The position numbers were made by a program, and so were the translations under genes. 64,000 bases of DNA from a bacterium. Its GTDB lineage: Bacteria > Bacillota_I > Bacilli_A > RF39 > UBA660. The stretch is taken from NCBI GenBank assembly GCA_029100545.1, contig JAQXPH010000031.1, positions 6,267 through 70,266 on the forward strand, in the 5' to 3' direction. Positions 1 through 64,000 of the stretch are shown piece by piece. A model generated the notes under the pieces. It saw only the letters and a program-made list of their open reading frames with translations, was not told where the DNA came from and did not search any database. Within the stretch, counting starts at the first letter, position 1, and every line of letters begins with the position of its first letter.

Positions 1-2
1 GT

Positions 3-1649
3 ATGGTTGAAGCAGGATGTAAAGAACTTCCAGAAAAAACAATGCTTGAAGCTTTAATGTTTGCTCATGAAAATATAAAGATGCTTTGTGATTTTCAAAA
101 TGAAATTATAAGTGAAATAGGTAAAGAAAAAGTTGAGTTAGAACCAGCCTCTATTGATGAAAGTGTTGAACAAATGGTTCGCCAGTATGCTACAAAAGAT
201 ATGCTTGAGGCTATTCAAATTAAAGAAAAATTAGAAAAATATGCTAAGATTGATGAAGTTAAAGAAAATACTATTGCTCATTTTGAAGAAGAATTTGCTT
301 TAGATGAAGACAAAGATAAAAAAATGAAAGATGTTAGCAAAGTAGTTAACTTAATCGAAGGAAATGAAGTAAGAAGATTAATTATTGAAAAGCATATTAG
401 ACCTGATGGTAGAAAAATGGATGAAATAAGACCACTTCATGCTGAAGTTGATTTATTACCAAGAACTCATGGTTCAGGATTATTCTCTCGAGGAGAAACT
501 CAAGTTTTAGCTACTACTACTCTTGGACCACTTTCAGATCATCAAATTCTTGATGGACTTGGAATTGAAGACACTAAAAGATTTATGCTTCATTATAATT
601 TCCCTAATTTTTCAGTAGGAGAAATTGGAAGATATGGCTCTCCAGGAAGAAGAGAAATTGGCCATGGTGCACTTGGTGAAAGAGCGCTTCTACAAGTTAT
701 GCCAAGTGAGGAAGAATTCCCTTATACTGTTCGAGTTGTTTCTGAAGTACTTGAAAGTAATGGTTCTTCATCACAAGCAACTATATGTTCTGGATGTTTA
801 TCACTTATGGCTGCAGGTGTTCCTATTAAAGCACCAGTTGCTGGAATTGCAATGGGTTTAATCTCTAATGGTAAAAAATATACAATTTTAACTGATATTC
901 AAGGCCTTGAAGATCATATGGGAGATATGGACTTTAAAGTTGCTGGAACTAGAGAAGGTATTACAGCCCTTCAAATGGATATTAAAATAAAAGGCGTTAC
1001 AAAAGCAATTTTAAAAGAAGCCCTTGATGAAGCTAAAAAAGCTAGAATGAAAATCCTTGATGTTATGGAAGAAGTTATTTCAATGCCACGTAAAGAACTA
1101 TCTAAATATGCTCCAAAAGTTGAAACATTTACTATTAATCCAGATAAAATTAAAGATGTAATTGGTAAAGGTGGCGAAATGATTACTAAAATTATTTTAG
1201 AATCATCAAATGTAAAAAGTGTAAATGATAAAGATGCTGTTAAAGTTGATATTGATGATGATGGCAGAGTAATTATTTATCATATGGATAAAGAAGTAAT
1301 TGATAAAACAAGACAAATGATTGAAAATATTACTAAAGAAGTAGAAATTGGTAAAATATATAATGCAAAAGTTGTTAAAGTTGAAGATTTTGGTTGTTTT
1401 GTAGAACTATGGCCTGGTTGTGAAGGACTAGTACATGTATCACAACTTGATAGTAAAAGAGTAGAAAAACCTAGTGATATAGTTTCTGTTGGTGATGAAA
1501 TTGTAGTAAAATCACTTGGCTTTGATAATAAAGGAAGACTAAATTTATCAAGAAAAGATGCTTTACCAAAAAGTAATGAAGAAAAAGAAACAAAAGAAAA
1601 AAACAAAGAAGTAAAAACCAAAGGTCTTTTTGGAAAAAATAAAAAATAA
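3..1649 (+). CDS. pnp: polyribonucleotide nucleotidyltransferase (PNPase), 5'-truncated by the window edge
   Basis: The ORF is open at the window start. It shows RNase PH-like core motifs ([27 protein letters not shown]), a KH motif (VIGKGGEMI) and an S1 motif ([20 protein letters not shown]). Confidence 0.95.
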
Positions 1650-1681
1650 TTTAAAAACTATAGATTAATTTTTATTATTGA

Positions 1682-1712
1682 AATTCTAACTAGAAAATGT
1701 TAGAATTTTTTT
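1682..1712 (+). terminator. intrinsic terminator after pnp
   Basis: The stem aattctaac/gttagaatt is followed by a T-run. Confidence 0.6.
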
Positions 1713-1730
1713 ATAAGGTAGGATTCTATA

Positions 1731-3977
1731 ATGGAAGAAAAAAATTATAAAAATGTTAAAGTAGTAGCGGTAGTAGCAAGTGCTTTTTTGTTATTTATTA
1801 TTTTCGCGGCAGCATTTGCTTATTTTGGAACATTTAATATTGATTTAAATAATAATGTAGCAGTAAATATTTATGCACAGCAAGGTGGCGCGTCTTCATT
1901 TACAGCAACAGCAGCTCAGCTTAATCTTCAGGTGCCAGCATCTGCGATGAGTCAGTCAAATTCTGAAAGTGGTAATGCAGTACTAGCGGCAGAAAATACA
2001 GCAACATTAAATGTTACATTAAAAGGTGCCGAAGGAATGCTTACAACCTGCACATATAATATTATTTATGAATATGATAATACTTCAGAAACTTATGGAA
2101 ATAGTGTAGCAGTAACAAGTGGAGCAGATAAAGAAATAACTCTACAGGTTAGTGGGGCAAGCAGCACAAGTAATTATTATGAAACAGAAAGAAACTTTAA
2201 TTACTATAGTGGAAGTAATGGAGAAGATACAACTGATGTATGGGAAAGTTCCACCAAAAGATATTTAGTAAAAGAAGCAAAAATAAGTAGTGCAGGAACA
2301 GAAGTAACTTCAGTATGGAATATAACAGGAAGATATTATAATTTAGATGTAAGTCAATCCCAACTAGAAGGAAAAAGTTTTACAGGTAAAATATATGTAG
2401 ATCCAAATTATGATTGTAGTACTAGTGAAGACAAGACACTTTATTCTTTGGTAAGAAAAAAATATAACGAAGGAAATACATTTGTAAAACTTTATGATGG
2501 AGAAGGCTCAGATACCTATGTAAATCCAGTATACTATTATAATGGTGCAGTACAGGATAATAATGTTTTATTTGCAAACTTTTGTTGGAAAATAGTTAGA
2601 ACTACTGATACTGGAGGAGTTAAATTAATTTATAATGGAACGCCAAAAACAACTGCCGAATTAATTCCATTAGAAGAATCACAATATTTAAATTTATCAA
2701 ATGATGCTAGCTACCCATATACATTTGATAGCACTAATAAAACATGGACAAGTACAAATAAAACAGATAGTGCGACAGGTACAATAACTTTTACTGTAGC
2801 AGAAGCAGGAGATTATGTTCTATCATATACTGTTTCTTCAGAGGGAAATTATGATAAAGCAATATTTTATAAAGATGATACAGTACTTGACACTTATAGT
2901 GGTGAAGACAGTGGAAGCATTACTCTAGATGGTCTTACAACCTCAAATGTAATAAAAGTTGAATATACAAAAGATGAATCTGAAGCAAGTGGTAGTGATA
3001 ATGTAGTATTTAGTTTAGGTAAACCATCTGGTAATTCATATTTAAAATGTAATAACACGGGAACTGATTCTCAAATAGGAAAAAGTTCATTTAATAGTAG
3101 TTACACTTCTCCTGCCTATGTAGGCTATATGTATAATACTGTATATACTTCTTCAAATAAATCAATGTCATCATTATCTAATATAGTATTTGGTAATTCA
3201 TTTACATATTCAGGAGGAACGTATACACTCACTGATACAATGGCAGTAGCAACTTTGTCAAGTGGTTATAATACAATAAATAATAATCATTATACGTGTT
3301 TTACTACAGGTACTACTTGTTCGGATTTATATTATGTATATTACACTTCTTCTTATCAGTCATATTATATAACCCTTACGGGTGGTAAATCTGTGGGTGA
3401 TGCTTTAAATGAAATGTTATATGCAGATGATGTAAATAAAACTGATTCTGTTATGAAAACATATATAGAAACTTGGTATGAAAATAATATGACCGCATAT
3501 ACATCATATCTTGAAGATACAACTTATTGTAATGATCGAAGTATAAATGACTTAGGGGGATGGAATCCAAATGGCGGAAGTACAACTGGTTCATCATATT
3601 ATTTACAATTTAAAAATTATAATACAAATTATAGTTTAGTATGTGGTAATGTTACAGATCAGTTTAGAGTAGGAAATACAAAAGCACCACTTAAATATCC
3701 AGTAGGTTTACTTACAGCTCCAGAAGTATGCCTAGCATATAAAGATGCAAGTTATAGTACTTATTATTTAAATACAGGAGAGTATTATTGGCTTGGGTCC
3801 CCTGGCAGCTTTTACGACATCACTGCTTACGGGCGTAACGTCAATAGTTCGGGTAGCATGAGCGTCATCTACCCCGTGTACGATTCTATTGGGGCCCGGC
3901 CGTCCGTTTCCTTAAAACCTGGCACCGGATATATTTCAGGAAATGGGTCATATACTTCACCTTATTTGATAGAATAA
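1731..3977 (+). CDS. DGR variable (target) protein, remote copy, with an N-terminal signal anchor and VR2 at the C-terminus
   Basis: A GGTAGG RBS precedes the start. The N-terminal TM segment ends in the FAYF motif. The C-terminal ~500 aa are about 90% identical to ORF 31567..33732. The GC-rich segment 3786-3912 matches the TR at 33896-34019. Confidence 0.85.
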   Translation: MEEKNYKNVKVVAVVASAFLLFIIFAAAFAYFGTFNIDLNNNVAVNIYAQQGGASSFTATAAQLNLQVPASAMSQSNSESGNAVLAAENTATLNVTLKGAEGMLTTCTYNIIYEYDNTSETYGNSVAVTSGADKEITLQVSGASSTSNYYETERNFNYYSGSNGEDTTDVWESSTKRYLVKEAKISSAGTEVTSVWNITGRYYNLDVSQSQLEGKSFTGKIYVDPNYDCSTSEDKTLYSLVRKKYNEGNTFVKLYDGEGSDTYVNPVYYYNGAVQDNNVLFANFCWKIVRTTDTGGVKLIYNGTPKTTAELIPLEESQYLNLSNDASYPYTFDSTNKTWTSTNKTDSATGTITFTVAEAGDYVLSYTVSSEGNYDKAIFYKDDTVLDTYSGEDSGSITLDGLTTSNVIKVEYTKDESEASGSDNVVFSLGKPSGNSYLKCNNTGTDSQIGKSSFNSSYTSPAYVGYMYNTVYTSSNKSMSSLSNIVFGNSFTYSGGTYTLTDTMAVATLSSGYNTINNNHYTCFTTGTTCSDLYYVYYTSSYQSYYITLTGGKSVGDALNEMLYADDVNKTDSVMKTYIETWYENNMTAYTSYLEDTTYCNDRSINDLGGWNPNGGSTTGSSYYLQFKNYNTNYSLVCGNVTDQFRVGNTKAPLKYPVGLLTAPEVCLAYKDASYSTYYLNTGEYYWLGSPGSFYDITAYGRNVNSSGSMSVIYPVYDSIGARPSVSLKPGTGYISGNGSYTSPYLIE
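3786..3912 (+). repeat. DGR variable repeat VR2 (remote)
   Basis: It aligns with the TR. Most mismatches fall at TR adenines inside AAY codons. It shares the ggcttgggtcccct 5' end and the ggggcccgg 3' GC block, and is 3 nt longer than the TR. Confidence 0.8.
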
Positions 3978-4019
3978 CGGAAGAGGGAAGTAGGTGCCGT
4001 GCGCTTATCACTAGTAAGT

Positions 4020-4043
4020 CCTCGCGAGAACCCTTTCGCGAGG
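4020..4043 (+). promoter_or_regulatory. GC-rich hairpin in the 3' flank of target gene 2 (cctcgcga ... tcgcgagg)
   Basis: This is a perfect 8-bp GC-rich inverted repeat that can be extended to about 10 bp around the loop ACCC. The same element occurs at 33774-33797 after target gene 1. No T-run follows it. Confidence 0.7.
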
Positions 4044-4086
4044 CGCCGAAGTAATAAATTAACGCAAATAATGAATTGTGAATAGA

Positions 4087-4119
4087 AAATCATAATATTT
4101 TAAATGTTTATGATTTTTT
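4087..4119 (+). terminator. intrinsic terminator after target gene 2
   Basis: The stem aaatcataa/ttatgattt is followed by a T-run. Confidence 0.55.
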
Positions 4120-4187
4120 ATTTTATTTTTTAAAATATAATGATATACTTAATTTGGGTAGGTAATATAATTTATTAAGGAGTTTAT

Positions 4188-5411
4188 ATGAGAAAACGTT
4201 TTAAAGGATTATTATGTTTTATTGCTTTTTTATTAATATTATCTACTATCTTATTTGTCTTTTATTTTATATATACTAAATTAAATAATAATGATGGTGA
4301 TATTAAAATAACAGGTAGTTTATCTATTAATTTTCATGATGGAAATGTAATAGATTTTGATAAGTCAAAAGATACTGTTATAACTATAATAAATAATGGT
4401 AATGAAGGAGTATATTATTATATTGAATTTATAAATTTAAATAGTGAAACAGATATTAATTATTCATTAACTGATAATAATGTTATTAATATAAATGATA
4501 TATTATCTAATCAAAGTGAAATAATATCAAGTTATATTTTTATTGATGCTGGAGAAATACAAAACTATGATTTAAAATTTAGTTCTTCTTCTGAAAATAC
4601 TAAAAGAATTGAAATAAATATTGAAGAAGAAAGTCTTGAAAGTAACTCTTTTGCTGAAACAATATTAAAAAATGATGTTGTAAAAGATAAACCTCTTACA
4701 ATTGTAGGTAAACAGGAAGCTACTACTGATGAAGGTTTAATTGAAGAATCTGATGATTTTGGTTCATCTTATTATTTTCGTGGTAACACTTTAAATAATA
4801 ATGTTTTAATAAATAATTTAAAATTCAAAATAGTAAGAATTAATGGTGATGGTAGTGTTAAACTTGTTTTAGATGAAAATATTGAAAAATTATCTGAATA
4901 TTATGAAGATGGAAACTATAAATTTAAAGAAACTACAATTTATTCAGCACTTAATAGTTGGATAAATGAAAATCTTGGTAAATATTCTTCTTTTTTATCA
5001 AATCAAAAATATTGTAATGATACACTTTTAAATGAAAATACTTTTTATGCTTATACAAGAGTTATGGAAGATAATATACCATCACTTATATGTTTAAGTG
5101 AAAAATTTACGAGTAAGGTTGCTCTTTTAACCGTTGATGAAGTTCTTTTTGCAGGTGCTACCATAAATAATGAAAATAAATCATTTTATCTTTATAATGA
5201 AAATATTACTTCTGATATATATTTAATGACATCAGCAAAATTATTAAATAATACTTATTATCCTTTTGTTTTATCTACTACTGGAAAAATAGAAAGTGAT
5301 GTACCAGGAACTTATTTAAGAAGTGTTAGACCTGTTATAACTATTATTAAAACAGCAATGGTTACTGGAACTGGTACTATAGATGATCCATATATTTTAA
5401 TTGAAAGTTAA
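4188..5411 (+). CDS. non-diversified paralogue of the DGR-target family, a membrane-anchored surface protein
   Basis: An AAGGAG RBS precedes the start and there is an N-terminal TM segment. Family motifs are SSYYFRG, KFKIVRINGDGSVKLV, YCND, ALLTVDEVLFAG and VRPVITI...GTGTIDDPYILI. The region equivalent to the VR is AT-rich and unlike the TR. Confidence 0.8.
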   Translation: MRKRFKGLLCFIAFLLILSTILFVFYFIYTKLNNNDGDIKITGSLSINFHDGNVIDFDKSKDTVITIINNGNEGVYYYIEFINLNSETDINYSLTDNNVININDILSNQSEIISSYIFIDAGEIQNYDLKFSSSSENTKRIEINIEEESLESNSFAETILKNDVVKDKPLTIVGKQEATTDEGLIEESDDFGSSYYFRGNTLNNNVLINNLKFKIVRINGDGSVKLVLDENIEKLSEYYEDGNYKFKETTIYSALNSWINENLGKYSSFLSNQKYCNDTLLNENTFYAYTRVMEDNIPSLICLSEKFTSKVALLTVDEVLFAGATINNENKSFYLYNENITSDIYLMTSAKLLNNTYYPFVLSTTGKIESDVPGTYLRSVRPVITIIKTAMVTGTGTIDDPYILIES

Positions 5412-5491
5412 TGTAAACAATAAAAGTAAAATGTAAAGTTTATCTTTCATATTAAGTAAAATATTGTTAAAATATTTACAGGTGATATATT

Positions 5492-5956
5492 ATGTTTAGT
5501 GATATTATAGTATTTTTAAAAAGTTTAACATTTATTGATTATATATTTTTCTTTACAGTTGTTTTTCTAATGGTATTAATTATTAGTTTAATATACTTTA
5601 TAAAAATTAATGGTAAAGTTATTAATGATACTACAGTAAAAAATAGTGATGATTTGCAAGAAATTGCTACAGCTTTAAAAGATCTTAAACCTATTAGTTT
5701 TACTTCTTTCGAAAAAGAGGAAGAAGAAAAAGCAATTATTAGTTATGATGAATTATTATCTAATACTGGTCAATTTGAATTAAATTATTCTAATGAAGAA
5801 AAAAATGGTGATGTATTAATTAAAAAAGTTGATCTTAATAATTTAATTAATGATAAAAAAATTGATGCTATGAAAATAGATGTTCATTTAATGAGTTTAT
5901 CAAGGGAAGAAGAATTTTTAAAAACATTAAAAGAATTACAAAAAATATTAAGTTAG
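5492..5956 (+). CDS. hypothetical membrane-anchored protein
   Basis: The ORF has a GGTGA RBS and an N-terminal TM segment. I recognise no family. Confidence 0.5.
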   Translation: MFSDIIVFLKSLTFIDYIFFFTVVFLMVLIISLIYFIKINGKVINDTTVKNSDDLQEIATALKDLKPISFTSFEKEEEEKAIISYDELLSNTGQFELNYSNEEKNGDVLIKKVDLNNLINDKKIDAMKIDVHLMSLSREEEFLKTLKELQKILS

Positions 5957-5960
5957 GGGA

Positions 5961-7199
5961 ATGGTTATGAAATTTAATATAATTACACTTGGTTGTAAAG
6001 TAAATAGTTATGAAAGTAATTTTATGAAGGAATCCTTAATTAATAATGGATTTTCTTTTTGTAGTGATAATGAAAAATGTGATATATTAATTTTAAATAC
6101 TTGTACTGTTACAGATACATCTGATAAAAAAAGTTTAAAAGAAGTAAGAAGACTTAAAAGAGAAAACCCTAACTCTATTTTAGTAGTATGTGGATGTTCA
6201 GTACAAAATAATATTGATAAATATAAAAATATGGGTATTGATATTTTAATGGGTAATATAAATAAAAGTAATATTGTAAGTATTATTAATGATTATTTAA
6301 AAAATAATGTGCCTTATGAATGCATTGCTAAAACAAGAGATTTGCCTTTTGAAAATATGATAATTAAGTCTTTTAATCATACAAGAGGTAATATTAAAAT
6401 TGAAGATGGTTGTGATAATTTTTGTTCATATTGTATAATTCCTTTTGTAAGAGGAAAAGTAAGATCTAAAAATTTTGATGATGTTATAAATGAAGCAACT
6501 ATCCTAGCAAATAATGGTTATAAAGAAATAGTTTTGACAGGTATTGATACAGGTTCATATGAAAGTAATGGTAAAGATTTATCTGATTTAATAAATGAAT
6601 TATCTAAAATAGATACTTTAAAAAGAATAAGACTATCAAGTATTGAAATAACTCAGTTAAATGATAAATTTATGGAAGTTTTAAAAAATAATGATAAATT
6701 ATGTAATCATTTGCATATACCACTTCAAGCAGGAAGTGATGAAATATTAAAACTAATGAATCGTAAATATGATTTAAATTATTTTTTTGAAAAAGTAAAA
6801 AAAATTAGAAGTATTAGACCTGATATATCTATTACTACAGATGTAATTGTAGGATTTCCAAATGAGACAAATGAAATGTTTTTAAAAACTTTAGATACTT
6901 GTGAAAAATTAAATTTTGCTAAAATACATGTATTTCCTTATTCAGATAGAACAGGTACTAAAGCAAGTAAAATGGCTAATAAAATTAGTATTAATGAAAA
7001 AAAAGATCGAGTAAAAAAACTTATGGATTTAAGTTTAACATTAGAAAATAATTATTATAATAAATTTAAAGGTCAAAAATTAGATGTTTTAATCGAAGAA
7101 GTATTTGAGGATTATTCTGTAGGACATACATCAAATTACTTAATGGTAAAAATTCCTAAAAAACTTGTTAAAGGAGAAATATATAACGAAAAAATATAA
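5961..7199 (+). CDS. mtaB: radical-SAM tRNA methylthiotransferase (MiaB/MtaB family)
   Basis: The N-terminal motif is TLGCKVNSYES and the radical-SAM cluster motif is CDNFCSYCIIPFVRG. A C-terminal TRAM-like region is present. Confidence 0.75.
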   Translation: MVMKFNIITLGCKVNSYESNFMKESLINNGFSFCSDNEKCDILILNTCTVTDTSDKKSLKEVRRLKRENPNSILVVCGCSVQNNIDKYKNMGIDILMGNINKSNIVSIINDYLKNNVPYECIAKTRDLPFENMIIKSFNHTRGNIKIEDGCDNFCSYCIIPFVRGKVRSKNFDDVINEATILANNGYKEIVLTGIDTGSYESNGKDLSDLINELSKIDTLKRIRLSSIEITQLNDKFMEVLKNNDKLCNHLHIPLQAGSDEILKLMNRKYDLNYFFEKVKKIRSIRPDISITTDVIVGFPNETNEMFLKTLDTCEKLNFAKIHVFPYSDRTGTKASKMANKISINEKKDRVKKLMDLSLTLENNYYNKFKGQKLDVLIEEVFEDYSVGHTSNYLMVKIPKKLVKGEIYNEKI

Positions 7200-9394
7200 T
7201 GGAAAAGTCTTATATTAAAGGTAAATTTAAAAAAATTATTTATCAAAATGAAGATAGTAACTTTACAGTTGCTCTTTTTAAAGTTAATGAAACTAATGAT
7301 TTAGAGGTATCTAAATATAGTGATAAATTAATTTATGTAACAGGTATTATTTATGATATAAGATATGATATGGAATATATGATTTATGGAAAACTATCTT
7401 TTCATCAAAAATATTCTTGGCAATATACTATAGAAAGGTTTAAAGTATTAGAACCTACTACTGAAGAAGAAATTCAAAATTTTTTAGCAAGTTCTTTTGT
7501 TGAGGGTTGTTCTAAACAAATGGCTAAAAAAATTGTAGATACTTATGGAAAAGAATCTTTAAAAAAAATAAAAGAAGACATTAATAACTTATTTGTTATT
7601 AAAGGTATGACTACATTAAAAGCCACGAAAATATATGGAAGTATTTTAAAATTTGAAAAAGATGATGAAATAATTAAAAAACTTACTTCTTGGGGTTTTA
7701 CTTATGATGAAACTTCAAAAATATTAAGTAAACATTATAATGATATAGAACCAATTATCGAGGGTAATCTATATCTACTTAAGGATATCTTTGAATTTAG
7801 AAAAATAGATAATATTTATAAAAATAATTTTTATCCTTTATCAGAAATTAGATGTAAAGAATGTATATTAAATACTTTAATTGATATAAGTTTTGCTGAA
7901 GGAAGTTCTTATTATTATATTGAAGAAATTTATAAATATTTAGTTAATAATTATAATATAAGTATAGATAATACAATATTCGAAGAATATATAAATGATT
8001 TAATAAATGATAATTTAATTATTAAAAATGATAAAAGATATTATTTAAAAAAATATTATGATGAAGAAAATAGTATTGCAAGATATTTATATTTAATTGA
8101 TAAAAATGAAAAAATTAGAATTAATGATTTTGATAATAAAATTAAAGAAATTCAAAAAGAAACTAATAAAATATATTCTGATGAACAAATTAAAGCGATT
8201 GAAAATGCTTTAAATGAAAATATTACTATTATATCTGGAGGTCCAGGTACTGGTAAAACAACAATTATAAATGCTATTGTTAAACTTTATATTAAAGAAA
8301 ATTGTTTAAATAATGAAGATATTATAAATAATATTGCTCTTTTAGCACCAACAGGAAGAGCTAGTAAAAAACTTAGTAATTCTACATCACTTCCTGCTTA
8401 TACAATTCATAGATTATTAAAGTGGCATAAAGAAAGTGATTCTTTTGAGTATAATGAATATAATAAACTTTATCATAAATTATTAATTGTTGATGAATGT
8501 TCAATGATAGATATTTCTTTAATGAAAAGTTTACTTTGTGCTTATAATAGCAATATTAAACTTGTTTTAGTGGGTGATATTTATCAGCTTCCTTCAGTAG
8601 GTCCTGGACTTGTTTTACAAGATTTAATTAATAGTGATTATTTTTCATTTAATATGTTAAATACAATTTATCGTCAAAGTGATAATTCATATATTCCTTA
8701 TTTAGCTAAAGATATCAAAAAACAAGATATAAATGAAGAAATATTAACTAAAAAAGATGATTATAATTTTATTGTTTGTGAAAAAGATAAAATATTAGAA
8801 AATGTTATAAGATGCGTACAATATGGTCTTTCTAAAGGAATTGATGAAAGTAAAATGCAAGTACTTGCTCCAATGTATAAAGGAGATAATGGTATAGATA
8901 ATTTAAACTTATATTTAGAAAAAATATATAATAATAATCCATTTATGGAAGTAAAATATGGTGATAAAATATATCATGTTAATGATAAAGTATTACAACT
9001 TATTAATGATTCAGATAATAATGTATTTAATGGAGATATTGGTAAAATAATTAATATTTCTAAAAATTATGATGATAAAATTATAATTCAAATAGATTTT
9101 GATGGAAATATTGTTTCTATTGAAAAAAAAGATTTAAAAAATATTACTCTTGCTTACGCAATTACAATTCATAAAAGTCAGGGTAGTGAATTTGAACATG
9201 TTATAATGCCTATATGTAATAATTATAGTATTATGCTTTATAATAAATTAATTTATACAGCAGTATCACGAGCTAAAAAAAGTTTAACTATTATTGGTGA
9301 ACCTTCTGCCTTTATTAGAGCAGTTAATAATAACTATTCAATGATGCGAAAAACCTCATTAATTGAGTATTTGAATAAATACTATAATGTATAA
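7199..9394 (+). CDS. recD2: SF1B ATP-dependent DNA helicase, RecD2-like
   Basis: Walker A is GGPGTGKTT. Other helicase motifs are LIVDECSMID, VGDIYQLPSVGPG and AITIHKSQGSEF. Confidence 0.85.
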   Translation: MEKSYIKGKFKKIIYQNEDSNFTVALFKVNETNDLEVSKYSDKLIYVTGIIYDIRYDMEYMIYGKLSFHQKYSWQYTIERFKVLEPTTEEEIQNFLASSFVEGCSKQMAKKIVDTYGKESLKKIKEDINNLFVIKGMTTLKATKIYGSILKFEKDDEIIKKLTSWGFTYDETSKILSKHYNDIEPIIEGNLYLLKDIFEFRKIDNIYKNNFYPLSEIRCKECILNTLIDISFAEGSSYYYIEEIYKYLVNNYNISIDNTIFEEYINDLINDNLIIKNDKRYYLKKYYDEENSIARYLYLIDKNEKIRINDFDNKIKEIQKETNKIYSDEQIKAIENALNENITIISGGPGTGKTTIINAIVKLYIKENCLNNEDIINNIALLAPTGRASKKLSNSTSLPAYTIHRLLKWHKESDSFEYNEYNKLYHKLLIVDECSMIDISLMKSLLCAYNSNIKLVLVGDIYQLPSVGPGLVLQDLINSDYFSFNMLNTIYRQSDNSYIPYLAKDIKKQDINEEILTKKDDYNFIVCEKDKILENVIRCVQYGLSKGIDESKMQVLAPMYKGDNGIDNLNLYLEKIYNNNPFMEVKYGDKIYHVNDKVLQLINDSDNNVFNGDIGKIINISKNYDDKIIIQIDFDGNIVSIEKKDLKNITLAYAITIHKSQGSEFEHVIMPICNNYSIMLYNKLIYTAVSRAKKSLTIIGEPSAFIRAVNNNYSMMRKTSLIEYLNKYYNV

Positions 9395-9453
9395 ATAATA
9401 TAGATTTACAAATACTATTATTAGAGGTGAAAATAACGAAAAAAGTAGGTTAT

Positions 9454-9576
9454 ATGATGCTTGGAATGGCTTTAACAGGGGCTGGAGTAGGAGCTTATAT
9501 GTATTTAGGAAATAATAAAAGTAAAAATAAAAAAGCCAAAAATTTATATTCTCAAGCAAGTAATTCAAGTAATTAG
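9454..9576 (+). CDS. possible small Gly-rich membrane protein (start uncertain; in-frame GTG at 9427)
   Basis: The small ORF encodes MMLGMALTGAGVGAYMYLGNNKSK... It is followed by a hairpin (ggatag/ctatcc) and a T-run, and lies in an otherwise empty intergenic gap. Confidence 0.35.
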   Translation: MMLGMALTGAGVGAYMYLGNNKSKNKKAKNLYSQASNSSN

Positions 9577-9656
9577 GATAGATACTATCCTTTTTATTAT
9601 GTATATTTCTAGATTTTTTATATTTTATTTATTATAATATTGTTAGGTGAGGTAAT

Positions 9657-10781
9657 ATGAAAAATGCTATATATGAAAATATGAGAAAACATAATGAAAA
9701 TTTAAGTAAATATGCTTGTAAAGATGAAGATGCAATTAGATTTAATGAAGAAAATGATAATGATATGCGTACACCTTTTTTTCGTGATGTTGATCGAATT
9801 ATCTATTCACTTTCTTATTTAAGATATATGGATAAAACCCAAGTATTTACAACTAAACAAAATGATCATATTCAAAAAAGAATGATACATGTGCAATATG
9901 TTTCTAAAATCGCTAGAACTATAGGTAGAGCTCTTAATTTAAATGAAGATTTAATCGAGGCTGCAGCACTTGGCCATGATCTTGGCCACACGCCTTTTGG
10001 TCATGTTGGTGAAAGAATTCTTAATAAAATATCTTTAGAAAATAATGAGGGATACTTTTTCCATAATTTACATAGTGTAAGAACTTTAATGAATATTGAA
10101 AATTTTGGTAATGGTAATAATATTTCTGTTCAAGTTTTAGATGCAATAATGTGTCATAATGGTGAACTTGTTTCTAATGAATATTATCCAAAATTAAAAA
10201 CTAAAGAAGATTTTCTAAATGAGTATAATGATAGCCTAAAATCTTCAGAAGTAGCTAAATATTTAAGACCTATGACTCTTGAAGGATGCGTTGTAAGAAT
10301 TAGTGATATTATTGCTTATTTAGGTCGTGATATTGAAGATGGTGTAAGAATGAATTTAATTTCATTTGATAAAATTCCTAAAGAAATAGTAAATGTTCTT
10401 GGTAAAAATAATCGTGAAATTGTAAATACAATAACAACAGATATTATTAATGAAAGCCTTGATAAAAACTATATAAAAATGAGTGATAATGTATTTAATG
10501 CTATTAAAAAATTAAAAGATTTTAATTATGAAAATATATATTCAAAAGCATATTCAACTGAAGAACTTAACAAAATTGAAAATATGTTTAGAACTTTATT
10601 TAAATCATACTTAAATGATTTAAAAACAAATAATAGAAAAAGCACAATATTTACTTCTTATCTAAATAATATGGATGAAATTTATTTACAAAATACTTTA
10701 GAAAGAATAGTAATTGATTATATAGCAGGTATGACTGATGATTATTTTATCAGCCAATATAATTTAATTATAAATAAATAA
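9657..10781 (+). CDS. HD-domain phosphohydrolase, dGTPase-like
   Basis: The HD motif context is ALGHDLGHTPFGHVGE, and the C-terminus carries DYIAGMTDDY. Confidence 0.7.
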   Translation: MKNAIYENMRKHNENLSKYACKDEDAIRFNEENDNDMRTPFFRDVDRIIYSLSYLRYMDKTQVFTTKQNDHIQKRMIHVQYVSKIARTIGRALNLNEDLIEAAALGHDLGHTPFGHVGERILNKISLENNEGYFFHNLHSVRTLMNIENFGNGNNISVQVLDAIMCHNGELVSNEYYPKLKTKEDFLNEYNDSLKSSEVAKYLRPMTLEGCVVRISDIIAYLGRDIEDGVRMNLISFDKIPKEIVNVLGKNNREIVNTITTDIINESLDKNYIKMSDNVFNAIKKLKDFNYENIYSKAYSTEELNKIENMFRTLFKSYLNDLKTNNRKSTIFTSYLNNMDEIYLQNTLERIVIDYIAGMTDDYFISQYNLIINK

Positions 10782-10813
10782 AAATTGATAATAATAATTA
10801 ATAAAGGAGAATT

Positions 10814-12094
10814 ATGAAATATCAAACATTTGACCATAAATCATATAAAATTCATACAATTAAAACTGATAGATTTAAAACATCAAGAATTGAGGTGTTT
10901 TTTCGCCAAGAAGTAATTAAAGAAAAACTACCAACACTTTCTTTTCTCGCAGGTCTTTTATCATATTCCTCAAAAAAATATAGTACAAATAGATTACTTG
11001 CAATTGAAAAAGAAAATTTATATAAATGTTTTTATAATGCTTATTTTACTAAAGTTGGAAAAGTTTCCTCTATGATATTTTCATTAGATTTTATTAATCC
11101 TGATTTAATAAATGAAAAAGATTATTTAGATAAATTAATTAAATTTTTATTTGAAATGATTTTAAAACCAAATGTAAAAAATAATGAATTTGATTTAACC
11201 TCATTTGAAAATATTAAAAATGATATACTTTTAGATATTGAAAGTATTAATGAAAGTCCTAGTAAACTTGCAATAAACAATGCTTTAAATGTTTTAGATA
11301 AAGATTCAATAAGTTCTTATTCAGTTTTAGGAACTAAAGAAGATATTGAAAAAATAACTAGAGAAAGTGTATATAATGAATATTTAAATCTTATAAATAA
11401 TTCTATTATAGATATTTTTATAATTGGTAATTTAGATATGAATAAAACTATTTCTTTAATAAAAGATAATTTTCATATTAATAGAATTAATTCATTTAAT
11501 TTTAATTATTATATTGATAATATAACAAGAAAAAAAGCAATTATAAAAAGTGATGAATCAAGTTTTAATCAATCTCAACTTACAATACTTTATAATTTAA
11601 TTAATTTAACTGATGAAGAAAAAAATGTTACATTTATTGTATTTAATTATATTTTAGGTAGTGGCGGTTTAAATAGTAAATTATATTCATATTTAAGAGA
11701 AAAAAATGGTTTATGTTATAGAGTGTCTAGTATGTTTTTTAAAGCAGATAATTTATTATGTATTACTTTATCTTTGAAAAAAGAAAATATTTCTAAAGCA
11801 ATAAAATTATGTAATAAAGCTCTTGATGAAATGAAAAAAGGTATTTTTTCTGAAGAAGATATAACTGATGCTAAAAATAATTTATTGTTATCACTTAATA
11901 TGAGTAAAAATAATCAAATGGGTATTCTTAATAATTTTGAATCTAAAATATTTACAAATGGTTTAAGTATAGATGAAAAAATTAATAAATTAGAAAAAAT
12001 TACCAAAAAAGATATCATAACAGTTGCTAATAAAATTAAAATAAATACTATATATAGTTTATGTGAGGAAATAAATGAAAAAAATACAAATTGA
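10814..12094 (+). CDS. M16-family peptidase-like protein, probably the non-catalytic partner
   Basis: Its length, its position paired with the following M16 gene and the absence of an HxxEH motif support this call. Confidence 0.55.
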   Translation: MKYQTFDHKSYKIHTIKTDRFKTSRIEVFFRQEVIKEKLPTLSFLAGLLSYSSKKYSTNRLLAIEKENLYKCFYNAYFTKVGKVSSMIFSLDFINPDLINEKDYLDKLIKFLFEMILKPNVKNNEFDLTSFENIKNDILLDIESINESPSKLAINNALNVLDKDSISSYSVLGTKEDIEKITRESVYNEYLNLINNSIIDIFIIGNLDMNKTISLIKDNFHINRINSFNFNYYIDNITRKKAIIKSDESSFNQSQLTILYNLINLTDEEKNVTFIVFNYILGSGGLNSKLYSYLREKNGLCYRVSSMFFKADNLLCITLSLKKENISKAIKLCNKALDEMKKGIFSEEDITDAKNNLLLSLNMSKNNQMGILNNFESKIFTNGLSIDEKINKLEKITKKDIITVANKIKINTIYSLCEEINEKNTN

Positions 12095-13343
12095 AAGAAT
12101 AAATGAAATAGTTTATGAACATGAGCTTTCTAATGGCTTTAAAATATATATATGGCCTTATAAAATGGTTAGTGATATTTATTTAACACTTACTATTAAA
12201 TATGGAAGTATTGATACTACTTTTGAACTAAATAATAAAAAAGTTACTGTTCCAAATGGAATGGCTCATTTTTTAGAACATATTAAATTTAATGAAGAAG
12301 GTACTACAGCTCATGAATATTTTTATAAATTAGGTAGTTATACAAATGCCTATACAACTTTTGATCATACTTCTTATGAAGTAATGTGTAATAATAATGT
12401 AAAAGATAATTTAAATCATTTATTATATTTTGTAACAAATAATTATTTTACAAAAGAACTTATTAATAAAGAAAAACCAATTATTATTGAAGAAACTAAA
12501 ATGACAAAAGATAATCCATATAATGAGGGATATTTTGAACTTCTTAACTCTTTATTTAATCAAGATAATCATAAAAATTTAGTTACTGGTGAAGAAGATG
12601 ATATTAAAAATATTACTATTGAAGATGCTCAAAATGTATTCGAGGCTTTTTACACCCCAAATAATATGTTTTTAACAGTAACTGGTAATGTAAACCCTTA
12701 TGAAATAATTAAAATATGTGAAGAGTTTTTTGAAAATAGTAATAATAATGAAGTAAATGTAAAGAAAATAAATCCTAAAGAAAATAAAAAAGTTAATAAA
12801 AAAGAAAGTATAATTTATACAAACGTTACCAAAGAAAAATTATTTTATGGGGTAAAAATAGAACGAAAAAAATTAAAACAATATGATGATTTACATTTAA
12901 GAGTTTATCTTAATATAATGCTTGATATTAATTTTGGCCAAACAAGTACTTTTAATGAACATATAATTAATAATCATTTAGCAGATGATCTTTCATATAC
13001 AGTAATGGTTAATAAAGATTATGCAATTTTAATTTTTGAATCATCTTCATCTTATCCAAAAGAAATGATTAAATTATTAAATGAAAAACTTGATAATTTA
13101 GAATTTTCAAAAGATGATTTTGAAAGAAAAAATAGGGTATATATAGCCTCAGGAATACTAGGATATGAAGATGCATTTGATGTAAATAATGAAATAAGAA
13201 ATGATATAATAAGATATAATAAAATAATTAATAATATTCCTTCAATATTTGAAAATTTAAAAATAAGTGATGGAAAATTTATAGTAAATAATATTGGTAA
13301 AGAAAGATGCTATGTTATTTTAAAACCCAAAAAGAAAGAATAA
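12075..13343 (+). CDS. M16-family zinc peptidase (pitrilysin-like)
   Basis: The inverted zinc motif HxxEH is present (GMAHFLEHIKFNEEG). The gene overlaps the upstream M16-like gene. Confidence 0.7.
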   Translation: MKKIQIERINEIVYEHELSNGFKIYIWPYKMVSDIYLTLTIKYGSIDTTFELNNKKVTVPNGMAHFLEHIKFNEEGTTAHEYFYKLGSYTNAYTTFDHTSYEVMCNNNVKDNLNHLLYFVTNNYFTKELINKEKPIIIEETKMTKDNPYNEGYFELLNSLFNQDNHKNLVTGEEDDIKNITIEDAQNVFEAFYTPNNMFLTVTGNVNPYEIIKICEEFFENSNNNEVNVKKINPKENKKVNKKESIIYTNVTKEKLFYGVKIERKKLKQYDDLHLRVYLNIMLDINFGQTSTFNEHIINNHLADDLSYTVMVNKDYAILIFESSSSYPKEMIKLLNEKLDNLEFSKDDFERKNRVYIASGILGYEDAFDVNNEIRNDIIRYNKIINNIPSIFENLKISDGKFIVNNIGKERCYVILKPKKKE

Positions 13344-13411
13344 TTATAATTTTTTCTTTTTTTAATGACAATTTTTTAATTCTATGGTATTCTTTTATTA
13401 TAGAAGGGTAG

Positions 13412-15079
13412 TTGAAAATGAATAGTAGTAATGATCAAAATTTAAATAATTCAAATGTATCACCTGTTGAACAAGCACAAACTCCAATAATTGAGATGCC
13501 TCAAATGCCTGAAGTTAATCAGACTATTGAAGAACCAGTAGCGCCAGTAGAAACTCCAATTGTTGAAGAACATACTGAACCAGTTCAAACTCCTGTAGTT
13601 GAAGCGCCTGTTGAACCAATGCAACCTCCAGTTGTTGAAACGCCTGCTGAGCCAGTTCAAACTCCTGTTGCTTCATCACCAGAAGAACCAGTTAATCCAA
13701 CTAGTGAACCTAATGATAGTATTAATAATCAAAACAATGCATTTGATAATTCAGGTGCTGTCGAATTTGTAAAGAAAAAAAAGCCTAAGAAAGGATTTTT
13801 AATAATACTTATTTTAATTATTATAATTATTGGTATTTCTTGTTTAATTATTTATGTTCGTAACGAATATAATGCTAAAAAATTTTTAGATAGTATTAAT
13901 CATAATATTAATCTATGGATAGATAATAATTTAAATTTGACTAGTAATCAACGCGATTATATAGAAAATTTTTTAGAATATGACATATTAAGTAATGGTA
14001 ATTTTGAATTAAATATGGATGATACAAATATTGTTTTGAATTATTCTAATAGTCTAGCTTTAAATAATAAATATGAAAATTTATATTTGGATTTAAAATT
14101 AAATGAAGAAAAATTAATTAATGGAAATTTGATTTTAGACAAAAATAATATTTATATTGATAGCAAAGATTTATATGAAAATGTTTTATATCAATATTTA
14201 GAAATAGATATATTTAATTATATTATAGAATATATTAATGAAAATAAAGAAACAATTAATATTGATGATTTTAAAATGATTATTACTAATTTAATTAATT
14301 ATTCAAATCAATCATTAAAAGAAGCTGAATTTAAGACTTCTTATAAAGGATTAAATGTTGAATATATATATAATATTAATAGTGATAACATTTCTAAAAT
14401 AAAGGAAAAATTTACTAATCTTATAAAATCAGATGATTTAATAATGAAATATGTTGATGAATATTCGTTGGAAAGTATTTTTGATGATATAAATAGTATT
14501 GAAATAGAAGATTTTTCTTTAACATTAAATATAAATATGTTTAATAAAAAACTAAATAGTTTTATTTTAAAATATAATGATAATACTATTACAGGTAATA
14601 GAAATAAAGATGAATTTATTATTTTAAATAATGATTATAAATATATTATTAATAAAATAGATCAAACTTATAATATAGATTATTATGAAAAAGATGAATT
14701 TATTGTGTCTTTTAAAATTAAAATGGTAACTAATGATAATAATTTTAATCTTGATATAAATGCTGAAGATGGAAACAACAAAATGAATGTCATTATTGAA
14801 TATAAATTAGATGGTAATAAAAATATTTTTAATTATAAATTAAATGGTGAAATTGTAAATGAAGAAGATGAAAATAAAAAATCAAATTTAAACATTATAT
14901 TTTCTTCAGATATTGAATATGGTAAAAATCTAGTTAATAAAGAAAATATTACTAATGCAGTAAATATTAATGATTTATCTTATAATGATCTTATGAATAT
15001 TAGAGAAAAAATAAAAAATATTATTAAAAAATTTACTATTCTTCCAGACATATACAAAAAAAAACAATATTATTATTAA
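13412..15079 (+). CDS. hypothetical membrane-anchored protein with a Pro/Val/Glu-rich N-terminal repeat region
   Basis: The long ORF has imperfect EPVxTPVVE repeats, then a TM segment, then an Asn/Ile-rich domain. ATG at 13418 is an alternative start. Confidence 0.55.
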   Translation: MKMNSSNDQNLNNSNVSPVEQAQTPIIEMPQMPEVNQTIEEPVAPVETPIVEEHTEPVQTPVVEAPVEPMQPPVVETPAEPVQTPVASSPEEPVNPTSEPNDSINNQNNAFDNSGAVEFVKKKKPKKGFLIILILIIIIIGISCLIIYVRNEYNAKKFLDSINHNINLWIDNNLNLTSNQRDYIENFLEYDILSNGNFELNMDDTNIVLNYSNSLALNNKYENLYLDLKLNEEKLINGNLILDKNNIYIDSKDLYENVLYQYLEIDIFNYIIEYINENKETINIDDFKMIITNLINYSNQSLKEAEFKTSYKGLNVEYIYNINSDNISKIKEKFTNLIKSDDLIMKYVDEYSLESIFDDINSIEIEDFSLTLNINMFNKKLNSFILKYNDNTITGNRNKDEFIILNNDYKYIINKIDQTYNIDYYEKDEFIVSFKIKMVTNDNNFNLDINAEDGNNKMNVIIEYKLDGNKNIFNYKLNGEIVNEEDENKKSNLNIIFSSDIEYGKNLVNKENITNAVNINDLSYNDLMNIREKIKNIIKKFTILPDIYKKKQYYY

Positions 15080-15105
15080 AGATATTCCATATAATACATA
15101 TTAAT

Positions 15106-15134
15106 AAAAAAACATCTTTAAAAGATGTTTTTTT
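15106..15134. terminator. bidirectional intrinsic terminator between convergent genes
   Basis: The stem acatctt/aagatgt is flanked by an A-run and a T-run. Confidence 0.6.
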
Positions 15135-15143
15135 GATAAGTTA

Positions 15144-15746
15144 TTATCTATTATAGAATTCAACAATTAATTGTTCATTAATTTCTTGATTTAGTTCACT
15201 TCTATCTGGAATTCTTACATATTTTCCAGTAAGTTTTTTATTATCAAATTCTACATAAGCTGGAGTAGAAATATTAAGTTCAATAGTTTCTTTAATACCA
15301 GCATGGTCTAAACTATTTTCTTTAACTGAAATAATATCTCCAGGTTTACAAGTATATGATGGAATATCTACTTTTATACCATTTACTAAAATATGTCCAT
15401 GGTTAACAATTTGTCTAGCACTTCTTCTTGTTCTAGCAAGACCCATACGATAAACTAAATTATCAATTCTACTTTCAAGAAGTACTAGTAAATTTTCACC
15501 AGCAATTCCGTGCATTTTTGAAGCTTTTTCAAATACTTTTCTAAATTGTTTTTCAGTAAGTCCATACATAGTTCTAACTTTTTGTTTTTCTTGAAGTTGA
15601 ACTCCATATTCACTTAATTTTCTTTTTTTGTCTTTTCCATGTGCACCAGGGGCATATGGTCTTTTAGCAAGCTCCTTACCAGTTTCTAGTGTTGAAAAGC
15701 CATATCTTCTTGATTTTTTATATGTAGATCCTGTATATCTTGACAT
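15144..15746 (-). CDS. rpsD: 30S ribosomal protein S4
   Basis: The N-terminus is [16 protein letters not shown] and an S4 RNA-binding domain is present ([31 protein letters not shown]). Confidence 0.95.
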
Positions 15747-15900
15747 AATAAATCCTCCTTTCTAAATATTACAATAAAAAGATTAAGTTATTATTTTTTA
15801 TAGGGAGTTTACATTAATTTCATCTTAGGCAGAAGATTACTTTATTTTTGAGTAAACACATTATAAATATTAATAACACTGCCTTTTTCTTGCAATTAAT

Positions 15901-15928
15901 ATTATACTATTTTTATCATTGATGTCAA
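15901..15928 (-). promoter_or_regulatory. sigma-A type promoter upstream of rpsD
   Basis: The minus strand reads TTGACA-16 nt-TATAAT, with both hexamers matching consensus. It lies about 150 nt upstream of the rpsD start. Confidence 0.6.
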
Positions 15929-16001
15929 GGTATAAGCGTGTTATAATTTATTCGAAGGAATTATTATTTTTTAAATTTGTTATATTTTTATAGTAAATTT
16001 T

Positions 16002-16079
<78 letters not shown>

Positions 16080-16087
16080 ATGGTATT

Positions 16088-16112
16088 AAAGACTTGTCAA
16101 AAAGTCTTTTTT
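16088..16112 (+). terminator. intrinsic terminator after tRNA-Arg
   Basis: The stem aaagactt/aagtcttt is followed by a T-run. Confidence 0.6.
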
Positions 16113-16125
16113 ATGTTATTATGAA

Positions 16126-16237
16126 TATGTCAAGGAAACTTGCATAAAATAAAAAGGAATACTTAACATTGCAAAGTTGAGTACTCACCAATTGGTTTGC
16201 ACTTAATCTACGTAATTTGTAAATTAAGTGCTTTTTT
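16126..16237 (+). ncRNA. candidate structured small RNA, copy A
   Basis: An extended -10-like TGtTATTAT lies just upstream. The 5' hairpin is CAAG-GAAA-CTTG, followed by an A-rich linker. A second hairpin (tacttaac/gttgagta) comes next, then ACCAATT and a terminator (gcacttaat/attaagtgc plus T-run). It is a paralogue of copy B. Confidence 0.4.
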
Positions 16238-16533
16238 CTTATATTGTTTTACTATTTTATTAAAAATAAAAAGTAAGGCAATGAGTAAGAAGATAAATGA
16301 TGATTAAAGATAGAATTAAAAAATACTTCATATACACAACTATCAGCCTTTTTCCTTATAGAAGTTGGCAAGCACTTAATAATTAAGTTTTCAAATATAA
16401 ATTATAATATAGAAATATTTATAATTGATTTGAATTAAATAAGTATTAACTTTTAATCTAAAATATACATAATTATATTTAAAATAAATTATATGTGGGT
16501 ATTGTAAAAAAATACGATTTGTGCTATGATGTA

Positions 16534-16654
16534 TATGTCAAGGAAAACTTGAATATAATAAAAAAGGGGAAACATTCAGTTTTGGACGTTGAATGTCTAC
16601 CCAATTATAAAATTGTGCGACATTTAAGTCATAGACTTAAGTGTCATTTTTTTA
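16534..16654 (+). ncRNA. candidate structured small RNA, copy B
   Basis: An extended -10-like TGcTATGAT lies just upstream. It shares the 5' end TATGTCAAGGAAAACTTG with copy A. Its second hairpin (acattcag/ttgaatgt) differs from copy A by compensatory changes. The terminator is gacatttaagtc/gacttaagtgtc plus a T-run. Confidence 0.4.
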
Positions 16655-16736
16655 TTACTGCTACCAATAAAGATAGGAGCGATAAAATGATAGCAATGTA
16701 TCTAAGAACTTTTATAATAAAAATCCTTTTTTTCAT
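16644..16736 (-). CDS. possible 30-aa hydrophobic peptide (MKKRIFIIKVLRYIAIILSLLSLLVAVIKK), convergent with sRNA-like copy B
   Basis: An AAGGAGG RBS lies about 10 nt upstream of the ATG. A TTGTTT-17-TATAAT promoter-like pair lies upstream on the minus strand (about 16807-16835). The stop codon falls inside the terminator stem of copy B. Confidence 0.3.
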   Translation of the reverse strand: MKKRIFIIKVLRYIAIILSLLSLLVAVIKK

Positions 16737-17030
16737 TATTATCAAACCTCCTTTCTTTTACAAGATTAGAGGTAGACACTCAACAACTGATGTTTCCTGA
16801 AAATAATTATACTACTTGTCTAAAACTTAAACAAGTAAGCAGATTGAAAAAAAGTGATAAAATAATTTGCTAATGAATTTTGGGATGGAACTATTAAGTT
16901 TAATAAGTTAGAATTAAAGTTGAAATATATCAGGTGATGAATCAATATCTAATATAGAATAAAAATAATATTATTTTACTTTGTGTGTCAAAATTTATAT
17001 TTTATGGTATACTAAAAATATAGGTGTGAT

Positions 17031-19346
17031 ATGAAAAGTAAATATAAGGGGTTAACTTTAGAAGAAGTTAATGAAAGAATAAATAAAAATTTAATTAACA
17101 ATAATGAAGAACCTCAAACTAAAACAATTAAAGAAATAATTAAAGGCAATGTATTTACATATTTTAATTTTTTAAATATATTTTTGGGATTTTTAGTCAT
17201 ATTAAGTGGCATTGTATCTGGTAATATTTTTAACTCATTAAAAAATTGTTTATTTATGGGTGTAATATTTACTAATACTATAATAAGTACTGTTGAAGAA
17301 ATACTTGCTAAAAAAACAATTGATAAATTAAATGTACTATCTAGTGCTAAAATTGATGTAATAAGAAATGAAAATATTATTAAACTATCTAAAGAAGAAA
17401 TAGTACTTGATGATATCTGTATATATTCTATTGGAAATCAAGTAGTAGCAGATTCAATTCTTTTAGAAGGCAATGTTGAAGTAAATGAATCTTTTATTAC
17501 TGGTGAAGAAAAAATTGTTACTAAAAATAAAGGTGATGAAATTATAAGTGGTTCTTTTATTGTAAGTGGAAAAGCTTATGTAAAAGTTAAAAATGTTGGT
17601 GCAAATAATTATGTTTCTAAAATAACTAGAGAAACTAAATATATTAAAAAAACAAATTCAGTTATTTATAATTCCTTTGAAAAAATGCTTAAGATTTTAA
17701 GTGCTTTACTTATTCCAATAGGTATATTATTTTTTATAAGTCAGTATGGCATAACTAAAAGTATTTCAGAATCACTTTTAAATACAGTTGGGGCATTAAT
17801 TGGAATGATTCCTGAAGGCTTAGTACTTCTTACTAGTTCTGCGATGGCAGTAAGTGTTATAAGATTAAAAAAATATCATATCTTAGTTCAAGATTTATAT
17901 TCTATTGAAAATCTTGCTAGAGTAGATGTATTATGTCTTGATAAAACAGGTACAATTACTGAAGGAATTATGGAAGTAAAAAAAGTTTTACCTTATAAAA
18001 ATTATTCAGAAGAAAAAATTTTAAAAATACTTAAAAATTATTGTAATGCTCTTGATGATCCATCTCCTACATTTAAAGCAATTGAAAGTTTTGCAGGCAA
18101 AGAAGAAGTTTTTAAAGTTAAGGATATTTTACATTTTTCAAGTATAAGAAAATATAGTGGAGTTAATTTTGAAGAAGGTTGTTATTTACTAGGTAGTCCA
18201 GATAATATTTCTAATAAAAAATATGATTTTTTAAAGGAATATGAAGAAGACTTTAGAATAATTATGCTTGCTAAAACAAATAATTTAAAAGATTATACCT
18301 CTGTTACTCCTCTTGGTTTTATATTAATGCAAGATAAAATTAAGAAAAATGCAAGTGAAACTTTAAATTATTTAAAAGATGAAGGAATAGATATTAAAAT
18401 TATAAGCGGTGATAATCCAATAACTGTTTCAAAAATTGCTAAAAGAGCAGGTATAAATGATATTAAAGCTATTGATATGACAAATATAATAGATGGAGAT
18501 ATTCCAAATATTATAAATGAATATAATATTTTTGGTAGAGTTAAACCTAGTCAAAAAAAAGAAATAATTAAATGTTTAAAAAAACAAAATCATTTTGTTG
18601 CAATGACTGGTGATGGAGTAAATGACGCTCTTGCTTTAAAAGAGGCAGATTGTAGTATAGCTATGGCAAATGGCTCAGATGCTGCGAAAAATATAAGTCA
18701 ATTTGTTTTATTAGATTCCTCTATAGATAATTTACCTAAAATTTTAAAAGAAGGAAGAAGAAGCATTAATAATATTGAAAGAAGTTCATCGCTTCTTTTA
18801 AATAAAACTATATTTACAATAATACTTATATTAATTTGTTTAATATTTAATACAGAATATTTTTTTATACCAATTCACTTAACTTTAATTACAATGTTTA
18901 CAATAGGTATTCCATCATTTATTTTAGCACTTGAACCTAATAATGATCTTGTTAAAGGAAATTTCTTATTAAAAGTATTTTTAAAAAGTTTACCAAGTGC
19001 ATTAACTGTAGTTTTTAATGTAGTTATTATAAGAATGTTTCAAGTTCAATTTAATTTAGATATGGGTTTATGTTCAACTCTTACAGTATTTTTAACTGCA
19101 ATAACAGGTTTCATTTATTTAAATTATATTTGTAAACCATATAATTTATTAAGAGGAGTAATGATGTGTATATTATTTTTAACTTTTGAATATTGTGCAT
19201 TATTTCAATATAAATTTTTTAATATAAGTGAAATAAATAAAAATACTATTTTAATATTTATTGTATTATTTATTTGCAGTATTTATATTTTTGATAAATT
19301 AAAAAATATTTCAAATTATATACTAAAGAAAACTAATAATATTTAA
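17031..19346 (+). CDS. cation-translocating P-type ATPase
   Basis: The phosphorylation motif is CLDKTGTITEG and the hinge motif is MTGDGVNDALALKEADCSIAM. There are multiple TM segments. Confidence 0.85.
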   Translation: MKSKYKGLTLEEVNERINKNLINNNEEPQTKTIKEIIKGNVFTYFNFLNIFLGFLVILSGIVSGNIFNSLKNCLFMGVIFTNTIISTVEEILAKKTIDKLNVLSSAKIDVIRNENIIKLSKEEIVLDDICIYSIGNQVVADSILLEGNVEVNESFITGEEKIVTKNKGDEIISGSFIVSGKAYVKVKNVGANNYVSKITRETKYIKKTNSVIYNSFEKMLKILSALLIPIGILFFISQYGITKSISESLLNTVGALIGMIPEGLVLLTSSAMAVSVIRLKKYHILVQDLYSIENLARVDVLCLDKTGTITEGIMEVKKVLPYKNYSEEKILKILKNYCNALDDPSPTFKAIESFAGKEEVFKVKDILHFSSIRKYSGVNFEEGCYLLGSPDNISNKKYDFLKEYEEDFRIIMLAKTNNLKDYTSVTPLGFILMQDKIKKNASETLNYLKDEGIDIKIISGDNPITVSKIAKRAGINDIKAIDMTNIIDGDIPNIINEYNIFGRVKPSQKKEIIKCLKKQNHFVAMTGDGVNDALALKEADCSIAMANGSDAAKNISQFVLLDSSIDNLPKILKEGRRSINNIERSSSLLLNKTIFTIILILICLIFNTEYFFIPIHLTLITMFTIGIPSFILALEPNNDLVKGNFLLKVFLKSLPSALTVVFNVVIIRMFQVQFNLDMGLCSTLTVFLTAITGFIYLNYICKPYNLLRGVMMCILFLTFEYCALFQYKFFNISEINKNTILIFIVLFICSIYIFDKLKNISNYILKKTNNI

Positions 19347-19374
19347 GAAGAATTTATATTTCTTCTTATTTTTT
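19345..19374 (+). terminator. intrinsic terminator after the P-type ATPase gene
   Basis: The stem aagaagaa/ttcttctt is followed by a T-run. Confidence 0.6.
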
Positions 19375-19433
19375 AAAATTTGACATATTTTAAATAAAAC
19401 TTTATAATTAAAGTGATTAAGGGGGAGTATTTA

Positions 19434-21200
19434 ATGGAAAAAAATGAATATCCAAGTAACATAAAACCTTGGAAAAAATATTATAGTAATTTTGATGAAA
19501 GCTTTGTAGCACCTGAAAAAAGTATGTTTATGTTACTTGAAGAAAATGCAAAGCTAAGAGAAGATAATATAGCAATTAATTATTTAAATTTTAAAATGAC
19601 TTTTAAAAAATATATTGAAAAAATTAAACATGAAGCAAATTGTTTAAAAAAACTTGGAGTTAAAAAAGGAGATATTGTTCCAGTTTTTCTTCCAAATATT
19701 CCGGAGGCAAGAACTACCATATATGCTCTTAACTTAATCGGAGCAATTTCTTATCCTATAAATCCACTTATATCGCCAAAGGATTTTGAAAATATTCTGG
19801 TTAAAAATGATGTTAAAAATATATTTATGTTTAATATGTTTTATTCTAAATATGAAAATGTTATAAAAAGTGCAAATGTAGACAACGTTATTCTAACTTT
19901 TGGAACAGATTTAATACCAAAGTATATTTTAAAAATTAAAAACTTAATGGATACTATTAAGAAAAATAATAGTACTTTTATTTCTGATTCGATATTATCA
20001 TGGGATGAATTTATTAATCAGAAAAAGACTTCTTACATTAAACCATTTTTTGAAAAAGATAGTACATCGGTTATTATTGGAACAAGTGGTACAACTGGTA
20101 CTAGTAAGGGTGTTTGTTTAACAAATGAAAATTTAAATTCAATGGCTTTAGAACATTTATATGGTGATATGAATTTTAAACCAAGTGATAAAATGCTAGA
20201 TATTTTAATTCCATCAATTGGTTATGGACTATCAGTAATGCATTATGAAGGTATATGTGGACTTGAAACTATACTTATTCCTACCTTACAATCTGATATT
20301 TATCCACTTTTAAAAAAATATAAACCTGATCATTTTACTGGAGGACCTATTCACTATGAAACTTTATTAAATAAACATGGAATAAATAATTTAATTTATG
20401 GTAAAAATTTTGTTTCTGGTGGTGCAAATCTTCCTGAAAATATTGAGAAAACACTAAATAAGATTAATGATGATGGTACTTTTGATGAAAATAAAATATT
20501 TGTCAGACAAGGCTTAGGATGTACTGAAAATGGTGGGGCAAGTACATATTTAAAAAAAGGTACTTATAAGCCATATAGTGTTGGAATACCACTTTTATAT
20601 AATACAATAGGTATATTTAAGCCAGGGACTGATGAGGAACTTTCATTTAATGAGGAGGGAGAAATATGTGTAAATGGTCCTACTGTAATGAAAGGATATT
20701 TAAACAATGAAAAAGAAACTAATTTAGTTTTAAAAAGACATAAAGATGGTAAGATTTGGCTTCATACAATGGATATTGGCTATATGGATGAAGATGGACG
20801 TATTTTTCTAAAAGATAGAATAAAAAATATTTTTATGAGAAAAGGCTTTAATGTTCATCCAAATAGTATATCCAACTTTATATCTTCACTTGATATAGTT
20901 GATAGTGCTTATGTAATGGGTATTAGTCATCCAGATGAACAAATGGTTCCTGTAGCATTTGTTAAACTAAAAGAAAATATGGATTTAACTACTGCTGAAG
21001 ACATTATAAATAATAATTGTTCTTTATTTTTAGAGGAAACTTCAATACCTTATGAAATTGTATTTGTTAGTGATTTTCCAAGAAATTTAGGAGGAAAAAT
21101 TGATAATAAAAAATTGCTTGAAATATGTGGTATTGATTATTATAAAAGTAAAGAAAAATGTTTAAAAAGAATTATAAATATTTCAAAGTTTGAATTATAG
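19434..21200 (+). CDS. AMP-binding (adenylate-forming) enzyme, acyl-CoA ligase-like
   Basis: The AMP-binding signature is IGTSGTTGTSKGV, with GYMDEDG...DRIK near the C-terminus. The start was chosen at the ATG after the AAGGGGGA RBS; the ORF is open from 19413. Confidence 0.75.
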   Translation: MEKNEYPSNIKPWKKYYSNFDESFVAPEKSMFMLLEENAKLREDNIAINYLNFKMTFKKYIEKIKHEANCLKKLGVKKGDIVPVFLPNIPEARTTIYALNLIGAISYPINPLISPKDFENILVKNDVKNIFMFNMFYSKYENVIKSANVDNVILTFGTDLIPKYILKIKNLMDTIKKNNSTFISDSILSWDEFINQKKTSYIKPFFEKDSTSVIIGTSGTTGTSKGVCLTNENLNSMALEHLYGDMNFKPSDKMLDILIPSIGYGLSVMHYEGICGLETILIPTLQSDIYPLLKKYKPDHFTGGPIHYETLLNKHGINNLIYGKNFVSGGANLPENIEKTLNKINDDGTFDENKIFVRQGLGCTENGGASTYLKKGTYKPYSVGIPLLYNTIGIFKPGTDEELSFNEEGEICVNGPTVMKGYLNNEKETNLVLKRHKDGKIWLHTMDIGYMDEDGRIFLKDRIKNIFMRKGFNVHPNSISNFISSLDIVDSAYVMGISHPDEQMVPVAFVKLKENMDLTTAEDIINNNCSLFLEETSIPYEIVFVSDFPRNLGGKIDNKKLLEICGIDYYKSKEKCLKRIINISKFEL

Positions 21201-21225
21201 CAAGTTTACATCTTGCTATTTTTTT
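21199..21225 (+). terminator. intrinsic terminator
   Basis: The stem agcaag/cttgct is followed by a T-run. Confidence 0.55.
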
Positions 21226-21257
21226 GCTATTATTAATATGAAAGTAGGAGTAAAAAT

Positions 21258-23045
21258 ATGGTATCATTTTCATTTTCAATATGTTCTCTTATATTTATGT
21301 TAATATTTTTAATTACTTATTTTTCTAAAAGAAGACTAAAAAATAAAGATAATAAATTATATTCATTATTAATAATATGTAATATAGTAGGACTTATTAT
21401 TGATATAATTGGTTTTATAACTATGAAATGCCTTCCATTAAATTCTATAATAAATAATATAATAGCAAAAATTAATTTATTATATTATTTTACTTGGCTT
21501 TATATCTTTGCTTTATATATTATATATATTTCAAAAATAAAAAAGATTAATATGTTACTTAATACCAGCTTAATTAAATATATATGTTATTTTATTAATG
21601 TATTTTTTATATTTGTTTTACCACTTAAAATTAATAATGCAAATGGGATGATTTATTCATCCGGTCCAAGTGCAAGTTATGTTTATTTTATATCGATCAT
21701 TTTAATTTTAATAATACTATATTGTATGATTAAAAATATTCAAAATTTAAAAAAGAAAAAATTTATTCCATTATTATTTTTTATAATTCTTGGTGTTATT
21801 GCAATGATAATCCAAATGATATTTCCAACAATTTTACTTCTTCTTTATTCTGAGTCATTAATAACTTCAATAATGTTTTTTACAATAGAAAATCCAGATG
21901 TAAAAGTACTTAATGAACTATATAAAAATAAAGAAATTATGGAATCAAATTATGAAGATAAATATAACTTTTTATTTGAAATAACTGCAGAATGTAAAAT
22001 ACCACTTAAAAGTATGGAATATTTATGTAGTAATTTAACTAATGAAACTAATCCTAAAACTTTAAAAGAAGGTATTTTATCACTTTCTAATATGGTAAAA
22101 AGGTTAGATTTTATAGTTAACAATGTTATGAATGTGTCAACACTTGATGCTCAAAAATTAAATATTATTGAAAAAAAATATAATTTAAAAAAAGTTTGTG
22201 AAGAACTTATAAAAAGAGTTTCCATTGAAAATAAAAGTAATATAAAATTTAAATATAATTTACCATTAAATGATTTATATTTATATGGTGATGATTTAAA
22301 AATAAAACAAATATTATACTCTCTACTTACTAATTCTTTAGAAAAAACAAAAAAAGGATATGTGGAATTTAGAGTAAATACAATTGAAAAAATTGATGTA
22401 GCAAGAATTATATTTAATATATCTGATAGTGGACCTGGAATTGAAATAGACAAAATTAATGAAATATTATCTTCAACAGGAACACTTGATAAAGAAGAAA
22501 TTGAATTACTTAATAAAAAAGAAGTTAATGTAAAACTATGTCAAAAAGTAATTAAATTAATGGGTGGAAATTTAATGATAAAAAGTGATTTAGGAAAAGG
22601 AACTGAATTTATATTAACTCTTGATCAAAGAATGTATCATGATGAAAATAAAAATGATTTATCATTATATGAAAATATTATAAATGATTATAGAAAAGTA
22701 TTAATAGTATCACAGGATAAAAAGTTAATAAGTAAAATAAAAAGGATTTTAAATAAAAATGATATATCATATTCAATATTATATTATGGAATGGATGCAG
22801 TTGATAAAATTAAAGCAAATAAGAAGTATGATTTTATTTTAATAAGCGATGATTTAAAAGAAGTAAGTGGTATATCTACATTAAAAGAAATGCTAAAGAT
22901 AAAAGGTTTTAATATACCAAGTATTATAATGCTAGATGAAGAAAAAAAGCATTTAACCAAGCATTTTTTAGAAGATGGTTTTAATGATTATATTATTAAT
23001 GAAGACATCGAAAATGGATTAAATAAAATAATAGAGAAGTATTAA
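21258..23045 (+). CDS. multi-pass membrane hybrid histidine-kinase-like protein with a degenerate H-box and receiver domain
   Basis: About 6 TM segments are present. The DHp-like region reads FLFEITAECKIPL, with Ala at the position where the phospho-acceptor His is expected. The HATPase N box (LLTNSLEKTKKG), G1 box (DSGPGI) and G2 box (GKGTEF) are present. The C-terminal receiver-like domain lacks the conserved Lys. Confidence 0.7.
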   Translation: MVSFSFSICSLIFMLIFLITYFSKRRLKNKDNKLYSLLIICNIVGLIIDIIGFITMKCLPLNSIINNIIAKINLLYYFTWLYIFALYIIYISKIKKINMLLNTSLIKYICYFINVFFIFVLPLKINNANGMIYSSGPSASYVYFISIILILIILYCMIKNIQNLKKKKFIPLLFFIILGVIAMIIQMIFPTILLLLYSESLITSIMFFTIENPDVKVLNELYKNKEIMESNYEDKYNFLFEITAECKIPLKSMEYLCSNLTNETNPKTLKEGILSLSNMVKRLDFIVNNVMNVSTLDAQKLNIIEKKYNLKKVCEELIKRVSIENKSNIKFKYNLPLNDLYLYGDDLKIKQILYSLLTNSLEKTKKGYVEFRVNTIEKIDVARIIFNISDSGPGIEIDKINEILSSTGTLDKEEIELLNKKEVNVKLCQKVIKLMGGNLMIKSDLGKGTEFILTLDQRMYHDENKNDLSLYENIINDYRKVLIVSQDKKLISKIKRILNKNDISYSILYYGMDAVDKIKANKKYDFILISDDLKEVSGISTLKEMLKIKGFNIPSIIMLDEEKKHLTKHFLEDGFNDYIINEDIENGLNKIIEKY

Positions 23046-23085
23046 TTTTCTTCTTTTTTTTAATTAAAAAAAATTTATTTTTTCT

Positions 23086-23112
23086 TTAGCAAAATGTATT
23101 GACAAGTGCTAA
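23086..23112. promoter_or_regulatory. CIRCE-like HrcA operator 1 (TTAGCAaaa-N9-aaGTGCTAA)
   Basis: It has the 9-N9-9 inverted-repeat architecture of the CIRCE consensus TTAGCACTC-N9-GAGTGCTAA and overlaps the -35 box. Confidence 0.65.
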
Positions 23113-23127
23113 TTTGCATAATATAAT
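23099..23127 (+). promoter_or_regulatory. sigma-A promoter of the hrcA-grpE-dnaK operon
   Basis: The sequence reads TTGACA-17 nt-TATAAT, with both hexamers matching consensus. Confidence 0.7.
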
Positions 23128-23131
23128 AGTG

Positions 23132-23158
23132 TTAGCATTTTAATAAAAGAAGTGCTAG
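23132..23158. promoter_or_regulatory. CIRCE-like HrcA operator 2 (TTAGCAttt-N9-aaGTGCTAg)
   Basis: This is a second 9-N9-9 inverted repeat, located just downstream of the -10 box. Confidence 0.6.
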
Positions 23159-23169
23159 AAAGGTATATA

Positions 23170-24165
23170 ATGGATAAGAGGCAAGAAAACTTACTTAAAG
23201 ATATTGTTGAGACATATGTTAAAACAGTAAAACCAGTAGGTAGTAAATCATTATGTCAAAAATTTAATTGTTCATCCGCAACAATAAGAAATGAAATGGC
23301 AATACTTGAAAATCTTGGTTATATAGAAAAAAATCATATATCTTCAGGTCGAATTCCTTCGGAAAAAGGATATAGATATTATGTAGAAAATTTAATGGAA
23401 CCTGAAAAATTAACTGGAAGTGAAATGTTAAAACTTCAAAGAGTAGTAAAAAATCAAGATTTAGTTTTATCTGATGCAATTAGTAAATGTATGGAAATAA
23501 TTAGTGATCTTACTAATTATGCATCTATTGTACTTGGCCAAAATAGTGAAGATAATTTACTTAAACAAGTAAGTATAATTCCAATTGATGAAGATAAAGT
23601 TGTTGCTCTTGTATGTACAAATAAAGGAGTAGTTGAAAATAAAAAATTTTCACTTGGAAATACTAATTTAAAAGAATTAATTAAAACAAGTGAAATAATT
23701 AATAAAATGCTTATTGGTACTCCTATAAAAGATGTATCTGAAAGATTAGAATTTGAAATTAAACCTATAATAGCAAATGAAATACAAAATTATGAAAGAG
23801 TATATAATATATTTTATAATGCCTTTACTGATTTTGTAGATGATACAAATAATGTAAAAGTTACTGGTAAAGCTAAAGTATTAGAACAGCCTGAATATAA
23901 TGATCCAGAGTCTATAAAAAAACTTGCGTATAAATTAGAAGATAAAAGTTTTATTAAAAAAGTTACTAGTTCTTGTGGCAGTGATGAAATAAAAGTTTAT
24001 ATTGGTTCTGATTCACTTGTAGATGATAATACTACTGTAATTAAGAAAACTTATGATATTAATGGTGAAAAGGGAACTATTGCAATAATTGGTCCTAAAA
24101 GAATGGATTATGCAAAAGTATATGGACTTATTGATTATGTACTTGATGAAATAAAGAAAAAGTAG
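23170..24165 (+). CDS. hrcA: heat-inducible transcription repressor HrcA
   Basis: The N-terminal wHTH reads RQENLLKDIVETYVKTVKPVGSKSL, and the gene has the expected operon position. The start was chosen at the ATG after the GAAAGG RBS; the ORF is open from GTG 23152. Confidence 0.9.
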   Translation: MDKRQENLLKDIVETYVKTVKPVGSKSLCQKFNCSSATIRNEMAILENLGYIEKNHISSGRIPSEKGYRYYVENLMEPEKLTGSEMLKLQRVVKNQDLVLSDAISKCMEIISDLTNYASIVLGQNSEDNLLKQVSIIPIDEDKVVALVCTNKGVVENKKFSLGNTNLKELIKTSEIINKMLIGTPIKDVSERLEFEIKPIIANEIQNYERVYNIFYNAFTDFVDDTNNVKVTGKAKVLEQPEYNDPESIKKLAYKLEDKSFIKKVTSSCGSDEIKVYIGSDSLVDDNTTVIKKTYDINGEKGTIAIIGPKRMDYAKVYGLIDYVLDEIKKK

Positions 24166-24173
24166 GTGATAAA

Positions 24174-24764
24174 TTGAAAAAAGAAAATATAGAAAAAGAT
24201 AATAAAAAAAATAAACATGAAATAAATGAAGAAAAATTACATGAAGAAAAAAATAGTAGTGTAAATAAAAATAAAAAAATTGAAGAAATTTCAAAAAAAG
24301 ATAGTTTTGAAACTGAATGTAAAAATCTTCTTGAAATTAATAAGAGTTTACAAGAAAAAATATTAAGATTAAATGCAGAAATGCAAAATATGAATAGACG
24401 CTTTAATGAAGAAAAAGCAAGTATTTATAAATATGATGGTGAAAAGTTAATTAAAGAGCTTCTTCCTATAATTGATAATTTTGAAAGAGCTATTAAGCTT
24501 GATGATGATAATTTAACTGATGAACTATCAAAATTCTTATCTGGATTTAAAATGATTTACGCATCACTTGTTTCAACACTTAATGCAATAGGTGTTAAAG
24601 AAATAGATTGCATTGGTAAACCTTTTGATCCAAATAAAATGGAAGCTATTATGACCACTAATATAATGGAAGAAGAAGAAAATGTAGTAGTGGAAGTAAT
24701 GCAAAAAGGCTATACTTATAATGATAAAGTTATAAGAGTAGCTATGGTAAAAGTTAATGAATAA
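24174..24764 (+). CDS. grpE: nucleotide exchange factor GrpE
   Basis: The motifs LLPIIDNFERA and a C-terminal beta domain (GYTYNDKVIRVAMVKV) are present. The start is TTG after an AGGTGA RBS. Confidence 0.9.
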   Translation: MKKENIEKDNKKNKHEINEEKLHEEKNSSVNKNKKIEEISKKDSFETECKNLLEINKSLQEKILRLNAEMQNMNRRFNEEKASIYKYDGEKLIKELLPIIDNFERAIKLDDDNLTDELSKFLSGFKMIYASLVSTLNAIGVKEIDCIGKPFDPNKMEAIMTTNIMEEEENVVVEVMQKGYTYNDKVIRVAMVKVNE

Positions 24765-24798
24765 TTAATACTCGGATAAAAGAAAGGAATGATAAAAT

Positions 24799-26616
24799 AT
24801 GAGTAAAATTATTGGTATAGATTTAGGTACAACAAATAGTTGTGTTTCAGTACTTGAAGGTGGGGAAGCTAAAGTTATCCCTAATGCTGAAGGCAATCGT
24901 ACTACTCCTTCAGTAGTTGCTTTCAAAGGTGATGATGAATTAGTTGGAGAAACTGCTAAAAGACAAGCAGTTACTAATGTAAAAAATACTATTTCATCAA
25001 TTAAAAGAAAAATGGGTACATCTGAAAAAGTTGAAGCAAATGGAAGAAAATATACTCGAGAAGAAATTAGTGCAAAAATACTTGCAAAACTTAAGAAAGA
25101 TGCTGAAAGTTATTTAGGAGATAAAGTAACAAAAGCTGTTATTACAGTTCCTGCTTACTTTAATGATGCACAAAGACAAGCAACTAAAAATGCTGGTAAA
25201 ATTGCTGGTTTAGAAGTAGAAAGAATTATTAATGAACCAACTGCTGCTGCTCTTGCTTATGGACTTGATAAACAAGATAAACTACAAACTATTTTAGTTT
25301 ATGACTTAGGTGGTGGAACATTCGATGTTTCTATTCTAGAACTTGGTGATGGTGTATTTGAAGTTAAATCAACTGCTGGAAATAATAAACTTGGTGGAGA
25401 TGACTTTGATGAAAGAGTTGCAAATTATTTAATTAATGAATTTAAGAAAGAACATGGAATAGACTTATCTAAAGATCCTATGGCAATGCAAAGGGTTAAA
25501 GATGCAGCTGAAAAAGCTAAAAAAGATTTATCTTCAATGACTACAACTCAAATATCGCTTCCATTTATAACTCAAAATGATAATAAAGAACCACTTCATA
25601 TGGATATTTCATTATCTAAAGCTAAATTTGAAGATTTAAATAAAGATTTATTTGATTCAACTCTTGAACCAGTTAGAAAAGCATTAAAAGATGCTAAACT
25701 TACTGCAAAAGATATTGATAAAGTTATTTTAGTTGGAGGATCATCAAGAATCCCTTATATTCAAGAACTTGTTAAAAAAGAACTTGGTCAAGAACCAAAT
25801 AAGAGTGTTAACCCTGATGAAGTTGTTGCGATGGGTGCTGCTATTCAAGGTGGAGTACTTACTGGTGAAGTAAATGATATAGTACTTCTTGATGTTACAC
25901 CACTTTCACTTGGTATTGAAACTTTAGGAAATGTTATGACTGTATTAATTCCAAGAAATACAACTATTCCGACAAGTAAGAGTCAAGTATTTAGTACAGC
26001 AGCAGATAATCAACCAGCTGTAGATATTCATGTATTACAAGGTGAAAGACCAATGGCATCTGATAATAAAACCCTTGGAAACTTCCAACTTACAAATATT
26101 CCACCAGCAAGACGTGGAGTACCACAAATTGAAGTTAAATTTGATATTGATGCTAACGGTATTGTAAATGTAACAGCTAAAGACCTTGGTACAAATAAAG
26201 AACAATCAATTACTATTACATCATCTACAAATCTATCTGATGAAGAAATTGATAGAATGATGAAAGAAGCTGAAGCCAATAAAGAAGCCGATGAAAAGAA
26301 AAAAGCTGAAAGTGAAGCAAGAAATGAAGCTGATTCAATGATTCTTGCAACTGATCGTGCTTTAGAAGATCTAGGAGATAAAATTGATCCTAAAGACAAA
26401 GAAGAAGCTACTAAATTAAAAGATGAATTAGTTGAGGCTTTAAAAGGCAATGATATTGATGATATTAAAGCTAAAACAGAAAGTTTAAATAAAAAAGCAA
26501 TGGAACTTGCTGGAAAAGTTTATGAAGCAAATGCAAAAAATGCTCAATCTGAAAATAATGATAATTCTTCAGATAATACTGATGATGCACAAGAAGCTGA
26601 ATATAAAGAAAAATAA
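24799..26616 (+). CDS. dnaK: molecular chaperone DnaK (Hsp70)
   Basis: Signatures are [24 protein letters not shown] and [11 protein letters not shown]. Confidence 0.98.
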
Positions 26617-26631
26617 TAAAGAAAGGAAATT

Positions 26632-26659
26632 ATTAGGTTCTAGGTTACTAGAACCTAAT
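26632..26659 (+). terminator. perfect 12-bp hairpin after dnaK (possible attenuator or terminator)
   Basis: The stem attaggttctag/ctagaacctaat has a 4-nt loop. The downstream T-run is weak. Confidence 0.45.
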
Positions 26660-26673
26660 ATTTGCATAAAAAT

Positions 26674-28437
26674 ATGGAAGATCAAATTAATTTAAAAGAT
26701 TTATTTAAAACTGATAAAGATTTTGAAAAAGAATTAAAATCTTTAGAAAAAGAAACAAAAAAAATATTTTCTTATGAAGGACATATATTAGAAAGTCCTG
26801 AAAGTTTATATAATTTTTTAGCCTTTGATACATTAATTTCTAAAAGATTAGAAAGACTTTATTTATATGCTCATATAAATAATGATTTAGATTTAACTAA
26901 TCAAAAATATCAAGATTATTTAGGAAAAGTATTAAATTTAGCAAATAATATTAGTGAAAAATCCTCTTTTGTATTACCAGAATTATTAACAAAAGACTAT
27001 AGTGATATACTAAAAATGATAAAAAACTATCCTAAACTTAAAGAATATAAAAATAATTTAAAAGATATTTATCGTAATAAAAAAATAATTAAGAATAAAG
27101 ATGAAGAAAAAATTATTTCTATTTTAACATCAACTTATGATAAACCAGAAGATATATCAGAGTTTTTACTTACAACTGATTTAGATTATGGTTATATAAT
27201 AGATGAAAATGGTAAGAAAAATAAACTTACTTTATCAAATTTTAGTACTTATTTAGAAAGTAATAATGGTAATGTTAGAAAAGATGCTTTTGAAGGAATT
27301 TATAAAAATATTAAAGCATTTGAAAATACTTTTAATGCAATATTTACTTCCAAAATAATGGAAAATAATAAACTATCTAAAATAAGAGGTTTTGATAGTG
27401 CTCGTAAATTAAGTTTATATCAAAATAATATAAAAAATAATATATATGATAAATTAATTGAAGGAATTCATAAAAATTTAAATAAATTTTATAAATATTA
27501 TGATTTTAAAAAAGAAGTATTAAATATAAAAGACTTTCATATTTATGATACATATGCAAATATTACAAGCAATTTTAATAAAGATTTTTCTTTAGAAGAA
27601 GCAAAAAATATAATTATTTCATCATTAAGTATTTTAGGTAATGATTATATAGATATAATAAAAAAATCATTTTCTGATAACTGGATTTCATATTATCCTA
27701 AAAAGAATAAAAGAGATGGAGGATATTGTACATGTGCATATTTAGCCCATCCTTATATTGTAATAAATTATGAAAATAAACTTGAAGATGTTTCTACACT
27801 TGCTCATGAACTTGGCCATGCTATGCATTATTATTATGCTAAAGAAAATAATACTTATGAAGATTATAATTATTCAATTTTTGTAGCAGAAGTAGCAAGT
27901 CAAGTAAACGAAATAATACTTACAGATTATTTATTAAATAGTGCGGATAATATTGAAGAAAAAAAATATTTATTAGATAGTATTTTAAAAAGATTTAAAG
28001 CAACTATGATAAGACAAACTATGTTTGCTGAATTTGAAGATATTCTTCATAATAAAGAAAATGAAGGCATTATATTAACTAAAGATGTTGTTCAAAATAC
28101 ATATTATGATTTAAATAAATTATATTTTGGTGAAAATGTAATTATTGATGATTATATAAAATATGAATGTTATAGAATACCACATTTTTATTATAATTTT
28201 TATGTGTATCAATATGCTACTGGATATGCAGCAGCATTAAAAATAGCCCATGATATTATTAATAAAAAAGCAGGTGCTTTAGAAAAATATCGTAAATTTT
28301 TAACTCTTGGTTCAACACTTGATCCTGTAAAATCACTTGGTGTAGCGGGAGTTGATATGTTAGATGATAAATTATATGATGAAGTATTTACATATTTTGA
28401 TAATTACTTAAAGGAGTTGAAAAAATTATATGAGTAG
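26674..28437 (+). CDS. pepF: oligoendopeptidase F (M3B family)
   Basis: The zinc motif HELGHAMH is present, and the length and overall pattern are typical of PepF. The start is uncertain; the ORF is open from 26662. Confidence 0.85.
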   Translation: MEDQINLKDLFKTDKDFEKELKSLEKETKKIFSYEGHILESPESLYNFLAFDTLISKRLERLYLYAHINNDLDLTNQKYQDYLGKVLNLANNISEKSSFVLPELLTKDYSDILKMIKNYPKLKEYKNNLKDIYRNKKIIKNKDEEKIISILTSTYDKPEDISEFLLTTDLDYGYIIDENGKKNKLTLSNFSTYLESNNGNVRKDAFEGIYKNIKAFENTFNAIFTSKIMENNKLSKIRGFDSARKLSLYQNNIKNNIYDKLIEGIHKNLNKFYKYYDFKKEVLNIKDFHIYDTYANITSNFNKDFSLEEAKNIIISSLSILGNDYIDIIKKSFSDNWISYYPKKNKRDGGYCTCAYLAHPYIVINYENKLEDVSTLAHELGHAMHYYYAKENNTYEDYNYSIFVAEVASQVNEIILTDYLLNSADNIEEKKYLLDSILKRFKATMIRQTMFAEFEDILHNKENEGIILTKDVVQNTYYDLNKLYFGENVIIDDYIKYECYRIPHFYYNFYVYQYATGYAAALKIAHDIINKKAGALEKYRKFLTLGSTLDPVKSLGVAGVDMLDDKLYDEVFTYFDNYLKELKKLYE

Positions 28438-29548
28438 TAAAAAAGATTATTATGAAGTATTAGGTGTTTCAAAAGATGCATCTGATGAAGAAATAAAAAG
28501 ATCATTTAGAAAACTTGCTAAAATGTATCATCCAGATAATAAAGAAACTGGTGATGAAGCTAAATTTAAAGAAGTAGGAGAAGCATATGCAATACTATCT
28601 GATCCAAATAAAAGAAAACAATATGATCAATTTGGTTCTGCTGCTTTTGATGGAACTGGAGGTTTTCAAGGAAATGGTGGATTTGGTTTTGATGCAAGTG
28701 ATATAAATCTTGATGATATTTTACGTAGTGTTTTTGGTGATAGTGGTTTTTCTTCTTTTGGGGGCTTTTCAGGTCAAAGAAGAAGACAAAGTAAAGGTAG
28801 TGATGTAAGAGTTACTGTAGATCTTACTTTTGAAGAAGCTGCTTTTGGCTGTGAAAAAACTATTGAAGTTAATTTAAAAGATAGTTGTCCTAATTGTGAT
28901 GGAAAAGGTGGTTTTAATGAAAAAACATGTCAAACTTGTCATGGCCAAGGTGTTGTTTTAGAACAAGTTAGATCACTTTTTGGCCTTATGCAAACTCAAA
29001 AAGTATGTCCTGATTGTTTAGGAAAAGGTGTAACTTATGCTGAAACATGTTCAAATTGTAAAGGAATGGGTATAGTTGGAAATAAAAAGAAAATTAAAAT
29101 TAAAGTACCTGAAGGAGTAGATTCTGGTCATGAATTAAGACTTGCAGGTAAAGGAAATTCTATTCAAGGTGGAGAAAATGGTGACCTTTACGTAGATTTT
29201 AATATTAAAGAACATCCTCTTTTTGAACGTCAAGGAAATGATATTTATTTAGAACTTCCTATTAATGTTGCTCAGGCTACTTTAGGATGTGAAGTAGAAA
29301 TTCCTACAATAAATGGTAATGTTATTCTTGATATAAAACCTGGAACTCAAAATTATACAAAATTAAAATTAAAAGGAAAAGGTTTAAAAAGTCCAAATTC
29401 ATTAATAAGAGGTAATATGTATGTAGTTGTAAATATTATTATACCTACAAAACTATCTTTATCTCAAAAGAAATTATTTAAAGAATTATTAGAATCAAAT
29501 TTAGATAATGAGGAAGAAATTAAAGATTTTAAGAAAAAAATGAAGTAG
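28430..29548 (+). CDS. dnaJ: molecular chaperone DnaJ
   Basis: It has a J domain (DYYEVLGV...YHPD), a G/F-rich linker and four CxxCxGxG zinc-finger repeats. Confidence 0.97.
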   Translation: MSSKKDYYEVLGVSKDASDEEIKRSFRKLAKMYHPDNKETGDEAKFKEVGEAYAILSDPNKRKQYDQFGSAAFDGTGGFQGNGGFGFDASDINLDDILRSVFGDSGFSSFGGFSGQRRRQSKGSDVRVTVDLTFEEAAFGCEKTIEVNLKDSCPNCDGKGGFNEKTCQTCHGQGVVLEQVRSLFGLMQTQKVCPDCLGKGVTYAETCSNCKGMGIVGNKKKIKIKVPEGVDSGHELRLAGKGNSIQGGENGDLYVDFNIKEHPLFERQGNDIYLELPINVAQATLGCEVEIPTINGNVILDIKPGTQNYTKLKLKGKGLKSPNSLIRGNMYVVVNIIIPTKLSLSQKKLFKELLESNLDNEEEIKDFKKKMK

Positions 29549-29807
29549 TATAAATTATTTCATTTTTTATGTAATATAATCCAATAAATAATGATTTTTT
29601 ACTTAAAATTCACATTTTTTTTAAAAAAAAGTATAAAAATAGTAGACAGGTACAAAAAAATATAGTATAATCATTAAGGCATTGAGAAATGCGAGCATAT
29701 GTAGGTGATAATAAGCCTAAATATAAAAAAGTGTATTTGGTGAAAAAATAGATAGTAATATCTATTTTTTTGTTAAAAAAATTATTAATAAATTACCTTT
29801 ATTTACT

Positions 29808-29837
29808 TTGACATATAATATTACTTTGTGGTATTAT
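29808..29837 (+). promoter_or_regulatory. candidate promoter of the paralogue/DGR-target operon
   Basis: TTGACA is followed about 18 nt later by TATTAT, which is preceded by TGg (extended -10). It lies about 30 nt upstream of the ATG at 29868. Confidence 0.45.
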
Positions 29838-29867
29838 TTTATTAGAGTAGAGAAAGGTATTTTTATT

Positions 29868-31556
29868 ATGAAATTAAAAGATATAATAATAAAAAATAAA
29901 TATAAATTATTAACAATTATAGGTGTTTTATTAACTTTTTCAATATTACTTGCAATATCTTATGCTTTTTTTGGAAGGGTTATAGAAAATACAAATACTA
30001 ATGCAATATCTGAAATAAATACATCTTATTATTCATTTACTGCAACAGGTGATATCAATATATCACTTACTTTAAATGAAGAATTATTAGGAGTTGAAAG
30101 TGCAAATAATACAGTTCCTGCGTTTACATCAAATGGTGGTAATTTAAATTTAAATTTAACTACTTTAGATAGTGCAAAAGATATTTCTTGTACTTATGAT
30201 ATTGTTTATGAACCAGTTGATGCTATAAATTCCTCAAACAATATAAATGAATTTACAATAGCAGGTGAGTCAACATCTGGTTTATCTTTTAATGAAACTA
30301 ATGTAGTAGGATCAAATCCAGTTATTCTTATATCTAATGCTTTAATTAAGACAAATGCATCTTCTTCACTTACAACATTAGATTCTTGGAATTTTACAAT
30401 TAATTTTTATAATTTAAATGCTATTCAAGATTATATTGTTGGTACAAATATAAGTGGTAATATTAAACTTGAAAATATTAATTGTGGATTCAATAGTAAT
30501 ATAGAGTATGGCTATGAAACTATTCTTACCCAAAATGGAGGAAAAACTGCAATAGAATCAAAAGGTACACCTAACTTTTTAACATATGAAAAAGGAGTAG
30601 TAGGAATGTATGCAGCAGAAGATGACCTTGGAACTTCTTATTACTTTAGAGGAAAAGTTAATAATAACTGGGTAAAATTTGGAAAATATATAAGTGATAT
30701 GTATTATAATTCAAGTGATAAGACATTATATAATGCATGCCCAGCTGGTGGGTCATGTACAAAGATAGCTTCCTCTGGGAATGAAATGTACTGGCGAATA
30801 ATAAGAATAAATGGTGATAATTCTATAAGAATGATTTATTCGGGAGTAACACCGCCATTAGAAACAAAACAATTTGTTATGGAAGATAACAATTATTCAA
30901 TAACAATTGGTTCGACTCCATTTAATACAAGCGGTGATAAATCAGAATATGCGGGATATATGTATACTTTAGGACAGCAACATGGAACAAGTACAGATAG
31001 TACAATAAAAACATATTTAGATAATTGGTATACATTTACAAATCTATCAACATATTATGCAAAAGATTTAATAGCAGATCAAATATATTGTAATGATAGG
31101 AATACATCAAGTACATGGGAATCAACACCCGCTGATATAATGGCTTATTCGTCTGGAGAAAGACTAAGCAATGGAACACCAAGTTTAAAATGTTCAATTA
31201 AAGAAGATAGATTTACGGTAAATGATGTAGTTAATGGCAATGGGAAATTAACCAATCCTGTAGGTTTAATAACGATTGATGAGTTGTTATATGCAGGTAC
31301 TAACCAAGAAAACGCAAATAGTGCATGTTATTTATATACCGGATCAAATTATTGGTCTGGTTCACCATTTGGATTTGTAAAAAGTTATGCTTTTACAAAT
31401 ATTATCAAAGAAGATGGAACTTTAAACGTCGATAGTGTTGAACAGAATATTGGAGTTCGCACAGTAATTTCTCTATCATCTAATGTTAAGTTATATGGTT
31501 CAGGGTTATATAGTAATCCATATGTTATTGAAAATCCAAATTTAGATGTCCAGTAG
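29868..31556 (+). CDS. non-diversified paralogue of the DGR-target family, a secreted or surface protein
   Basis: The signal-anchor segment ends in ISYAFFG. Family motifs are GTSYYFRG, YWRIIRINGDNSIRMIY, YCNDR, PVGLITIDELLYAG, NYWSGSP and GVRTVISL...GSGLYSNPYVI. The region equivalent to the VR is AT-rich. The ORF is open from TTG 29808. Confidence 0.8.
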   Translation: MKLKDIIIKNKYKLLTIIGVLLTFSILLAISYAFFGRVIENTNTNAISEINTSYYSFTATGDINISLTLNEELLGVESANNTVPAFTSNGGNLNLNLTTLDSAKDISCTYDIVYEPVDAINSSNNINEFTIAGESTSGLSFNETNVVGSNPVILISNALIKTNASSSLTTLDSWNFTINFYNLNAIQDYIVGTNISGNIKLENINCGFNSNIEYGYETILTQNGGKTAIESKGTPNFLTYEKGVVGMYAAEDDLGTSYYFRGKVNNNWVKFGKYISDMYYNSSDKTLYNACPAGGSCTKIASSGNEMYWRIIRINGDNSIRMIYSGVTPPLETKQFVMEDNNYSITIGSTPFNTSGDKSEYAGYMYTLGQQHGTSTDSTIKTYLDNWYTFTNLSTYYAKDLIADQIYCNDRNTSSTWESTPADIMAYSSGERLSNGTPSLKCSIKEDRFTVNDVVNGNGKLTNPVGLITIDELLYAGTNQENANSACYLYTGSNYWSGSPFGFVKSYAFTNIIKEDGTLNVDSVEQNIGVRTVISLSSNVKLYGSGLYSNPYVIENPNLDVQ

Positions 31557-31566
31557 AAAGGAATAT

Positions 31567-33732
31567 ATGAAAAATAGAAATATAATATTAAGTGTTATTG
31601 TTTTATTACTTATACTTTGTACAGGTATATCTGTTTCATATGCCTTTTTTAAAATATCTAAAAGTACTCAAGATCCAAATATTACAGTAAATATTGATAA
31701 TGTTCCAGCATGTGTTTCTCTTCAGATGACTAATACTAATATTGTTTCAATTACAAATGAATATGCAGTTCCTATAACAGATGCTAAAGCATTATCTTCC
31801 GATGTATATAAAACTTCTTTTGATGTTATTAATAATTGTGACTCTTCAAAAGATTTAACTATATTACTTGCTCCTACTAATAGTTCTACTATGCCAGTAA
31901 GTGCATTAAAATATGCTTTAGTAGAGCAAAGTGAAGTGCCTTCAAGCGGAACATTAATTTCAGATAAATTAGGTTTAAATAATGGGACAAAACTTGAACT
32001 TAAACAAAAATATAATCAAGATATATCAATAGGTTATAGTGTAGGTAATAAGACAGTACCCGCTAAAACGACTAAAAGTTATAATTTATATTTATGGATA
32101 GATGAAAATGAAGGTGGTCTTGGACAAAATATTACTATGAATAAGTTATTTGAAGGATATATTGTACTTGGTTCAGGTTCGTTAGGAACTCCGCCTACGC
32201 CACTATATGATACTATTCAAGCAAAATATAATGAAGGAAATACATTTGTAAAACTTTATGATGGAGAAGGATCAGATACTTATACAAACTCAGTATACTA
32301 TTATAATGGTGCTGTTGAAGATAATAATGTTTTATTTGCAAACTTTTGCTGGAAAATGGTTAGAACTACCGATACTGGAGGCGTTAAATTAATTTATAAT
32401 GGAACGCCAAAAACTATTTATGAATCTGTTAATCCATTAGAAGAATCACAATATCTAAATCTATCAAATGATGCAAACTATCCATATACATTTGATAGCA
32501 CTAATAAAACATGGACAAGTACAAATAAAACTAATAGTGCAACAGGTACAATAACATTTACTGTAGCAGAAGCAGGAGATTATATACTATCATATACTGT
32601 TTCTTCTGAAAAAAATTATGATAAAGCAATATTTTATAAAGATGGTACAAAGCTTGGCACTTACAGTGGTTCTGTAAGTGGAACAATTAATCTAGATGGT
32701 CTTACAACTTCAAATGTAATAAAAGTTGAATATACAAAAGATTCATCAGCAGCAAGTGGAAGTGATAATGTAGTCTTTAGTTTAGGTAAACCCTCTGGTA
32801 ATTCATATTTAACATGCAATAACACGGGAACTGATTCTCAAATAGGTACAAGTAAGTTTAATAGTAGTTATACTTCTCCTGCATATGTAGGTTATATGTA
32901 TAATACAGTGTATACGTATTCATCTAAATCAATGTCATCATTATCTAATATAGTATTTGGTAATTCATTTACATATTCAGGAGGAACGTATACACTCACT
33001 GATACAATGACAGTAGCAACATGGTCAAGTGGTTATAATACAATAAATAATAATCATTATACGTGTTTTACTACAGGTACTACCTGCCCATCTTTATATT
33101 ATGTATATTATACTAATTCTTCAACTGCATATTATATAACACTTACGGGTGGTAAATCTGTGGGTGATGCCTTAAATGAAATGCTATTTGCTGATGATGT
33201 AAATAAAACTGATTCTGCTATAAAAACATATATAGAAACTTGGTATGAAAATAATATGACAGCATATACATCATATCTAGAAGATACAACTTATTGCAAT
33301 GATCGAAGTATATTAAATTTAAATAGCTGGAATCCAAATGGAGGAGATGTAAGAAGTTATTTACAATTTAAAAATTATAATACAAATTATAGTTTAGTAT
33401 GTGGTAGTGTTACAGACCAGTTTAGAGTAGGAAATACAAAAGCACCACTAAAATATCCAGTAGGTTTACTTACAGCGCCAGAAGTATGGCTAGCTTATAA
33501 AGACGCAAGTTATAGTACATATTATTTAAATACAGGAAATCTTTATTGGCTTGGGTCCCCTTACGACTTCGACTACTATAGTGCAGTCGGGCGTAGCGTC
33601 GATAGTTCGGGTCTCATGAGCAACTACTACGTGAACGACTCTGGCGGGGCCCGGCTGGCCGTTTCCTTAAAACCTGGCACCGAGTATATTTCAGGAGATG
33701 GGACATATACTTCGCCATTTTTGATAGAATAA
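31567..33732 (+). CDS. DGR variable (target) protein, cassette-proximal, with VR1 at the C-terminus
   Basis: The ATG follows an AAAGGA RBS; an in-frame ATG at 31546 is an alternative start. The signal anchor ends in VSYAFF. The family motifs are present. The C-terminal GC-rich segment 33544-33667 matches the TR. Confidence 0.9.
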   Translation: MKNRNIILSVIVLLLILCTGISVSYAFFKISKSTQDPNITVNIDNVPACVSLQMTNTNIVSITNEYAVPITDAKALSSDVYKTSFDVINNCDSSKDLTILLAPTNSSTMPVSALKYALVEQSEVPSSGTLISDKLGLNNGTKLELKQKYNQDISIGYSVGNKTVPAKTTKSYNLYLWIDENEGGLGQNITMNKLFEGYIVLGSGSLGTPPTPLYDTIQAKYNEGNTFVKLYDGEGSDTYTNSVYYYNGAVEDNNVLFANFCWKMVRTTDTGGVKLIYNGTPKTIYESVNPLEESQYLNLSNDANYPYTFDSTNKTWTSTNKTNSATGTITFTVAEAGDYILSYTVSSEKNYDKAIFYKDGTKLGTYSGSVSGTINLDGLTTSNVIKVEYTKDSSAASGSDNVVFSLGKPSGNSYLTCNNTGTDSQIGTSKFNSSYTSPAYVGYMYNTVYTYSSKSMSSLSNIVFGNSFTYSGGTYTLTDTMTVATWSSGYNTINNNHYTCFTTGTTCPSLYYVYYTNSSTAYYITLTGGKSVGDALNEMLFADDVNKTDSAIKTYIETWYENNMTAYTSYLEDTTYCNDRSILNLNSWNPNGGDVRSYLQFKNYNTNYSLVCGSVTDQFRVGNTKAPLKYPVGLLTAPEVWLAYKDASYSTYYLNTGNLYWLGSPYDFDYYSAVGRSVDSSGLMSNYYVNDSGGARLAVSLKPGTEYISGDGTYTSPFLIE
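33544..33667 (+). repeat. DGR variable repeat VR1
   Basis: It is 124 nt and colinear with the TR. About 19 of about 21 mismatches sit at TR adenines, and 14 of the 16 TR AAY codons are altered. It encodes YWLGSPYDFDYYSAVGRSVDSSGLMSNYYVNDSGGARLAVS. Confidence 0.9.
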
Positions 33733-33773
33733 CGCAGTAATAAGTAGGGTGCCAACACTTTACACTAGAAAGT

Positions 33774-33797
33774 CCTCGCGAAAACCCTTTCGCGAGG
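33774..33797 (+). promoter_or_regulatory. GC-rich hairpin in the 3' flank of target gene 1 (cctcgcga(aa)-accc-(tt)tcgcgagg)
   Basis: It is an 8-10 bp GC-rich inverted repeat with a 4-nt loop, about 105 nt downstream of the VR1 end. It is the same as the element at 4020-4043. Confidence 0.7.
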
Positions 33798-33895
33798 CGC
33801 CGAAGTAAAAAAATAACGCTAAGATAAATAAGAGGGAAAAATATTGGGTTAAACATAAAGTTTAATCTAGGATTATGTCGTAATAAAAGTATAGC

Positions 33896-34019
33896 TTTTG
33901 GCTTGGGTCCCCTAACAACTTCAACAACAATAATGCTAACGGGCGTAACGTCAATAGTTCGGGTAACATGAGCAACAACAACGTGAACAACTCTAACGGG
34001 GCCCGGCTGACCATTTTCT
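33896..34019 (+). repeat. DGR template repeat (TR)
   Basis: It is intergenic and GC-rich relative to its surroundings. In the VR frame it reads FWLGSPNNFNNNNANGRNVNSSGNMSNNNVNNSNGARLTIF*, with 16 AAC/AAT codons. Its 3' end (ccattttc) differs from both VRs (ccgtttcc), as expected for IMH* versus IMH. Confidence 0.9.
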
Positions 34020-34193
34020 AATAATAATTTAATCTTTGCTAAATTTATAATATTTAATATTATGGTGAAATTTAGCATTTCATAATTGGAAACAGATATA
34101 ATTCTATGAACTTATGTTCTAAAAATATATGTAGTGTAGGCTATGCTAGTTATTTAATAATTAGCATAGCAATTTATTACTAAAGGATAAAGG

Positions 34194-34550
34194 ATGAATA
34201 GTAATAATGATTTTATTTTATTAAAAAGAGTTAATATATTTAATGATTATATTAATCAGTATGTTGTTTCATTAATACCAAGTGTTCATCGAGATATTAA
34301 AATACATTTGCTTGATGAAAGTTATAATTTACTTAAAAATTTATATGAAGCAATATATAATAAAGGCAATATTAGAAATAAATATATAATAGAACTACTT
34401 GTTTGTATTTCACTTATAGATGGTTTATTAGGTAGTATTATGAAATATAATAAAAATAAACATATTATTAAAGCTATTAATTTATTAACTGATATAAAAA
34501 ATATGACTTATGCATGGAAGGCAAATATTAGTGAAAAAGAAGATAAATAA
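34194..34550 (+). CDS. avd: Avd-like accessory variability determinant (four-helix-bundle protein)
   Basis: The protein is 118 aa, basic and predicted all-helical. Its pattern (...LIPSVHRDIKIHLLDES..LLKNLYEA ... ELLVCISLIDGLL ... LLTDIKNMTYAWK) resembles the four-helix-bundle family found next to DGR RTs. It lies immediately upstream of the RT and overlaps it. Confidence 0.75.
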   Translation: MNSNNDFILLKRVNIFNDYINQYVVSLIPSVHRDIKIHLLDESYNLLKNLYEAIYNKGNIRNKYIIELLVCISLIDGLLGSIMKYNKNKHIIKAINLLTDIKNMTYAWKANISEKEDK

Positions 34551-35997
34551 TATATATTATAAATATTTAACATTTGATAATTTATTAAATTGCTATAATA
34601 TTGTAAAAAAAACTTGTAAGAATAAAAAAGCAATTAATAGATTTGAAATGAATAAATATACTAATATTTATAATATATATAAATCTTTATATAATAAAAC
34701 TTATAAACCATATAAATATACATTATTTATGATATTTGAACCAAAACCAAGACTTGTTATGAGTCAAACTATATCTGATAAAATAGTAAATCATTTTGTA
34801 AGTAAATATTATTTAATACCTTTTTTATCTAATAAATTAATTTATAGTAATGTAGCAACTAGAATAAATAAAGGAACTAAACTTGCAAATAAATTAGTGA
34901 TTAAATATATAAATAATATAAGAATGAATAATAAATTTGAAAATATATATACTTTAAAAATTGATATAAGTAAATATTTTTATAATATTAATCATAAAAT
35001 ATTAATTAATTTATTAAAAAATGATTTTTTAGATAATGATGTAATTAATTTAATTAAAATTATACTTAATGAAACAAATAGTAATTATATAAATGAAAAA
35101 ATTAAAATATATAATCAAAAATATAAATGTGATATACCATTATATAAAAAAGATATTGGTTTAAGTATTGGAGCAATGTCAAGCCAGTTTCTTGCAATTT
35201 ATTATTTAAATAAATTAGATCACTATATAAAAGAAATACTTAATTGTAAATATTATATTAGATATATGGATGATTTTATTATACTAAGTAATAATAAAAA
35301 TTATTTAAAATATGTTTTTAAAAAAATAGAAAAACAAATTAATTATTTTGATTTAAAAGTTAATCCTAAAAGTAATATATATAATTTAAAATATGGAATA
35401 AATTTTTTAGAATATAGATATAAAATAATTAATAATAAGTTTTATATATTATATAAAAAAGGAAATATAAAAAGAATTAATAATAAATTAAAATTTTTAA
35501 AGAAATATGATTTATTAAAATATTATAAATCAAAAGCAAGTTATAATGGATATTTAAAAATAAGTGAAAAGGAATTTAAAATGAAAAGTATTGAAAAATA
35601 TGATTATTATAAAAATAATAATAAAAATGTAATAATATTTATAAAAGAGGGAGTTTTTTATAAAACCTATAATAATGATGCAATTATTATGTGGAATTTA
35701 TTTAAATATAAAATAAATAATAATAATTTATCATTTAGTATAAATACAAAAGATAAAGTTTTTAATTATTTAAATGAATTAAATATAGGTTATTTAGTTA
35801 TAGGTAATGATAATATTTATGTAAAAGGAAATGATGAAGTTTATAATTTATATAATAAGTTATCTAATATTTATTATGATAAATATAATAAAATAAGTAA
35901 GTTAAATGAATTAGTTGATAATTTATTAAATAAAGATATAAATAATTATGAAATTATATTAAATTTTTTAAATAAATTAAAAAAGGAAGTATTATGA
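34510..35997 (+). CDS. DGR-type reverse transcriptase with a C-terminal MutS-domain-I-like extension
   Basis: RT motifs are FEPKPRLVMSQTISDKIV, ATRINKGTKLA and KIDISKYFYNINH. The DGR-hallmark motif 4 is IGAMSSQ and the catalytic box is YIRYMDDFIIL. The start may be GTG 34531 rather than ATG 34510. The C-terminal ~140 aa lie beyond the RT core. Confidence 0.9.
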   Translation: MHGRQILVKKKINNIYYKYLTFDNLLNCYNIVKKTCKNKKAINRFEMNKYTNIYNIYKSLYNKTYKPYKYTLFMIFEPKPRLVMSQTISDKIVNHFVSKYYLIPFLSNKLIYSNVATRINKGTKLANKLVIKYINNIRMNNKFENIYTLKIDISKYFYNINHKILINLLKNDFLDNDVINLIKIILNETNSNYINEKIKIYNQKYKCDIPLYKKDIGLSIGAMSSQFLAIYYLNKLDHYIKEILNCKYYIRYMDDFIILSNNKNYLKYVFKKIEKQINYFDLKVNPKSNIYNLKYGINFLEYRYKIINNKFYILYKKGNIKRINNKLKFLKKYDLLKYYKSKASYNGYLKISEKEFKMKSIEKYDYYKNNNKNVIIFIKEGVFYKTYNNDAIIMWNLFKYKINNNNLSFSINTKDKVFNYLNELNIGYLVIGNDNIYVKGNDEVYNLYNKLSNIYYDKYNKISKLNELVDNLLNKDINNYEIILNFLNKLKKEVL

Positions 35998-36857
35998 AAG
36001 AAATTAATAATTTTGAAGAATATCTTAAATATGAACTTAATTATTCAGATTATACTATTAAAGAATATATTTTACATGTAAAAGATTTTTTAAAATATTT
36101 AGAAAATAATAAAATAAATTATTTAAATATTAATAAAGAAGATATTATAAAATATTTAAAATATTTAGATAATGAAAAATTATCAAATAGAAGTATTGGA
36201 ACAATACTTTCTAGTTTAAGATGTTTTTATAATTATTTACTTGATAATGGTTTTGTTAAAGTAAATATATTTAAACTTATTAGTAATCCTAAAATGGATA
36301 AAAAACTACCTAATTTTTTATCATATGAAGACTTGCAAAAAATACTTGATAGTATTACAGATAAAGATGTTTTATCTTTAAGAAATAAAATGATTATAGA
36401 ACTTTTATATGCCACTGGAATAAGAGTTAGTGAACTAATTAATATTAAAATAAGTGATATTGATTTTAATAATAAAACTATTAAAGTAATGGGTAAAGGT
36501 AAAAAAGAAAGAATTGTCTTTTTTGGAGATTATGCTTTAGATGCAATAAATATTTATTTAAAAAATAATCCTTATAATAATGAGTATTTAGTTTTAAATA
36601 GTAAAGGAGAAAAAATTACTGTTAGGGGAGTAGAACTTATTATTGAAAAAATAAGTAAAATGGCATGTATTAATAATAATGCTCATCCTCATACATTTCG
36701 TCATACTTTTGCTACTCATATGCTTAATAATGGTTGCCCACTTAAAAGTGTTCAAGAATATTTAGGCCATAGTTCATTATCTTCTACTGAAGTATATACT
36801 CATATAACTAATGATTATATTAAAGAAGAATATTTAAAAAATATACCTAGAAAATAG
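35994..36857 (+). CDS. tyrosine site-specific recombinase, XerC/XerD-like
   Basis: The ATGA start/stop overlaps the RT. The N-terminal core-binding domain is followed by catalytic residues in ATGIRVSEL, GKGKKER, HPHTFRHTFATHML and LGHSSLSSTEVYTH. Confidence 0.85.
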   Translation: MKEINNFEEYLKYELNYSDYTIKEYILHVKDFLKYLENNKINYLNINKEDIIKYLKYLDNEKLSNRSIGTILSSLRCFYNYLLDNGFVKVNIFKLISNPKMDKKLPNFLSYEDLQKILDSITDKDVLSLRNKMIIELLYATGIRVSELINIKISDIDFNNKTIKVMGKGKKERIVFFGDYALDAINIYLKNNPYNNEYLVLNSKGEKITVRGVELIIEKISKMACINNNAHPHTFRHTFATHMLNNGCPLKSVQEYLGHSSLSSTEVYTHITNDYIKEEYLKNIPRK

Positions 36858-36867
36858 TTTTTTAAAA

Positions 36868-36959
36868 AAAGTGGGCCGAAAAATGTGATAATTAAGATAA
36901 AAAGTCCTCCTAAAAATGTGATAGTTTTGTAGTAAAGTGGTCAAAAAAATGTGATAATT
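36868..36959 (+). repeat. three direct repeats (~26 nt, AAAGTsssssnAAAAATGTGATArTT) spaced exactly 33 bp apart
   Basis: The units start at 36868, 36901 and 36934. Each contains an extended -10-like TGTGATAAT or TGTGATAGT. Confidence 0.75.
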
Positions 36960-37154
36960 TATATATAGGATGTTTTAATGAAAAAAATAGTTCTGTGTAT
37001 AGTATAAGATTATCTATCAAAAATTTTGGAATTATTAATGGTATTAAATCAATTCCATTATATGCTGTCTTTTGTATAAAATAATATTAAAATATTTCTT
37101 GTAAAAAAGTATTTAATATTATATAATATGATAGAAAAAAGAAAGGAAAATATT

Positions 37155-38402
37155 ATGGAAAAAAATGTACATGAAATAGAAATTAAATTAAATAATGAAT
37201 GGGAAAAATGCTTAGATGATGCATTTAAGAAAAAAGTTAAAGAAGTTAAAGTTGATGGTTTTAGAAAGGGTAGTTGTCCAAAAGATGTTTATATCAAAAA
37301 ATTTGGTATTGAATCACTTTATATGGATGCTGTTGATGAAGCGGTAAGTATTGGCTATAAAAAAGTTTTAGAAGATAACAAACTAAATCCAATTATTGAA
37401 CCTAAAGTTGATGTTAAAAATATTAATGAAAAAGAAATTACTTTTGCATTTACAATTATTACTAAACCAGAAATCACTTTAGGAGAATACAAAAATTTAG
37501 GAATTAAAAAAGAAAAAGCTAAAGTAACTAAAGAAGAAATTGAAAGTGAAATTAAAAAATTACAAGATCAAATGGCTGATTTAGTAGTTAAAGAAGAAGG
37601 CACTATTACAAATGGTGATACTGCTATTATTGATTTTAATGGTATTGTTGATGGAAAAGCCCTTGAAGGCGGTAGTGCAGAAAACTTCTCACTTGAAATT
37701 GGTTCAAAATCATTTATTCCAGGTTTTGAAGAAGGCCTAATAGGTCATAAAACCGGTGAAACAGTTACTTTAAATCTTAAATTTCCAAAAGATTATGTTG
37801 AAAATTTAAAAAATAAAGATGTTACTTTTGAAGTAAAAATTAATGAAGTTAAAGTAAGAGTGCTTCCTGAAATTAATGAAGATTTCTTTAAAGATTTAGG
37901 ATATGAAGATATTAAAACTAAAGAAGAACTTGAAGAAAAAATCAAAAAAGATTTAATAAGTGAAAAAGAAGCAAAAATTGCTGATGAACACTTAGATAAA
38001 TGTCTTGATAAAGCATGTGAGAACATGAAAGTTACAATAAATGATGAAATTGTTGATGATGAAATTCATAGAATGATTCATCAATATGAAGAGCAACTTA
38101 AAATGCAAGGATTAGATTTAAATAAATATTTTGAATTAACTGGTGATAATGAAGAAGGTCTTCATAATAAAATGCATGATGAAGCACTTAAGAGAGTTAA
38201 ATATCGTTTCTTAATTGAAGAAGTTGCTAAAAATGAAAATATTGATTTTACTAAAGAAGAAGTTGATGCTAAAGCTAAAGAAATGGCTGAAAATTATGGT
38301 ATAAGTGTTGATGAACTTATTAAAGCATATGGAACAATTGATATTGTTAAATATGATATGACAATGCATAAAGCATTAGAAATAATTAAAGAAAATAATT
38401 AG
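37155..38402 (+). CDS. tig: trigger factor
   Basis: A central FKBP-type PPIase region is present (GDTAIIDFNGIVDGKALEGGSAENFSLEIGSKSFIPGFEEGLIGHKTGE). The start was chosen after the GAAAGGA RBS; the ORF is open from 37128. Confidence 0.9.
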   Translation: MEKNVHEIEIKLNNEWEKCLDDAFKKKVKEVKVDGFRKGSCPKDVYIKKFGIESLYMDAVDEAVSIGYKKVLEDNKLNPIIEPKVDVKNINEKEITFAFTIITKPEITLGEYKNLGIKKEKAKVTKEEIESEIKKLQDQMADLVVKEEGTITNGDTAIIDFNGIVDGKALEGGSAENFSLEIGSKSFIPGFEEGLIGHKTGETVTLNLKFPKDYVENLKNKDVTFEVKINEVKVRVLPEINEDFFKDLGYEDIKTKEELEEKIKKDLISEKEAKIADEHLDKCLDKACENMKVTINDEIVDDEIHRMIHQYEEQLKMQGLDLNKYFELTGDNEEGLHNKMHDEALKRVKYRFLIEEVAKNENIDFTKEEVDAKAKEMAENYGISVDELIKAYGTIDIVKYDMTMHKALEIIKENN

Positions 38403-38451
38403 TTTAAAAGAAAACTTAGTTTTTCTTTTTTTATTGCATAATATATATTAG

Positions 38452-38703
38452 GTGATAAAATTGAAAATGGATAATAAATTTTGGGGAAAAGTAAAAAATA
38501 AAACAAAAGTTGATAAAGAAACAATAATTAGTCTTGCTAAAAAACTCCAAAATGGAAATATGAAAGATGAAACAACTATTAGAGAGGTAATTGATACACT
38601 TTCTAGCATAACAGGAAAAAGTGTAAGTGAAGAAAAAAAACAAAAAATAGTAGATAAAATAGTTAATGATAAAGTGCCTAATAATGTCGATAAAATGTTT
38701 TAA
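38452..38703 (+). CDS. small SpoVIF-like sporulation protein
   Basis: The 83-aa protein contains LAKKLQNGNMKDETTIREVIDTLSSITGKSVSEEKKQKIVDKIV, which resembles stage VI sporulation protein F as I recall it. Confidence 0.45.
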   Translation: MIKLKMDNKFWGKVKNKTKVDKETIISLAKKLQNGNMKDETTIREVIDTLSSITGKSVSEEKKQKIVDKIVNDKVPNNVDKMF

Positions 38704-39998
38704 TTATACTTTAAATATTTATTAATATAAAAATAGTTTAATGATACTACTACAATAATATTTATTATTTCTGAAATTAAAAGTGAATATATTCCAATTT
38801 TAAAAAATGATAAAAATGTTAGACAAATAAGTTTTATAACTGAGGCAAGTATTGTTATCTTTAACGTTATTTTTGCTTTACCAATCGCTTGCATAAATGA
38901 AGCAAATACACTTTCAAAATAAAAAAGTATAAAAACAGGTGCTAAATATTTTATATAATTTGTTCCTAATGTAGTTTTATATAAAAGCATTAATAATTCA
39001 TTTCTAAATATAAATATTATAAAACTAGATGTTAAACCAATTAAAAATGTAAAGATTAAAGCTTCTTTTAATCTTTTTTTTACGTAATAAATATTTCTAT
39101 TTTCAATATATTTTGATATTTCTGGAAGTAGGGCAAGTGATATAGCACTTATAAAAAAAGATGGTATAGTAAGTGTCGAAATAGCATAAGCATTATAAGC
39201 TCCATATTCAGTTAAAATAAAACTATTTGAATAACCTTTAAATAATAAAATATTTGTAAGAATTATTGGTTCAAAAAAATAACATATATTTCCGATTAAT
39301 TTACTTGTAACACTTGGAATTGATAAATTTAAAATATCTTTAGCACTATTTTTAGAAAAACTAAAATTAAACATATTTTTTAAGACATTTTTATTAATAC
39401 AAAAAGAAAAAGTTAAAATTGATGCAGCTTCAGTAAAAAGATATGTTAACATTAAACCAACTGCCGCATGAACATAAGATATTTTTATTAATTTTGAAAT
39501 TACTGTAAGTATTAATGTAAGTCTTATTAATTGTTCAATTGTATTTGAAAGAACATGTGGATAGTTTTTTTGAATACCATAAAAATAACCTTTGAAAATG
39601 CATGCTATAGAAGAAAATGGTAATGTTAAACTCATTGCTATAAGAAGGTAATATGCTTTAGGTTCTTTTAATAAAGTATTTGCTATAAAATGACTTACTA
39701 AAAACATTAATAAGATTAAAAAAATATTTAATATTATAATAATAATTAAAGCACTGCTAAGTGTTTTTTTATCATTTTTTTGAGCTATTAATTTAGCAAT
39801 TGTACTTGGCATAGCAAGATTAGATATTGTTAATAAAAGTGAATAAGTAGGCATTACAATTGAATATAGACTTATTGTAGTAGATCCAACTATTCTTGTA
39901 AAAATAACTTTAATTATTAAGCCTAATACTTTAGTAGATAATCCACTTAACATTAGAATAAATGTTGAAGTTAAAAATTTATTTTTAAATATTTTCAT
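38700..39998 (-). CDS. MOP-superfamily flippase, SpoVB/MurJ-like
   Basis: It has about 12-14 TM segments and an N-terminus typical of the polysaccharide-biosynthesis/SpoVB family. Its position upstream of comN-like and relA matches Bacillus synteny. Confidence 0.65.
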   Translation of the reverse strand: MKIFKNKFLTSTFILMLSGLSTKVLGLIIKVIFTRIVGSTTISLYSIVMPTYSLLLTISNLAMPSTIAKLIAQKNDKKTLSSALIIIIILNIFLILLMFLVSHFIANTLLKEPKAYYLLIAMSLTLPFSSIACIFKGYFYGIQKNYPHVLSNTIEQLIRLTLILTVISKLIKISYVHAAVGLMLTYLFTEAASILTFSFCINKNVLKNMFNFSFSKNSAKDILNLSIPSVTSKLIGNICYFFEPIILTNILLFKGYSNSFILTEYGAYNAYAISTLTIPSFFISAISLALLPEISKYIENRNIYYVKKRLKEALIFTFLIGLTSSFIIFIFRNELLMLLYKTTLGTNYIKYLAPVFILFYFESVFASFMQAIGKAKITLKITILASVIKLICLTFLSFFKIGIYSLLISEIINIIVVVSLNYFYINKYLKYN

Positions 39999-40090
39999 TA
40001 TATTAAAGTTTATTACTTTAACTTTAATTATTTTACATCTAATTTAACTCGTGGTAAAATATTTATATAAAGGAAATAAAGTGAAGTATT

Positions 40091-40345
40091 ATGGAAGAAT
40101 TTAAATTTAACTCATTAAATGAATTATTTAATAGATTATATCCAGCTTTTAATACCAAAGTAAATGAACTAAAAAATGATAATATTATTGTTAGTGAAAT
40201 AATGCTTTGGAATTTTTTAAAAGAAAATAATTGGTTTGGTAATACAACACTTACTTTATATGATATGGTAGAAGATATTTTTTCTTTAGACAAAGAAAAA
40301 CTTATTAAATATCTTGAGAGGAATAAAAATGATAACAATAAATAA
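40091..40345 (+). CDS. ComN-like post-transcriptional regulator
   Basis: The 84-aa protein sits between the spoVB-like gene and relA, as in Bacillus. It contains the motif W.FL...W. Confidence 0.45.
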   Translation: MEEFKFNSLNELFNRLYPAFNTKVNELKNDNIIVSEIMLWNFLKENNWFGNTTLTLYDMVEDIFSLDKEKLIKYLERNKNDNNK

Positions 40346-42422
40346 TATAATTAATAATATTAAAAATCCTGATGATATACCTAAAATAAAAGATGCATAT
40401 GAATATGCTGAAAAACATTTAAATGGTATTACTCGTAAAAATAAAGATAGTGAAATTAATCATGTTTTAGAGGTTACTAATATTTTAATGGAATTAAATG
40501 TTGATACTCTAACAATTATTTGTGCATTATTACATAGTATTTTAGATTTTGGAGAAGTTAATGAAGATGAAATAATTAATAAATTTGGTGAAAAAACTTA
40601 TAAAATTATTTTATCATTATCAAAAATTAATCATTTAGAAATGGTAGATGACTCTGAAAGTGCAGCACTATATTTAAGAAAAGTAATGGTTGGTTTATGT
40701 GAAGATGTAAGGGTTCTTTTTATTAAACTTGCCGATCGATTACATAATATGAAAACATTTGATGCTTTAAGTAAAGAAAGACAAAAAATAGTTGCTAATG
40801 AAACTTTATCAGTACTTGTTCCAATAGCTCATCGTCTTGGTATTAATTCAATTAAAAGTGAACTTGAAAATTTATGTTTATATTATTTAAAGCCAAATGT
40901 TTATAATGATATATTAGAAAAATTAAATGATACAGTAGAAAAATTAAATGATTATTTAATTGAAATGCAAAATAGTATTTGTGATTTATTAAATGAAAAT
41001 GAAGTAAAATTTGAAATAAAAGGAAGAGTTAAAAGTGTATATAGTATATATAATAAACTTAGTGCTGGTAAAAAATGGGATGATATATATGATATTTTAG
41101 CTCTAAGAATTTTTGTAGATAAAGAAAGTGATTGTTATGCAGTTGTTGGCTTAATCCACTCAAAATTTAAACCAATACCTTCAAGATTTAAAGATTACAT
41201 TGCTGTTCCAAAAGAAAATATGTATCAAAGTCTTCATACAACAGTTTTTGGCCCTGGTGGAAGAAAATATGAAATTCAAATTAGGACTTATGAAATGGAT
41301 GAAATAGCAGAAAAAGGTATTGCATCACATTGGTCATACAAAGAAAAAGGTACTAAAAAAATACAAAATTATATGGAACAAAAACTTGAAGTATATCGAA
41401 GTATTATTGAAAATAATGAAGAAAGTGATGACGAAGCATTTAACAATATAATTAATAATGATATATTAGGCAATTTAATGTATGTTTTTACTCCTAAAGG
41501 GGATGTTATAGAACTTCCTGAAAATGCTACACCAATTGATTTTGCTTATAAAGTTCATTCTAAAGTAGGAGATACTATGACTGGAGCTATAGTAAATGAT
41601 GTAATGGTTCCAATAACAAGTACTTTACATGATGGAGATATTGTTAAAGTACTTACTAATCCAAATTCAACTCCAAGTAAAGAATGGTTAAATATTGTTA
41701 AAACTGTCCAAGCAAAAGATAAAATAAAAGCATATTTTTCTAAAAATACTAAAAATGAATATATTGAAAGAGGCAAAACTATTTTAGAAAAAGAACTTCG
41801 TAAAAAGAAAATATCTATAAATGAAGTACTTTCTAAAGATAATTTAAATATTATTTTAAAAGAACTTAAAATTAAAGATATTGATGAACTTTATCTTTCT
41901 ATTGGATCATATAAATATACTGTTACTCATATATTAAATGTTTTATATCCAAAAGAAGAAAAAGTAAATGAAATTTCTTTGAAGAAAGAAAATATAAATA
42001 GTAAAAGTGATATTTTAATTGACGGTAAAGTTTCAATACTAACTCATCTTGCTAAATGTTGTAATCCAGTAAAAGGTGATGATATTATTGGAATTATAAC
42101 AAAAAATGATGGAATATCAATTCATCGCAATAATTGCTCTAACATTATTAATAACGATGAAAAAATGGTTAATGCATCTTGGATAAATGAAGTAAATAAT
42201 GAATACTTAGCATCTATTTTAATTACATTATCCACAGATAAAAATAAATTATCTGATATAATAAGTAAAGTAAGTATACCTAAAGTACAGATTTCTTCAA
42301 TAGAAAATGTTGATAATTTAAATTATAAAGTAACTATTAAAGTTATTAATAAAAGTCAAATTGATTTAGTACTTAAAAATGTTAATAAATTAAGATATGT
42401 AAAGGATGTTAAAAGAATATGA
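40329..42422 (+). CDS. relA: bifunctional (p)ppGpp synthetase/hydrolase (RSH family)
   Basis: It has an HD hydrolase domain (HVLEVTNIL...LHSILD) and a synthetase domain (RVKSVYSIYNKL, YQSLHTTV). TGS and ACT regions follow. The start was chosen after the GAGAGGA RBS. Confidence 0.92.
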   Translation: MITINNIINNIKNPDDIPKIKDAYEYAEKHLNGITRKNKDSEINHVLEVTNILMELNVDTLTIICALLHSILDFGEVNEDEIINKFGEKTYKIILSLSKINHLEMVDDSESAALYLRKVMVGLCEDVRVLFIKLADRLHNMKTFDALSKERQKIVANETLSVLVPIAHRLGINSIKSELENLCLYYLKPNVYNDILEKLNDTVEKLNDYLIEMQNSICDLLNENEVKFEIKGRVKSVYSIYNKLSAGKKWDDIYDILALRIFVDKESDCYAVVGLIHSKFKPIPSRFKDYIAVPKENMYQSLHTTVFGPGGRKYEIQIRTYEMDEIAEKGIASHWSYKEKGTKKIQNYMEQKLEVYRSIIENNEESDDEAFNNIINNDILGNLMYVFTPKGDVIELPENATPIDFAYKVHSKVGDTMTGAIVNDVMVPITSTLHDGDIVKVLTNPNSTPSKEWLNIVKTVQAKDKIKAYFSKNTKNEYIERGKTILEKELRKKKISINEVLSKDNLNIILKELKIKDIDELYLSIGSYKYTVTHILNVLYPKEEKVNEISLKKENINSKSDILIDGKVSILTHLAKCCNPVKGDDIIGIITKNDGISIHRNNCSNIINNDEKMVNASWINEVNNEYLASILITLSTDKNKLSDIISKVSIPKVQISSIENVDNLNYKVTIKVINKSQIDLVLKNVNKLRYVKDVKRI

Positions 42423-42862
42423 AAGTAGTAGTGCAAAGAAGTAATAATAGTAGTGTTTCAGTTAATAATGAAATAGTTAATAAAATTGATTTTGGCTTAG
42501 TTGTTTTAGTTGGAATTACTGAAAATGATACAGATGAAGATATAGATTATTTAGTTAAAAAAATTGTAAATTTGCGTATTTTTGATGATGAAAATGGGGT
42601 AATGAATAAAAGTATAATTGATAAAAATGGTAGTATTTTACTTATTAGTCAATTTACTTTAATGGCTGATACTTCTAAAGGGAATAGACCAAGTTATATA
42701 AATGCCTTAAATGGAAAAGATGCTAAGCCTATTTATGAAAGAATGCTTGCGAAATTAAATAATTTTGTTCCAACTTTTCCAGGTATATTTGGTGCTGAAA
42801 TGCTCGTTAATATAAATAATGATGGTCCTATAACAATTATAATTGATAGTAAAAATAAATAG
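42419..42862 (+). CDS. dtd: D-aminoacyl-tRNA deacylase
   Basis: Motifs MKVVVQR, SQFTL and GPITIIIDS are present. The gene lies immediately downstream of relA. Confidence 0.9.
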   Translation: MKVVVQRSNNSSVSVNNEIVNKIDFGLVVLVGITENDTDEDIDYLVKKIVNLRIFDDENGVMNKSIIDKNGSILLISQFTLMADTSKGNRPSYINALNGKDAKPIYERMLAKLNNFVPTFPGIFGAEMLVNINNDGPITIIIDSKNK

Positions 42863-42910
42863 TCATAAAATAAAATCATCTTCATATACTTTTGTAGGAG
42901 ATGATTTTTT

Positions 42911-43540
42911 ATGAATTTAATAATACCTTTTGAAAAGAAAGTTAAATTTGACACACCTATAAGTGAAATATGTAGTATATCACTTGAACATGAAATAACA
43001 AAAAATGATAGTGAAATTTTAGGTAATTTTTTAATAACTGGTACTTATAAAGAACATGAATTAAGTGTAAATAAAACAGATTTTAATTTTACTCTTCCTT
43101 TTTCAGTAGAACTAACTACTAGAGTAGATTTATCCTCACTTGATATGTCTATTGATAATTTTACATATGATTTAAATGGAAGTGATTTAGATATTAAAAT
43201 AGATTATGTAATTGAAGCACAAGAATTAAAAGAAGAACCTATTTTTGAAAGAGTAGAGGAAGAAAGTGAACCAATTACTTTAATCGAAGAAAAAGAAGAA
43301 ATAACAAATAATGTAGTTAATGATAATGAAGAAAGAGAAATAAAAAGTGAAACAATTATTAATAGTGTAAAAGCTGAAGATGACTATATTTCATATCATA
43401 TTCATATTGTTTCAAGTGGCGAATCATTAGAAAGTATTGCTTTAAAATATCATATTACAAAAGAAGAAATAGAAAATATTAATAATATTACCTCTATTAC
43501 TGAAAATGATAAATTACTTATTCCTTTAGAAAATGAATAG
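42911..43540 (+). CDS. SpoVID-like spore morphogenetic protein (SPOCS-like N-terminus, C-terminal LysM)
   Basis: The N-terminus SEICSISLEHEI...LGNFLITGTYK parallels SpoVID. An acidic linker follows, and the C-terminal LysM reads YHIHIVSSGESLESIALKYHITKEEIENIN. Confidence 0.55.
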   Translation: MNLIIPFEKKVKFDTPISEICSISLEHEITKNDSEILGNFLITGTYKEHELSVNKTDFNFTLPFSVELTTRVDLSSLDMSIDNFTYDLNGSDLDIKIDYVIEAQELKEEPIFERVEEESEPITLIEEKEEITNNVVNDNEEREIKSETIINSVKAEDDYISYHIHIVSSGESLESIALKYHITKEEIENINNITSITENDKLLIPLENE

Positions 43541-44426
43541 TTTAGCATATATAAAAAGTGTATATAAACCATTTAGAATTACCAAAAATAAAAATGTTAC
43601 AATAGTTGAATCAACGGAAGGTAAATTTGTTTTAAAAAAGGAAAATAAAGATTTATATACACTTTTTAATTATTTAGAAAAAAGAGGTTTTACATCCTTT
43701 CCTAAACTTGTTAAAAATTTTCGTGATGAAGATAATCTATTTGAATATGTAAATGAAGATGTAATATTTAATGAACAAAAACTAATGGATTTATCAGATG
43801 TATTAAGTAGTTTACATAATAAAACAGTTTATTTTAAAGAAACAAATATTGATAGTTTTAAAGAAATATATGAAAATATTGATAATAACATTAAATATCT
43901 AAGTAACTATTATAATACTATTTTTTTAAAAAATTTAAATGAAGAATATCAAAGTCCAAGTAATTATTTATATTCAAGAAATTATTTTAAGCTTCGGGAA
44001 GCATTAAACTTTTGTAAAAATGAACTTGATAATTGGTATTCTTTAGTAAGTGAAAAAGAAAAAGTAAGAGTAAGTGTTGTTCATAATAATTTAGCTATGG
44101 ATCATTTTATTGAAAATAGAGATAATTCTGTTTTAGTTAGTTGGGATAATTATAAAATAGATACACCAGTACTAGACTTTGTAAATTTATATCATAATGA
44201 ATATTTAAATTATGATTTTTCTTCCTTTTTAGAAAATTATTTAAATACTTTTGAACTTCTTGAAGAAGAAAAAAAATTATTATTCATTTTAATAAGTTTA
44301 CCTAAATTTGATATTATTGAAGGAACTGAATTTGAAAAAACAAAAAAAATTCATGAAAATATTTTATACTTATATAAAACAGAAAAATTAATCAGACCAT
44401 ATTATATGGATAATGACAACAACTAA
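43533..44426 (+). CDS. CotS/YsxE-like spore coat protein (kinase-like fold)
   Basis: It lies directly after the spoVID-like gene, as ysxE does in Bacillus. The motif VVHNNLAMDHF resembles the phosphotransferase catalytic loop. Confidence 0.45.
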   Translation: MNSLAYIKSVYKPFRITKNKNVTIVESTEGKFVLKKENKDLYTLFNYLEKRGFTSFPKLVKNFRDEDNLFEYVNEDVIFNEQKLMDLSDVLSSLHNKTVYFKETNIDSFKEIYENIDNNIKYLSNYYNTIFLKNLNEEYQSPSNYLYSRNYFKLREALNFCKNELDNWYSLVSEKEKVRVSVVHNNLAMDHFIENRDNSVLVSWDNYKIDTPVLDFVNLYHNEYLNYDFSSFLENYLNTFELLEEEKKLLFILISLPKFDIIEGTEFEKTKKIHENILYLYKTEKLIRPYYMDNDNN

Positions 44427-44639
44427 AAGTAAAAGAAGCATACCTAATATAAATAAATTAGTTTTAAATGGCATAATAATAACAAGTGATATTTGATAAA
44501 GTATTAATATACCAAAAATAAATAATATTATATATAAAAAAATATTATTAAAAAAATCTTTCATACTATAATATATACATTAATTATGTAAATTGACATT
44601 TTTTTATAACTTTGCTATACTTTTTATAGTAGGTGAGGT

Positions 44640-45488
44640 ATGAATAATAAGGGTTTTGTATTTATTGAAACAATTATTGTTACAGTTGTTTTAACTACAA
44701 CTCTTATTTTTTTGTATTCAAATTTTAATAAAAACTTAAATAATGAAAAAAAAAGACTATATTATGATGATATAGCTTATGTATATAAAACTATTTATAT
44801 AAGAGATGCTTTATTAAAAAGTATTGATGAAAGTATATTTAATATGGCTATAAATGATAGTAATACCTTTAATGGAAATAGTCTTAAAAATAATTTTGTT
44901 TATTTATTTAATAATGAATCTAAATTTTGTGTAAATTATAAAGATATAAATAATTCTTTAGATTGTAATAGTTCAAATGATTATAAATCAATTTATAAAG
45001 ATAATACATTATTAAAAGATTTAAATGACTTATATAATTATAATATGCTTTTTTATATTGAAACAAAAGATATAAGTAATATAAAAAAATGTATAAATGG
45101 TACTATTGATTCAAGTTTACAAACTAAATGTGATAATTATAAATTATATACAAGTAAATACTCTGATAGTAACCTTGACGAGTTTATGAAAACATTAGAT
45201 AGTGAAGATGCTAATTCCAATAGCATATTGATTGCACTTTATTATGAAAAGAAAGATGGCTCAAAACTTGACACTTTAGTTAAAGGGGGATATAATGCTT
45301 GTCTTAAATCAAATATAATGGATGATTTTAGTATTAATAGTATTTATTGTCCTAAATGTGTAGATGAAGGAATAAGAGATTATGAAACATTAAAAAAAAT
45401 ATATGATAATCAAGATAAAATAAGTTACAATATGAAATGTGAAAATGCTTATTATTTATCTTGGGTATATTATGAGGATGTATTATGA
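44640..45488 (+). CDS. prepilin-type N-terminal cleavage/methylation domain protein (pseudopilin)
   Basis: The N-terminus is MNNKG|FVFIETIIVTVVL, with Gly at -1, Glu at +5 and a hydrophobic helix. A strong AGGTGAGG RBS precedes it. Confidence 0.75.
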   Translation: MNNKGFVFIETIIVTVVLTTTLIFLYSNFNKNLNNEKKRLYYDDIAYVYKTIYIRDALLKSIDESIFNMAINDSNTFNGNSLKNNFVYLFNNESKFCVNYKDINNSLDCNSSNDYKSIYKDNTLLKDLNDLYNYNMLFYIETKDISNIKKCINGTIDSSLQTKCDNYKLYTSKYSDSNLDEFMKTLDSEDANSNSILIALYYEKKDGSKLDTLVKGGYNACLKSNIMDDFSINSIYCPKCVDEGIRDYETLKKIYDNQDKISYNMKCENAYYLSWVYYEDVL

Positions 45489-46534
45489 TTAATAGATTAA
45501 ATAAAAAAGGTGTTATTTCAATATCTGTTATATATTCATTTTTCTTAGTTTTTTGTTTGCTATTAGTTTTAATTTTAACAACTTATACAAATAATAGAAT
45601 TAATTTTAAAATGCTTAAAAATGATATTAAGAAAAAATATATTAGTAGTGAAGAAATAACTACATCTTTAATTGGAAGTAAAATTGATACTACTTTAATG
45701 CCTTATACTGACGATGATATGGGAACAACATATTATTATAATGGCCGAGTTGATAACAATTATATTAAATTTGGTGATAATATGTTATGGCGTATTATAA
45801 GAGTTAATGGTGATGGTTCTATTAGATTAATATATGAAGGTACAATTGGTAATAGTTCTTATAATTCTTCTTCAAATGATGCAATTTATGTTGGTTATAA
45901 ATATAGCCTTTATAATAATCATGGTTTAGGAAATAATAGTACAATTAAAGATTATTTAGATACTTGGTATAATAATAATTTAAGTGAAACTAAATATGAA
46001 AATTATATTGTAGGATCAATTTTTTGTACAAATCGTAATGCATTTAGTGATCCTAATAATCATAATATAACTAATAATGCTGATGGTTATGGAACAAGTA
46101 CCCAATACTTTGAAAATTATAATAAAACTGTATCTAACTTAGAATGTAGTAATTCAGATGACAAATTTTATATAAATTCTTCTTATAATTCAAATGGAAT
46201 ACTTGATTATCCAATAGGTTTACTTTCATATGAAGAAGCAGTTTTAATGGGATTAAATAAAATAACTAATAATCCAAATAGTTTTTTAACTAATGAAAGT
46301 GATTATTGGACTTTAACACCAAGTCATTATAATGATGGTGCTTATAATTATTATATCAGTTCAAATGGAATACTATCTAATAATAGAAAGGTTTCTGATT
46401 CTATTGCAGTAAGACCAGTTATTTCTATTTCTGCGAACACACCTGTTATTGGAGTAGGAACTAAAAAAAATCCATATACTTTTTCATTAGGTGGAAGAAA
46501 ATTTAATAATATATGTTCAGGTGGTGCTATATGA
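45485..46534 (+). CDS. pilin-operon member carrying the DGR-target-family globular domain (non-diversified)
   Basis: Its start overlaps the upstream pseudopilin gene. The N-terminus is a degenerate pilin-like segment (NKKG|VISIS...). Family motifs are GTTYYYNGRVDNNYIKFGDNMLWRIIRVNGDGSIRLIY, PIGLLSYEEAVLMG, DYWTLTP and AVRPVISI...GVGTKKNPYTF. Confidence 0.75.
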   Translation: MINRLNKKGVISISVIYSFFLVFCLLLVLILTTYTNNRINFKMLKNDIKKKYISSEEITTSLIGSKIDTTLMPYTDDDMGTTYYYNGRVDNNYIKFGDNMLWRIIRVNGDGSIRLIYEGTIGNSSYNSSSNDAIYVGYKYSLYNNHGLGNNSTIKDYLDTWYNNNLSETKYENYIVGSIFCTNRNAFSDPNNHNITNNADGYGTSTQYFENYNKTVSNLECSNSDDKFYINSSYNSNGILDYPIGLLSYEEAVLMGLNKITNNPNSFLTNESDYWTLTPSHYNDGAYNYYISSNGILSNNRKVSDSIAVRPVISISANTPVIGVGTKKNPYTFSLGGRKFNNICSGGAI

Positions 46535-47037
46535 AACTAAATAATAAAGGTATATCTATTATAGAACTAATTATAAGTATTTCGTTAATAAGTGTTGTAA
46601 TGCTATTTTTATATAATTTACTATCTAATGTAACTTTTGAAAAAGATGATGATTATTTTGCTTCATTAAATCAAGCAAATAGAATTGAAATAATTAGTAA
46701 TATTGAAGATACTTTAATGTGTTATTCAATTAATAGTTATGAAATAAAAGGTGATAATGAATTAAAACTTAAGTATGCAGATAATGAATCATTTATTGTA
46801 AATATAGATCGAACTAATAATAAAGTTTCTTTTAATAAAGGAACGACTACTATAGGAAAATGGACTATAAAAAATGCAAGTATTGGTGAAATAACATGTA
46901 ATGATGTAGGCGATGGAATAGTAACTACAAAGTATACTCAATGTACTATTCCAATTTATACTACAAATATTAACGATATAGAAAATAATAATAACACTAT
47001 TGATGATATAACTTTTACTTTTAAAAAAGAAGTATAA
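46531..47037 (+). CDS. prepilin-type N-terminal cleavage/methylation domain protein (pseudopilin)
   Basis: The ATGA start overlaps the upstream gene. The N-terminus is MKLNNKG|ISIIELIISISL, with Glu at +5. Confidence 0.75.
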   Translation: MKLNNKGISIIELIISISLISVVMLFLYNLLSNVTFEKDDDYFASLNQANRIEIISNIEDTLMCYSINSYEIKGDNELKLKYADNESFIVNIDRTNNKVSFNKGTTTIGKWTIKNASIGEITCNDVGDGIVTTKYTQCTIPIYTTNINDIENNNNTIDDITFTFKKEV

Positions 47038-47890
47038 TAATTCCTAAAATAATTATTATTATTCTTGATAAATAAAAATATTTATAATTAATATTATAGT
47101 TTTCTAAAATTAGACTTAATTGCATTTGAATACTTAAACCACAAAAACAAATTATAGTATATGCTATAATTTGTTTTAATTTAATAGAAATATTTAATAA
47201 AGAAATACTATATAACCCTTGAGTTATTTCTATAATACCTTTTAAAATTGTTGTTAATGTGTTTTGTGAATTAAAAAATATTAAATCTGTTATAGTTTTA
47301 AAGAAAATAATTATACCCATTATTTTTAATAGATTTAATAAAGTATTATTAATAATTTTAAATAATTCTTTTTTTATATTATACTTTTCATATTTTATTT
47401 CAATATTTTTAATAGATAATTTATTTCTAATAAATAAATAATAACCTATGTTTATAATATAAATTAATAACATAAGAAAAATAACTTTTTTATTATTATT
47501 TAAAATAATAAATAAACTATTATATAAAAAAAGTGGATTATTAAAACAAGTAAAAGATAGTATTATACTTGCATCTTTTTCATTTATAATATTATTATCT
47601 AAATAATTTTTAATAATTATAGCATTAATTGGAGAACCTGATAAAATTGACATAATTATTATATAAATTTCTGGTCTTTTAAAAACTTTATTTAAATAAT
47701 ATGGTAAATTACATTTAATTAGTAAATTATTTAAAATCATCATAATAAATAAAAATGGAAATACTTTTGTAATAAATAAATTAAGTGATTCATTTATTGA
47801 ATTTAGAAATAAATAATTATTTTTAAAAATTAAAAAAATTATAAAAAAAATAATTGTAATTAATAATATATTTATATTTTTTTTGTTCAT
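47021..47890 (-). CDS. YlbJ-like sporulation integral membrane protein (nucleoside-recognition-domain type)
   Basis: It is a polytopic membrane protein with the N-terminal pattern SLNLFITKVFPFLFIMMIL. It lies divergent from the ylbL-like gene, as in Bacillus. Confidence 0.5.
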   Translation of the reverse strand: MNKKNINILLITIIFFIIFLIFKNNYLFLNSINESLNLFITKVFPFLFIMMILNNLLIKCNLPYYLNKVFKRPEIYIIIMSILSGSPINAIIIKNYLDNNIINEKDASIILSFTCFNNPLFLYNSLFIILNNNKKVIFLMLLIYIINIGYYLFIRNKLSIKNIEIKYEKYNIKKELFKIINNTLLNLLKIMGIIIFFKTITDLIFFNSQNTLTTILKGIIEITQGLYSISLLNISIKLKQIIAYTIICFCGLSIQMQLSLILENYNINYKYFYLSRIIIIILGIIILLF

Positions 47891-47930
47891 AAATTTCCTA
47901 TTTTTTGCTATAATGAACTAAGGTGATAAT

Positions 47931-48938
47931 ATGTTTAATAAAATATATGAAAAATTTAAAAAATTTATCAAAGAAAATTATAAAGGTATAATATTTCTTA
48001 TTATATTTGCATTTATAGCTTTATATAAATTTCCATATGTTATTTATAAACCAGGAGGCTCAATTAACTTAAATAAACGTATTAATATTGAAGATAGTTA
48101 CAATATTAATGGAAGTTATAGTATGAATTATGTTACTGTTGTAAAAGGTAATATTCCATCTTTAATATTGGCTGCATTAATGCCAAATTGGGATATCAAA
48201 AATGAAAGTGATATAACTGGTGGCATAGATTATGATTTATCATTTAAAATTGAACAAATAGAACTTAAAAATTCTATATTTTTAGCAACTTATAATGCCT
48301 ATACAAAAGCTGGTAAAAAAATTATTATAAATGATAAAAAACATTATATAACTTATATTAGCAAAGAAAGTGATACTAACTTAAAAGTATTAGATCAAAT
48401 AGATTCTATTGATGGCAAAAAATATGAAAATTTAAAAGAATTTCAAGATTATATTAGTTCTTTAGAAATAAATGATAAAGTTAATATAACTGTTTTAGCA
48501 AATGGTAAAACAGAAAATAGATATGCAATAGTCAAAGATTTTGATGGACTTAAAAAAATAGGTATTGCTATTACAACTGATTATGATTATGAAACAACTC
48601 CTAAAATAGAAATTAAGACAAAATCATCTGAGGCGGGTTCTTCTGGAGGATTAATGCTTACTCTTGCACTATATGATGAAATAACTGAAAAAGATTTATC
48701 TCATGGCAAAAACATTATGGGAACTGGAACTATTAATGAATTTGGTGAAGTTGGAGCTATTGGTGGTGTAAAATATAAAATGCTCGGTGCAAGTAAAGAT
48801 AAAGCTGATATATTTTTTATCCCTAAAGATAATTATGAAGAAGCCCTTGAAGTATATAAAAAATTTGATTTAAAATATGATTTAGTTATGGTAGAAACAT
48901 TAGATGATGCAATAAATTATTTAAATAATTTAAATTAA
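47931..48938 (+). CDS. YlbL/SepM-like membrane-anchored PDZ plus Lon-C serine protease
   Basis: An N-terminal TM segment is followed by a PDZ-like region. The Lon-type catalytic region reads EAGSSGGLMLTLALYD...GTGTINEFGEVGAIGGVKYK. Confidence 0.7.
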   Translation: MFNKIYEKFKKFIKENYKGIIFLIIFAFIALYKFPYVIYKPGGSINLNKRINIEDSYNINGSYSMNYVTVVKGNIPSLILAALMPNWDIKNESDITGGIDYDLSFKIEQIELKNSIFLATYNAYTKAGKKIIINDKKHYITYISKESDTNLKVLDQIDSIDGKKYENLKEFQDYISSLEINDKVNITVLANGKTENRYAIVKDFDGLKKIGIAITTDYDYETTPKIEIKTKSSEAGSSGGLMLTLALYDEITEKDLSHGKNIMGTGTINEFGEVGAIGGVKYKMLGASKDKADIFFIPKDNYEEALEVYKKFDLKYDLVMVETLDDAINYLNNLN

Positions 48939-48971
48939 ATGCTATAATTAAAATAATGTTAGGGAGGTTTT

Positions 48972-49832
48972 ATGTTTACAGATGTTGAAATTTATTTAAT
49001 TAATAATTTATTTAATTATGTTAGTTTTAGTAAGAATAATACTTTTGAAGAAAAATATGAAATTTTAAAAGAAAAAATTAATAAATATTTAACAAAAGAA
49101 TATTTGGAAAGTATTTATTATGATATAGTGAATATATATGATTTAGAAAGCGAATATGAAGCCAAAAGAGTTATAAAAAATATTTTATATTATTTTTATT
49201 TAGAAAATAATAATGATAATATTGATTATTTGATTGATAAATTTTTAACTGATGAAAAATTTGGAATCAAAATGATTAAAAACTTTTATTTATCAATATT
49301 TAAAATGGAACGTATTAAAAAAAGTGAAAATAAACTAATTAATCAAAATCCTAATAAATTTAATAATATTCAATATTTAAAGCAAAAAATAGAAAGTTTA
49401 AATGATAAATTAAGAAATAGTGCACAATCATTATTTTTTATGTGTATGCATTATACAGGTAATATGTTTGAAGCATCAAAATTATTTAAAAATAGTTTAC
49501 TTAATGAATCAAAATATAATCCTGAAGATTTTATTTTTTTGAAAAATTATTATCCATATTTTGTAAAATTAATGTATACTGACTTGTATGAATATACTTT
49601 ATTTGATACAGACCCTGAAGCTAAAAATATAAATAAAATGATTTTAAATATTTTAAATAATAAAGATTTTGATTATAATAATCCTTCATTATTAAAAGAA
49701 GAATATTTATTAGTTTATATGATTGTTTTGAAAGATAGTTTGCAAAGAAAGGAAAATAGAGAAAATTTAAATGGGCAAAATTTAAAATTAGTTAAGAAAA
49801 ATAACCCATTATATATGTTTGATGAATTTTAA
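48972..49832 (+). CDS. hypothetical protein
   Basis: It is a long ORF with a GGGAGG RBS. I recognise no family. Confidence 0.5.
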   Translation: MFTDVEIYLINNLFNYVSFSKNNTFEEKYEILKEKINKYLTKEYLESIYYDIVNIYDLESEYEAKRVIKNILYYFYLENNNDNIDYLIDKFLTDEKFGIKMIKNFYLSIFKMERIKKSENKLINQNPNKFNNIQYLKQKIESLNDKLRNSAQSLFFMCMHYTGNMFEASKLFKNSLLNESKYNPEDFIFLKNYYPYFVKLMYTDLYEYTLFDTDPEAKNINKMILNILNNKDFDYNNPSLLKEEYLLVYMIVLKDSLQRKENRENLNGQNLKLVKKNNPLYMFDEF

Positions 49833-49834
49833 TT

Positions 49835-52360
49835 ATGAAAAGATGTGAAGTAGATAGAAATAAATTGAGTCCAATGATGGCTCAATATATGGAAATTAAA
49901 GATAAATATCCTGATACATTATTATTTTATCGTTTAGGAGATTTTTATGAACTTTTTTTTGAAGATGCTTTAATTGCCTCAAAAGAACTGGAGTTAACTT
50001 TAACTGGTAGAGTAGCGGGACTTGATGAAAGAGTCCCTATGTGTGGTGTTCCATATCATGCTGTAAAAAGTTATATTGAAAAAGTAGTAAATAAAGGATA
50101 TAAAGTTGCAATTTGTGAGCAACTTGAAGATCCAAGATTTACTAAAAAAATGGTAAAAAGGGGAGTTACAGATGTAATTAGTAAAGGAACAATTGCTGAT
50201 TTAGAACTTCTTGATTCTCATAATAATTCATTTGTGGCATCATTATTAGAATATCCTGATCTATATATTTTAACAATGCTTGATATTTCTACAGGTAGTT
50301 TATTAAGTAATAAAATTTTAAAAAATGTTAATACTTTAGGTAATCAAATAGTTAAATATCAAATAAAAGAAATTGTTTTAAAAGATAATACTAATGCTAA
50401 TTTAATTAATGAATTAAAAAATAAATATAATGTTGATATTGATATTTGTCCGTATGAATTAGATAAAATTAATTCATTAATTGAAAATAAACTTTCTGAT
50501 GTAAGATGTGTAATTGGTGTAAAACATTTATTTTATTTTTTAATAAACACTCAACTTAAAGATTTATCTTCAATTGAGGATATTACTATTATTAATAATC
50601 AAGATTATTTATATATGGATGATTATTGTATAAATAATTTAGAATTAGTTCAAACACAAAGAAATAAATCTCGTGAGTTTTCACTATTATGGCTTTTAGA
50701 TAAATGTAGAACTGCTATGGGAAGTAGAAAACTTAGAAATATGCTTCTTAATCCTTTAAAAGATAAAGAACTTATTAATAAACGTTATGATATGATTGAA
50801 AAATTTAATAATGAATTTATTTTAAAAGATAAACTTATTACTAATTTAAATGAAATATATGATATAGAACGATTAACAGGAAAAATTACTAATGGTAGTT
50901 TAAATGCAAGAGATTTATTACAATTAAAAAGAAGCTTAAAACCACTTCCTGAAATTAAAGAAATAATAGATAAATTAAATTTTAATATTGAAATTGATAC
51001 ATTTGAAGACATATATAATTTACTTGAAAAAGCAATATATGAAGATCCACCAATAACACTTAAAGATGGTTATTTAATTAAAGATGGCTATAATAATGAT
51101 TTAGATGATTTAAGAAATATTAAAAAAAATGGTAAAGATTATATTGCAAAATTTGAATATGAAATTAAAGAAAAAACAGGAATAAAAAATCTTAAAGTTG
51201 GTTTTAATAAAGTTTTTGGTTATTATATTGAAATAAGTAAAGGACAAGCAAAAGATGTTGCTGAAAAATTTGGCTTTGAAAGAAGACAAACATTGGCTAA
51301 TTGTGAAAGATTTATTTCAAAAGAATTAAAGGAAAAGGAAGATCTTATATTAAATGCTGAAGAAAGAATAATTGATTTAGAATATGAACTTTTTATGGAA
51401 ATTAAAAAAGAAATAAAAAAATATGTTCCAAAACTTAGAAATACATCAGATAGTTTAAGTTATATTGATGTTATGAGTAACTTAGCAAATCTAGCTGAAA
51501 ATTTAAATCTAGTAAGACCACTTATTAATGATAATCACACAATTGATATAACAAGTGGTTGGCATCCTGTTGTTAAAAATACTTTAAAAGATGAATATGT
51601 GGAAAATGATTGTAAAATGGATGAAAAAACTTCAACATTATTAATAACAGGCCCAAATATGAGTGGTAAATCAACTTATATGAGACAAATTGCTATAACA
51701 ATTATTATGGCTCAAATAGGTTCTTTTGTACCTTGTAAGAAAGCTAGCCTTCCTATTATAGATAAAATATTTACTAGAATTGGTGCATCTGATGATTTAG
51801 CTGGTGGTCAAAGTACATTTATGGTAGAAATGAGTGAAGCAAACAATGCTATAAAAAATGCCACTGAAAATAGTTTGATTTTATTTGATGAATTAGGTCG
51901 TGGTACGGCAACTTATGATGGTATGGCTCTTGCTCAAAGTATAATTGAATATATTAATGAGAATATTAAATGTAAGACTCTTTTTTCAACTCATTATCAT
52001 GAACTTACTATTTTGGATAGAAAATATAATTCAATTAAAAATGTTCATGTAGATGCATCATTAAATGGCAAAGAATTGATATTTTTGCACAAAGTAAAAA
52101 ATGGTTCAATAGATAAAAGTTATGGAGTTCATGTCGCTTTTTTAGCAGGACTTCCAGATAAATTAATTGAAAGAGCTAATGAAATATTAAATACATTAGA
52201 AAATAAGTCTAATAATAAATGCTCATCAACTCAATTATCTTTTGATTTTGATGAAAAAAAAGAAGAGAAAAAAGATTATTTAAAAGATATTGATATAAAT
52301 AATATTACACCAATTGAAGCATTAAATATTCTTTATAAAATAAAAGAAGATAATAAATAA
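49835..52360 (+). CDS. mutS: DNA mismatch repair protein MutS
   Basis: Domain I carries GDFYELFFEDA, Walker A is GPNMSGKST, and STFMVEMSE and DELGRGT are present. Confidence 0.97.
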   Translation: MKRCEVDRNKLSPMMAQYMEIKDKYPDTLLFYRLGDFYELFFEDALIASKELELTLTGRVAGLDERVPMCGVPYHAVKSYIEKVVNKGYKVAICEQLEDPRFTKKMVKRGVTDVISKGTIADLELLDSHNNSFVASLLEYPDLYILTMLDISTGSLLSNKILKNVNTLGNQIVKYQIKEIVLKDNTNANLINELKNKYNVDIDICPYELDKINSLIENKLSDVRCVIGVKHLFYFLINTQLKDLSSIEDITIINNQDYLYMDDYCINNLELVQTQRNKSREFSLLWLLDKCRTAMGSRKLRNMLLNPLKDKELINKRYDMIEKFNNEFILKDKLITNLNEIYDIERLTGKITNGSLNARDLLQLKRSLKPLPEIKEIIDKLNFNIEIDTFEDIYNLLEKAIYEDPPITLKDGYLIKDGYNNDLDDLRNIKKNGKDYIAKFEYEIKEKTGIKNLKVGFNKVFGYYIEISKGQAKDVAEKFGFERRQTLANCERFISKELKEKEDLILNAEERIIDLEYELFMEIKKEIKKYVPKLRNTSDSLSYIDVMSNLANLAENLNLVRPLINDNHTIDITSGWHPVVKNTLKDEYVENDCKMDEKTSTLLITGPNMSGKSTYMRQIAITIIMAQIGSFVPCKKASLPIIDKIFTRIGASDDLAGGQSTFMVEMSEANNAIKNATENSLILFDELGRGTATYDGMALAQSIIEYINENIKCKTLFSTHYHELTILDRKYNSIKNVHVDASLNGKELIFLHKVKNGSIDKSYGVHVAFLAGLPDKLIERANEILNTLENKSNNKCSSTQLSFDFDEKKEEKKDYLKDIDINNITPIEALNILYKIKEDNK

Positions 52361-52363
52361 TAT

Positions 52364-53566
52364 ATGTGTTATTATATTTATATGAAAGATATGAAAAAAA
52401 ATAAAACAAATAAATACAAGTTAAAAAATAATAAATTAATAATAATACTATTAATATTTTTAATTATGCTTATATATTTTATATATCCTGTTAATTTAGG
52501 TGATAAAATAGTATCTAATAAACCAAATGTAGCAAATGAAACTTCAGTTATAATAGATGATAATATTGTTTCAAAAACTATTAAAGATGATAAATATGTC
52601 TTTTTAGTTATAAATGAAAATAATAATTTAATAAGTAAGATAATTGACTATAAAACAAATAAAGAATTAAATTTTGAAGATATTTTAAAAAAAAATAAAA
52701 TGGGGGATACAAACAAAAAAATAAGTGAACTTCTTTATTATAAATATCCTACTGCTATAGCAAGTTTATTAGATAATTATGCTGAAAAAGAGTATTTATA
52801 TTATGATAGTTATATATTAATAAAATATACTTTAAGTAAAGATGTTTTAGATACAAATAGATCTTTTGATTTAAAAGTATATTACAATGAAATTAGCAAA
52901 TATTTAAATTTTGAAGTACCACCACATTCATATCAAAATGAAGATGGTTTTGAATATGATGAAAATAAGATAACAATTGTTTTTTCTTTTGATGATGGAC
53001 CAAATAATACAAAAACACAAAACATATTAAATACTTTAGAGGATTATAAAATGTCTGCAACATTTTTTATGCTTGGTAATAAATTATTAAATGATGAAGA
53101 AACAGTAAAAAAAGTTATAAACTCGCATAGTGAAGTAGGATATCATAGTTATGAACATACTTCTTTTACAAAGCAAAAAATTTCTGAAGTAAAAAATGAA
53201 TATCAAACATCTAACGAAATTTTTTATAATTTAACAAATCATTATTTTAAATATACAAGACCACCATATGGTTCATATAATGAAAAAGTTTTAGAAAGCA
53301 TTGATACTCCTTTTGTAAGATGGGATATAGATACTAATGATTGGAAATATCACGATGCTGAATATATTACAAAATATGTATTAGAAAACTATTCTAATGG
53401 CGATATAATTTTATTTCATGATTCATATGATACAACTGTTAAAGCTATTAATAAATTAGCTCCAATTTTATATAATTTAGATGTTCAAGTATTATCAATA
53501 ACTGAATATACAAAATTAAAAAATATAAATTTAGAAAATCATAAAATGTATTTTAATTTTAAATAA
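52364..53566 (+). CDS. membrane-anchored polysaccharide deacetylase (NodB homology domain)
   Basis: Motifs FSFDDGPN, HSYEH and PPYGSY are present after an N-terminal TM segment. The start is uncertain. Confidence 0.75.
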   Translation: MCYYIYMKDMKKNKTNKYKLKNNKLIIILLIFLIMLIYFIYPVNLGDKIVSNKPNVANETSVIIDDNIVSKTIKDDKYVFLVINENNNLISKIIDYKTNKELNFEDILKKNKMGDTNKKISELLYYKYPTAIASLLDNYAEKEYLYYDSYILIKYTLSKDVLDTNRSFDLKVYYNEISKYLNFEVPPHSYQNEDGFEYDENKITIVFSFDDGPNNTKTQNILNTLEDYKMSATFFMLGNKLLNDEETVKKVINSHSEVGYHSYEHTSFTKQKISEVKNEYQTSNEIFYNLTNHYFKYTRPPYGSYNEKVLESIDTPFVRWDIDTNDWKYHDAEYITKYVLENYSNGDIILFHDSYDTTVKAINKLAPILYNLDVQVLSITEYTKLKNINLENHKMYFNFK

Positions 53567-53897
53567 TACCAATTTCTTCATCATTTTGAGTTTTATATTC
53601 AATATATATTACAATTACACCTGCAATAAAAAACATTAATGATGCTGCTTCTTTTAATACGCCATATTTGTTTTGATTTATTTGTTTATAATCTGTGACT
53701 ACAAAATAAAAATATATTATTAATGCAGTTGTTAAAATTGTTAAATTTATACTTTGATATATTTTTTTACTTTTTTTATTATTAGTATATAAATAGTTTT
53801 CTTCGAAATAATTTGATATTAATGCAAATATAAAAATAAAAATATATATTAACCAAATTTTATTTTCAGTTTTTAGTGAATTTAATTTATTATTCAT
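53559..53897 (-). CDS. hypothetical small membrane protein
   Basis: It has three predicted TM segments. I recognise no family. Confidence 0.4.
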   Translation of the reverse strand: MNNKLNSLKTENKIWLIYIFIFIFALISNYFEENYLYTNNKKSKKIYQSINLTILTTALIIYFYFVVTDYKQINQNKYGVLKEAASLMFFIAGVIVIYIEYKTQNDEEIGII

Positions 53898-53919
53898 AAT
53901 AAAAAATATGTAGTAAAGT

Positions 53920-54282
53920 CTATTTTTTATTCTTTACTACATAATTATTAATTTTTTTTATTTTAATAATATGACCTGCAATTATTAAGATAATTCCAAT
54001 GATTAATATACTTATTCCATAAAACATATTTAAAAAAGTCATTTTATTTAATATATTATCTATTATTATATATATTGAAAATATAATACATATAATTGCA
54101 CAAATTAAACTATTTTGTATTTTTTTCTTAACATATTTACCTTTTTCTGTATTAAAATATTCTCTTTTTTTCTGTTTTCTTTCATCTTTGGAAAGCCTTA
54201 AATATTTAATTTTCAACTTAATCACCAAAGACATCATATCATAGAAAGAATTTTTTGTAAAATAAGTAATTATTAATTGCAA
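53920..54282 (-). CDS. hypothetical small membrane protein (start uncertain)
   Basis: A basic N-terminal region is followed by two TM segments. Confidence 0.4.
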   Translation of the reverse strand: MQLIITYFTKNSFYDMMSLVIKLKIKYLRLSKDERKQKKREYFNTEKGKYVKKKIQNSLICAIICIIFSIYIIIDNILNKMTFLNMFYGISILIIGIILIIAGHIIKIKKINNYVVKNKK

Positions 54283-54328
54283 AGCAAAATAAAATATAAT
54301 ATACTTAATATAGATAGGAGGATTATAA

Positions 54329-54883
54329 GTGAAAATATTAGTAGTTGTTTTAGTAGTTTTAGTTTTAATATGTATTATATATATTATAAGTACAAGAAAT
54401 GCCCTAGTAGTTTTAAGAAATAAGGTTAAAGATCAATTTAGTCAAATAGATATACAATTAAAAAGACGTTTTGATTTAATTCCTAATTTAGTAGAAACTG
54501 TAAAAGGGTATGCTAAACATGAAAAAACTACTTTAGAAGAAGTAATTCAAGCTAGAAACACATATTTATCTGCAGGAAATACTGAAGAAAAACTTAGTGC
54601 TGATAAAGAGTTAAATGGAGCAATTAACAAATTATTTGCTTTAGCGGAAAGTTATCCAGAATTAAAAGCAAATGAAAATTTTGTATCTTTACAAAATGAA
54701 CTAAGTGAAACAGAAAGTAAAATAACTTATGCAAGACAATTCTATAATGATTCTGTTTTAGCTTTAAATAACAAAATTGAAATGTTTCCTAGTAGTCTTG
54801 TAGCAAAAATGTTTCATTTTGAAAAAGAGAAATTCTTTGAAGCAAATGAAGAAGAAAGAAAAAACGTTGAAGTTAAGTTTTAA
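54329..54883 (+). CDS. lemA: LemA family protein
   Basis: An N-terminal TM segment is followed by the pattern YN.LV.L...V...W.QI..Q..RR.DLIPNLV and YPELKAN.NF..LQ. Confidence 0.85.
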   Translation: MKILVVVLVVLVLICIIYIISTRNALVVLRNKVKDQFSQIDIQLKRRFDLIPNLVETVKGYAKHEKTTLEEVIQARNTYLSAGNTEEKLSADKELNGAINKLFALAESYPELKANENFVSLQNELSETESKITYARQFYNDSVLALNNKIEMFPSSLVAKMFHFEKEKFFEANEEERKNVEVKF

Positions 54884-54919
54884 GGCATTTAGTTAATGCC
54901 TTTTTTAGTAAGAGGTTAT

Positions 54920-56626
54920 ATGATGAAAAAAAATTTATTTTTAATATTTTTATTATTTATTATTTTAACTCCAGTAGTGGTATTTGCCAAAAATAATATT
55001 TATTCAAAAGATGCAAAAATATATATAGATCAAAATGGTAATGCTCATTTTACTGAAACTTGGGATGTAAAAGGTGAAGATGGAACTGAGTGGTATATTC
55101 CACTTACTAATCTTGGTAAAAGCGAAATAAGTAATTTTACAGTGCAAATGGATGGTAAGTTATTAAAATTTAAAAATTGGGATATAGATGAAAGTTTGAG
55201 TGAAAAAGCAGGTTATTATGGTTATAATTACATATCAAATGGAGTTGAATTATGTTTTGGTAAAACTGACTTTGAAAGACATAAATTTGTAATTAAATAT
55301 ACCATATCAAATTTTGTATTTACAACTGATGATGCTGATGTAATAAATTGGCGAATATTTGAATATCAAAATGAAAAAACAAAATGGACAAATTTTACTG
55401 CTGAAATATCAAGTTACTATAGTTTTCCAGATACATTAGATGTATGGGGATATGGTTATAAAGGTTATGCTTATGTAAAAGATGGTATAATTCAAATGTC
55501 TAATGAAGGAGCAATGGGAACAAACTATGTAGTACTTCTTGCAAAGTTTCCTAAAGGAACATTTAATACAAATGTGTCATATAATGAGTATCAAACATTT
55601 GATGATGTTTATCAAAAAAATGAAGAAGGTACATTTGATTATGACTATGAAGAAGATAATAAAAGTTTTTTCTCTAAATTAATAAATTTTATAATTAGTG
55701 CTATAAATACATTATTATTTCCTGTAATATTTATCATTGCTATTTTTAGTTCAATTAAATCACAATACGGATATAAAAATGATAAAAAAATAAAAATAAA
55801 AGAAATTCCAATGTTTAGAGAAATACCTTGTAATAAAGATATTTATTATGCTAATACATTACTTTATTTAAATAATATTGATTATAAAGAAGCAAATATA
55901 ATCGGAGCAATTATTTTAAAATGGATTAAACAAGATAAAATTGCCTATATTAAAAAAGAAAAAAGTTTTAGTAAAGATGAATCTGTTTTAGATTTAACAA
56001 AAAATCCTACATTTGATAATGAATTTGAACAAAAATTATTTGATATAATGTATAAAGCTTCAAAAGATGGTTATTTAGAAAATAAAGAACTTGAAAAGTG
56101 GTGCAGAAATAATTATTCAAAATTCTTTGATTTATTTAAAGATAAAATTAATGATAATATTAATTTATTAACTACTGAAGGTAAGATTAGAAAAAGAATA
56201 GATAGAAAAGAATGTAAAAGTAAAAATGTAATGAGTGATGAAATATATGAAGATAGTATAAAATTATATGGATTAAAGAAATTTTTAGTAGAATTTTCTC
56301 AAATTAATACAAAAGAAACAATTGAAGTAAAATTGTGGGATGAATACTTAATGTTTGCATATTTATTTGGTATTGCAGATAAAGTATCAAAACAACTTAA
56401 AAATTTATATCCTGAATATATGGCTCAGCAATTAGAAAATAATAATTTAGATTTTGATACAATTATATTTATAAATAGTATTTCTTCACGAAGTGTAAGT
56501 GCTGCCTCAAGTGCAAGAAGTGCTGCTCAAAGTTATTCCTCTGGAGGAGGAGGATTCTCTTCTGGTGGAGGAGGTGGAGGTTCCTTCGGTGGTGGAGGAT
56601 CATCAAGTGGCGGTGGAAGCCGTTAA
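54920..56626 (+). CDS. DUF2207-like membrane protein with a Gly/Ser-rich C-terminal tail
   Basis: It is paired with lemA as is typical. It has a signal peptide, internal TM segments, and the tail SSGGGGFSSGGGGGGSFGGGGSSSGGGSR. Confidence 0.7.
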   Translation: MMKKNLFLIFLLFIILTPVVVFAKNNIYSKDAKIYIDQNGNAHFTETWDVKGEDGTEWYIPLTNLGKSEISNFTVQMDGKLLKFKNWDIDESLSEKAGYYGYNYISNGVELCFGKTDFERHKFVIKYTISNFVFTTDDADVINWRIFEYQNEKTKWTNFTAEISSYYSFPDTLDVWGYGYKGYAYVKDGIIQMSNEGAMGTNYVVLLAKFPKGTFNTNVSYNEYQTFDDVYQKNEEGTFDYDYEEDNKSFFSKLINFIISAINTLLFPVIFIIAIFSSIKSQYGYKNDKKIKIKEIPMFREIPCNKDIYYANTLLYLNNIDYKEANIIGAIILKWIKQDKIAYIKKEKSFSKDESVLDLTKNPTFDNEFEQKLFDIMYKASKDGYLENKELEKWCRNNYSKFFDLFKDKINDNINLLTTEGKIRKRIDRKECKSKNVMSDEIYEDSIKLYGLKKFLVEFSQINTKETIEVKLWDEYLMFAYLFGIADKVSKQLKNLYPEYMAQQLENNNLDFDTIIFINSISSRSVSAASSARSAAQSYSSGGGGFSSGGGGGGSFGGGGSSSGGGSR

Positions 56627-56714
56627 AAAATGCAAAAAGTGCAAAAAGTGCACTTTTTTTATTTATTTTTTTAAAAATTGTGGTATACTTAAATAGTATT
56701 TAGAAAAAAGTTTT

Positions 56715-56790
56715 GTCTCCTTAGCTCAGTTGGTAGAGCAACTGACTCTTAATCAGTGGGTCTAGGGTTCGAATCCCTAAGGGGACACCA
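56715..56790 (+). tRNA. tRNA-Lys (anticodon CTT), CCA encoded
   Basis: The acceptor is gtctcct/aggggac, the anticodon stem is actga/tcagt, the loop is ctCTTaa, and the T arm is taggg-ttcgaat-cccta. Confidence 0.9.
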
Positions 56791-56851
56791 TTTTAAAAAT
56801 TAGTTCTTTTTAGAACTTTTTTTATTATTAAAAAAAGACCCACTTTGGTCT

Positions 56852-57490
56852 TTAACAATCAGATGAAGCATCTAAAAAGTAAATAGGTCTTCCTTCTTTT
56901 TGATATTGTTTTTCATAGTTTGTCATGATATTTTCAATATGTCGTTCATCATGATGTAAATCTAATGAGACTTTATTAAATGTATACCAATATTTTGATA
57001 AACTTTCTAAAGAATAGGCAAAAAAGCCTTTATTATCAGTTTTTAAAATTATATGTTTATTTTTTTTAAATATTTTATCATATATTCTTAAATAATTTTC
57101 ATGAGTAAATCTTCTTTTTTCATCTTGTTTTTTAGGCCATGGATCGCAAAATGTTAAATAAATTGTATCAATTTCTTTAAGAAAAATATTACCAATTTCC
57201 TTAGCATCAATATTAATTAGTTTTAAATTTGGAAGGTTAAGATTAATTAATTTATTAACTGCCATAACCATTTGAGAATCTACAATTTCAAGTCCTATAA
57301 AGTTAATATTAGGATATTTTTTAGCCATATCTATTATAAAATCACCTCTACCCATACCAAGTTCTAAATGAATAGGGTTATTATTACCAAATAATTCATG
57401 CCACTTTTTTTGATAGTCAAATGGTTTTTTTACAAGATAAGAGCTTCCTTTAACAATTTTATCTGCATTTTTAATTACTTTATATTGCAT
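56852..57490 (-). CDS. trmB: tRNA (guanine-N7)-methyltransferase
   Basis: The SAM-binding motif is LELGMGRGDF, and FCDPWPKK is present. The start was chosen at the ATG after the GGGAAGTGA RBS; the ORF is open to 57529. Confidence 0.88.
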   Translation of the reverse strand: MQYKVIKNADKIVKGSSYLVKKPFDYQKKWHELFGNNNPIHLELGMGRGDFIIDMAKKYPNINFIGLEIVDSQMVMAVNKLINLNLPNLKLINIDAKEIGNIFLKEIDTIYLTFCDPWPKKQDEKRRFTHENYLRIYDKIFKKNKHIILKTDNKGFFAYSLESLSKYWYTFNKVSLDLHHDERHIENIMTNYEKQYQKEGRPIYFLDASSDC

Positions 57491-57597
57491 AATTTTCACT
57501 TCCCATTTATTATTATAATAAAAATGCAAGATTTAAGCAATAAAGTTACTATTTATTTACAAATTTAATAAAAAATTAGATTTTTTTAAAAAAATAG

Positions 57598-57626
57598 TTG
57601 CATTTATGATAAAAATAAGGTAAAAT
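57598..57626 (+). promoter_or_regulatory. candidate promoter for the tRNA-Ile/tRNA-Glu pair
   Basis: The sequence reads TTGCAT-17 nt-TAAAAT, about 25 nt upstream of tRNA-Ile. Confidence 0.45.
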
Positions 57627-57651
57627 TAAAAAGTACGTAAAAAGTTTACGT

Positions 57652-57728
<77 letters not shown>

Positions 57729-57733
57729 TTAAT

Positions 57734-57810
57734 GGCCCGTTGGTGAAGCGGTTTAACACACATGCCTTTCACGCATGGACTCATGGGTTCAAATCCCGTA
57801 CGGGTCACCA
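57734..57810 (+). tRNA. tRNA-Glu (anticodon TTC), CCA encoded
   Basis: The acceptor is ggcccgt/acgggtc, the anticodon stem is catgc/gcatg, and the loop is ctTTCac. Confidence 0.88.
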
Positions 57811-57896
57811 AATTAAAAACTACTCAGTTAATCTGAGTTTTTTTGTGCTTTATTTTTTTACAAAAAAAAATCCATTAATGGATTTAATATATAAAA

Positions 57897-57987
57897 TGGC
57901 GGAGCAGGAGAGATTTGAACTCTCGCACCAGTTACCCGGTCTACACCCTTAGCAGGGGCGCCTCTTCAGCCTCTTGAGTACTACTCC
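57897..57987 (-). tRNA. tRNA-Ser (anticodon GCT), long variable arm, CCA encoded
   Basis: The minus strand reads ggagtag...cgccc-ctGCTaa-gggtg-long variable arm-gcgagagttcaaatctctc-ctgctcc-g-cca. Confidence 0.88.
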
Positions 57988-58035
57988 ATACCAAGCTACT
58001 TATTAATTTTACTATAAAAGTAGCCGTTTTGTCAA

Positions 58036-58896
58036 TTAACTTAATGCACTTTTAATATTTTCTACAAATTGATTCATAATATTAAAGTAATCATCATCGT
58101 CAAGTGATAAAGTTAATGAATCTACAATAATAGTTTTTGCATTATAATTATTTACAAGTTCTGTAACTATTTCATTATCAATATCAGTATCTAAACATAA
58201 TATATATTTATATTTGCTAGATTTAAATTTATTTTTAATATTATTTAGTCTAATTTCTTTTAAATTTTCTTCGTCTTGTAAACTTATTACATTGAAACCA
58301 TAATCATTTAAAAAGTTTAGTGTATTACTGCTAGTAATAATATTATTTTTTTCATTAGCATTTGATGCTATAGTTCTTAAATTAACATCAATTAGTGATA
58401 TTTTTTCTTCAAAGTCAGAATAATTATTATTAACTTCTTCAATAATGTATTTACTAGTTAAATAATTTGTTAAATTTTCTTTAATATTTTTTGATAACAT
58501 TAAATAATTTTTTGGACTTAACCATAATTCTTCAGAAGAATTATCAACATTTAAACCATATGATACATCAATAATTAATAAATCCTTATTTTTATTTATC
58601 AAAGTTTTTGCAGTTTCTTTTTCATTTGTTAAACCATTATAAATAAATAAGTCTGATTTTGCATAATAATCAATTTGTTTATCAGTTAAATTAAAAGTAC
58701 TTAAATCACAATCTTTCGGATAAATACTATCAATTGTTGAATATGCTCCATATAAATAATTAGTAACATACTTTATTGGATAAACTGTAGTATAAATTGT
58801 TGCACCTTCTAAATCATCTTTTTGTATTGTACAAGAGCATGTTATTAAAATAATAAGTGAAAATATTAAAATATTTTTTAAAAAACTTTTTTTCAT
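58036..58896 (-). CDS. metal ABC transporter substrate-binding lipoprotein-like protein (ZnuA/TroA cluster-9-like)
   Basis: A signal peptide with Cys (ILITCSC) is present and the early motif TTVYPIKYVTNYLYG fits the family. The size fits as well. No permease or ATPase gene is adjacent in the window. Confidence 0.45.
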   Translation of the reverse strand: MKKSFLKNILIFSLIILITCSCTIQKDDLEGATIYTTVYPIKYVTNYLYGAYSTIDSIYPKDCDLSTFNLTDKQIDYYAKSDLFIYNGLTNEKETAKTLINKNKDLLIIDVSYGLNVDNSSEELWLSPKNYLMLSKNIKENLTNYLTSKYIIEEVNNNYSDFEEKISLIDVNLRTIASNANEKNNIITSSNTLNFLNDYGFNVISLQDEENLKEIRLNNIKNKFKSSKYKYILCLDTDIDNEIVTELVNNYNAKTIIVDSLTLSLDDDDYFNIMNQFVENIKSALS

Positions 58897-58910
58897 ATAT
58901 CTCCTTTTAT

Positions 58911-59117
58911 TTATGGAACTGGGTCATAACCACATGGACCATTTGGGCGGCATTTTTTTAACCTTTTTAGCCCTAATTTTATGCCTTTTATTACGCCATA
59001 CTTATCAATTGATTCTATCATATATTCACTACATGTTGGGATAAAACGACACATTTTATGTGAATAACTTGGAAAAATTTGATAACCTCTAATTAAAAGT
59101 ATTATAATTTTTTTCAT
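58911..59117 (-). CDS. yidD: membrane protein insertion efficiency factor YidD
   Basis: The 68-aa protein carries the pattern YQ...S......CRFIPTCSEY ... RCRPNGPCGYDPVP. Confidence 0.9.
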   Translation of the reverse strand: MKKIIILLIRGYQIFPSYSHKMCRFIPTCSEYMIESIDKYGVIKGIKLGLKRLKKCRPNGPCGYDPVP

Positions 59118-59215
59118 ATCTCATTCACAATTTTTATTATACAATACTTTTTATAAATTTACAATTTATTTATATTATGGTATACTAAATTATGCGAAAG
59201 TAGTAGGGTGAAATA

Positions 59216-59863
59216 ATGGATTTTTTAAAAAAATATGGAATTGAAATTAATAATAAAAAACTTTTAATGATTGCATTAACTCATTCATCATATGCTAATG
59301 AAAAACATTTAGAACATTATGAAAGACTAGAATATTTAGGTGATTCAATATTGCAATTAATCATAAGTGAATACCTTTATAATCAAAAAGATTTAAAAGA
59401 AGGTCAAATGTCTAAAATTAGAGCTAGCTATGTATGTGAAGAAGCATTAAATGTATATGCTAAAGATGTAGGATATGAAAAATGTATTAAAGTTGGAAAT
59501 GGCTTACATGGAATTCCTAATAATACTATTATTGCCGATGTTTTTGAGGCAATACTTGCAGTAATATATCTTGATCAAGGCTTTGAAGTATGTAAAAAGT
59601 ATGTTTATGATGTTGTTGTTCCACATATAAAAAAGCAAGAAAGTCTTTTTTTAGATTATAAAACTATTTTTCAGGAATTAATTCAAACTTCTCAAAAATC
59701 AGTTGTATATGATATTGAAACAGTTAGTGAAGATTCTAATAATCCATTATTTAAAGCCAGTGCAAAAGTTAATGATATTATTCTTGGAGTAGGTATTGGA
59801 AAAACCAAAAAAGAAGCTGAACAAAATGCTGCGAAAGATGCATTAAAGAAAAGTGCAAGGTAA
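59216..59863 (+). CDS. rnc: ribonuclease III
   Basis: The signature ERLEYLGDSIL is present, and the C-terminal dsRBD reads GKTKKEAEQNAAKDAL. Confidence 0.93.
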   Translation: MDFLKKYGIEINNKKLLMIALTHSSYANEKHLEHYERLEYLGDSILQLIISEYLYNQKDLKEGQMSKIRASYVCEEALNVYAKDVGYEKCIKVGNGLHGIPNNTIIADVFEAILAVIYLDQGFEVCKKYVYDVVVPHIKKQESLFLDYKTIFQELIQTSQKSVVYDIETVSEDSNNPLFKASAKVNDIILGVGIGKTKKEAEQNAAKDALKKSAR

Positions 59864-59866
59864 AAT

Positions 59867-62788
59867 ATGTATATAAAAAGTATAAAAATCCAAGGTTTTA
59901 AATCTTTTGCTGATAAAACAGAGCTTAATTTTGATAAGGATATTAGTGCAATAGTTGGCCCAAACGGAAGTGGAAAAAGTAATATCGTTGATGCTTTGCT
60001 TTGGGTTTTAGGAGAACAAAGTGTAAAAACTCTTCGTGGCGAAGAAAAAATGAGCGATATTATTTTTAGTGGTTCCAAAACTAGAGATTCACTTAATAAA
60101 GCAAGTGTAAGTATTTTGTTTAATAATAGTGATCATACATTAAACTCTGAATTTAATGATGTTGAAATTAAAAGAACTATATATAAAACAGGTGAAAATG
60201 AATATTTTATAAACAATTCTAAAGTTCGACTTAAAGATATTACTAATTTACTTACTGATGTTTCTTCTAAATTTAATATTATTACTCAAGGTAATATAAA
60301 TGCTTTAGTTGATAATAAATCTTTTGAAAGAAGAGCATTATTTGAAAATGCAGCTGGAGTACTAAAATATAAAAAAAGAAAAGAAGAAACTTTAAAAAAA
60401 TTAGAAAATACAAAAGAAAATATTACCAGATTAGACTTAATAATTAAAGAGGTTTTAACAACTTTAAAACCATTAGAAAAGCAAAAAAAAGATGCTGAAA
60501 AATATTTAAAGATTAAAGGTAATCTTGAAAATATTGAATGTTCATTAATAGTAAATGATATTACAAAATATAAAAATAGTTATGATGAATTAAAAAATAA
60601 AAATGAAGTACTTACTAAAAAACAAGAATTTCTTTCTCCGAAAAGAGCAGATGAACTCGAAGATCTTAAATTAGAACTAATTAAAATAGATGATAAAATT
60701 TCTGAATATAATAATCAAATTATTCAAATTAATGATGATATTGCAAGATTACAAGGAGAAAAACAAATTAATTTAGAAAGAGTTAAACTAAGTGTTAATC
60801 AAGATAAAATTAATGAAAATTTACTTGTTTTAAAAGAAGAAAAACTTACTTATGAAAAGAAAATTGATGTATTACAAAATGAAATAAATTTATTAAAAGA
60901 AACATATAATAATTTAATTAAAGAATTTAATGATAAAAATAATGAAGAATTAAAACAAAAGATTAAAATTACAACTTTAAAAGCAGATTACAATGTAAAA
61001 TCAAAAGAACTTTTAAACCTTGAAAATAAGATTAATATAATAAAAACTAATCTTGAAAATAACTTATATTTACCAAAAAGTGTTAATTCTATTTTATCAT
61101 CAACACATCTTAAAGGAATTCATAATACTATAGGTAATATTATTAATGTTAATGAAGCACATAATGTAGCTATTTCAATGGCTTTAGGAGCATCTTCAAA
61201 CTTTATTGTTACATCCGACTTTGATAGTGCAAAAAAAGCAATTAATTATCTAAAAGAAAATAGATTAGGAAGAGCAACATTTTTTCCATTAGATATTATT
61301 AAATCAAGATATATATCTTTAGACATTCTTAATAAAATTAAAAATATTGATGGTTTTATTGGTATTGCTTCTGATTTAGTTGAATATGATACAAAATATA
61401 AAAATATTATTGAAAATCAGTTAGGTAATGTTATAATTGTAAATTCCCTTAATGATTTACAAATAGTAGGGAAGATATTAGATTTTAAATACAAAGTTGT
61501 ATCACTTGAAGGAGATATTATTTATCCAGGTGGTGCTGTTAGTGGTGGTGAAAATAAAACAATTTCTGATGATAAAATTATACTTGCAAAATTACAATCA
61601 GAATATAATGATAAAAAAGGATTATTAGAAAGTATTAATACTACATTAGAAAATAAAATAAGTAGCCATGATAAGTTATTAAACGAAATAACAAATATTA
61701 ATTCAAAAATTGTTCAAAATAGAATTATTATTGAAAATAAAGAAAAAAATATTTTAGAATTAAAAGATAAATTATCATATGTTGAAAATAATATAAAAGG
61801 TTTTGATAATCTTAATAATAATACTTTAAATGATGTAATTGAAAATATTTTAAAAACTTTAAATAATAAATCAAAAGAAAAAGAAATTATTGAAAATAAT
61901 ATAAGTGATCTAAGATCTAAAAAATTCGATATATCAGAAAAAATTGAAAGTACTGAGAAAGAAATTAATGAAATCAATACAACATATAATAAAAATATTA
62001 ATGATATTAAAAATAATGAAATTGAAATTGGTAAATTAGAAGTTAAAATTGATTCACTTCTTAATGCCCTTCAAAATGAATATAATATGAGTTATGAAAA
62101 TGCATTAACTAAATTTACTTTAAATATTGATGAAAATGAAGCAAGAGAAATTGTATACAATTATAAAAATGAAATTAAAACTTTAAATAATATAAATGTA
62201 GGCAGTATTTCTGAATATGATAGGCTTAAAACTAGATATGATTTTTTAGATAACCAAAAAACTGATTTAGAATCATCTTCTACAAAACTTTATGAAATTA
62301 TTGATGAAATGGATGATATCATGAAAAAAAGATTTAAAGCTACTTTTGATGAAATATCTAAAGAATTTTCAATATGCTTTCGAAAAATGTTTAAAGGTGG
62401 TAATGGAGTACTAAAACTAACTGATGAAAATGATTTATTAAATACTGGTATTTCCATTTTAGCGGTGCCTCCAGGAAAAAAATTAAATTCTACAGCAGCA
62501 TTATCTGGTGGGGAAAAAGCATTAACAGCCATATGCTTAATTTTTGCTATTTTAAATGTTAAACCAGCCCCTTTTGTAGTACTTGATGAAGTTGAAGCAC
62601 CTCTTGATGAAGAAAATGTTATTATGTTTGGTGATTATTTAAAAAGTATGAAAAATACTAGCCAATTTATTTTAATAACTCATAAGAAAAAAATGATGGA
62701 ATATGCTTCAAAGTTATATGGAGTTACTATGGAAGAAAGCGGTGTATCTAAATTAGTTTCAGTAAGATTAGAAAATAATATTAATTAA
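59867..62788 (+). CDS. smc: chromosome segregation protein SMC
   Basis: Walker A is GPNGSGKSN, followed by long coiled coils and a hinge. The signature is LSGGEKALTA and Walker B is FVVLDEVEAPLD. Confidence 0.93.
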   Translation: MYIKSIKIQGFKSFADKTELNFDKDISAIVGPNGSGKSNIVDALLWVLGEQSVKTLRGEEKMSDIIFSGSKTRDSLNKASVSILFNNSDHTLNSEFNDVEIKRTIYKTGENEYFINNSKVRLKDITNLLTDVSSKFNIITQGNINALVDNKSFERRALFENAAGVLKYKKRKEETLKKLENTKENITRLDLIIKEVLTTLKPLEKQKKDAEKYLKIKGNLENIECSLIVNDITKYKNSYDELKNKNEVLTKKQEFLSPKRADELEDLKLELIKIDDKISEYNNQIIQINDDIARLQGEKQINLERVKLSVNQDKINENLLVLKEEKLTYEKKIDVLQNEINLLKETYNNLIKEFNDKNNEELKQKIKITTLKADYNVKSKELLNLENKINIIKTNLENNLYLPKSVNSILSSTHLKGIHNTIGNIINVNEAHNVAISMALGASSNFIVTSDFDSAKKAINYLKENRLGRATFFPLDIIKSRYISLDILNKIKNIDGFIGIASDLVEYDTKYKNIIENQLGNVIIVNSLNDLQIVGKILDFKYKVVSLEGDIIYPGGAVSGGENKTISDDKIILAKLQSEYNDKKGLLESINTTLENKISSHDKLLNEITNINSKIVQNRIIIENKEKNILELKDKLSYVENNIKGFDNLNNNTLNDVIENILKTLNNKSKEKEIIENNISDLRSKKFDISEKIESTEKEINEINTTYNKNINDIKNNEIEIGKLEVKIDSLLNALQNEYNMSYENALTKFTLNIDENEAREIVYNYKNEIKTLNNINVGSISEYDRLKTRYDFLDNQKTDLESSSTKLYEIIDEMDDIMKKRFKATFDEISKEFSICFRKMFKGGNGVLKLTDENDLLNTGISILAVPPGKKLNSTAALSGGEKALTAICLIFAILNVKPAPFVVLDEVEAPLDEENVIMFGDYLKSMKNTSQFILITHKKKMMEYASKLYGVTMEESGVSKLVSVRLENNIN

Positions 62789-62843
62789 TATTTACAAAAT
62801 AGTGTTAAGTAATGTATAATAAAAATGTAAAGGAGAATTAATT

Positions 62844-63614
62844 ATGGAATCATTGAATAATTTATTACAAGAACTTGGGATATCAAAGGTTAAATTAGCA
62901 AAATATTTAGGTGTATCAAGACAAATGGTATATAACTATTTAACTTTTGATAATATAGATAAATGGCCTAAAGAGAAAAAAATATTATTATTTCAATTGT
63001 TAGAAATAGATTCAAGTAATTTCAAAGGTTTTGATAAATTAAATGTAACTACTGAATATATGCTAGCTGTTGAAAAAAAATTAAATAGTAATTATCAGAA
63101 AGAAGAAAATTTAATAAGTAATTTTGATTTATCAGGTGTTGATAAGGACGGAAAAGCATTATTATCAGATATTGTTTATTTATTAAAAGAAAAGTGGATA
63201 GATGGATCTGATGCTGAAAGAAGTACAGTAAAATATACTTATTATTTACTTCAATCAATGGATAATGTACCTGAAATAAAATATATTATGGCTTATATTG
63301 CCAAAACAAATGGTTTTATTAAACCTGAAGAATTTATGTATAATGAAGATAAACAATTCATTTTTGAGGGTATTTTATATTCGGGATTAAATTTATATAA
63401 TAATGGTAGTCCTTCAAAAAGTAAAGTTGCTGAATCTAGAAAAAGATTTATAAGAGAAATTGAACAAAAAAACGAAGAAAAAATGAGTCGTACACAAGCT
63501 TTAAATACTATTAAAATTCAAGCATTACATGAACTTGGATATAATGACATTAATGAGCAAAATGCCGCTGAAGTATTTGAAAAAATTGCAGAAATTCAGT
63601 CTCGTAAGGTATAA
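62844..63614 (+). CDS. helix-turn-helix (XRE-like) domain protein
   Basis: The N-terminal HTH reads ISKVKLAKYLGVSRQMVYNYL. The rest of the protein is unrecognised. Confidence 0.5.
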   Translation: MESLNNLLQELGISKVKLAKYLGVSRQMVYNYLTFDNIDKWPKEKKILLFQLLEIDSSNFKGFDKLNVTTEYMLAVEKKLNSNYQKEENLISNFDLSGVDKDGKALLSDIVYLLKEKWIDGSDAERSTVKYTYYLLQSMDNVPEIKYIMAYIAKTNGFIKPEEFMYNEDKQFIFEGILYSGLNLYNNGSPSKSKVAESRKRFIREIEQKNEEKMSRTQALNTIKIQALHELGYNDINEQNAAEVFEKIAEIQSRKV

Positions 63615-63617
63615 TAT

Positions 63618-64000
63618 ATGATGAAAAAAATTGATAAAAAACATATTAGTGTAGTAGGGGGAGTTTTAATATTTCTAATTATACTGTTTTTTATATATTT
63701 TTTAGAATTTCATAATAGGTTAGATATTAATAGTAATGAAGTAACTATGCTTTATGATTTGGTTGAATATGATATTAATTATTGTGATGGATTGGTTTTT
63801 TATCAAGATAATGAAGTAAATATTGATTCATTAAGTTATGATCAAAAAATGTGTTTAGCATATCAGAAATCTAATGATTATGAAGAAGATTATTTAAATA
63901 CCAATAAAAATAAAGAATATTGTAGTATTAATAAAAAAGAATTATTTTTAAAAGATGAAAATGAAAATTCATGTAAAATATCTAAAATAAATATAAATAT
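63618..64000 (+). CDS. hypothetical membrane-anchored protein, 3'-truncated by the window edge
   Basis: I read this frame as open from the ATG to the window end. It has an N-terminal TM segment (VVGGVLIFLIILFFIYFL). It is not in the supplied ORF track. Confidence 0.45.
   Translation, partial: MMKKIDKKHISVVGGVLIFLIILFFIYFLEFHNRLDINSNEVTMLYDLVEYDINYCDGLVFYQDNEVNIDSLSYDQKMCLAYQKSNDYEEDYLNTNKNKEYCSINKKELFLKDENENSCKISKININ

Follow-up and report, generated by a model that had tools for sequence, protein, structure and literature searches.

A probably stale DGR variable repeat in a paralogous target gene 30 kb from the TR

The 3' end of a gene lying 30.1 kb from the TR of a DGR carries a confirmed third copy of the repeat common to TR and VR1, and this copy, termed VR2, is probably a genuine but stale DGR variable repeat, whose extra codon would derive from slippage and whose non-adenine changes would derive from an older TR allele combined with drift. 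The repeat itself, its adenine bias, the position of its indel, the paralogy of the two target genes, the alleles of TR and the extent of divergence are observed directly; slippage, staleness and residual competence of VR2 are what we infer. The features are collected in Table 1, with positions given in the window, i.e., the whole 64-kb stretch of DNA, from a gut bacterium, that was analysed.

Table 1. Features of the two target genes and of the DGR cassette in the window
Feature	Position	Strand	Details
Non-adjacent DGR target gene	1731..3977	+	748 aa, N-terminal hydrophobic anchor; from ORF list
VR2, TR-homologous segment at 3' end of ORF 1731..3977	3788..3911	+	
VR2 5' anchor	3788..3803	+	
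VR2 variable body	3804..3890	+	87 nt
Site of the 3-nt length difference	3864..3875	+	four NNC codons, GTC ATC TAC CCC
VR2 GC block	3891..3900	+	GGGGCCCGGC
VR2 IMH-like tail	3901..3911	+	CGTCCGTTTCC
GC-rich inverted repeat after VR2-gene stop codon	4020..4043	+	CCTCGCGAGAACCCTTTCGCGAGG; A>G in stem
DGR-adjacent target gene	31546..33732	+	728 aa, carries VR1
VR1	33546..33666	+	
Inverted repeat after VR1-gene stop	33774..33797	+	10-bp stem, ACCC loop
TR	33898..34019	+	84-nt body = 28 codons, 17 AAC or AAT
IMH*-like 3' end of TR	within 33898..34019	+	TGACCATTTTC
Avd-like accessory ORF	34194..34550	+	118 aa, pI 9.1; from position (between TR and RT gene) and size
DGR-type reverse transcriptase (RT)	34510..35997	+	495 aa, MutS_I-like C-terminal extension

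The sequence-only reading had reported a second TR-matching segment about 30 kb from the DGR at the end of ORF 1731..3977, and both the segment and the distance were borne out. The sequence it quoted is window 3801..3912, inside this ORF; BLAST with the VR2 region gives E = 2e-25 to TR and 1e-54 to the end of the VR1 gene; and the interval between VR2 and TR is occupied by housekeeping genes (recD2-like helicase, rpsD, hrcA-grpE-dnaK-dnaJ and others). The repeat occurs three times only in the window, as VR2, VR1 and TR. These copies have in common the anchor TTGGCTTGGGTCCCCT (starting at 3788, 33546 and 33898, respectively) and the block GGGGCCCGGC (starting at 3891, 33646 and 33998), after which both VRs read (C/T)G(T/G)CCGTTTCCTTAAAACC and TR reads TGACCATTTTCTAATAAT, i.e., an IMH versus a non-identical IMH*. 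The body between the anchor and GGGGCCCGGC is 84 nt long in TR and VR1 and 87 nt in VR2. The gene that hosts VR2 would encode a surface protein and is paralogous to the DGR-adjacent target gene, with 85% amino acid identity across the C-terminal 513 aa of the two products.

In the body, 16-17 of the 35 TR adenines are changed in VR2 compared to 4 of the 49 non-adenines (Fisher p = 3e-5 to 1.5e-4); for VR1, the corresponding counts are 17/35 and 1/49 (p = 2e-7). Both VRs thereby show the adenine bias relative to TR by which DGRs are recognized, and the earlier observation that most differences hit adenines stands, as does the assignment of VR2 as a DGR-type VR in a second, non-adjacent target. 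Given that the two genes are paralogues with the whole C-terminal region in common, it could be argued that VR2 was never written by the DGR and that its likeness to TR is ordinary paralogue sequence and divergence. This is scarcely credible, considering that changes are enriched at TR adenines (p about 1e-4), that nearly all positions distinguishing VR1 from VR2 are adenine-templated, and that VR2 is a GC-rich island within an AT-rich gene (GC of 0.56 versus 0.31 in the remainder of the gene; GC of the window, 23%).

The RT of the cassette has the hallmarks of the DGR clade: its translation shows IGAMSSQ(F) and YMDD, corresponding to the motifs IGxxxSQ and YxDD, and it matches RVT_1 at 2.8e-13 and MutS_I at 1e-4. 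The avd-like ORF has no Pfam or NCBIfam match, and its cluster consists of 10 near-identical proteins, every one of which adjoins a TR remnant and an RT. Relatives number roughly 1,300 for the RT and 3,400 for the target. A search of viral contigs with the RT found no relative. Rfam gave no match at the hairpin or TR, and only four tRNAs elsewhere.

The differences of VR2 from TR at non-adenines are where VR2 departs from VR1: it has neither the near-complete non-adenine match nor the length equal to TR that would be expected of an active target. The sequence-only reading had counted about six such changes. Four of them do lie in the body, but the other two, CTG>CCG and TTC>TCC, belong to the IMH/IMH* zone, 3' of the GC-rich block. 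TTC>TCC is also found in VR1, and most relatives have CCG TCC here (GARPSVSL). Since they lie in the IMH zone and represent a widespread state, these two changes are not mutagenesis products; the zone would not be transferred during homing.

The four non-adenine changes in the VR2 body are all synonymous third-position transitions, three of them C>T. With uniform substitution, the probability that four out of four are synonymous is 0.016; assuming transitions raises it to 0.09, because the non-adenine sites are mostly third positions; with these values in hand, the synonymous-only pattern was downgraded from strong proof of drift. Among non-adenine third positions, VR2 differs from TR at 4/28 (14%) and VR1 at 1/28 (4%), while outside the VR the paralogues differ at 67/439 third positions (15%), a clock that is crude because gene conversion between the paralogues is possible. 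These figures suggest that VR2 was not rewritten recently, and the period without rewriting from the current TR may roughly match the divergence time of the paralogues. The three synonymous C>T changes would then represent AT-biased drift under purifying selection since the last homing, and the remaining one would be a TR allele that is still present in a sister strain. With its non-adenine differences thus assigned to a TR allele and to post-homing drift, VR2 looks stale.

That TR alleles contribute is indicated by the sister strains, whose TRs match three departures of VR2 from the TR of the window, one in the body and two at the 3' end. The TR of L012 has AAC at codon 6 and reads AAC AAC AAC AAT, which removes the AAT>ATC anomaly of VR2, and the 3' end of the L020 TR is CCG TCC, the same as in VR2. 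The full TR is available in six contigs (the window's own in L016, plus L012-L015, L017 and L019), with four distinct sequences, and the AAC run is also visible in a deletion allele (L010) and a truncated one (L018).

The extra codon described earlier was found as well. It lies within the four NNC codons of VR2, opposite AAC AAC AAC of TR (33974..33982). Every TR allele in which the run is visible has (AAC)3 and none has (AAC)4, and reverse-transcription slippage is therefore favored over a lost TR allele. Most likely, RT would have slipped back by one repeat unit on AAC AAC AAC, thereby installing four NNC codons, when VR2 was overwritten by adenine-mutagenised cDNA from the TR of this lineage, an event that would have been independent of VR1. 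A second, unlinked TR with four AAC codons and VR2-type third positions could also have written VR2, or could still service it. Sister-strain TR alleles do differ at some positions where VR2 deviates, related genomes have three or more paralogous targets, and the visible portion of the genome is 64 kb only. We nevertheless consider such a TR improbable, as the window contains no second TR-like copy and no second RT, the sister strains offer no (AAC)4 allele, and the RT cluster has 4 members only, the next full-length RTs being about 65% identical.

Related VRs deviate by -1 to +7 codons from a TR of constant length, mostly at runs of Asn codons. Some sister-strain TRs carry A-to-N-like changes, with AGC GTC TTC AAC replacing AAC AAC AAT AAT, and a TR::VR hybrid occurs in one contig. 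It is possible, though we offer this tentatively, that the DGR of this Bacilli lineage creates length diversity as well as substitutions, the additional VR2 codon being a case in which RT slipped on AAC repeats in a programmed or at least tolerated manner, and that the changes in TR and the hybrid hint at an occasional flow back into the template. If true, RT slippage would give the binding loop access to more sequences than adenine mutagenesis alone can produce.

A GC-rich inverted repeat follows the GC block of the VR at a distance of about 120 nt and is conserved in nine independent copies; none follows TR. The VR2 hairpin folds with an 8-bp stem and an 8-nt loop, compared to 10 bp and 4 nt for the three other copies folded, and its stem change is unique among the nine, the other eight keeping the unmutated stem sequence. 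VR2 would retain its cis elements, namely the 5' homology, the GC-rich IMH and a slightly damaged downstream hairpin, which would allow targeting in trans.

These retained elements, together with a TR, avd-like ORF and RT that are all intact in this strain, are also what an active trans target would display, in which case the latest retrohoming would have introduced the additional codon along with all four non-adenine changes, as non-canonical errors of a low-fidelity RT. There is precedent, since Wu et al. 2018 (PMC5758913) described DGRs with one clean target and another bearing an indel and 7 non-adenine changes, and raised the possibility of an added mutagenic capability. VR2 may also be fully targetable and rarely hit, considering that its gene is intact and that the CCGTCC type of IMH is found on the TR-adjacent VR in L012. 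However, an origin in RT errors would predict neither exclusively synonymous changes nor a C>T direction like that of genomic drift; other TR alleles account for one change and for the CCG TCC tail; and the divergence level of VR2 equals the paralogue background. We therefore judge current activity to be unlikely, although it is the strongest competitor of a stale VR2. The sequence-only reading had proposed servicing of two targets in trans, with an older TR, slippage or drift as alternatives; as far as sequence comparison can tell, the TR-allele matches, the synonymous C>T changes, the third-position divergence and the uniform (AAC)3 runs favor the latter.

Variation at VR2 within the species was sought by a full-length protein search, a search with the C-terminal 128 aa and cluster look-ups, which returned singletons only: the protein clusters of the VR2 gene, the VR1 gene and the neighboring gene are all singletons. 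Among VR2-type relatives, the nearest has 71% identity and lies in another genomic context (L001/L002), and exact-protein look-ups of the NCBI MAG relatives P0004 and P0009 gave no record. At the DNA level, the pattern GGCTTGGGTCCCC-N(70-100)-GGGGCCCGG was scanned, yielding one relative (L003) and one chance match in genome contigs, only chance matches in high-GC contigs in JGI metagenomes, and nothing in viral contigs. None of the three scans revealed a locus orthologous to the VR2 gene. The VR1 locus has different VRs in strains L012 and L015 and in MAG L003.

The pig-gut run SRR21376883 contains this strain at 99.99-100% identity. The sole other contig of this strain at the VR2 gene, from Logan, has its boundary at 3932, just 3' of VR2, which could reflect heterogeneity as expected for an active target; another paralogue with the same gene end could equally cause the break. 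Because it falls outside the mutagenised zone, 20 nt beyond VR2, the break was set aside as inconclusive. The TR contig of the same Logan run starts inside the VR1 hairpin.

The protein of 1731..3977 itself has no Pfam match, and DUF6273 is matched by 14 of the 34 relatives of its C-terminal region. The AF2 model of the C-terminal domain is mediocre (pLDDT of 66), and neither Foldseek nor a profile search of PDB sequences found a significant match in PDB. Antibody light chains were rejected as its fold, since these top matches were noise (E > 0.01). For DUF6273, a C-lectin-like model that exposes the VR at the surface has been published (PMC10743442).

VR2 illustrates how a multi-target DGR may age: as the template evolves, its changes are passed on to the adjacent VR, but a paralogous VR at a distance can fall behind and preserve the marks of former TR alleles and of slippage. 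In annotation, a VR should therefore not be disqualified by a small number of non-adenine mismatches and an in-frame indel, and the pattern also bears on judging which DGR targets still diversify. The case reveals no new mechanism, as each of its features was catalogued earlier. Specifically, Wu et al. 2018 (PMC5758913) already described non-adjacent targets, non-adenine substitutions and 3-nt indels beside AAC.

In the same survey, non-adjacent or remote targets were found in 45/372 DGRs (PMC5758913). As in the remote-target DGRs, such as that of Treponema denticola, a single TR-avd-RT cassette is accompanied here by more than one VR-bearing paralogous target, one of them tens of kb away with unrelated chromosomal genes between, and the element is not phage-borne. 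The difference is that two targets are visible here and the distant one seems, by its sequence, to lag the current TR. With the length-variant DGRs (Wu et al. 2018, Fig. 4C-E; ANKO01000117.1_3531_4562), the system shares the occurrence of several non-adenine substitutions along with a 3-nt in-frame indel facing a run of AAC codons, and in both cases the two targets of one DGR differ in these respects. Wu et al. proposed AAC-repeat slippage from 25 DGRs with TR/VR length differences, and considered that non-adenine changes and indels were possibly made in retrohoming itself. Here, in contrast, the sister TR alleles and the synonymous AT-directed changes point to TR turnover and drift rather than to non-canonical mutagenesis.

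The DGR of Bordetella phage BPP-1 (mtd VR/TR/avd/brt) likewise has adenine-specific TR-to-VR differences, a GC-rich block at the 3' boundary followed by an IMH unlike the IMH* of TR, a GC-rich inverted repeat (the downstream cruciform) 3' of VR and not of TR, a small basic accessory protein (a putative one here), and an RT with IGxxxSQ and YMDD. Unlike BPP-1, the element studied here is chromosomal with the gene order target-TR-avd-RT, its inverted repeat lies after the stop codon at the distance given above, its RT has the MutS_I-like extension, and its target domain is DUF6273-like and not Mtd. Finally, the DUF6273 'tentaclins' of gut Firmicutes phages and prophages (PMC10743442) resemble the present targets in that relatives of the C-terminal domain match DUF6273 and in having more than one target per DGR. 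The window's own protein is below the Pfam threshold, and whereas tentaclins are phage receptor-binding proteins, the targets described here are large cellular membrane-anchored proteins.

The sequence-only reading had placed a second TR-matching segment (VR2) at the 3' end of an ORF remote from the DGR, and this is borne out. By BLAST, the VR2 region matched VR1 (E = 1e-54, paralogous gene end included) and the TR (E = 2e-25), and nothing else within the window. All three repeats have TTGGCTTGGGTCCCCT in common 5' of the body and GGGGCCCGGC 3' of it; this body measures 87 nt in VR2 and 84 nt in both the TR and VR1. Of the 35 adenines in the TR body, 17 are changed in VR1 and 16-17 in VR2, against 1 and 4, respectively, of its 49 non-adenine bases (Fisher p = 2e-7 for VR1 and 3e-5 to 1.5e-4 for VR2), so the proposed concentration of differences at TR adenines holds, and the two loops are indeed wholly different (YDFDYYSAV... 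in VR1 versus GSFYDITAY... in VR2). The host proteins both begin with a hydrophobic anchor and are 85% identical over the C-terminal 513 residues, their N-terminal parts being unrelated. Because the hosts are paralogous and their genes lie 30 kb apart with housekeeping genes between them, VR2 is a true non-adjacent VR outside any prophage. The target domain is related to DUF6273 but divergent from it; 14 of 34 relatives match that family and the window protein itself does not. DUF6273 has been called C-lectin-like in a paper on phage DGR targets (PMC10743442); our model of the C-terminal domain was too weak for confirming this predicted fold.

Coordinates of the DGR, the VR2 locus and associated features in the window
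Feature	Position	Remarks
VR2 gene	1731..3977	preceded by PNPase gene; no upstream equivalent of the 582-aa ORF
VR2 sequence as first quoted	3801..3912	
VR2 body non-adenine changes	3812, 3821, 3884, 3890	C>T, T>C, C>T, C>T
VR2 codons at the indel	3864..3875	GTC ATC TAC CCC
Post-stop segment, VR2 gene	3978..4060	hairpin 4020..4043
582-aa ORF	29808..31556	no family match; overlaps start of adjacent target gene by 11 nt; position kept in L003 (305..2011)
DGR cassette	31.5-36 kb	
DGR-adjacent target gene	31546..33732	carries VR1, 33546..33666
Post-stop segment, VR1 gene	33733..33815	hairpin 33774..33797
TR	33898..34019	
Avd-like ORF	34194..34550	118 aa, basic, pI 9.1; no family match
RT gene	34510..35997	RVT_1; IGAMSSQ and YMDD motifs; MutS_I-like C-terminal extension (residues 361-405, E = 1e-4)
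XerC/D-like recombinase gene		directly 3' of RT gene; start codon overlapped by RT stop
mutS, full-length	49835..52360	14 kb downstream of RT gene

The surrounding chromosome piece is bacterial and very AT-rich (23% GC), with genes for PNPase, a recD2-like helicase, rpsD, hrcA-grpE-dnaK-dnaJ, trigger factor, relA, mutS and smc, and uncultured 'Bacilli bacterium' MAGs, together with contigs from animal-gut metagenomes, come closest to it in the databases. The 582-aa product may work in partnership with the variable protein. The MutS_I-like stretch is precomputed also for many RT homologues, and such C-terminal extensions were noted in three RTs by Wu et al. 2018 (PMC5758913).

Six non-adenine changes had been counted in VR2, of which four lie in the body. 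The other two, CTG>CCG and TTC>TCC, sit past the GC block, in the recognition sequence outside the mutagenised tract. TTC>TCC is found in VR1 too and is thus the usual difference between the VR and TR recognition ends (IMH and IMH*); CCG TCC (…GARPSVSL) is the state in nearly all relatives, in the TR-adjacent VR of sister-strain contig L012 and in the TR of L020. All four body changes are third-position transitions that are synonymous given the adenine-site changes (chance P of 0.016 with uniform substitutions, 0.09 with transitions only), a pattern that is suggestive of drift but not decisive.

Sister-strain TRs, taken from contigs L010-L022 of an Avd-like cluster of ten near-identical proteins (flanking DNA 92-97% identical), are polymorphic. 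L019 has the window allele with GCC for ACC at the 3' end; L020 ends in CCG TCC, like VR2; L012 reads AAC AAC AAC AAT, which removes the AAT>ATC anomaly of VR2; and L013, L014, L015 and L017 have AGC GTC TTC AAC at codons 4-7 against AAC AAC AAT AAT in the window. These last changes are A-to-N-like within the template itself, possibly acquired when a VR converted the TR or when cDNA homed into it. In L017 (1..560; ENA ERZ27250409 k141_1809855) the TR 5' flank is joined to a mutagenised VR-like body and then to the VR 3' flank (IMH, gene end, stop, hairpin), after which spacer, TR and avd follow as normal; the arrangement is either the expected product of unequal VR/TR crossover or an assembly chimera. 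Decay is also seen: L010 (= L009) has a 33-nt deletion inside its TR (143..260) and its RT is broken into pieces of 281 and 138 aa (731..2184), the RT of L011 is likewise split, and L022 (1..205) retains avd and the RT gene but has lost the entire TR, the loss lying between two short repeats, TTTGGCT and TTTGCT. The TR-avd-RT module (about 33857..35993) is a presence/absence polymorphism, since in L003 (MAG Bacilli bacterium PUUB50_bin.015, 4315..4365) the syntenic target gene, hairpin and spacer abut the XerC/D-like recombinase gene, TR, avd and RT all being absent. In a more distant subfamily (P0056-P0120, 928-940 aa) the VR seems to have become fixed in a widely distributed species, an identical peptide, VNFDYFDAYVWVAFSGGLTSYKLYNSR, recurring in dozens of contigs and clusters.

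The extra VR2 codon was correctly placed opposite the TR AAC AAC AAC, and all four codons there are NNC, as expected for four copied AAC units. Every TR allele with a visible run has (AAC)3, namely six full-TR contigs (four distinct sequences) plus L010 with its deletion and L018, which is truncated; none has four. That VR2 is served by a second, unlinked TR seems improbable. VR bodies vary widely against the 28 TR codons (VR1 0, VR2 +1, L015 +3, L012 +7; among relatives P0004 +2, P0014 +5, P0019, P0041 and P0122 -1), mostly within Asn-codon runs. A mutagenised VR is no longer repetitive, making later replication slippage unlikely; given this, the varying VR lengths and the fact that no (AAC)4 TR was seen, the simplest reading is that the RT slipped at the AAC run while making cDNA. 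Wu et al. proposed the same from 25 DGRs in which TR and VR differ in length, 74% of them beside AAC (PMC5758913). It is conceivable, though doubtful, that AAC-run length diversification is a regular output of this lineage, perhaps with occasional feedback into the TR; this would be of moderate interest, as it is an idea already published.

Judged from these comparisons, VR2 is probably stale, last written from a slightly different TR allele with AAC-run slippage included. A VR regularly refreshed from its template should differ from the TR at close to none of its non-adenine third positions, yet VR2 differs at 4/28 (14%; VR1 at 1/28), and the paralogues differ outside the VR at 67/439 (15%). 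With an L012-type allele taken into account, the three body changes left over are all C>T, the drift direction at 23% GC, and the VR2 3' end and one body position agree with TR alleles different from the current one. The post-stop hairpin counts the same way: its stem sequence is the same in eight other independent copies (10 bp with a 4-nt loop in three that were folded), and in VR2 an A>G leaves a stem of 8 bp. Hairpin included, some 80-100 nt past the stop codon are conserved among target paralogues at three separate chromosomal locations (also L001 12233..12315); lacking a T-run, the hairpin is no classical intrinsic terminator. Against staleness, the VR2 gene is intact, its 5' homology and GC block are perfect, and the strain's TR, avd and RT are undamaged. 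Moreover, TR-adjacent sister-strain VRs show 0-5 non-adenine mismatches of the same kind, so VR2 is no worse than many of them. Current activity with non-canonical mutagenesis nevertheless appears rather unlikely. An orthologous VR2 locus was not found in genome, metagenome or viral-contig scans, the clusters of the VR2, VR1 and downstream 407-aa proteins being singletons. The sole other contig of the strain, L005 (Logan SRR21376883_13616, 99.99% identical), comes from an independent assembly and begins at 3932, 20 nt beyond the VR2 end (3911); this break may reflect either a third paralogue that shares the gene end or population heterogeneity.

Overall, the sequence-only interpretation of VR2 is partly supported. 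As reported by Wu et al. 2018 (PMC5758913), 45 of 372 DGRs had non-adjacent targets, 23% carried non-A-to-N substitutions and 7% differed in length between TR and VR (mostly by multiples of three and beside AAC); about one third had inverted repeats 3' of the IMH, and in some DGRs the two targets were unlike in substitutions or length. The remote target, non-adenine changes and AAC-side indel of VR2 are therefore all precedented, and VR2 is a further example of described DGR features, none new by itself.

Follow-up and report, generated by a model that had tools for sequence, protein, structure and literature searches.

A chromosomal diversity-generating retroelement and its variable repeats in a very AT-rich gut bacterium

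Organisation of the locus and its repeats

We analysed a stretch of 64,000 nucleotides (the window) from a bacterium of the GTDB lineage RF39/UBA660. The window contains two paralogous genes 30 kb apart, each carrying a GC-rich repeat within its 3' end. The second of these genes is followed by a non-coding copy of the repeat, a small accessory gene and a reverse transcriptase (RT) gene, giving the order target-TR-avd-RT (Table 1). This is the anatomy expected of a diversity-generating retroelement (DGR), in which the variable repeat (VR) lies within the 3' end of a coding target and the template repeat (TR) is non-coding and close to the RT. DGRs are RT systems that rewrite the tip of a surface-protein gene by randomising the positions that correspond to template adenines.

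Table 1. Features of the element in the window (positions are those of the whole stretch).
Feature	Coordinates	Strand	Description
Target gene 2	1731..3977	+	748 aa, of which the C-terminal 510 are 85% identical to target 1; lies 30 kb upstream
VR2	3788..3912	+	Second, remote variable repeat
Box and hairpin, target 2	3994..4043	+	Hairpin 4020-4043; same box as target 1
Target gene 1	31546..33732	+	728 aa; N-terminal hydrophobic anchor; predicted C-terminal DUF6273/C-type-lectin-like domain with VR1
VR1	33546..33667	+	Putative recipient of mutagenised cDNA; codons 667-708 of the 728-codon target ORF
IMH of VR1	33646..33666	+	GGGGCCCGGC TGG CCGTTTCC
Box and hairpin, target 1	33749..33797	+	Conserved GTGCCAACAC box; hairpin 33774-33797, 41 nt downstream of the stop codon of target 1
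Conserved sequence and hairpin 5' of TR	33846..33881	+	GGrTTAAAC..GTTTAATCTAGGATT; kept in L008, L010, L012 and L018
TR	33898..34019	+	Non-coding template repeat; intergenic, 175 nt upstream of avd
IMH* of TR	33998..34018	+	GGGGCCCGGC TGA CCATTTTC
Structured spacer, TR to avd	34020..34193	+	Hairpin 34038-34076; invariant single-stranded 34086-34111; long hairpin 34132-34182
avd-like accessory gene	34194..34550	+	118 aa, pI 9.1
DGR RT	34510..35997	+	495 aa from ATG; database copy begins at GTG 34531
RT motif IGAMSSQ	35167-35187	+	aa 220
RT motif YMDD	35263-35274	+	aa 252
RT C-terminal extension, MutS domain-I-like	35545..35994	+	C-terminal 150 aa; core Pfam match 35590-35724

VR1 and the TR aligned without gaps over 122 nt at an offset of 352 nt (BLAST E=6e-27). 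The TR contains 37 adenines, 35 of which precede the IMH* core. The alignment had 21 mismatches: 19 at TR adenines and two elsewhere, and the hypergeometric probability of at least 19 of the 21 falling on adenines by chance is 3.1e-10. From TR to VR1, the adenine mismatches were A>G (11), A>T (7) and A>C (1); the other two were a synonymous T>A at 33585 (GCT>GCA) and a T>C at 33665 (TTC>TCC). When the TR was read in the target frame, 14 of its 16 AAY codons were changed in VR1. A sequence-only reading of the window had counted about 19 adenine substitutions, two others and 14 of 16 altered AAY codons by eye; the computed alignment reproduced these counts exactly, and the formal per-base tally that it had proposed gave the enrichment above. 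It was also right to describe the repeats as GC-rich islands, the GC content being 58% in VR1, 48% in the TR and 56% in VR2, compared with 23% in the window and 13% in the RT gene. Of the adenine mismatches, the two nearest the 3' end (34010 and 34013) fall inside the IMH region; they appear to be fixed or allelic and not the product of recent mutagenesis.

All three copies contain the block GGGGCCCGGC, at 33646 in VR1, 33998 in the TR and 3891 in VR2. Three bases further on, both VRs read CCGTTTCC and the TR reads CCATTTTC. The former ending also occurs in L006, L007 and L008, and the latter in the TRs of L002, L004, L005, L008 and L009 (L numbers denote related loci from other assemblies). 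All three copies in the window thus fit the earlier proposal of a GC-rich IMH block with a 3' difference between VR and TR, and the contrast recurs in the TRs and VRs of other strains and of a related species whose RT is 64% identical. Judged from these sequences, the VRs carry a putative GC-rich IMH and the TR a non-identical IMH*, as in other DGRs.

VR2 differs from the TR by 24 substitutions, 18 at adenines and six C/T transitions, and has one additional NNC codon inside the AAC run. Given these non-adenine transitions and the extra codon, VR2 may no longer be rewritten by the present TR.

Proteins encoded by the element

The RT matched Pfam RVT_1 (E=2.8e-13). Its best PDB match was the Bordetella phage DGR RT (bRT, 8ub7; E=1.2e-19), with group II and retron RTs at 1e-6. 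The motif (I/V/L)GxxxSQ in motif 4 is a signature of DGR RTs (PMC3521204), and the protein has both this motif and a YxDD box, which places it in the DGR clade.

The 118-residue protein encoded upstream of the RT had no significant Pfam or NCBIfam family, and one Avd homolog alone reached Pfam bAvd (E=9e-4). Searching PDB sequences with the Avd profile gave no match, so that a comparison of folds was needed. AF2 modelled it as a four-helix bundle (pLDDT 91), which Foldseek aligned with Avd in 8ub7/8ub8 and 4dwl, and with 2rld/2gsc, at TM 0.75-0.83 (probability 1.00 each). We therefore identify the small, basic protein as an Avd-like accessory factor.

The C-terminal extension of the RT scored 22.9 bits against Pfam MutS_I (gathering score 20.6). 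All 24 homologous extensions tested matched the same family (best E=4e-7), and a profile of the extension hit MutS residues 13-56 in the PDB weakly (E about 0.7-1). Of the G-x-F-Y-E motif, this module retains the mismatch-stacking Phe (Phe381 in the 495-aa numbering) and has Lys instead of Glu. The family of fused RTs is large, with 1297 homologs at E<=1e-3, and a MutS_I match is on record for many among the 120 of these that were listed. Such an RT-MutS-I fusion has barely been noted in the literature, where we found no functional test of the RT-fused module. Wu et al. 2018 (PMC5758913) described three related RTs whose C-terminal extension weakly matches MutS_I, a group with which the RT of the window fits, as well as an 'MSL' accessory class (Architecture D, with an MSL gene beside avd); Msl occurs in Legionella and Bacteroides DGRs (bioRxiv 10.1101/2024.11.15.621889). 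A separate MSL ORF is absent at the present locus. The element resembles the MSL-class DGRs in combining a MutS mismatch-recognition-like module with avd and in lacking an HRDC gene; in that class a separate gene encodes the module, whereas here it forms part of the RT.

Neither Pfam nor NCBIfam yielded a significant family for the target proteins of the window at threshold. The last 343 aa of target 1 were modelled by AF2 (pLDDT 87). The best PDB match of the model was the DUF6273-containing IgA peptidase of T. ramosa (9qa6; E=4e-4), and matches to canonical C-type lectins were weak (E of 1.6 or higher, probability 0.04-0.12). In BFVD the model matched DUF6273/DUF1566 phage proteins. DUF6273 has been described as a C-type-lectin-like DGR target domain (PMC10743442). 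The hypervariable loop is framed by conserved W-L-G-S-P and G-V/A-R-P.

Natural variation and the origin of the pattern

The sequence-only reading had attributed the pattern to DGR adenine mutagenesis. This attribution is borne out by the adenine-specific mismatches, together with an A-rich non-coding copy closely followed by an Avd-like gene and a DGR-type RT, and the proposed population check could be run between samples on contigs from independent metagenome assemblies. An ortholog of the target in one such assembly (L006) showed 24 differences from VR1 over 122 nt, 22 of them opposite TR adenines (P=2e-12), with flanks matching the window at 100 of 100 nt upstream and 189 of 190 nt downstream. 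Farther upstream in the target gene the two strains are 5-8% divergent, so that the difference in VR1 could date from a single ancient homing event or a small number of them. In a sister DGR sampled six times, all 24 variable VR columns lay opposite TR adenines and the 300-nt flanks were identical among samples. A syntenic DGR from the related species with a 64% identical RT (L008/L009) had all 15 of its TR/VR mismatches at adenines, together with the same IMH/IMH* endings. The variation between samples therefore falls at TR-adenine columns, 22 of 24 in one case and 24 of 24 in the other, and these sequences point to hypervariability confined to such positions, as in known DGRs. L007 was dropped as a VR2 ortholog, being a more divergent strain with a different VR length, and was left out of the tallies. 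Metagenomes that carry this lineage include the ENA assemblies ERZ28573692, ERZ28573628 and ERZ28573663. Scanning JGI metagenomes for the exact pattern of the VR/TR frame of this species gave no match, and the sole match in a contig search of genomes with the RT was a distant RT (21% identical).

Could such a pattern arise without a retroelement? Base composition might suggest so: the genome is extremely poor in GC, and the intergenic copy has a lower GC content than VR1, as would be expected if a duplicated fragment had decayed to A/T at 23% GC; ordinary mutation with gene conversion would be a variant of the same idea. Strand-symmetric GC-to-AT decay, however, predicts TR-T/VR-C and TR-A/VR-G differences in equal numbers, whereas one and 11 were observed, and this 11:1 asymmetry led us to reject AT-pressure decay of a pseudo-copy. 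Seven further A/T transversions, the AAC/AAT design of the TR kept in species whose RT is just 56-64% identical, between-strain variation confined to TR-adenine columns, and a DGR-type RT and Avd immediately downstream likewise speak against it, and we give an origin without a retroelement practically no credence. An assembly artefact, in which a chimeric VR was created by merging or wrongly joining reads from a mixture of strains, is nearly as implausible. Assemblers do struggle at the TR/VR repeat, where related contigs often break (L002, L004, L005 and L007), but the window reads in frame through target, VR, TR, avd and RT, and the same architecture appears in independent assemblies (L008, L009, L010 and L012-L017). 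A chimeric VR would, moreover, still mix haplotypes generated by a DGR.

A more serious alternative is that the pattern records past retrohoming by an element now inactive in the window strain, with VR1 a fixed allele. Decay does occur in some lineages: in a closely related strain (L002), part of the TR is deleted internally and the RT ORF is split. The non-adenine changes and indel of VR2, and the single VR haplotype common to five of the six samples of the sister DGR, also agree with this reading. Yet the RT with its YMDD and SQ motifs, avd, the TR, IMH/IMH*, the spacer and the hairpin are all intact in the window. VR1, furthermore, has just two non-adenine differences from the present TR, and drift of the kind seen in VR2 would be expected of a VR that had long been inactive. 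We therefore regard a fossil element as unlikely.

We have little doubt that the locus is the variable repeat of a chromosomal DGR. Within this analysis the identification rests on the anatomy, the adenine-specific TR/VR differences, the identities of RT, Avd and target, and natural variation at TR-adenine positions. The DGR is complete and genuine, and the variation between samples suggests that it has been active at least recently. A phage origin was rejected: IMG/VR held no close relative of the RT, the best match being 31-39% identical and lacking the C-terminal extension, and the chromosomal synteny (target-TR-avd-RT ... xerC-tig) is kept in a related species.

Conserved structures and a proposed mechanism

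Each target gene is followed by a hairpin with a 10-bp stem and a 4-nt ACCC loop, about 106 nt from the VR. In a covariation test 100% of cells were paired, with compensatory double changes in five of the 10 pairs; the apex, GAAA-ACCC-TTTC, is invariant and clade-specific. As a + strand intrinsic terminator the hairpin was unconvincing, there being no T tract after it, and we consider it a candidate target-recognition hairpin or cruciform. Phage DGR hairpins that have been studied experimentally have a 7-10 bp stem and a GRNA loop and lie 4-34 nt from the VR (PMC3240598). GC-rich inverted repeats were found in just 34% of DGRs (Wu et al. 2018, PMC5758913), so that a downstream inverted repeat is not a strict requirement.

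The conserved segment 5' of the TR probably forms the 5' portion of the DGR RNA; its stem is invariant and no covariation was seen in it. The spacer between TR and avd folded more stably as a single sequence than expected (z=-3.3), and RNAalifold on seven related DGRs gave 39 pairs, 10 of them with compensatory changes. It may be an analogue of the Bordetella 'Sp' RNA, which scaffolds and primes reverse transcription. Rfam had no entry matching the hairpin, the spacer or the sequences on either side of the TR, and a promoter scan was uninformative in DNA so AT-rich.

By analogy with the DGRs of Bordetella phage, Legionella and Bacteroides, we infer cDNA synthesis, priming from the spacer, roles for the hairpin and the MutS-I-like domain, and surface display. 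The TR would be transcribed with its conserved structured flanks, and a complex of the RT and the Avd-like protein would copy the TR RNA into cDNA, the RT misincorporating opposite template adenines. The cDNA would then take the place of VR1 near the end of target gene 1 and, at least in the past, of VR2 in its paralog, with the direction set by IMH in the VRs versus IMH* in the TR; the conserved hairpin that follows each target gene probably helps to direct homing. Up to about 15^16 protein variants could result on the ligand-binding face of the DUF6273/C-type-lectin-like domain, borne by a membrane-anchored, presumably surface-exposed protein.

Mismatch repair reportedly restricts retrohoming 5-10-fold in Bacteroides. 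Tentatively, and as a possibility we would not bet on, the MutS-I-like module might bind the densely mismatched cDNA/VR heteroduplex and shield it from host MutS, and the hairpin apex might dock the RT to its targets, including the remote one. If so, the module would overcome the restriction that mismatch repair places on retrohoming.

The element is a clear but ordinary DGR of a well-known type, and DGRs are abundant in gut microbiomes; as a DGR, the locus adds little. It is of value because it stands, clean and complete, for a large chromosomal clade on which very little has been written. Members of this clade have the RT fused to a MutS-I-like domain, a hairpin beside the target whose loop is invariant and whose stem covaries, and a structured spacer RNA that is conserved. 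The functional GC-rich elements are conspicuous in so AT-rich a genome, and the locus offers a convenient system for studying the relation of DGRs to mismatch repair, the recognition of remote targets and the minimal DGR RNA.

Compared with the prototype BPP-1 (mtd-VR / avd / TR / brt), the element shares adenine-specific TR-to-VR differences concentrated in AAY codons, a VR at the 3' end of the target, a GC-rich IMH with a slightly different IMH*, a basic four-helix-bundle Avd, an RT with IGxxxSQ and YMDD, and a structured spacer RNA beside the TR; the hairpin after each target is a candidate counterpart of the GC-rich inverted repeat that follows the target in BPP-1. The element differs in being chromosomal instead of phage-borne, in its gene order, in the extra MutS-I-like domain on the RT, in the distance and loop of the hairpin (4 nt and GAAA in BPP-1), in the 21 codons by which target 1 continues beyond the VR, and in having two targets 30 kb apart. 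The target domain resembles those of other DUF6273 DGR targets, such as the phage 'tentaclins' and Faecalibacterium prophage targets (PMC10743442) and the DUF1566 type, in its Foldseek matches to DUF6273 proteins and weak ones to C-type lectins. Unlike the phage DUF6273 targets, the proteins of the window are cellular, membrane-anchored and 730-750 aa long, and are not phage tail proteins. Non-diversified paralogs adjoin each target gene.

Adenine-specific divergence of VR1 from its template

The variable repeat of target gene 1 (VR1) and the template repeat (TR) were matched by BLAST at an E value of 6e-27 with no gaps. Nineteen of the 21 mismatches fall at the 37 TR adenines (11 A>G, 7 A>T and 1 A>C; hypergeometric P = 3e-10); the remaining two are GCT>GCA, which is synonymous, and TTC>TCC in the terminal codon. 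TR contains 16 AAY codons in the frame of the target ORF, and 14 of these are changed in VR1. The computed alignment exactly reproduced the counts of the sequence-only reading, which had taken substitution almost only at adenines of AAY codons as the signature of a diversity-generating retroelement (DGR); the GC-rich islands noted there were also evident, the three repeat copies having a GC content of 48-58% versus 23% for the window. The GCT>GCA change (T>A at 33585), the sole non-adenine change within the mutagenised part of VR1, was not found in the target 1 ortholog on contig L006 and is either a point mutation or a reverse transcriptase (RT) error at a non-adenine.

Related loci were retrieved from ENA gut metagenome assemblies, presumably of pig and human gut samples judging from the record names, and populations were compared between assemblies, not reads. 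VR1 differs from the independently assembled L006 ortholog at 24 of 122 positions, 22 of them opposite TR adenines (P = 2e-12), with flanks identical over 100/100 nt upstream and 189/190 nt downstream. The two are distinct strains rather than one population, because their target genes diverge by 5-8% farther upstream. In a sister DGR with an identical RT in six samples, all 24 variable VR columns lie opposite TR adenines, with no differences in the 300 nt of upstream flank; all 15 TR/VR mismatches in L008/L009, from a related species, are at adenines. Homologs of the target protein form a large family with a hypervariable stretch between conserved flanks (..YWLGSP and G[VA]RP.VSLKPG..), including sets of proteins identical except in that stretch. 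The hypervariability opposite TR adenines anticipated by the earlier reading is thus seen among assemblies, and these sequence patterns support the occurrence of mutagenic retrohoming in nature.

The proposed distinction between IMH and IMH*, which include a GC-rich segment at the 3' ends of VR and TR, also held. GGGGCCCGGC is common to TR, VR1 and the variable repeat of target gene 2 (VR2); three bases past it stands CCGTTTCC in both VRs versus CCATTTTC in TR. The VR-type ending recurs in orthologous VRs of L006 and L007, the TR-type ending in L002, L004 and L005, and both are present in L008/L009, whose RT is only 64% identical. The three intervening bases are polymorphic in TRs and VRs alike (TGA, TGG or CGT), so the mismatch at 34010 may be allelic, not mutagenic. 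Two discriminators are invariant: TR has A at 34013 and T at 34017, where the VRs have G and C, respectively. Different IMH* alleles occur in the population (table), and the IMHs of VR1 type and VR2 type do not resemble the same TR allele; nothing but the difference between CCATTTTC and CCGTTTCC stays constant.

Decay of TR as a pseudo-copy under AT bias is ruled out by the 11:1 asymmetry of TR-A/VR-G versus TR-T/VR-C differences, as well as by a TR design that has been kept across species. Many independent assemblies share the same architecture, which makes an assembly artefact unlikely. A single rival is still live, namely that recent silencing has left the element a fossil in the window's strain. 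The window's element is a genuine, complete DGR, in keeping with the DGR signature seen in the sequence-only reading, and is supported by the adenine-specific VR1/TR mismatches, the RT, the accessory protein (Avd), IMH/IMH* and the variation opposite TR adenines.

Features of the DGR locus and related loci (window coordinates unless a contig is named)
Feature	Position	Strand	Remark
Target gene 1	31546-33732	+	728-codon ORF
VR1	33546-33667	+	122 nt, inside target gene 1
Box + hairpin, target 1	33749-33797 (hairpin 33774-33797)	+	41 nt past stop codon
5' hairpin/box of TR	33846-33881	+	conserved RNA
TR	33898-34019	+	intergenic, ungapped copy of VR1, 352 nt downstream
IMH* allele, window	33998-34018		GGGGCCCGGCTGACC
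IMH* allele, L002 and L005	L002 200-225; L005 1-25		..GGCTGGCC
IMH* allele, L004	L004 1-45		..GCCCGTCC
3' spacer of TR	34020-34193	+	conserved structured RNA, about 150 nt
avd-like gene	34194-34550	+	upstream of and overlapping RT ORF; 118 aa, basic, pI 9.1
RT	34510-35997	+	Pfam RVT_1; IGAMSSQ and YMDD motifs
MutS domain-I-like module	35545-35994	+	RT aa 346-495; C-terminal, ~150 aa, fused to RT
Target gene 2	1731-3977	+	paralog, 85% identical to target 1 over C-terminal 510 aa
VR2	3788-3912	+	within target gene 2
Box + hairpin, target 2	3994-4043 (hairpin 4020-4043)	+	41 nt past stop codon
Box + hairpin, relatives	L008 7002-7048; L010 7183-7229; L012 7203-7250; L018 1773-1815		GTGCCA(N)CAC box, as in targets 1 and 2

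The RT, its MutS_I-like extension and Avd

The signature of DGR RTs is an (I/V/L)GxxxSQ motif (PMC3521204). The top solved-structure relative of the window's RT is the Bordetella phage DGR RT (8ub7, E = 1e-19), with group II intron and retron RTs far behind. The C-terminal extension scores above the gathering score of Pfam MutS_I, a family also matched by 24 of 24 homologous extensions tested; the extension profile aligns weakly with residues 13-56 in MutS structures. The conserved motif G-[SV]-F-Y-K-T-[YF]-x-x-D-A (G-V-F-Y-K-T-Y-N-N-D-A in the window) resembles G-D-F-Y-E-L-F-Y-D-D-A of E. coli MutS, with the mismatch-stacking Phe retained and Glu replaced by Lys. Among 8000 candidates scored, the fused form has 1297 homologs at E<=1e-3; no close relatives were found in IMG/VR, where phage RTs lack the module. 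Wu et al. described only three RTs with a MutS_I extension, plus an accessory class, 'MSL', in which the MutS-like component is separate rather than fused as here (PMC5758913); an Msl also belongs to Legionella and Bacteroides DGRs (bioRxiv 10.1101/2024.11.15.621889). It is plausible by analogy that the module handles or shields mismatched heteroduplex, because host MutS restricts retrohoming in Bacteroides 5-10-fold. The window's DGR falls in a little-studied clade defined by this fusion; the DGR itself is of modest interest, the clade-level features of somewhat more. The RT gene has a GC content of only 13%, extreme even for its own genome (12% in the 1-kb bin 35001-36000, GC skew +0.57); the neighbouring TR has 48%.

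The Avd-like protein gave no significant family match in Pfam, NCBIfam or profile searches against PDB sequences; one homolog matches Pfam bAvd (E = 9e-4). Its AlphaFold model is a four-helix bundle (pLDDT 91) with TM scores of 0.75-0.83 to Bordetella DGR Avd (4dwl, 8ub7/8ub8) and the related 2rld and 2gsc.

Conserved hairpins after the targets and conserved RNA around TR

The hairpin apex, GAAA-ACCC-TTTC, is invariant across related DGRs, while the lower stem covaries among four sequences (CCTCGCG, GTCCGGG, TCGCACG or GCACACG), each with its complement: 100% of cells pair, with double changes in 5 of 10 pairs, versus 16-54% paired in slid controls. A metagenome pattern scan returned 20 loci, 15 directly after a target-domain homolog; in these 15, contig permitting, the hairpin precedes avd and RT. 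Rfam holds no family for the box/hairpin. This hairpin parallels the Bordetella target hairpin, in which stem structure and loop sequence matter, but its ACCC loop lies about 106 nt from VR versus 4-34 nt for the published GRNA loop (PMC3240598).

For the TR 3' spacer, folding predicts 39 pairs, of which 10 show compensatory changes, together with an invariant single-stranded stretch, TTGkGAAACAGryAyAATTCTATGAAC. The TR-flanking RNA, which has no Rfam family, is common to DGRs with 56-64% identical RTs and, by analogy with Bordetella Sp RNA, is likely an RNP scaffold and priming region.

Targets, genomic context and decay

The target 1 protein has an N-terminal hydrophobic segment, and its last 343 aa are modelled confidently (pLDDT 87). 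The sole significant PDB match of the model is the Thomasclavelia ramosa IgA peptidase 9qa6, as a whole entry with the aligned part unspecified; the N-terminal domain of 9qa6 is annotated DUF6273 (PMC12402451). C-type-lectin matches are weak and rank after 9qa6; against viral models, the hits were to DUF6273 and DUF1566 proteins. A C-type-lectin-like character has been described for the DUF6273 domains that phage DGR targets carry (PMC10743442).

Codon-aware alignment of VR2 with TR gave 24 substitutions, 18 at adenines and six C/T transitions at non-adenine sites. VR2 also has an extra codon (3861-3875), reading GTC ATC TAC CCC (four NNC) opposite AAC AAC AAC, which is consistent with an adenine-mutagenised (AAC)4 template allele or slippage on the AAC run. 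Indels opposite AAC, and a 'noisy' target next to a clean one, are known in DGRs (PMC5758913); VR2, with its adenine-type changes and AAC-run indel, therefore belongs to the system and may not have been recently rewritten by the present TR. Three non-diversified paralogs (29808-31556, 4188-5411 and about 45725-46477) share the C-terminal domain frame and gave no TR match; two directly adjoin the two DGR targets.

The element is chromosomal, flanked by pnp, pepF, dnaJ, xerC and tig, and the order paralog-target-TR-avd-RT ... xerC-tig is kept in L008/L009. Contig L002 (1-2184), with an RT fragment 95% identical to the window's, is a decaying copy: its TR lacks about 33 nt internally (..AACTTCAGCGTCTTCAACATGAGC..) and its RT is broken into two ORFs of 281 aa and 138 aa. 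The DGR can evidently be dispensed with and undergoes decay in certain lineages. In another sample, contig L003 (1-3164) carries an RT from the same 90%-identity cluster with HTH and Bro-N genes after it in place of xerC-tig; there the cassette thus lies in a different, possibly mobile, context.

Follow-up and report, generated by a model that had tools for sequence, protein, structure and literature searches.

Between the housekeeping genes dnaJ and tig of a very AT-rich gut Firmicute lies a short repeat followed by two genes, one of them encoding a reverse transcriptase (RT), and this arrangement raises the question of whether the locus is a diversity-generating retroelement (DGR) at all and, if so, whether it belongs to the cell or to a phage and whether it may have outlived its function. 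We addressed this question in a window of 64 kb (i.e., the whole stretch of DNA that was analyzed; all coordinates refer to it), starting from an initial annotation that had described a complete DGR core at 33896-35997. Our answer is that the locus is very probably a bona fide chromosomal DGR with the parts described below, and the evidence that speaks to this directly consists of a repeat pair with adenine bias, the affinity of the RT, covariation in the RNA, a MutS domain I fold, synteny, and the variability of the variable repeats among homologues. On these grounds the locus appears to be a complete, cell-encoded DGR that has long been resident at a housekeeping locus.

Adenine-biased differences between two repeats

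The template repeat (TR; 33898-34021, + strand) contains 39 adenines and 16 AAC or AAT (AAY) codons. It aligns without gaps to a variable repeat in the 3' end of target gene 1 (VR1; 33546-33669, + strand), with 102 of 124 positions identical in the best ungapped register, i.e., at an offset of 352 nt that gave 111 matches in a 161-nt scan compared to 61 for the runner-up offset. The description of TR as a near-copy of the 3' end of the upstream gene is thus confirmed, with coordinates that agree within 2 nt. Nearly all mismatches (20/22) fall on an A in TR (11 A>G, 8 A>T, and 1 A>C), which means that 20 of the 39 TR adenines but just 2 of the 85 other bases differ from VR1 (Fisher p = 1.8e-10). 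The adenine mismatches occupy codon positions 1 and 2, and both differences at other bases fall within or next to the IMH-like end. VR1 corresponds to amino acids 668-708 of the 728-aa target 1 protein, and across five homologous proteins every codon in which TR has an adenine at the first or second position was variable (20/20) while the remaining VR codons rarely were (4/18).

The last 21 nt of VR1 form an IMH-like end (GGGGCCCGGCTGGCCGTTTCC; 33646-33666, + strand), and the corresponding end of TR is GGGGCCCGGCTGACCATTTTC (33998-34018, + strand). Both share an identical, GC-rich stretch of 13 nt (GGGGCCCGGCTG-CC) before their tails diverge into GTTTCC in VR and ATTTTC in TR, so that, judged by sequence, the end of VR carries an IMH and that of TR a diverged IMH*.

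A more trivial account would be that the 3' end of a gene was partially duplicated in the ordinary way and happens to lie next to an unrelated retron or group II intron RT. The even spread of mismatches over all four bases that the initial annotation had named as the signature of such a duplication was not seen, and the concentration of mismatches on TR adenines by itself already refutes this reading, to which we assign a practically negligible probability also in view of the RT described in the following section.

Affinities of the reverse transcriptase

The RT gene (34510..35997, + strand) encodes 495 aa when read from the ATG at 34510, with an RT domain that extends to around aa 350. Translation probably begins at the GTG at 34531 instead, because the resulting 488-aa product is present in the protein database and fits the N-termini of homologues. 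Numbered from the ATG, the protein carries the previously noticed motifs IGAMSSQ (aa 220-226) and YMDD (aa 252-255), and it matches RVT_1 of Pfam (E = 2.8e-13) as well as PHROG 1423 (E = 3.9e-65). The closest relative in the PDB is the Bordetella phage DGR RT bRT (8ub7; E = 1.2e-19, with the motif aligned), whereas group II and retron-type RTs reached 1e-6 in the same search. By name, the best NCBIfam matches are group II and retron models, which could be taken to favor an unrelated RT beside a duplicated gene end, but their scores remain far under the cut-offs (80.9 versus 300 for the group II model TIGR04416 and 40.7 versus 235 for a retron St85 model), no group II intron or retron RNA was found at the locus with Rfam, and among solved structures a DGR RT leads by 13 orders of magnitude in E-value. 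A grouping with retron or group II RTs is therefore not supported. Related loci point in the same direction, with A-biased TR/VR pairs in 40 of the 88 that were scanned, and the motifs, the best PDB relative, and these repeats together place the RT in the DGR clade as far as sequence comparison can tell.

Among phage records, the nearest RTs are those of FP_Lagaffe, ANMV-1, Bordetella phages, and nd12, all with at most 33% identity and none covering the C-terminus; the search returned no close or full-length relative and none covering 80% of the RT. We take FP_Lagaffe, ANMV-1, and the Bordetella phages to be DGR carriers, and phage nd12 is reported to carry a DGR as well (PMC10743442). A strain with 95% identity (L089) has its RT divided between two ORFs, which could reflect either an assembly error or decay; its contig begins past the target gene and its TR was collapsed by assembly, so that this strain is unusable for VR comparison.

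Genomic setting

The host DNA has 23% G+C. Every flanking gene that was scanned is a housekeeping gene, with dnaJ upstream and tig downstream, and none of the ORFs scanned over the 64 kb matched a capsid, tail, terminase, or other phage-type family, as the initial annotation had proposed. The closest relative shows the same order partner-target-TR-avd-RT...xerC-tig, and the order VR-hairpin-TR-RNA-avd-RT is common to loci L002, L005-L008, L085, L087, and L088. The one-strand layout TR-avd-RT, earlier described as a known DGR arrangement, is indeed present in all close relatives, and the text of Wu et al. 2018 did not confirm it as a named architecture. The suggestion of a sporulating host held up in part: A SpoVIF match came from the 95%-identical strain, and SpoVB-, YsxE-, and YlbJ-like matches stayed under the cut-offs.

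This setting bears on a rival reading in which the DGR is part of an integrated prophage or other mobile element rather than of the chromosome of the cell. In its favor, phages carry many of the DGRs of the gut (Roux 2021), G+C content is lower in avd and the RT gene than in the neighbouring genes, and the RT stop codon is overlapped by the gene of a tyrosine recombinase (35994-36857). However, this recombinase scores as XerC/XerD (293 and 276 bits) and stays beside tig in the closest relative, where five other genes lie between it and the RT; on the basis of this synteny we rejected it as a part of the cassette. The cassettes of relatives lie in the same lepA/hemW/dnaK or acyl-CoA-ligase/kinase neighbourhood, and the lack of phage families among the ORFs scanned and the low identity and coverage of phage RTs likewise speak against a mobile element, which we consider very unlikely. 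The housekeeping flanks and the syntenic closest relative instead support a cellular DGR, as first suggested.

The avd-like gene and the RNA around TR

The 118-aa ORF between TR and the RT gene (34194..34550, + strand) had initially been called Avd-like. Size, position, and basic charge (pI 9.1) agree with this assignment: The gene occupies the same position and encodes 117-124 aa in all close relatives, and its orthologues have a pI of 9.0-9.5 (n = 8). Homology is weak, with a PHROG match to "Avd protein of DGR" at E = 2.5e-3 (aa 6-117) that recurs in 3 of 8 orthologues, and searches for Avd in the PDB returned nothing beyond noise for either an eight-orthologue profile or the single sequence.

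Conserved RNA elements surround TR on the same strand. The 5' flank (33846..33879) comprises a small hairpin (33846-33867) followed by a duplex strand (TAGGATTATGTC; 33868-33879), and this motif is conserved in all close relatives. The 3' side is a structured, Sp-like RNA (34033..34186) that begins with stem-loop P1 (34038-34076) and continues with a conserved GAAACA (34089-34094), the downstream duplex strand (GATATAATTCTA; 34095-34106), a short stem-loop plus A-run (34107-34125), and the long hairpin P3 (34131-34180). P1 and P3 both covary, and RNAalifold on 8 loci predicted 39 pairs for the 3' element, 14 of them with compensatory changes. A covariance model also detected this element outside the seed set, with 93.7 bits at L009 and 45.3 bits at L002/L003. 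The two duplex strands pair at 12 of 12 positions (33868-33879 with 34095-34106) and covary, with 7/12 pairs changed on both sides; across instances the duplex is 99% paired, a value inflated by the fact that instances of duplex and hairpin were partly found by searching for complementarity. No Rfam family matched in 33650-34300 at gathering or permissive thresholds, and a promoter scan gave no enrichment over shuffles.

A "cPRT Stop" element of duplex, stem-loop, and adenosines as well as an Avd-binding stem-loop have been reported for 207 of 278 DGRs (bioRxiv 10.1101/2023.10.23.563531). Compared against the text of that study, the predicted RNA around TR matches the published plan, with an upstream:downstream duplex, a stem-loop plus A-run, and another stem-loop immediately 3' of TR. 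All four elements that the initial annotation had outlined are accounted for, each within 2 nt of its proposed position.

Target genes, hairpins, and signs of decay

Target gene 1 (31546..33732, + strand; taken from the ORF list) encodes 728 aa with an N-terminal hydrophobic anchor and a C-terminal, VR1-bearing domain that is a candidate for a DUF6273-like/C-type-lectin-like fold. An AF2 model of aa 520-728 (pLDDT 86) gave weak Foldseek matches only (E = 0.02-0.6), among them DUF6273 proteins, the DUF6273 N-terminal domain of the T. ramosa IgA peptidase, and the CD23 lectin. Pfam DUF6273 matched 14 of 42 homologues and did not match the protein of the window itself, which also found no match among PDB sequences. 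Directly upstream lies a non-variable paralogue (29808..31556, + strand) that shares 33% identity over the roughly 180 aa of the C-terminal fold region and does not match TR. Such a partner gene also precedes the target in L002 and L085. As a second partner gene we considered the ORF at 3-1649, which is PNPase and was rejected.

Another target gene is found 30 kb upstream (1731..3977, + strand; 748 aa), and the final 513 aa of its product are 85% identical to target 1. Its repeat VR2 (3788..3914, + strand; IMH-like end at 3891-3911) matches the same TR, with a 3-nt insertion and 24 substitutions, of which 18 affect TR adenines and 6 affect other bases. Since recent full-length homing would have erased both the insertion and the differences outside adenines, VR2 is perhaps inactive or draws on a different TR that lies beyond the window, and target 2 seems to show signs of decay. 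The second target, the hairpins, the structured RNA, and the MutS domain I fold of the RT C-terminus are additions to the account given by the initial annotation.

Each target is followed by a hairpin. The first (CCTCGCG-AAAACCCTTT-CGCGAGG; 33774..33797, + strand) lies 42 nt past the target 1 stop codon and 108 nt past the IMH, and the second (CCTCGCGAGAACCCTTTCGCGAGG; 4020..4043, + strand) is found 109 nt past the IMH of target 2. The core is conserved in 11 instances, and in 6 of the 10 stem pairs both bases have changed. A terminator was considered and rejected: The hairpin at 33774-33797 is not followed by a T-run on the + strand, and a terminator-like call was obtained for the minus strand only. 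With AAAACCCTTT as its loop or core (or ACCC if A-T pairs form), the structure departs from the phage-type consensus with a 4-nt GRNA loop (Guo 2011) and is a variant of the DGR target-side hairpin rather than its consensus form. Because loop sequence and distance to VR differ from this characterized phage type, a role in homing is assigned by analogy.

Could the locus be a relic, i.e., a real DGR by descent that is now inactive and whose TR/VR differences merely record past activity? The substitutions at other bases and the insertion in VR2 are compatible with this idea, as are the drift of the RT gene to 13% G+C and the two RT ORFs of the 95%-identical strain. We nevertheless regard it as fairly unlikely, because the RT ORF of the window is intact with all catalytic motifs and many columns invariant among relatives at 49-64% identity, because avd, the RNA helices, and the hairpin have been kept, by compensatory changes, and because VR1 and TR differ at just two bases other than adenines while homologous VRs differ at every TR-adenine codon. 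A cell-encoded DGR that may be active at present thus remains our preferred reading, and a comparison of its well-matched with its decayed target would be a natural way to learn which features allow a VR to take part in homing.

Proposed mechanism of diversification

For such a DGR, we envision a transcript from around 33846 to around 34186 that would fold so that the 12-bp duplex (33868-33879 with 34095-34106) brackets TR. The Avd-like protein and the RT would bind the stem-loops 3' of TR, and the RT, once primed, would copy TR into cDNA with misincorporation opposite template adenines. This cDNA would then replace VR1 at the 3' end of target 1, probably guided by the IMH-like VR end and the conserved hairpin around 108 nt further downstream, and VR2, 30 kb away, may undergo the same replacement now or may have done so formerly. 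An AAY codon gives access to 15 amino acids by the standard rule, and recoding of up to 16 such codons could generate around 6.6e18 different peptides. The recoded stretch would lie in the ligand-binding face of the DUF6273/C-type-lectin-like domain on what is presumably a membrane-anchored surface protein.

A MutS domain I-like module at the RT C-terminus

Beyond the RT domain, aa 352-495 (35563-35994, + strand) form a MutS-domain-I-like module with a helical hairpin. Pfam MutS_I, which the initial annotation had proposed to search for alongside RVT_1, scored 22.9 bits (cut-off 20.6), and a model of this region (pLDDT 94.6) had exclusively MutS/MSH domain I among its best 50 Foldseek matches in the PDB (50/50), with an rmsd of 1.4-1.8 Å over around 70-80 residues. 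A profile alignment matched it to residues 13-56 of E. coli MutS. The stacking Phe is nearly invariant in the RT family, and the Glu of the Phe-X-Glu motif is a conserved Lys (GxFYK, compared to GDFYE in the host MutS), so that the full motif is absent and mismatch recognition may differ or be lacking.

In most of the 903 clusters found with this module it occurs as a stand-alone protein of around 135 aa that aligns end to end with the RT C-terminus and begins at a Met that is invariant in the fusion joint. The RT fusions form more than 100 clusters at 90% identity with lengths of around 490-500 aa, i.e., a large and barely described family; Wu et al. 2018 noted just three RTs with a weak MutS_I match. 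Some Bacteroides DGRs encode the accessory protein Msl, and host MutS cuts DGR output 5- to 10-fold in Bacteroides (bioRxiv 10.1101/2024.11.15.621889). By sequence and modeled structure, the RT C-terminus is a fused version of Msl with the MutS domain I fold.

One tentative idea, which we put forward as possible rather than probable, is that this module is a cis-acting anti-repair device and that the hairpin at around 108 nt is a lineage-specific homing signal read by the RNP. The RT itself would then deliver the module to the homing site, where its conserved Phe could occupy mismatches in the cDNA:VR heteroduplex while the Lys takes the place of the Glu that signals catalysis. In this way, the module might keep the canonical host MutS, encoded just 14 kb away in the same window (49835-52360), from reverting the homing event. 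If this is true, a widespread gut family would provide a natural and genetically compact system in which to study the escape of DGRs from mismatch repair. Since host MutS suppresses DGR output, the RT-Msl fusion with its retained Phe and swapped Glu would be a ready test case for such evasion, and it could serve engineered DGR mutagenesis.

Comparison with known systems

Chromosomal DGRs of gut Firmicutes are already known, and the element therefore leaves the general picture unchanged. It is, however, an unusually clean example in which every published part of the machinery can be given exact coordinates and covariation supports the RNA parts.

The locus shares with the prototypic BPP-1 DGR (mtd-avd-TR-brt) the adenine-specific transfer from TR to VR, an RT with I/LGxxxSQ and YMDD motifs, a small basic accessory protein, a GC-rich, IMH-like VR end with a hairpin downstream of VR, and an upstream:downstream RNA duplex that brackets TR and is followed by a short stem-loop and adenosines. 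VR is located at the C-terminus of a lectin-like domain in BPP-1 and, going by a weak fold match, of a candidate lectin-like domain here. Unlike phage-borne BPP-1, the element is cellular, has two targets, and encodes an RT that is 160 aa longer and carries the MutS domain I module. Its hairpin lies around 108 nt past the IMH instead of 4-34 bp and has the core AAAACCCTTT instead of a GRNA tetraloop, and its different gene order TR-avd-RT places the structured 3' RNA between TR and avd.

DGRs of phages nd4 and nd12 and of Faecalibacterium phages have DUF6273 targets with a C-type-lectin-like fold (PMC10743442), to which the DUF6273-like match of target 1 is weak, and the RT of nd12 is among the best phage matches. 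Their targets are phage receptor-binding proteins, whereas target 1 is encoded by the cell and carries a membrane anchor at its N-terminus, and their RTs share just 33% identity and lack the MutS domain I extension. The module itself resembles domain I of MutS from E. coli and the host in its fold and in the retained G-x-F-Y with the mismatch-stacking Phe. Unlike MutS, it consists of domain I only, without clamp or ATPase, has Lys in place of the Glu of Phe-X-Glu, and carries a helical hairpin instead of domain II. Msl-containing DGRs (Architecture D of Wu et al. 2018; Legionella and Bacteroides Bfr/Bth/Bun) combine Avd with a MutS-domain-I-like factor, and in the DGR studied here, with its Avd-like gene, this module is fused to the C-terminus of the RT.

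A chromosomal DGR with adenine-biased repeat differences

The intergenic repeat, which the initial annotation had read as a near-copy of the upstream gene's 3' end within a complete chromosomal core of a diversity-generating retroelement (DGR), is indeed such a copy: In the best ungapped register (offset 352 nt), the template repeat (TR, 33898-34021) shares 102 of 124 bases with variable repeat VR1 (33546-33669) of target 1 (31546-33732, +; 728 aa). Their mismatches are not spread evenly over the four bases, the pattern that the annotation had named as the mark of ordinary duplication, but lie at TR adenines in 20 of 22 cases (11 A>G, 8 A>T, and 1 A>C), affecting 20 of 39 adenines versus 2 of the 85 other TR bases (Fisher p = 1.8e-10). 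Read in the target frame, these altered adenines occupy the first and second codon positions, and the TR holds 16 codons of the form AAC or AAT. Under the usual DGR rule, each AAY codon can give rise to 15 amino acids and no stop, which for these 16 codons amounts to approximately 6.6e18 allowed peptides. A comparison of five homologous proteins shows variation at every one of the 20 VR codons that have a TR adenine in their first or second position, against 4 of the 18 others, which is indirect evidence of DGR activity in this lineage. The VR/TR segments have a G+C content of 40-50%.

Scanning the whole window for TR matches at non-adenine positions only revealed a second variable repeat, VR2 (3788-3914), inside target 2 (gene 1731-3977), whose product shares 85% identity with target 1 across the last 513 aa. 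VR2 differs from the TR at 18 adenines and 6 other bases and carries a 3-nt insertion. Since full-length homing would erase these non-adenine differences and the insertion, renewal of VR2 has either ended, is only partial, or is driven by a TR outside the window. A distant paralogue of target 1 directly upstream of it (29808-31556) had no TR match in this search.

An N-terminal hydrophobic segment suggests that target 1 is a membrane-anchored surface protein. The predicted model of its last 209 aa (pLDDT 86) weakly matches DUF6273 proteins in a viral library (E about 0.06), the IgA peptidase of T. ramosa, which has DUF6273 as its N-terminal domain (E = 0.02), and, at E values from about 0.6 upwards, the C-type lectin domains of CD23. 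Pfam DUF6273, a C-type-lectin-like domain and known DGR target in phages (PMC10743442), is matched by 14 of 42 target homologues, though not by the window's own target 1 protein. Target homologues in the metagenome collection are mostly fragments on contigs of approximately 1-2 kb; the hypervariable VR and the TR/VR repeat are probable break points in assembly, and this family may therefore be under-counted in surveys.

Reverse transcriptase and Avd-like protein

The annotated 118-aa basic ORF (34194-34550, +; pI 9.1) and reverse transcriptase (RT) ORF (34510-35997, +) are both confirmed where the annotation placed them, the latter with IGAMSSQ at aa 220-226 and YMDD at aa 252-255; translation of the RT probably starts at a GTG at 34531 (488 aa). 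Pfam detects RVT_1 (E = 2.8e-13) and MutS_I (22.9 bits; cut-off 20.6). The closest solved structure, 8ub7 (E = 1.2e-19), is that of the Bordetella phage DGR RT, and the alignment includes both the IGxxxSQ and the YMDD block. Next come group II and retron-type RTs at about 1e-6. An affinity to the latter two, which the annotation had set as its counter-case, is thus not what we see: NCBIfam group II and retron models scored far under their cut-offs on the RT, and Rfam found no intron or retron RNA at the locus.

The nearest RTs in the phage collection (FP_Lagaffe, ANMV-1, Bordetella phages, and nd12) are at most 33% identical, and none covers the C-terminal 160 aa. FP_Lagaffe, ANMV-1, and the Bordetella phages are known DGR carriers. 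For phage nd12, a DGR has been shown (PMC10743442). The RT has more than 1,296 matches among database proteins, and the best 120 of these are nearly all 485-515 aa long, which makes the C-terminal extension a family trait. A simple repeat scan detected A-biased TR/VR pairs in 40 of 88 related loci. In a 95%-identical strain (L089:731-2184), the RT annotation is split into two ORFs of 281 aa and 138 aa, the second with a MutS_I match, and the TR is around 33 nt shorter, reflecting either pseudogenisation or assembly collapse between TR and VR. Extremely low G+C is found in the RT gene (13.0%), a YlbJ-like membrane protein gene (47021-47890, -; 12.3%), and the first 200 nt of the xerC-like gene (about 11.5%), compared to 23.3% for the window.

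The PHROG Avd profile matches the 118-aa protein weakly (E = 2.5e-3) and 3 of 8 orthologues, and searching the PDB with a profile of eight orthologues brought up no Avd. Orthologues have 117-124 aa and a pI of 9.0-9.5 (published Avd pI: 9.5 +/- 0.7; Wu et al. 2018) at a fixed position overlapping the RT start. Size, charge, and position fit Avd better than the sequence evidence, which points to it only weakly.

A MutS-like module fused to the RT

The predicted model of RT aa 352-495 (pLDDT 94.6) has only MutS or MSH domain I among its best 50 PDB fold matches (rmsd 1.4-1.8 A over about 70-80 residues), and the family profile of this module aligns with E. coli MutS residues 13-56. In its motif GxFYK, the Phe is nearly invariant; in MutS, this residue stacks on the mismatched base. 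Lys takes the Glu position and thereby differs from GDFYE of the canonical host MutS (49835-52360, +; domains I, III, IV, and V). The host mutS lies 14 kb downstream of the DGR and is followed by a polysaccharide deacetylase gene, not mutL.

The module profile matched 903 clusters, of which the best 150 are mostly stand-alone proteins of 130-145 aa, corresponding to the MutS-like accessory (Msl) proteins described by Wu et al. (2018); the same authors reported three RTs with a weak MutS_I match. The stand-alone proteins start at a Met that is invariant in the fusion joint FKMK (RT aa 356-359, nt about 35575-35586), suggesting either that read-through created the fusion or that an internal start additionally produces free Msl. 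In Bacteroides, DGR output is 5- to 10-fold higher once mutS is deleted, and Msl is encoded by some of the DGRs there (bioRxiv 10.1101/2024.11.15.621889). It is therefore a reasonable reading that the module may shield the heteroduplex from repair.

Housekeeping neighbourhood

In line with the cellular, non-phage setting proposed initially, the flanking genes are PNPase, miaB-like, recD2, and rpsD; hrcA-grpE-dnaK-pepF-dnaJ; xerC/D-like, tig, relA, and dtd; and mutS, rnc, and smc, with no phage family found in any ORF scanned across the 64 kb. The closest relative (L085, RT 64% identical) has partner-target-TR-avd-RT, five YhcG genes, and then xerC-tig. In others, the cassette is preceded by lepA-hemW or by the same pair of acyl-CoA ligase and kinase genes. 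These shared neighbourhoods argue that the DGR has long resided in this part of the chromosome. The YhcG/DUF1016 nuclease paralogues (L085:8675-12091) are tandem and partly degraded. An unusual insertion in the hrcA-grpE-dnaK-dnaJ operon is pepF (oligoendopeptidase F, 26662-28437), which overlaps the dnaJ start.

The host had also been called sporulating. The sporulation-type matches (SpoVIF-like by synteny with the 95%-identical strain, SpoVB-, YsxE-, and YlbJ-like; 38452-38703, 38700-39998 (-), 43533-44426, and 47021-47890 (-)) all fall under curated cut-offs; they fit a divergent spore-former without proving it. That strain has a SpoVIF match adjoining tig.

DGR RNA and target hairpin

The 170 nt from TR to avd are conserved in relatives with RT identities of only 50-64%. 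Across eight loci, RNAalifold predicted 39 pairs, 14 with compensatory changes, and the resulting covariance model finds the element in non-seed loci (L009, 93.7 bits; L002/L003, 45.3 bits). A conserved GAAACA is followed by 12 nt (34095-34106) whose complement is a 12-mer on the upstream side of the TR (33868-33879); an unbiased search of 420 nt upstream picked the same conserved motif in all ten loci (11-12 of 12 positions paired), and both sides changed in 7 of the 12 pairs. This duplex strand is followed by a short stem-loop and A-run (34107-34125), and stem-loop P1 (34038-34076) lies just 3' of the TR. The RNA here thereby has the plan that was reported for the RNP of BPP-1, the prototypic Bordetella phage DGR, and that was predicted in 207 of 278 DGRs. 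This plan comprises a "cPRT Stop" duplex of TR-upstream and -downstream sequences, a neighbouring stem-loop with adenosines, and a stem-loop right after the TR that binds Avd (bioRxiv 10.1101/2023.10.23.563531). In the present RNA, the assignment of proteins to helices and the priming site are putative.

A GC-rich IMH-like block closes both VR1 and VR2, and the tail of the TR copy differs. In a more distant relative (L013:4251-5900), several tandem TR-like copies between VR and RT each close with the same GGCGTTCGCCCAATTTCC block. A hairpin (CCTCGCG-A(A/G)AACCCTTT-CGCGAGG; 33774-33797 and 4020-4043) follows each IMH by 108-109 nt, past the stop codon; its presence after the remote target 2 as well assigns it to the target rather than to the TR transcript. 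Relatives have the same core between VR and TR with different complementary arms. In 11 instances, 6 of 10 stem pairs changed on both sides and none was broken. These counts carry the caveat that such arms were required when gathering the instances; nevertheless, the hairpins were visible beforehand in the unfiltered sequence of relatives, and one locus (L006) has a degraded copy.

In BPP-1, a hairpin downstream of the VR is required for homing, and hairpins of this type have 7-10 bp GC-rich stems and GRNA tetraloops 4-34 bp after the VR (Guo et al. 2011). The window hairpin lies farther away with another conserved core and may be a lineage-specific form of it.

Altogether, we are highly confident that the element is a genuine and complete DGR encoded by the cell. 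It belongs to the Avd + Msl type, with a putative Avd and with its Msl part fused to the RT. It is of value for its clean anatomy, an RNA backed by covariation, the distal target hairpin, and an RT-Msl fusion near an intact host mutS; the kind of system is already known and gains a further member.

Follow-up and report, generated by a model that had tools for sequence, protein, structure and literature searches.

The DGR locus and its reverse transcriptase

The window, by which we mean the entire 64,000-nucleotide stretch of DNA analysed here, contains a DGR cassette consisting of a target gene, a TR/VR pair, a putative Avd-like accessory gene and an intact reverse transcriptase (RT), all on the forward strand. 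Target gene 1 (31546..33732 in the ORF list) encodes a 728-aa protein with a hydrophobic segment at its N-terminus and the VR at its C-terminus, and matched no Pfam family. VR1 (33546..33667), 122 nt of which are aligned to the TR, lies inside the final 60 codons of this gene. The template repeat (TR, 33898..34019) contains 37 adenines and differs from VR1 at 21 positions, 19 of which are TR adenines and 2 of which are elsewhere. A remote second target gene (1731..3977; 748 aa) displays 85% identity to target gene 1 across 513 residues, and its VR2 (3788-3912) departs from the TR at 18 adenines of the TR and at 6 other positions, with a 3-nt insertion in addition. The Avd-like gene (34194..34550) encodes a protein of 118 aa with a pI of 9.1. 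The protein had no direct Pfam match, but displays 49% identity (E 9e-32) to a 121-aa gene in the same position of locus L002, for which the precomputed matches to bAvd (PF22296) are faint or weak, and a weak similarity to the clear bAvd of locus L009. The host MutS (49835..52360, forward strand; 841 aa) is encoded in the same window and contains MutS_I (Pfam, 1.3e-43), MutS_III, MutS_IV and MutS_V. A mutL was not detected in the window, the Pfam scan for it covering the one gene that directly follows mutS.

The RT gene (34510..35997) encodes 495 aa counted from the first ATG, while the 488-aa database gene call (P0006) implies that translation begins 7 codons further on, with the GTG at 34531. 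The RT core and thumb (34510..35580, residues 1-357) contain the motifs IGAMSSQ and YMDD. RVT_1 covers residues 79-287 (Pfam, E 2.8e-13), and the top fold match in the PDB is the Bordetella phage DGR RT 8ub7 (E 2e-18, TM 0.84 on the target). On the basis of these motifs, the RVT_1 and fold matches and the TR/VR pair, the gene is a DGR RT, as had been proposed. The AF2 model of the full-length protein (pLDDT 91.6, pTM 0.72, with a linker pLDDT of about 75) places the thumb helices at residues 335-349 and the end of RT and thumb at approximately residue 350, rather than near 330 where the original prediction had ended the core. The locus resembles the bRT-Avd system of the BPP-1 DGR (8ub7 and related structures) in its RT core and thumb, its putative Avd-like gene and its adenine-specific TR/VR changes. 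In contrast, the BPP-1 bRT is ∼328 aa and lacks the C-terminal MSL (MutS-like) module of the RT-MSL protein studied here.

The C-terminal extension and domain I of MutS

The region originally proposed to resemble MutS domain I, at 35581-35814, corresponds to residues 358-435, where the quoted peptide (MKSIEKYDYY...GYLVIGND) is found exactly, and the host MutS N-terminus with which it was compared by eye begins at 49835. The resemblance is borne out by profile analysis. Pfam MutS_I scored 22.9 bits against the whole ORF and 24.7 bits against the C-terminus alone, compared with a gathering cut-off of 20.6; the match spans positions 4-48 of the 113 in the profile, and of the MutS domains in Pfam only MutS_I was found in the ORF. 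The same family was matched independently by 42 of 47 diverse relatives (E ≤ 0.01), among which no other family recurred. Alignment of the extension to the N-terminus of the host MutS with hhalign gave a score of 39.8, whereas 150 shuffles scored 11.0 ± 2.2.

The AF2 model of residues 340-495 (pLDDT 92.1) extends these observations to the level of predicted fold. The top 50 PDB matches are all domain I of MutS, MSH6 or MSH3, with an rmsd of 1.3-1.8 Å over 69-79 columns. In the model a helix is followed by a Phe-bearing β-hairpin, a helix, a strand, a helix and two strands, after which comes a two-helix hairpin (helices 442-475 and 479-494, pLDDT >90). The MutS domain I-like core, supported by Pfam, hhalign, AF2 with Foldseek, and conservation, occupies 35581..35829 (residues 358-440), while the hairpin (35830..35997; residues 441-495 plus the stop codon) lies outside the MutS fold matches and is retained in stand-alone MSL proteins up to profile position 157. 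The view that the extension at residues ∼358-437 is MutS-like therefore holds, but its full extent is greater, as it reaches residue 495 through a hairpin outside the MutS_I match. Sequence similarity to MutS is limited to ∼45 residues, the remainder of the homology being derived from predicted structure. Profile and model together identify residues 358-495 as a true, but minimal, MutS domain I homolog with an additional hairpin.

The low-complexity explanation deserves consideration, as the gene is 15% GC and its product is rich in Asn, Lys and Ile. In keeping with a chance product of this composition, pairwise BLASTP between the extension and the host MutS is weak (27% identity over 33 residues, E 0.007), the Pfam match covers less than half of the profile, and a search of PDB sequences with the extension profile recovered MutS only at E 0.28-1. 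The best match in that search, MG218.1 (E 0.0055), maps to the helical tail, which is of low complexity, and was treated as a chance hit. Against this explanation, no shuffle came near the real score (maximum 20.2), which lies ∼13 SD above the shuffled mean and shows that the likeness is not compositional; the 42 relatives that match MutS_I vary in composition, and the confidently predicted fold matches only MutS proteins. Chance similarity was rejected on these grounds and is extremely improbable. Recent capture of the 5' end of the host mutS was also ruled out, as the two display only ∼25% similarity over 36 columns.

Comparison with domain I of MutS/MSH proteins (PF01624; 1e3m from E. coli, 1ewq from Taq and human MSH6, 2o8b) reveals a common fold and a common GxFY hairpin carrying the Phe. 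In MSL, however, Lys or Arg stands in place of Glu38, the long loop ahead of the third strand has become shorter and the helical hairpin has been added. Domains II-V are absent, and with them the ATPase and the dimer clamp; lacking the connector, lever, clamp, ATPase and dimerisation domains, MSL does not qualify as a MutS and cannot signal or start repair. Isolated MutS_I folds also occur in small 'MutS domain I' proteins from uncultured gut phages (BFVD A0A8S5PL02, 74 aa; A0A8S5L9N2, 84 aa; A0A8S5PPT8, 153 aa), which superimpose on MSL in Foldseek with an rmsd of 1.1-2.9 Å at 15-29% identity.

In MutS the Phe of the Phe-x-Glu motif (F36 and E38 in E. coli) wedges against the mismatched base, while the Glu discriminates mismatches and licenses repair. 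The hhalign alignment places Phe383 (codon 35656-35658) opposite the Phe of the MutS GxFYE motif and Lys385 (codon 35662-35664) opposite the Glu, so the proposal that the mismatch-contacting Phe is kept and the Glu replaced by Lys was correct. This pattern is a property of the family: among 268 members the Phe383 equivalent is Phe in 246, while the Glu38 equivalent is Lys in 154, Arg in 22 and Glu in only 7. The strongest conservation in MSL is at K379, G381, F383 and Y384, which correspond to the DNA-contacting hairpin of MutS, and among fused members conservation reaches 90% or more at K368, K379, K401 and K416. Trp395 is found in 116 of 129 fused forms compared with 40 of 117 stand-alone forms. 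The MutS_I-like core is basic (pI 9.25), in contrast to domain I of the host MutS (pI 6.6).

Fused and stand-alone forms of MSL

An HMM of the extension matched 994 cluster representatives, and the best 150 of these are mostly proteins of 130-140 aa that begin at the equivalent of Met358. These ∼135-aa stand-alone proteins can be aligned with the extension over its entire length. One of them, P0138, is encoded 5 nt after a 377-aa DGR RT and has a bAvd upstream, and in sister lineages a separate ∼135-aa MSL gene directly follows, or sometimes precedes, the RT. The extension is therefore a whole stand-alone MSL accessory protein, joined in frame to the RT where its thumb ends. The MutS-like accessory module that the original prediction attributed to a large DGR survey is that of Wu et al. 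2018 (NAR 46:11, PMC5758913), who described MSL accessory genes and listed 16 MSL proteins, together with 'three related RTs' whose C-terminal extensions carry a MutS_I motif. As both the genes and the fusions had been reported there, the RT-MSL of the window belongs to an already known kind. By their description the three fused RTs are similar to the protein studied here, with a post-thumb extension of ∼150 aa and weak similarity to MutS_I. The fusion is, however, considerably more widespread than these three RTs, representing a large family drawn mostly from uncultured gut Bacilli. The stand-alone MSL proteins (Architecture D of Wu et al., the Legionella DGR, and the Msl of Bacteroides Bfr, Bth and Bun) are likewise small MutS_I-like proteins from Avd-containing cassettes, and we infer that the extension and these named Legionella and Bacteroides proteins are one family. 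The module in the window differs in that it is translated as a section of the RT ORF, perhaps alongside a free form.

The survey of related DGR RTs showed that, of the best 120 RT homologs, 117 carry the fusion, which thus spans no fewer than 117 clusters defined at 90% identity. A genome scan that used the full-length RT-MSL alignment as query yielded 81 loci (80 from species-representative genomes plus the window), in 45 of which the RT-MSL frame is uninterrupted. Fused and split states alternate on the RT tree, in which the window falls within a large, uniformly fused clade from uncultured gut Bacilli. In locus L001, a near-identical relative of the window locus, a separate 138-aa gene had been called; this is an artefact of a 13-bp deletion that frameshifts the RT, and the frame from thumb to MSL is open. 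By tblastn the MSL module had no match in the phage collection or in the plasmid collection.

A Shine-Dalgarno (SD)-like AAGGA, read directly at 35569..35573 on the forward strand, is followed after 7 nt by the in-frame ATG that encodes Met358. An SD motif is present at the junction in 39 of 45 fused genes, compared with a frequency of 10.3% at other codons, and a start codon is found there in 38 of the 45. Consistent with this, Arg codons at the junction are AGG rather than AGA in a ratio of 20:3, whereas elsewhere in the genes the ratio is 103:490. In the split relatives with a readable frame (L009 and L082) the SD precedes the RT stop codon and the msl ATG follows it, while in three fused genes (L056, L062 and L065) the SD has been lost and the fusion kept. 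As the SD and start codon at the junction are conserved in fused genes, free MSL may also be made, and the ORF may thus give rise to both the fusion and a separate MSL protein. The data take the original prediction further in two respects, as the extension is an entire accessory protein fused in frame, and a conserved internal ribosome-binding site suggests a separate MSL product.

Taken together, it is very nearly certain that the extension is an MSL fused in frame to the RT, that it comprises a minimal MutS_I fold and a hairpin with the other MutS domains absent, that it retains the Phe and has a replacement for the Glu, that the same module is a separate gene in sister lineages, and that the SD and start codon are maintained at the junction.

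Possible roles of MSL in retrohoming

The relevance of mismatch repair (MMR) to DGRs is illustrated by the Bov DGR of Bacteroides, in which deletion of mutS increased VR mutagenesis 5-10-fold and repair was all-or-nothing; this DGR is outside the three elements listed as Msl-encoding (10.1101/2024.11.15.621889). MMR suppression has likewise been used in E. coli to boost DGR editing. However, retrohoming in the Bordetella phage reportedly proceeds without mutS (PMC5758913), and mutS had no influence in one E. coli reporter, showing that interference of MMR with DGRs is not universal. The literature searched, which includes the description of the MSL proteins and RT-MutS_I extensions (PMC5758913), contained no binding or genetic study, or demonstrated function, of any MSL protein.

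Of the roles considered, the likeliest, to which we give tentative preference, is that MSL binds heteroduplex and hides it from the host MutS. MSL would bind the distorted, mismatch-dense duplex of retrohoming, most likely the cDNA:VR heteroduplex, and, both as part of the RT and probably as free protein made from the internal start, would occupy sites that the host MutS would otherwise recognise. The adenine-derived substitutions could then escape all-or-nothing reversal by MMR. The earlier ideas of heteroduplex binding and shielding from MMR, although speculative, fit the data that the Bacteroides host MutS lowers DGR mutagenesis. Counting against such a role, most DGRs work without MSL, the loss of Glu38 could mean that mismatch specificity has gone altogether, and, with no mutL detected in the gene scanned next to mutS, the MMR of this host may be incomplete. 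Together, the fused MSL and its proposed heteroduplex role constitute the best explanation overall, which we hold slightly more firmly than the role itself but still with reserve. A more elaborate version, in which a nested gene makes two products (the 495-aa fusion and a free 138-aa MSL) and MSL acts as a MutS decoy, its Phe wedging mispairs without licensing repair while it coats the adenine mismatches of cDNA:VR and so protects DGR mutagenesis from MMR, is unlikely.

MSL could instead act during cDNA synthesis, gripping the TR-RNA:cDNA hybrid at its exit from the RT and stabilising it despite mispairs at A sites, and so aiding processivity or mismatch extension, or passing the cDNA to the target. 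The position of the fusion point right behind the thumb, where the template-primer duplex exits in structures of group II intron and DGR RTs, is consistent with this, as are the conserved Phe wedge and basic residues and the invariable association of MSL with Avd-type cassettes (in the loci analysed and in PMC5758913). In many lineages, however, MSL is encoded by a gene of its own, which can even precede the RT, and this shows that tethering to the RT is not essential. Furthermore, the Bordetella bRT-Avd needs no MSL to produce mutagenised cDNA, and a role in cDNA synthesis is thus rather improbable. Somewhat less probable still is that MSL is a protein-protein adaptor for the host MutS, MutL, the replisome, Avd or the RT, which poisons repair or localises the complex, with the MutS_I fold serving only as a scaffold. 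The conserved MSL-specific hairpin (residues 441-495) has no MutS counterpart and resembles an interaction element, and the conservation of Trp395 in fused but not in stand-alone forms hints at an RT interface. Conversely, conservation in MSL peaks at the residues of the DNA-contacting hairpin of MutS, and MutS domain I is not known to serve as a surface for binding partners.

The fusion itself may also be functionally irrelevant, the stop codon between RT and msl having simply been lost, such that the active species is free MSL made from the internal SD and ATG and the RT tolerates its tail. The retained SD, start codon and AGG bias, the RT stop codons of the two split relatives and the alternation of split and fused states on the tree are all compatible with this scenario. 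It is nevertheless improbable, to much the same degree as a role in cDNA synthesis: one deep clade, in which RT identity falls to ∼48%, keeps the frame open through an AT-rich linker prone to stop codons, and the three genes that have lost the SD are still fused.

The DGR element of the window is not in itself a new kind of system. Its MSL module bears on the main open step of DGR biology, the fixation of mutagenised cDNA into the target gene, a step at which, according to recent work, the host MutS can erase a whole DGR event. With the mismatch wedge kept and all of the repair-signalling parts absent, MSL is an obvious candidate for an anti-repair or heteroduplex-handling factor built into the element, and in hundreds of gut-bacterial DGRs it forms part of the same protein as the RT. 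The natural fused and split variants, F383, K385 and the internal start provide testable constructs, and the family may also prove of use in DGR-based tools for directed evolution, for which MMR must at present be switched off.

The DGR cassette

The 495-aa ORF at 34510..35997 on the forward strand encodes, as originally predicted, the reverse transcriptase (RT) of a diversity-generating retroelement (DGR). This assignment rests on a Pfam RVT_1 match in the N-terminal 350 residues (E 2.8e-13), the motifs IGAMSSQ and YMDD, the predicted fold and a template repeat/variable repeat (TR/VR) pair. In the AF2 model of the full-length protein (pLDDT 91.6) the RT part is best matched by the Bordetella phage DGR RT (8ub7; E 2e-18, TM 0.84 on target), followed by group II intron RTs. 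The TR (33898-34019) is located upstream of the RT, and VR1 (33546-33667), at the 3' end of a 728-aa target gene (target 1, 31546..33732), differs from it at 19 TR adenines and two other positions. The database gene call for the RT (P0006, 488 aa) implies a GTG start at 34531, seven codons downstream. The position of the accessory protein Avd is occupied by a basic 118-aa ORF (34194..34550), for which a Pfam scan returned no family; it is 49% identical to its counterpart in a related locus, L002, whose own bAvd Pfam matches are faint or weak.

VR2 (3788-3912) belongs to a second target gene, 1731..3977, which lies 30 kb upstream of the TR and shares 85% identity with target 1 across 513 residues. 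Besides 18 adenine-site changes VR2 carries six changes elsewhere and a 3-nt insertion, so this repeat may be degenerating or may have ceased to be addressed. A 582-aa ORF (29808-31556) immediately precedes target 1 and overlaps its start; it shares with target 1 the C-terminal motif GLxTxxE...YWxGSP and a 49-nt stretch (73% identical). No TR match was found in this ORF, which looks like a target paralog lacking a VR.

The window is very AT-rich overall (~22% GC). Its minimum, 14.8% GC, is reached in the segment containing the avd, RT and MutS-like (MSL) genes (34001-36000) and differs sharply from the ~33% of the VR/TR region (32001-34000). The ATG of a XerC/XerD-type tyrosine recombinase gene (35994-36857) overlaps the RT stop codon (ATGA), an arrangement also present in the close relative L001 but absent from more distant relatives such as L002. 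The recombinase gene is followed by trigger factor, murJ-like and relA genes, indicating that the DGR lies among chromosomal housekeeping genes and not in an evident prophage. Between the recombinase and trigger factor genes a 41-nt direct repeat (36859-36899 and 36925-36965, 78% identity), containing TGTGATAAT, possibly represents an extended -10 promoter element that has been duplicated.

Homology of the C-terminal extension to MutS domain I

The original prediction held that the RT carries a C-terminal extension resembling MutS domain I. The peptide on which it was based is found, exactly, at residues 358-435 (35581-35814), and the MutS used for comparison is the N-terminus of ORF 49835..52360, a canonical MutS (Pfam MutS_I, III, IV and V) encoded by the host. 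The homology is borne out by profile, alignment and fold. Residues 361-405 match Pfam MutS_I with 22.9 bits, or 24.7 bits when the C-terminus is scored alone, above the cut-off of 20.6 bits. The same profile was matched independently (best 1.7e-7) by 42 of 47 family members, a set mostly sharing less than ~62% mutual identity in the extension region, and no other Pfam family recurred among the 47. Aligned with the host MutS N-terminus by hhalign, the family profile scored 39.8 over 36 columns (probability 87%), compared with 11.0 ± 2.2 (maximum 20.2) when the MutS sequence was shuffled 150 times. The match is therefore not a product of composition, and chance similarity is refuted.

The AF2 model of residues 340-495 (pLDDT 92.1, pTM 0.79) opens with a short N-terminal helix that derives from the RT thumb and linker and then displays a MutS domain I fold, modelled in the order helix, β-hairpin, helix, strand, helix, two strands; two long helices come after it. 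The top 50 Foldseek matches in the PDB are all MutS, MSH6 or MSH3 chains (best E 7e-4; rmsd 1.3-1.8 Å over 69-79 columns), and among predicted viral structures the best matches are short phage proteins that bear the name 'MutS domain I' (rmsd 1.1 Å, 72 columns, 29% identity). Weaker evidence comes from pairwise BLASTP against MutS (E 0.007) and from a profile run against PDB sequences, in which MutS appeared at E 0.3-1.

The hhalign register places Phe383 opposite the Phe of the MutS motif GDFYE and Lys385 opposite its Glu, in agreement with the original prediction that the Phe is kept and the Glu replaced by Lys. We take these positions to be F36 and E38 of E. coli MutS, a numbering that fits the E38 mutant entries among the fold matches. 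Across 268 family members the first position is Phe in 246 and Tyr in 13, while the second is Lys in 154, Arg in 22 and Glu in only 7, showing that the Glu to Lys/Arg change is systematic, an observation added by the present analysis. Conservation of Lys368, Lys379, Lys401 and Lys416 reaches at least 90% among fused members, and the MSL core has a pI of 9.25, compared with 6.6 for host MutS domain I. Pfam detected no MutS domain other than MutS_I in the RT-MSL ORF. A two-helix hairpin (residues 441-495), outside the MutS matches, is kept across the family.

Fused and separate MSL

Wu et al. (2018, PMC5758913) defined MSL as a previously unrecognised accessory gene, present in 16 DGRs and in each case accompanied by avd; the C-terminal extensions of three related RTs, they noted, contain a MutS_I motif. 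The RT/MSL feature was thus already known. The present analysis adds that the extension (residues 358-495) is a full-length MSL accessory protein fused to the RT, shows how large the fused clade is and which hosts it covers, and describes a conserved internal ribosome-binding site. A search of 1.84 billion cluster representatives with an HMM of the extension gave 994 matches at E <= 1e-3 and 328 at E <= 1e-10. Among the best 150, 117 are proteins of 100-160 aa, most of which start at the Met358 equivalent and run to the profile end; 12 are RT fusions (11 of about 470-515 aa, one of 423 aa). One stand-alone MSL (P0138, 137 aa) is encoded 5 nt after a 377-aa DGR RT, with bAvd upstream. A survey of related DGR RTs, as suggested in the original prediction, covered the 120 top-ranking RT homologs, which are 48-66% identical and about 485-515 aa long; 117 of them have the extension.

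In 81 loci, comprising the window and the best 80 matching loci of species-representative genomes, MSL occurs in 61, with an uninterrupted RT-MSL frame in 45; in about a dozen it forms a gene of its own, located either before or after the RT. Most hosts are uncultured Bacilli of the human, ruminant and rabbit gut that carry the labels Mycoplasma, Tenericutes or Erysipelotrichaceae. When RT cores were arranged in a neighbour-joining tree, the window fell within one large, uniformly fused clade, whose sister clade, largely Saccharibacteria, is without MSL. The RTs of this sister clade (L052-L066, mostly from Candidatus Saccharibacteria MAGs; 40-47% identity) end at about residue 350-390, and no MSL was detectable in the fetched flanks. 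In a third clade, lineages with a split MSL downstream or upstream of the RT occur beside a few that are separately fused. Fusion or fission has thus occurred on several occasions.

Individual loci show further variation. L002 (52% identical) retains the order target, Avd, RT-MutS_I found in the window; SpaA-type pilin and sortase genes immediately follow its cassette (7555-13488), in which the target has VWA domains, an arrangement suggesting that this DGR diversifies a pilus-associated adhesin. In three related genomes MSL is upstream of the RT (L076:592-1066, L083:221-653 and L090:682-1156), and its place within the cassette is therefore not fixed. L009, where RT and MSL are split, has an additional 131-aa ORF (3475-3870) between bAvd and RT, with no match in a Pfam scan. 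In L001 (731-2184; ENA ERZ28573628 scaffold_16440; 95% identical) a 13-bp deletion, equivalent to window 35364-35376, frameshifts the RT after about 281 residues, which means that this DGR copy is dead or the assembly wrong; the frameshift explains why the MSL part appears in databases as a 138-aa protein of its own.

In the window the fusion junction contains AAGGA (35569-35573), followed after 7 nt by the in-frame Met358 codon, ATG. A start codon (ATG, GTG or TTG) occupies this position in 38 of 45 fused genes, and a Shine-Dalgarno (SD)-like motif at -18..-3 reaches at least 4 nt in 39 and at least 5 nt in 24, compared with background rates of 10.3% and 2.8%, respectively, across the remaining RT codons of these genes. 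By comparison, 25 of 38 genuine gene starts in the window have an SD motif. The linker residues differ (ERN, EGV, KEI, KGE, EKR, QKED, YGGV) but the purine motif stays. Junction Arg codons are AGG 20 : AGA 3, compared with 103 : 490 elsewhere (Fisher p 2.8e-12, a value that relatedness among the sequences makes optimistic). In one gene, L013, the start codon is lost (ATA) and the SD motif is lost too. In split relatives SD and ATG precede msl, and in L009 and L082, where the frame is readable, the RT stop codon lies between them. These sequence features suggest that free MSL may be produced besides the fusion.

Mismatch repair and a proposed role of MSL

In the Bacteroides Bov DGR deletion of mutS raised VR mutagenesis 5-10-fold with an unchanged substitution pattern, indicating all-or-nothing heteroduplex repair; Msl is recorded in three Bacteroides DGRs, of which Bov is not one (10.1101/2024.11.15.621889). 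Deletion of mutS or poisoning of MutL is used to boost DGR editing in E. coli. By contrast, retrohoming of the Bordetella phage reportedly did not require mutS (PMC5758913), and mutS was without effect on an 18-nt insertion reporter. MSL is included in a 2021 review; the literature searched contained no functional test of it.

The module joined to, or encoded beside, these RTs is MutS domain I-like, keeps the wedge Phe and lacks Glu38 and all repair-signalling domains, in a host that encodes MutS. The original observation is confirmed and its interpretation supported. We infer, tentatively and at somewhat less than even odds, that the module would bind the mismatch-dense cDNA:VR heteroduplex and, once bound, would exclude host MutS from it. 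It is rather unlikely that MSL acts instead on the TR-RNA:cDNA hybrid during synthesis, and a role as a protein adaptor is more doubtful still. A further explanation takes the fusion to be incidental, with free MSL as the sole form of importance; we regard this, too, as improbable, and it agrees with the proposed heteroduplex binding as far as MSL itself is concerned. What MSL does is relevant to the way in which DGR heteroduplexes evade repair.
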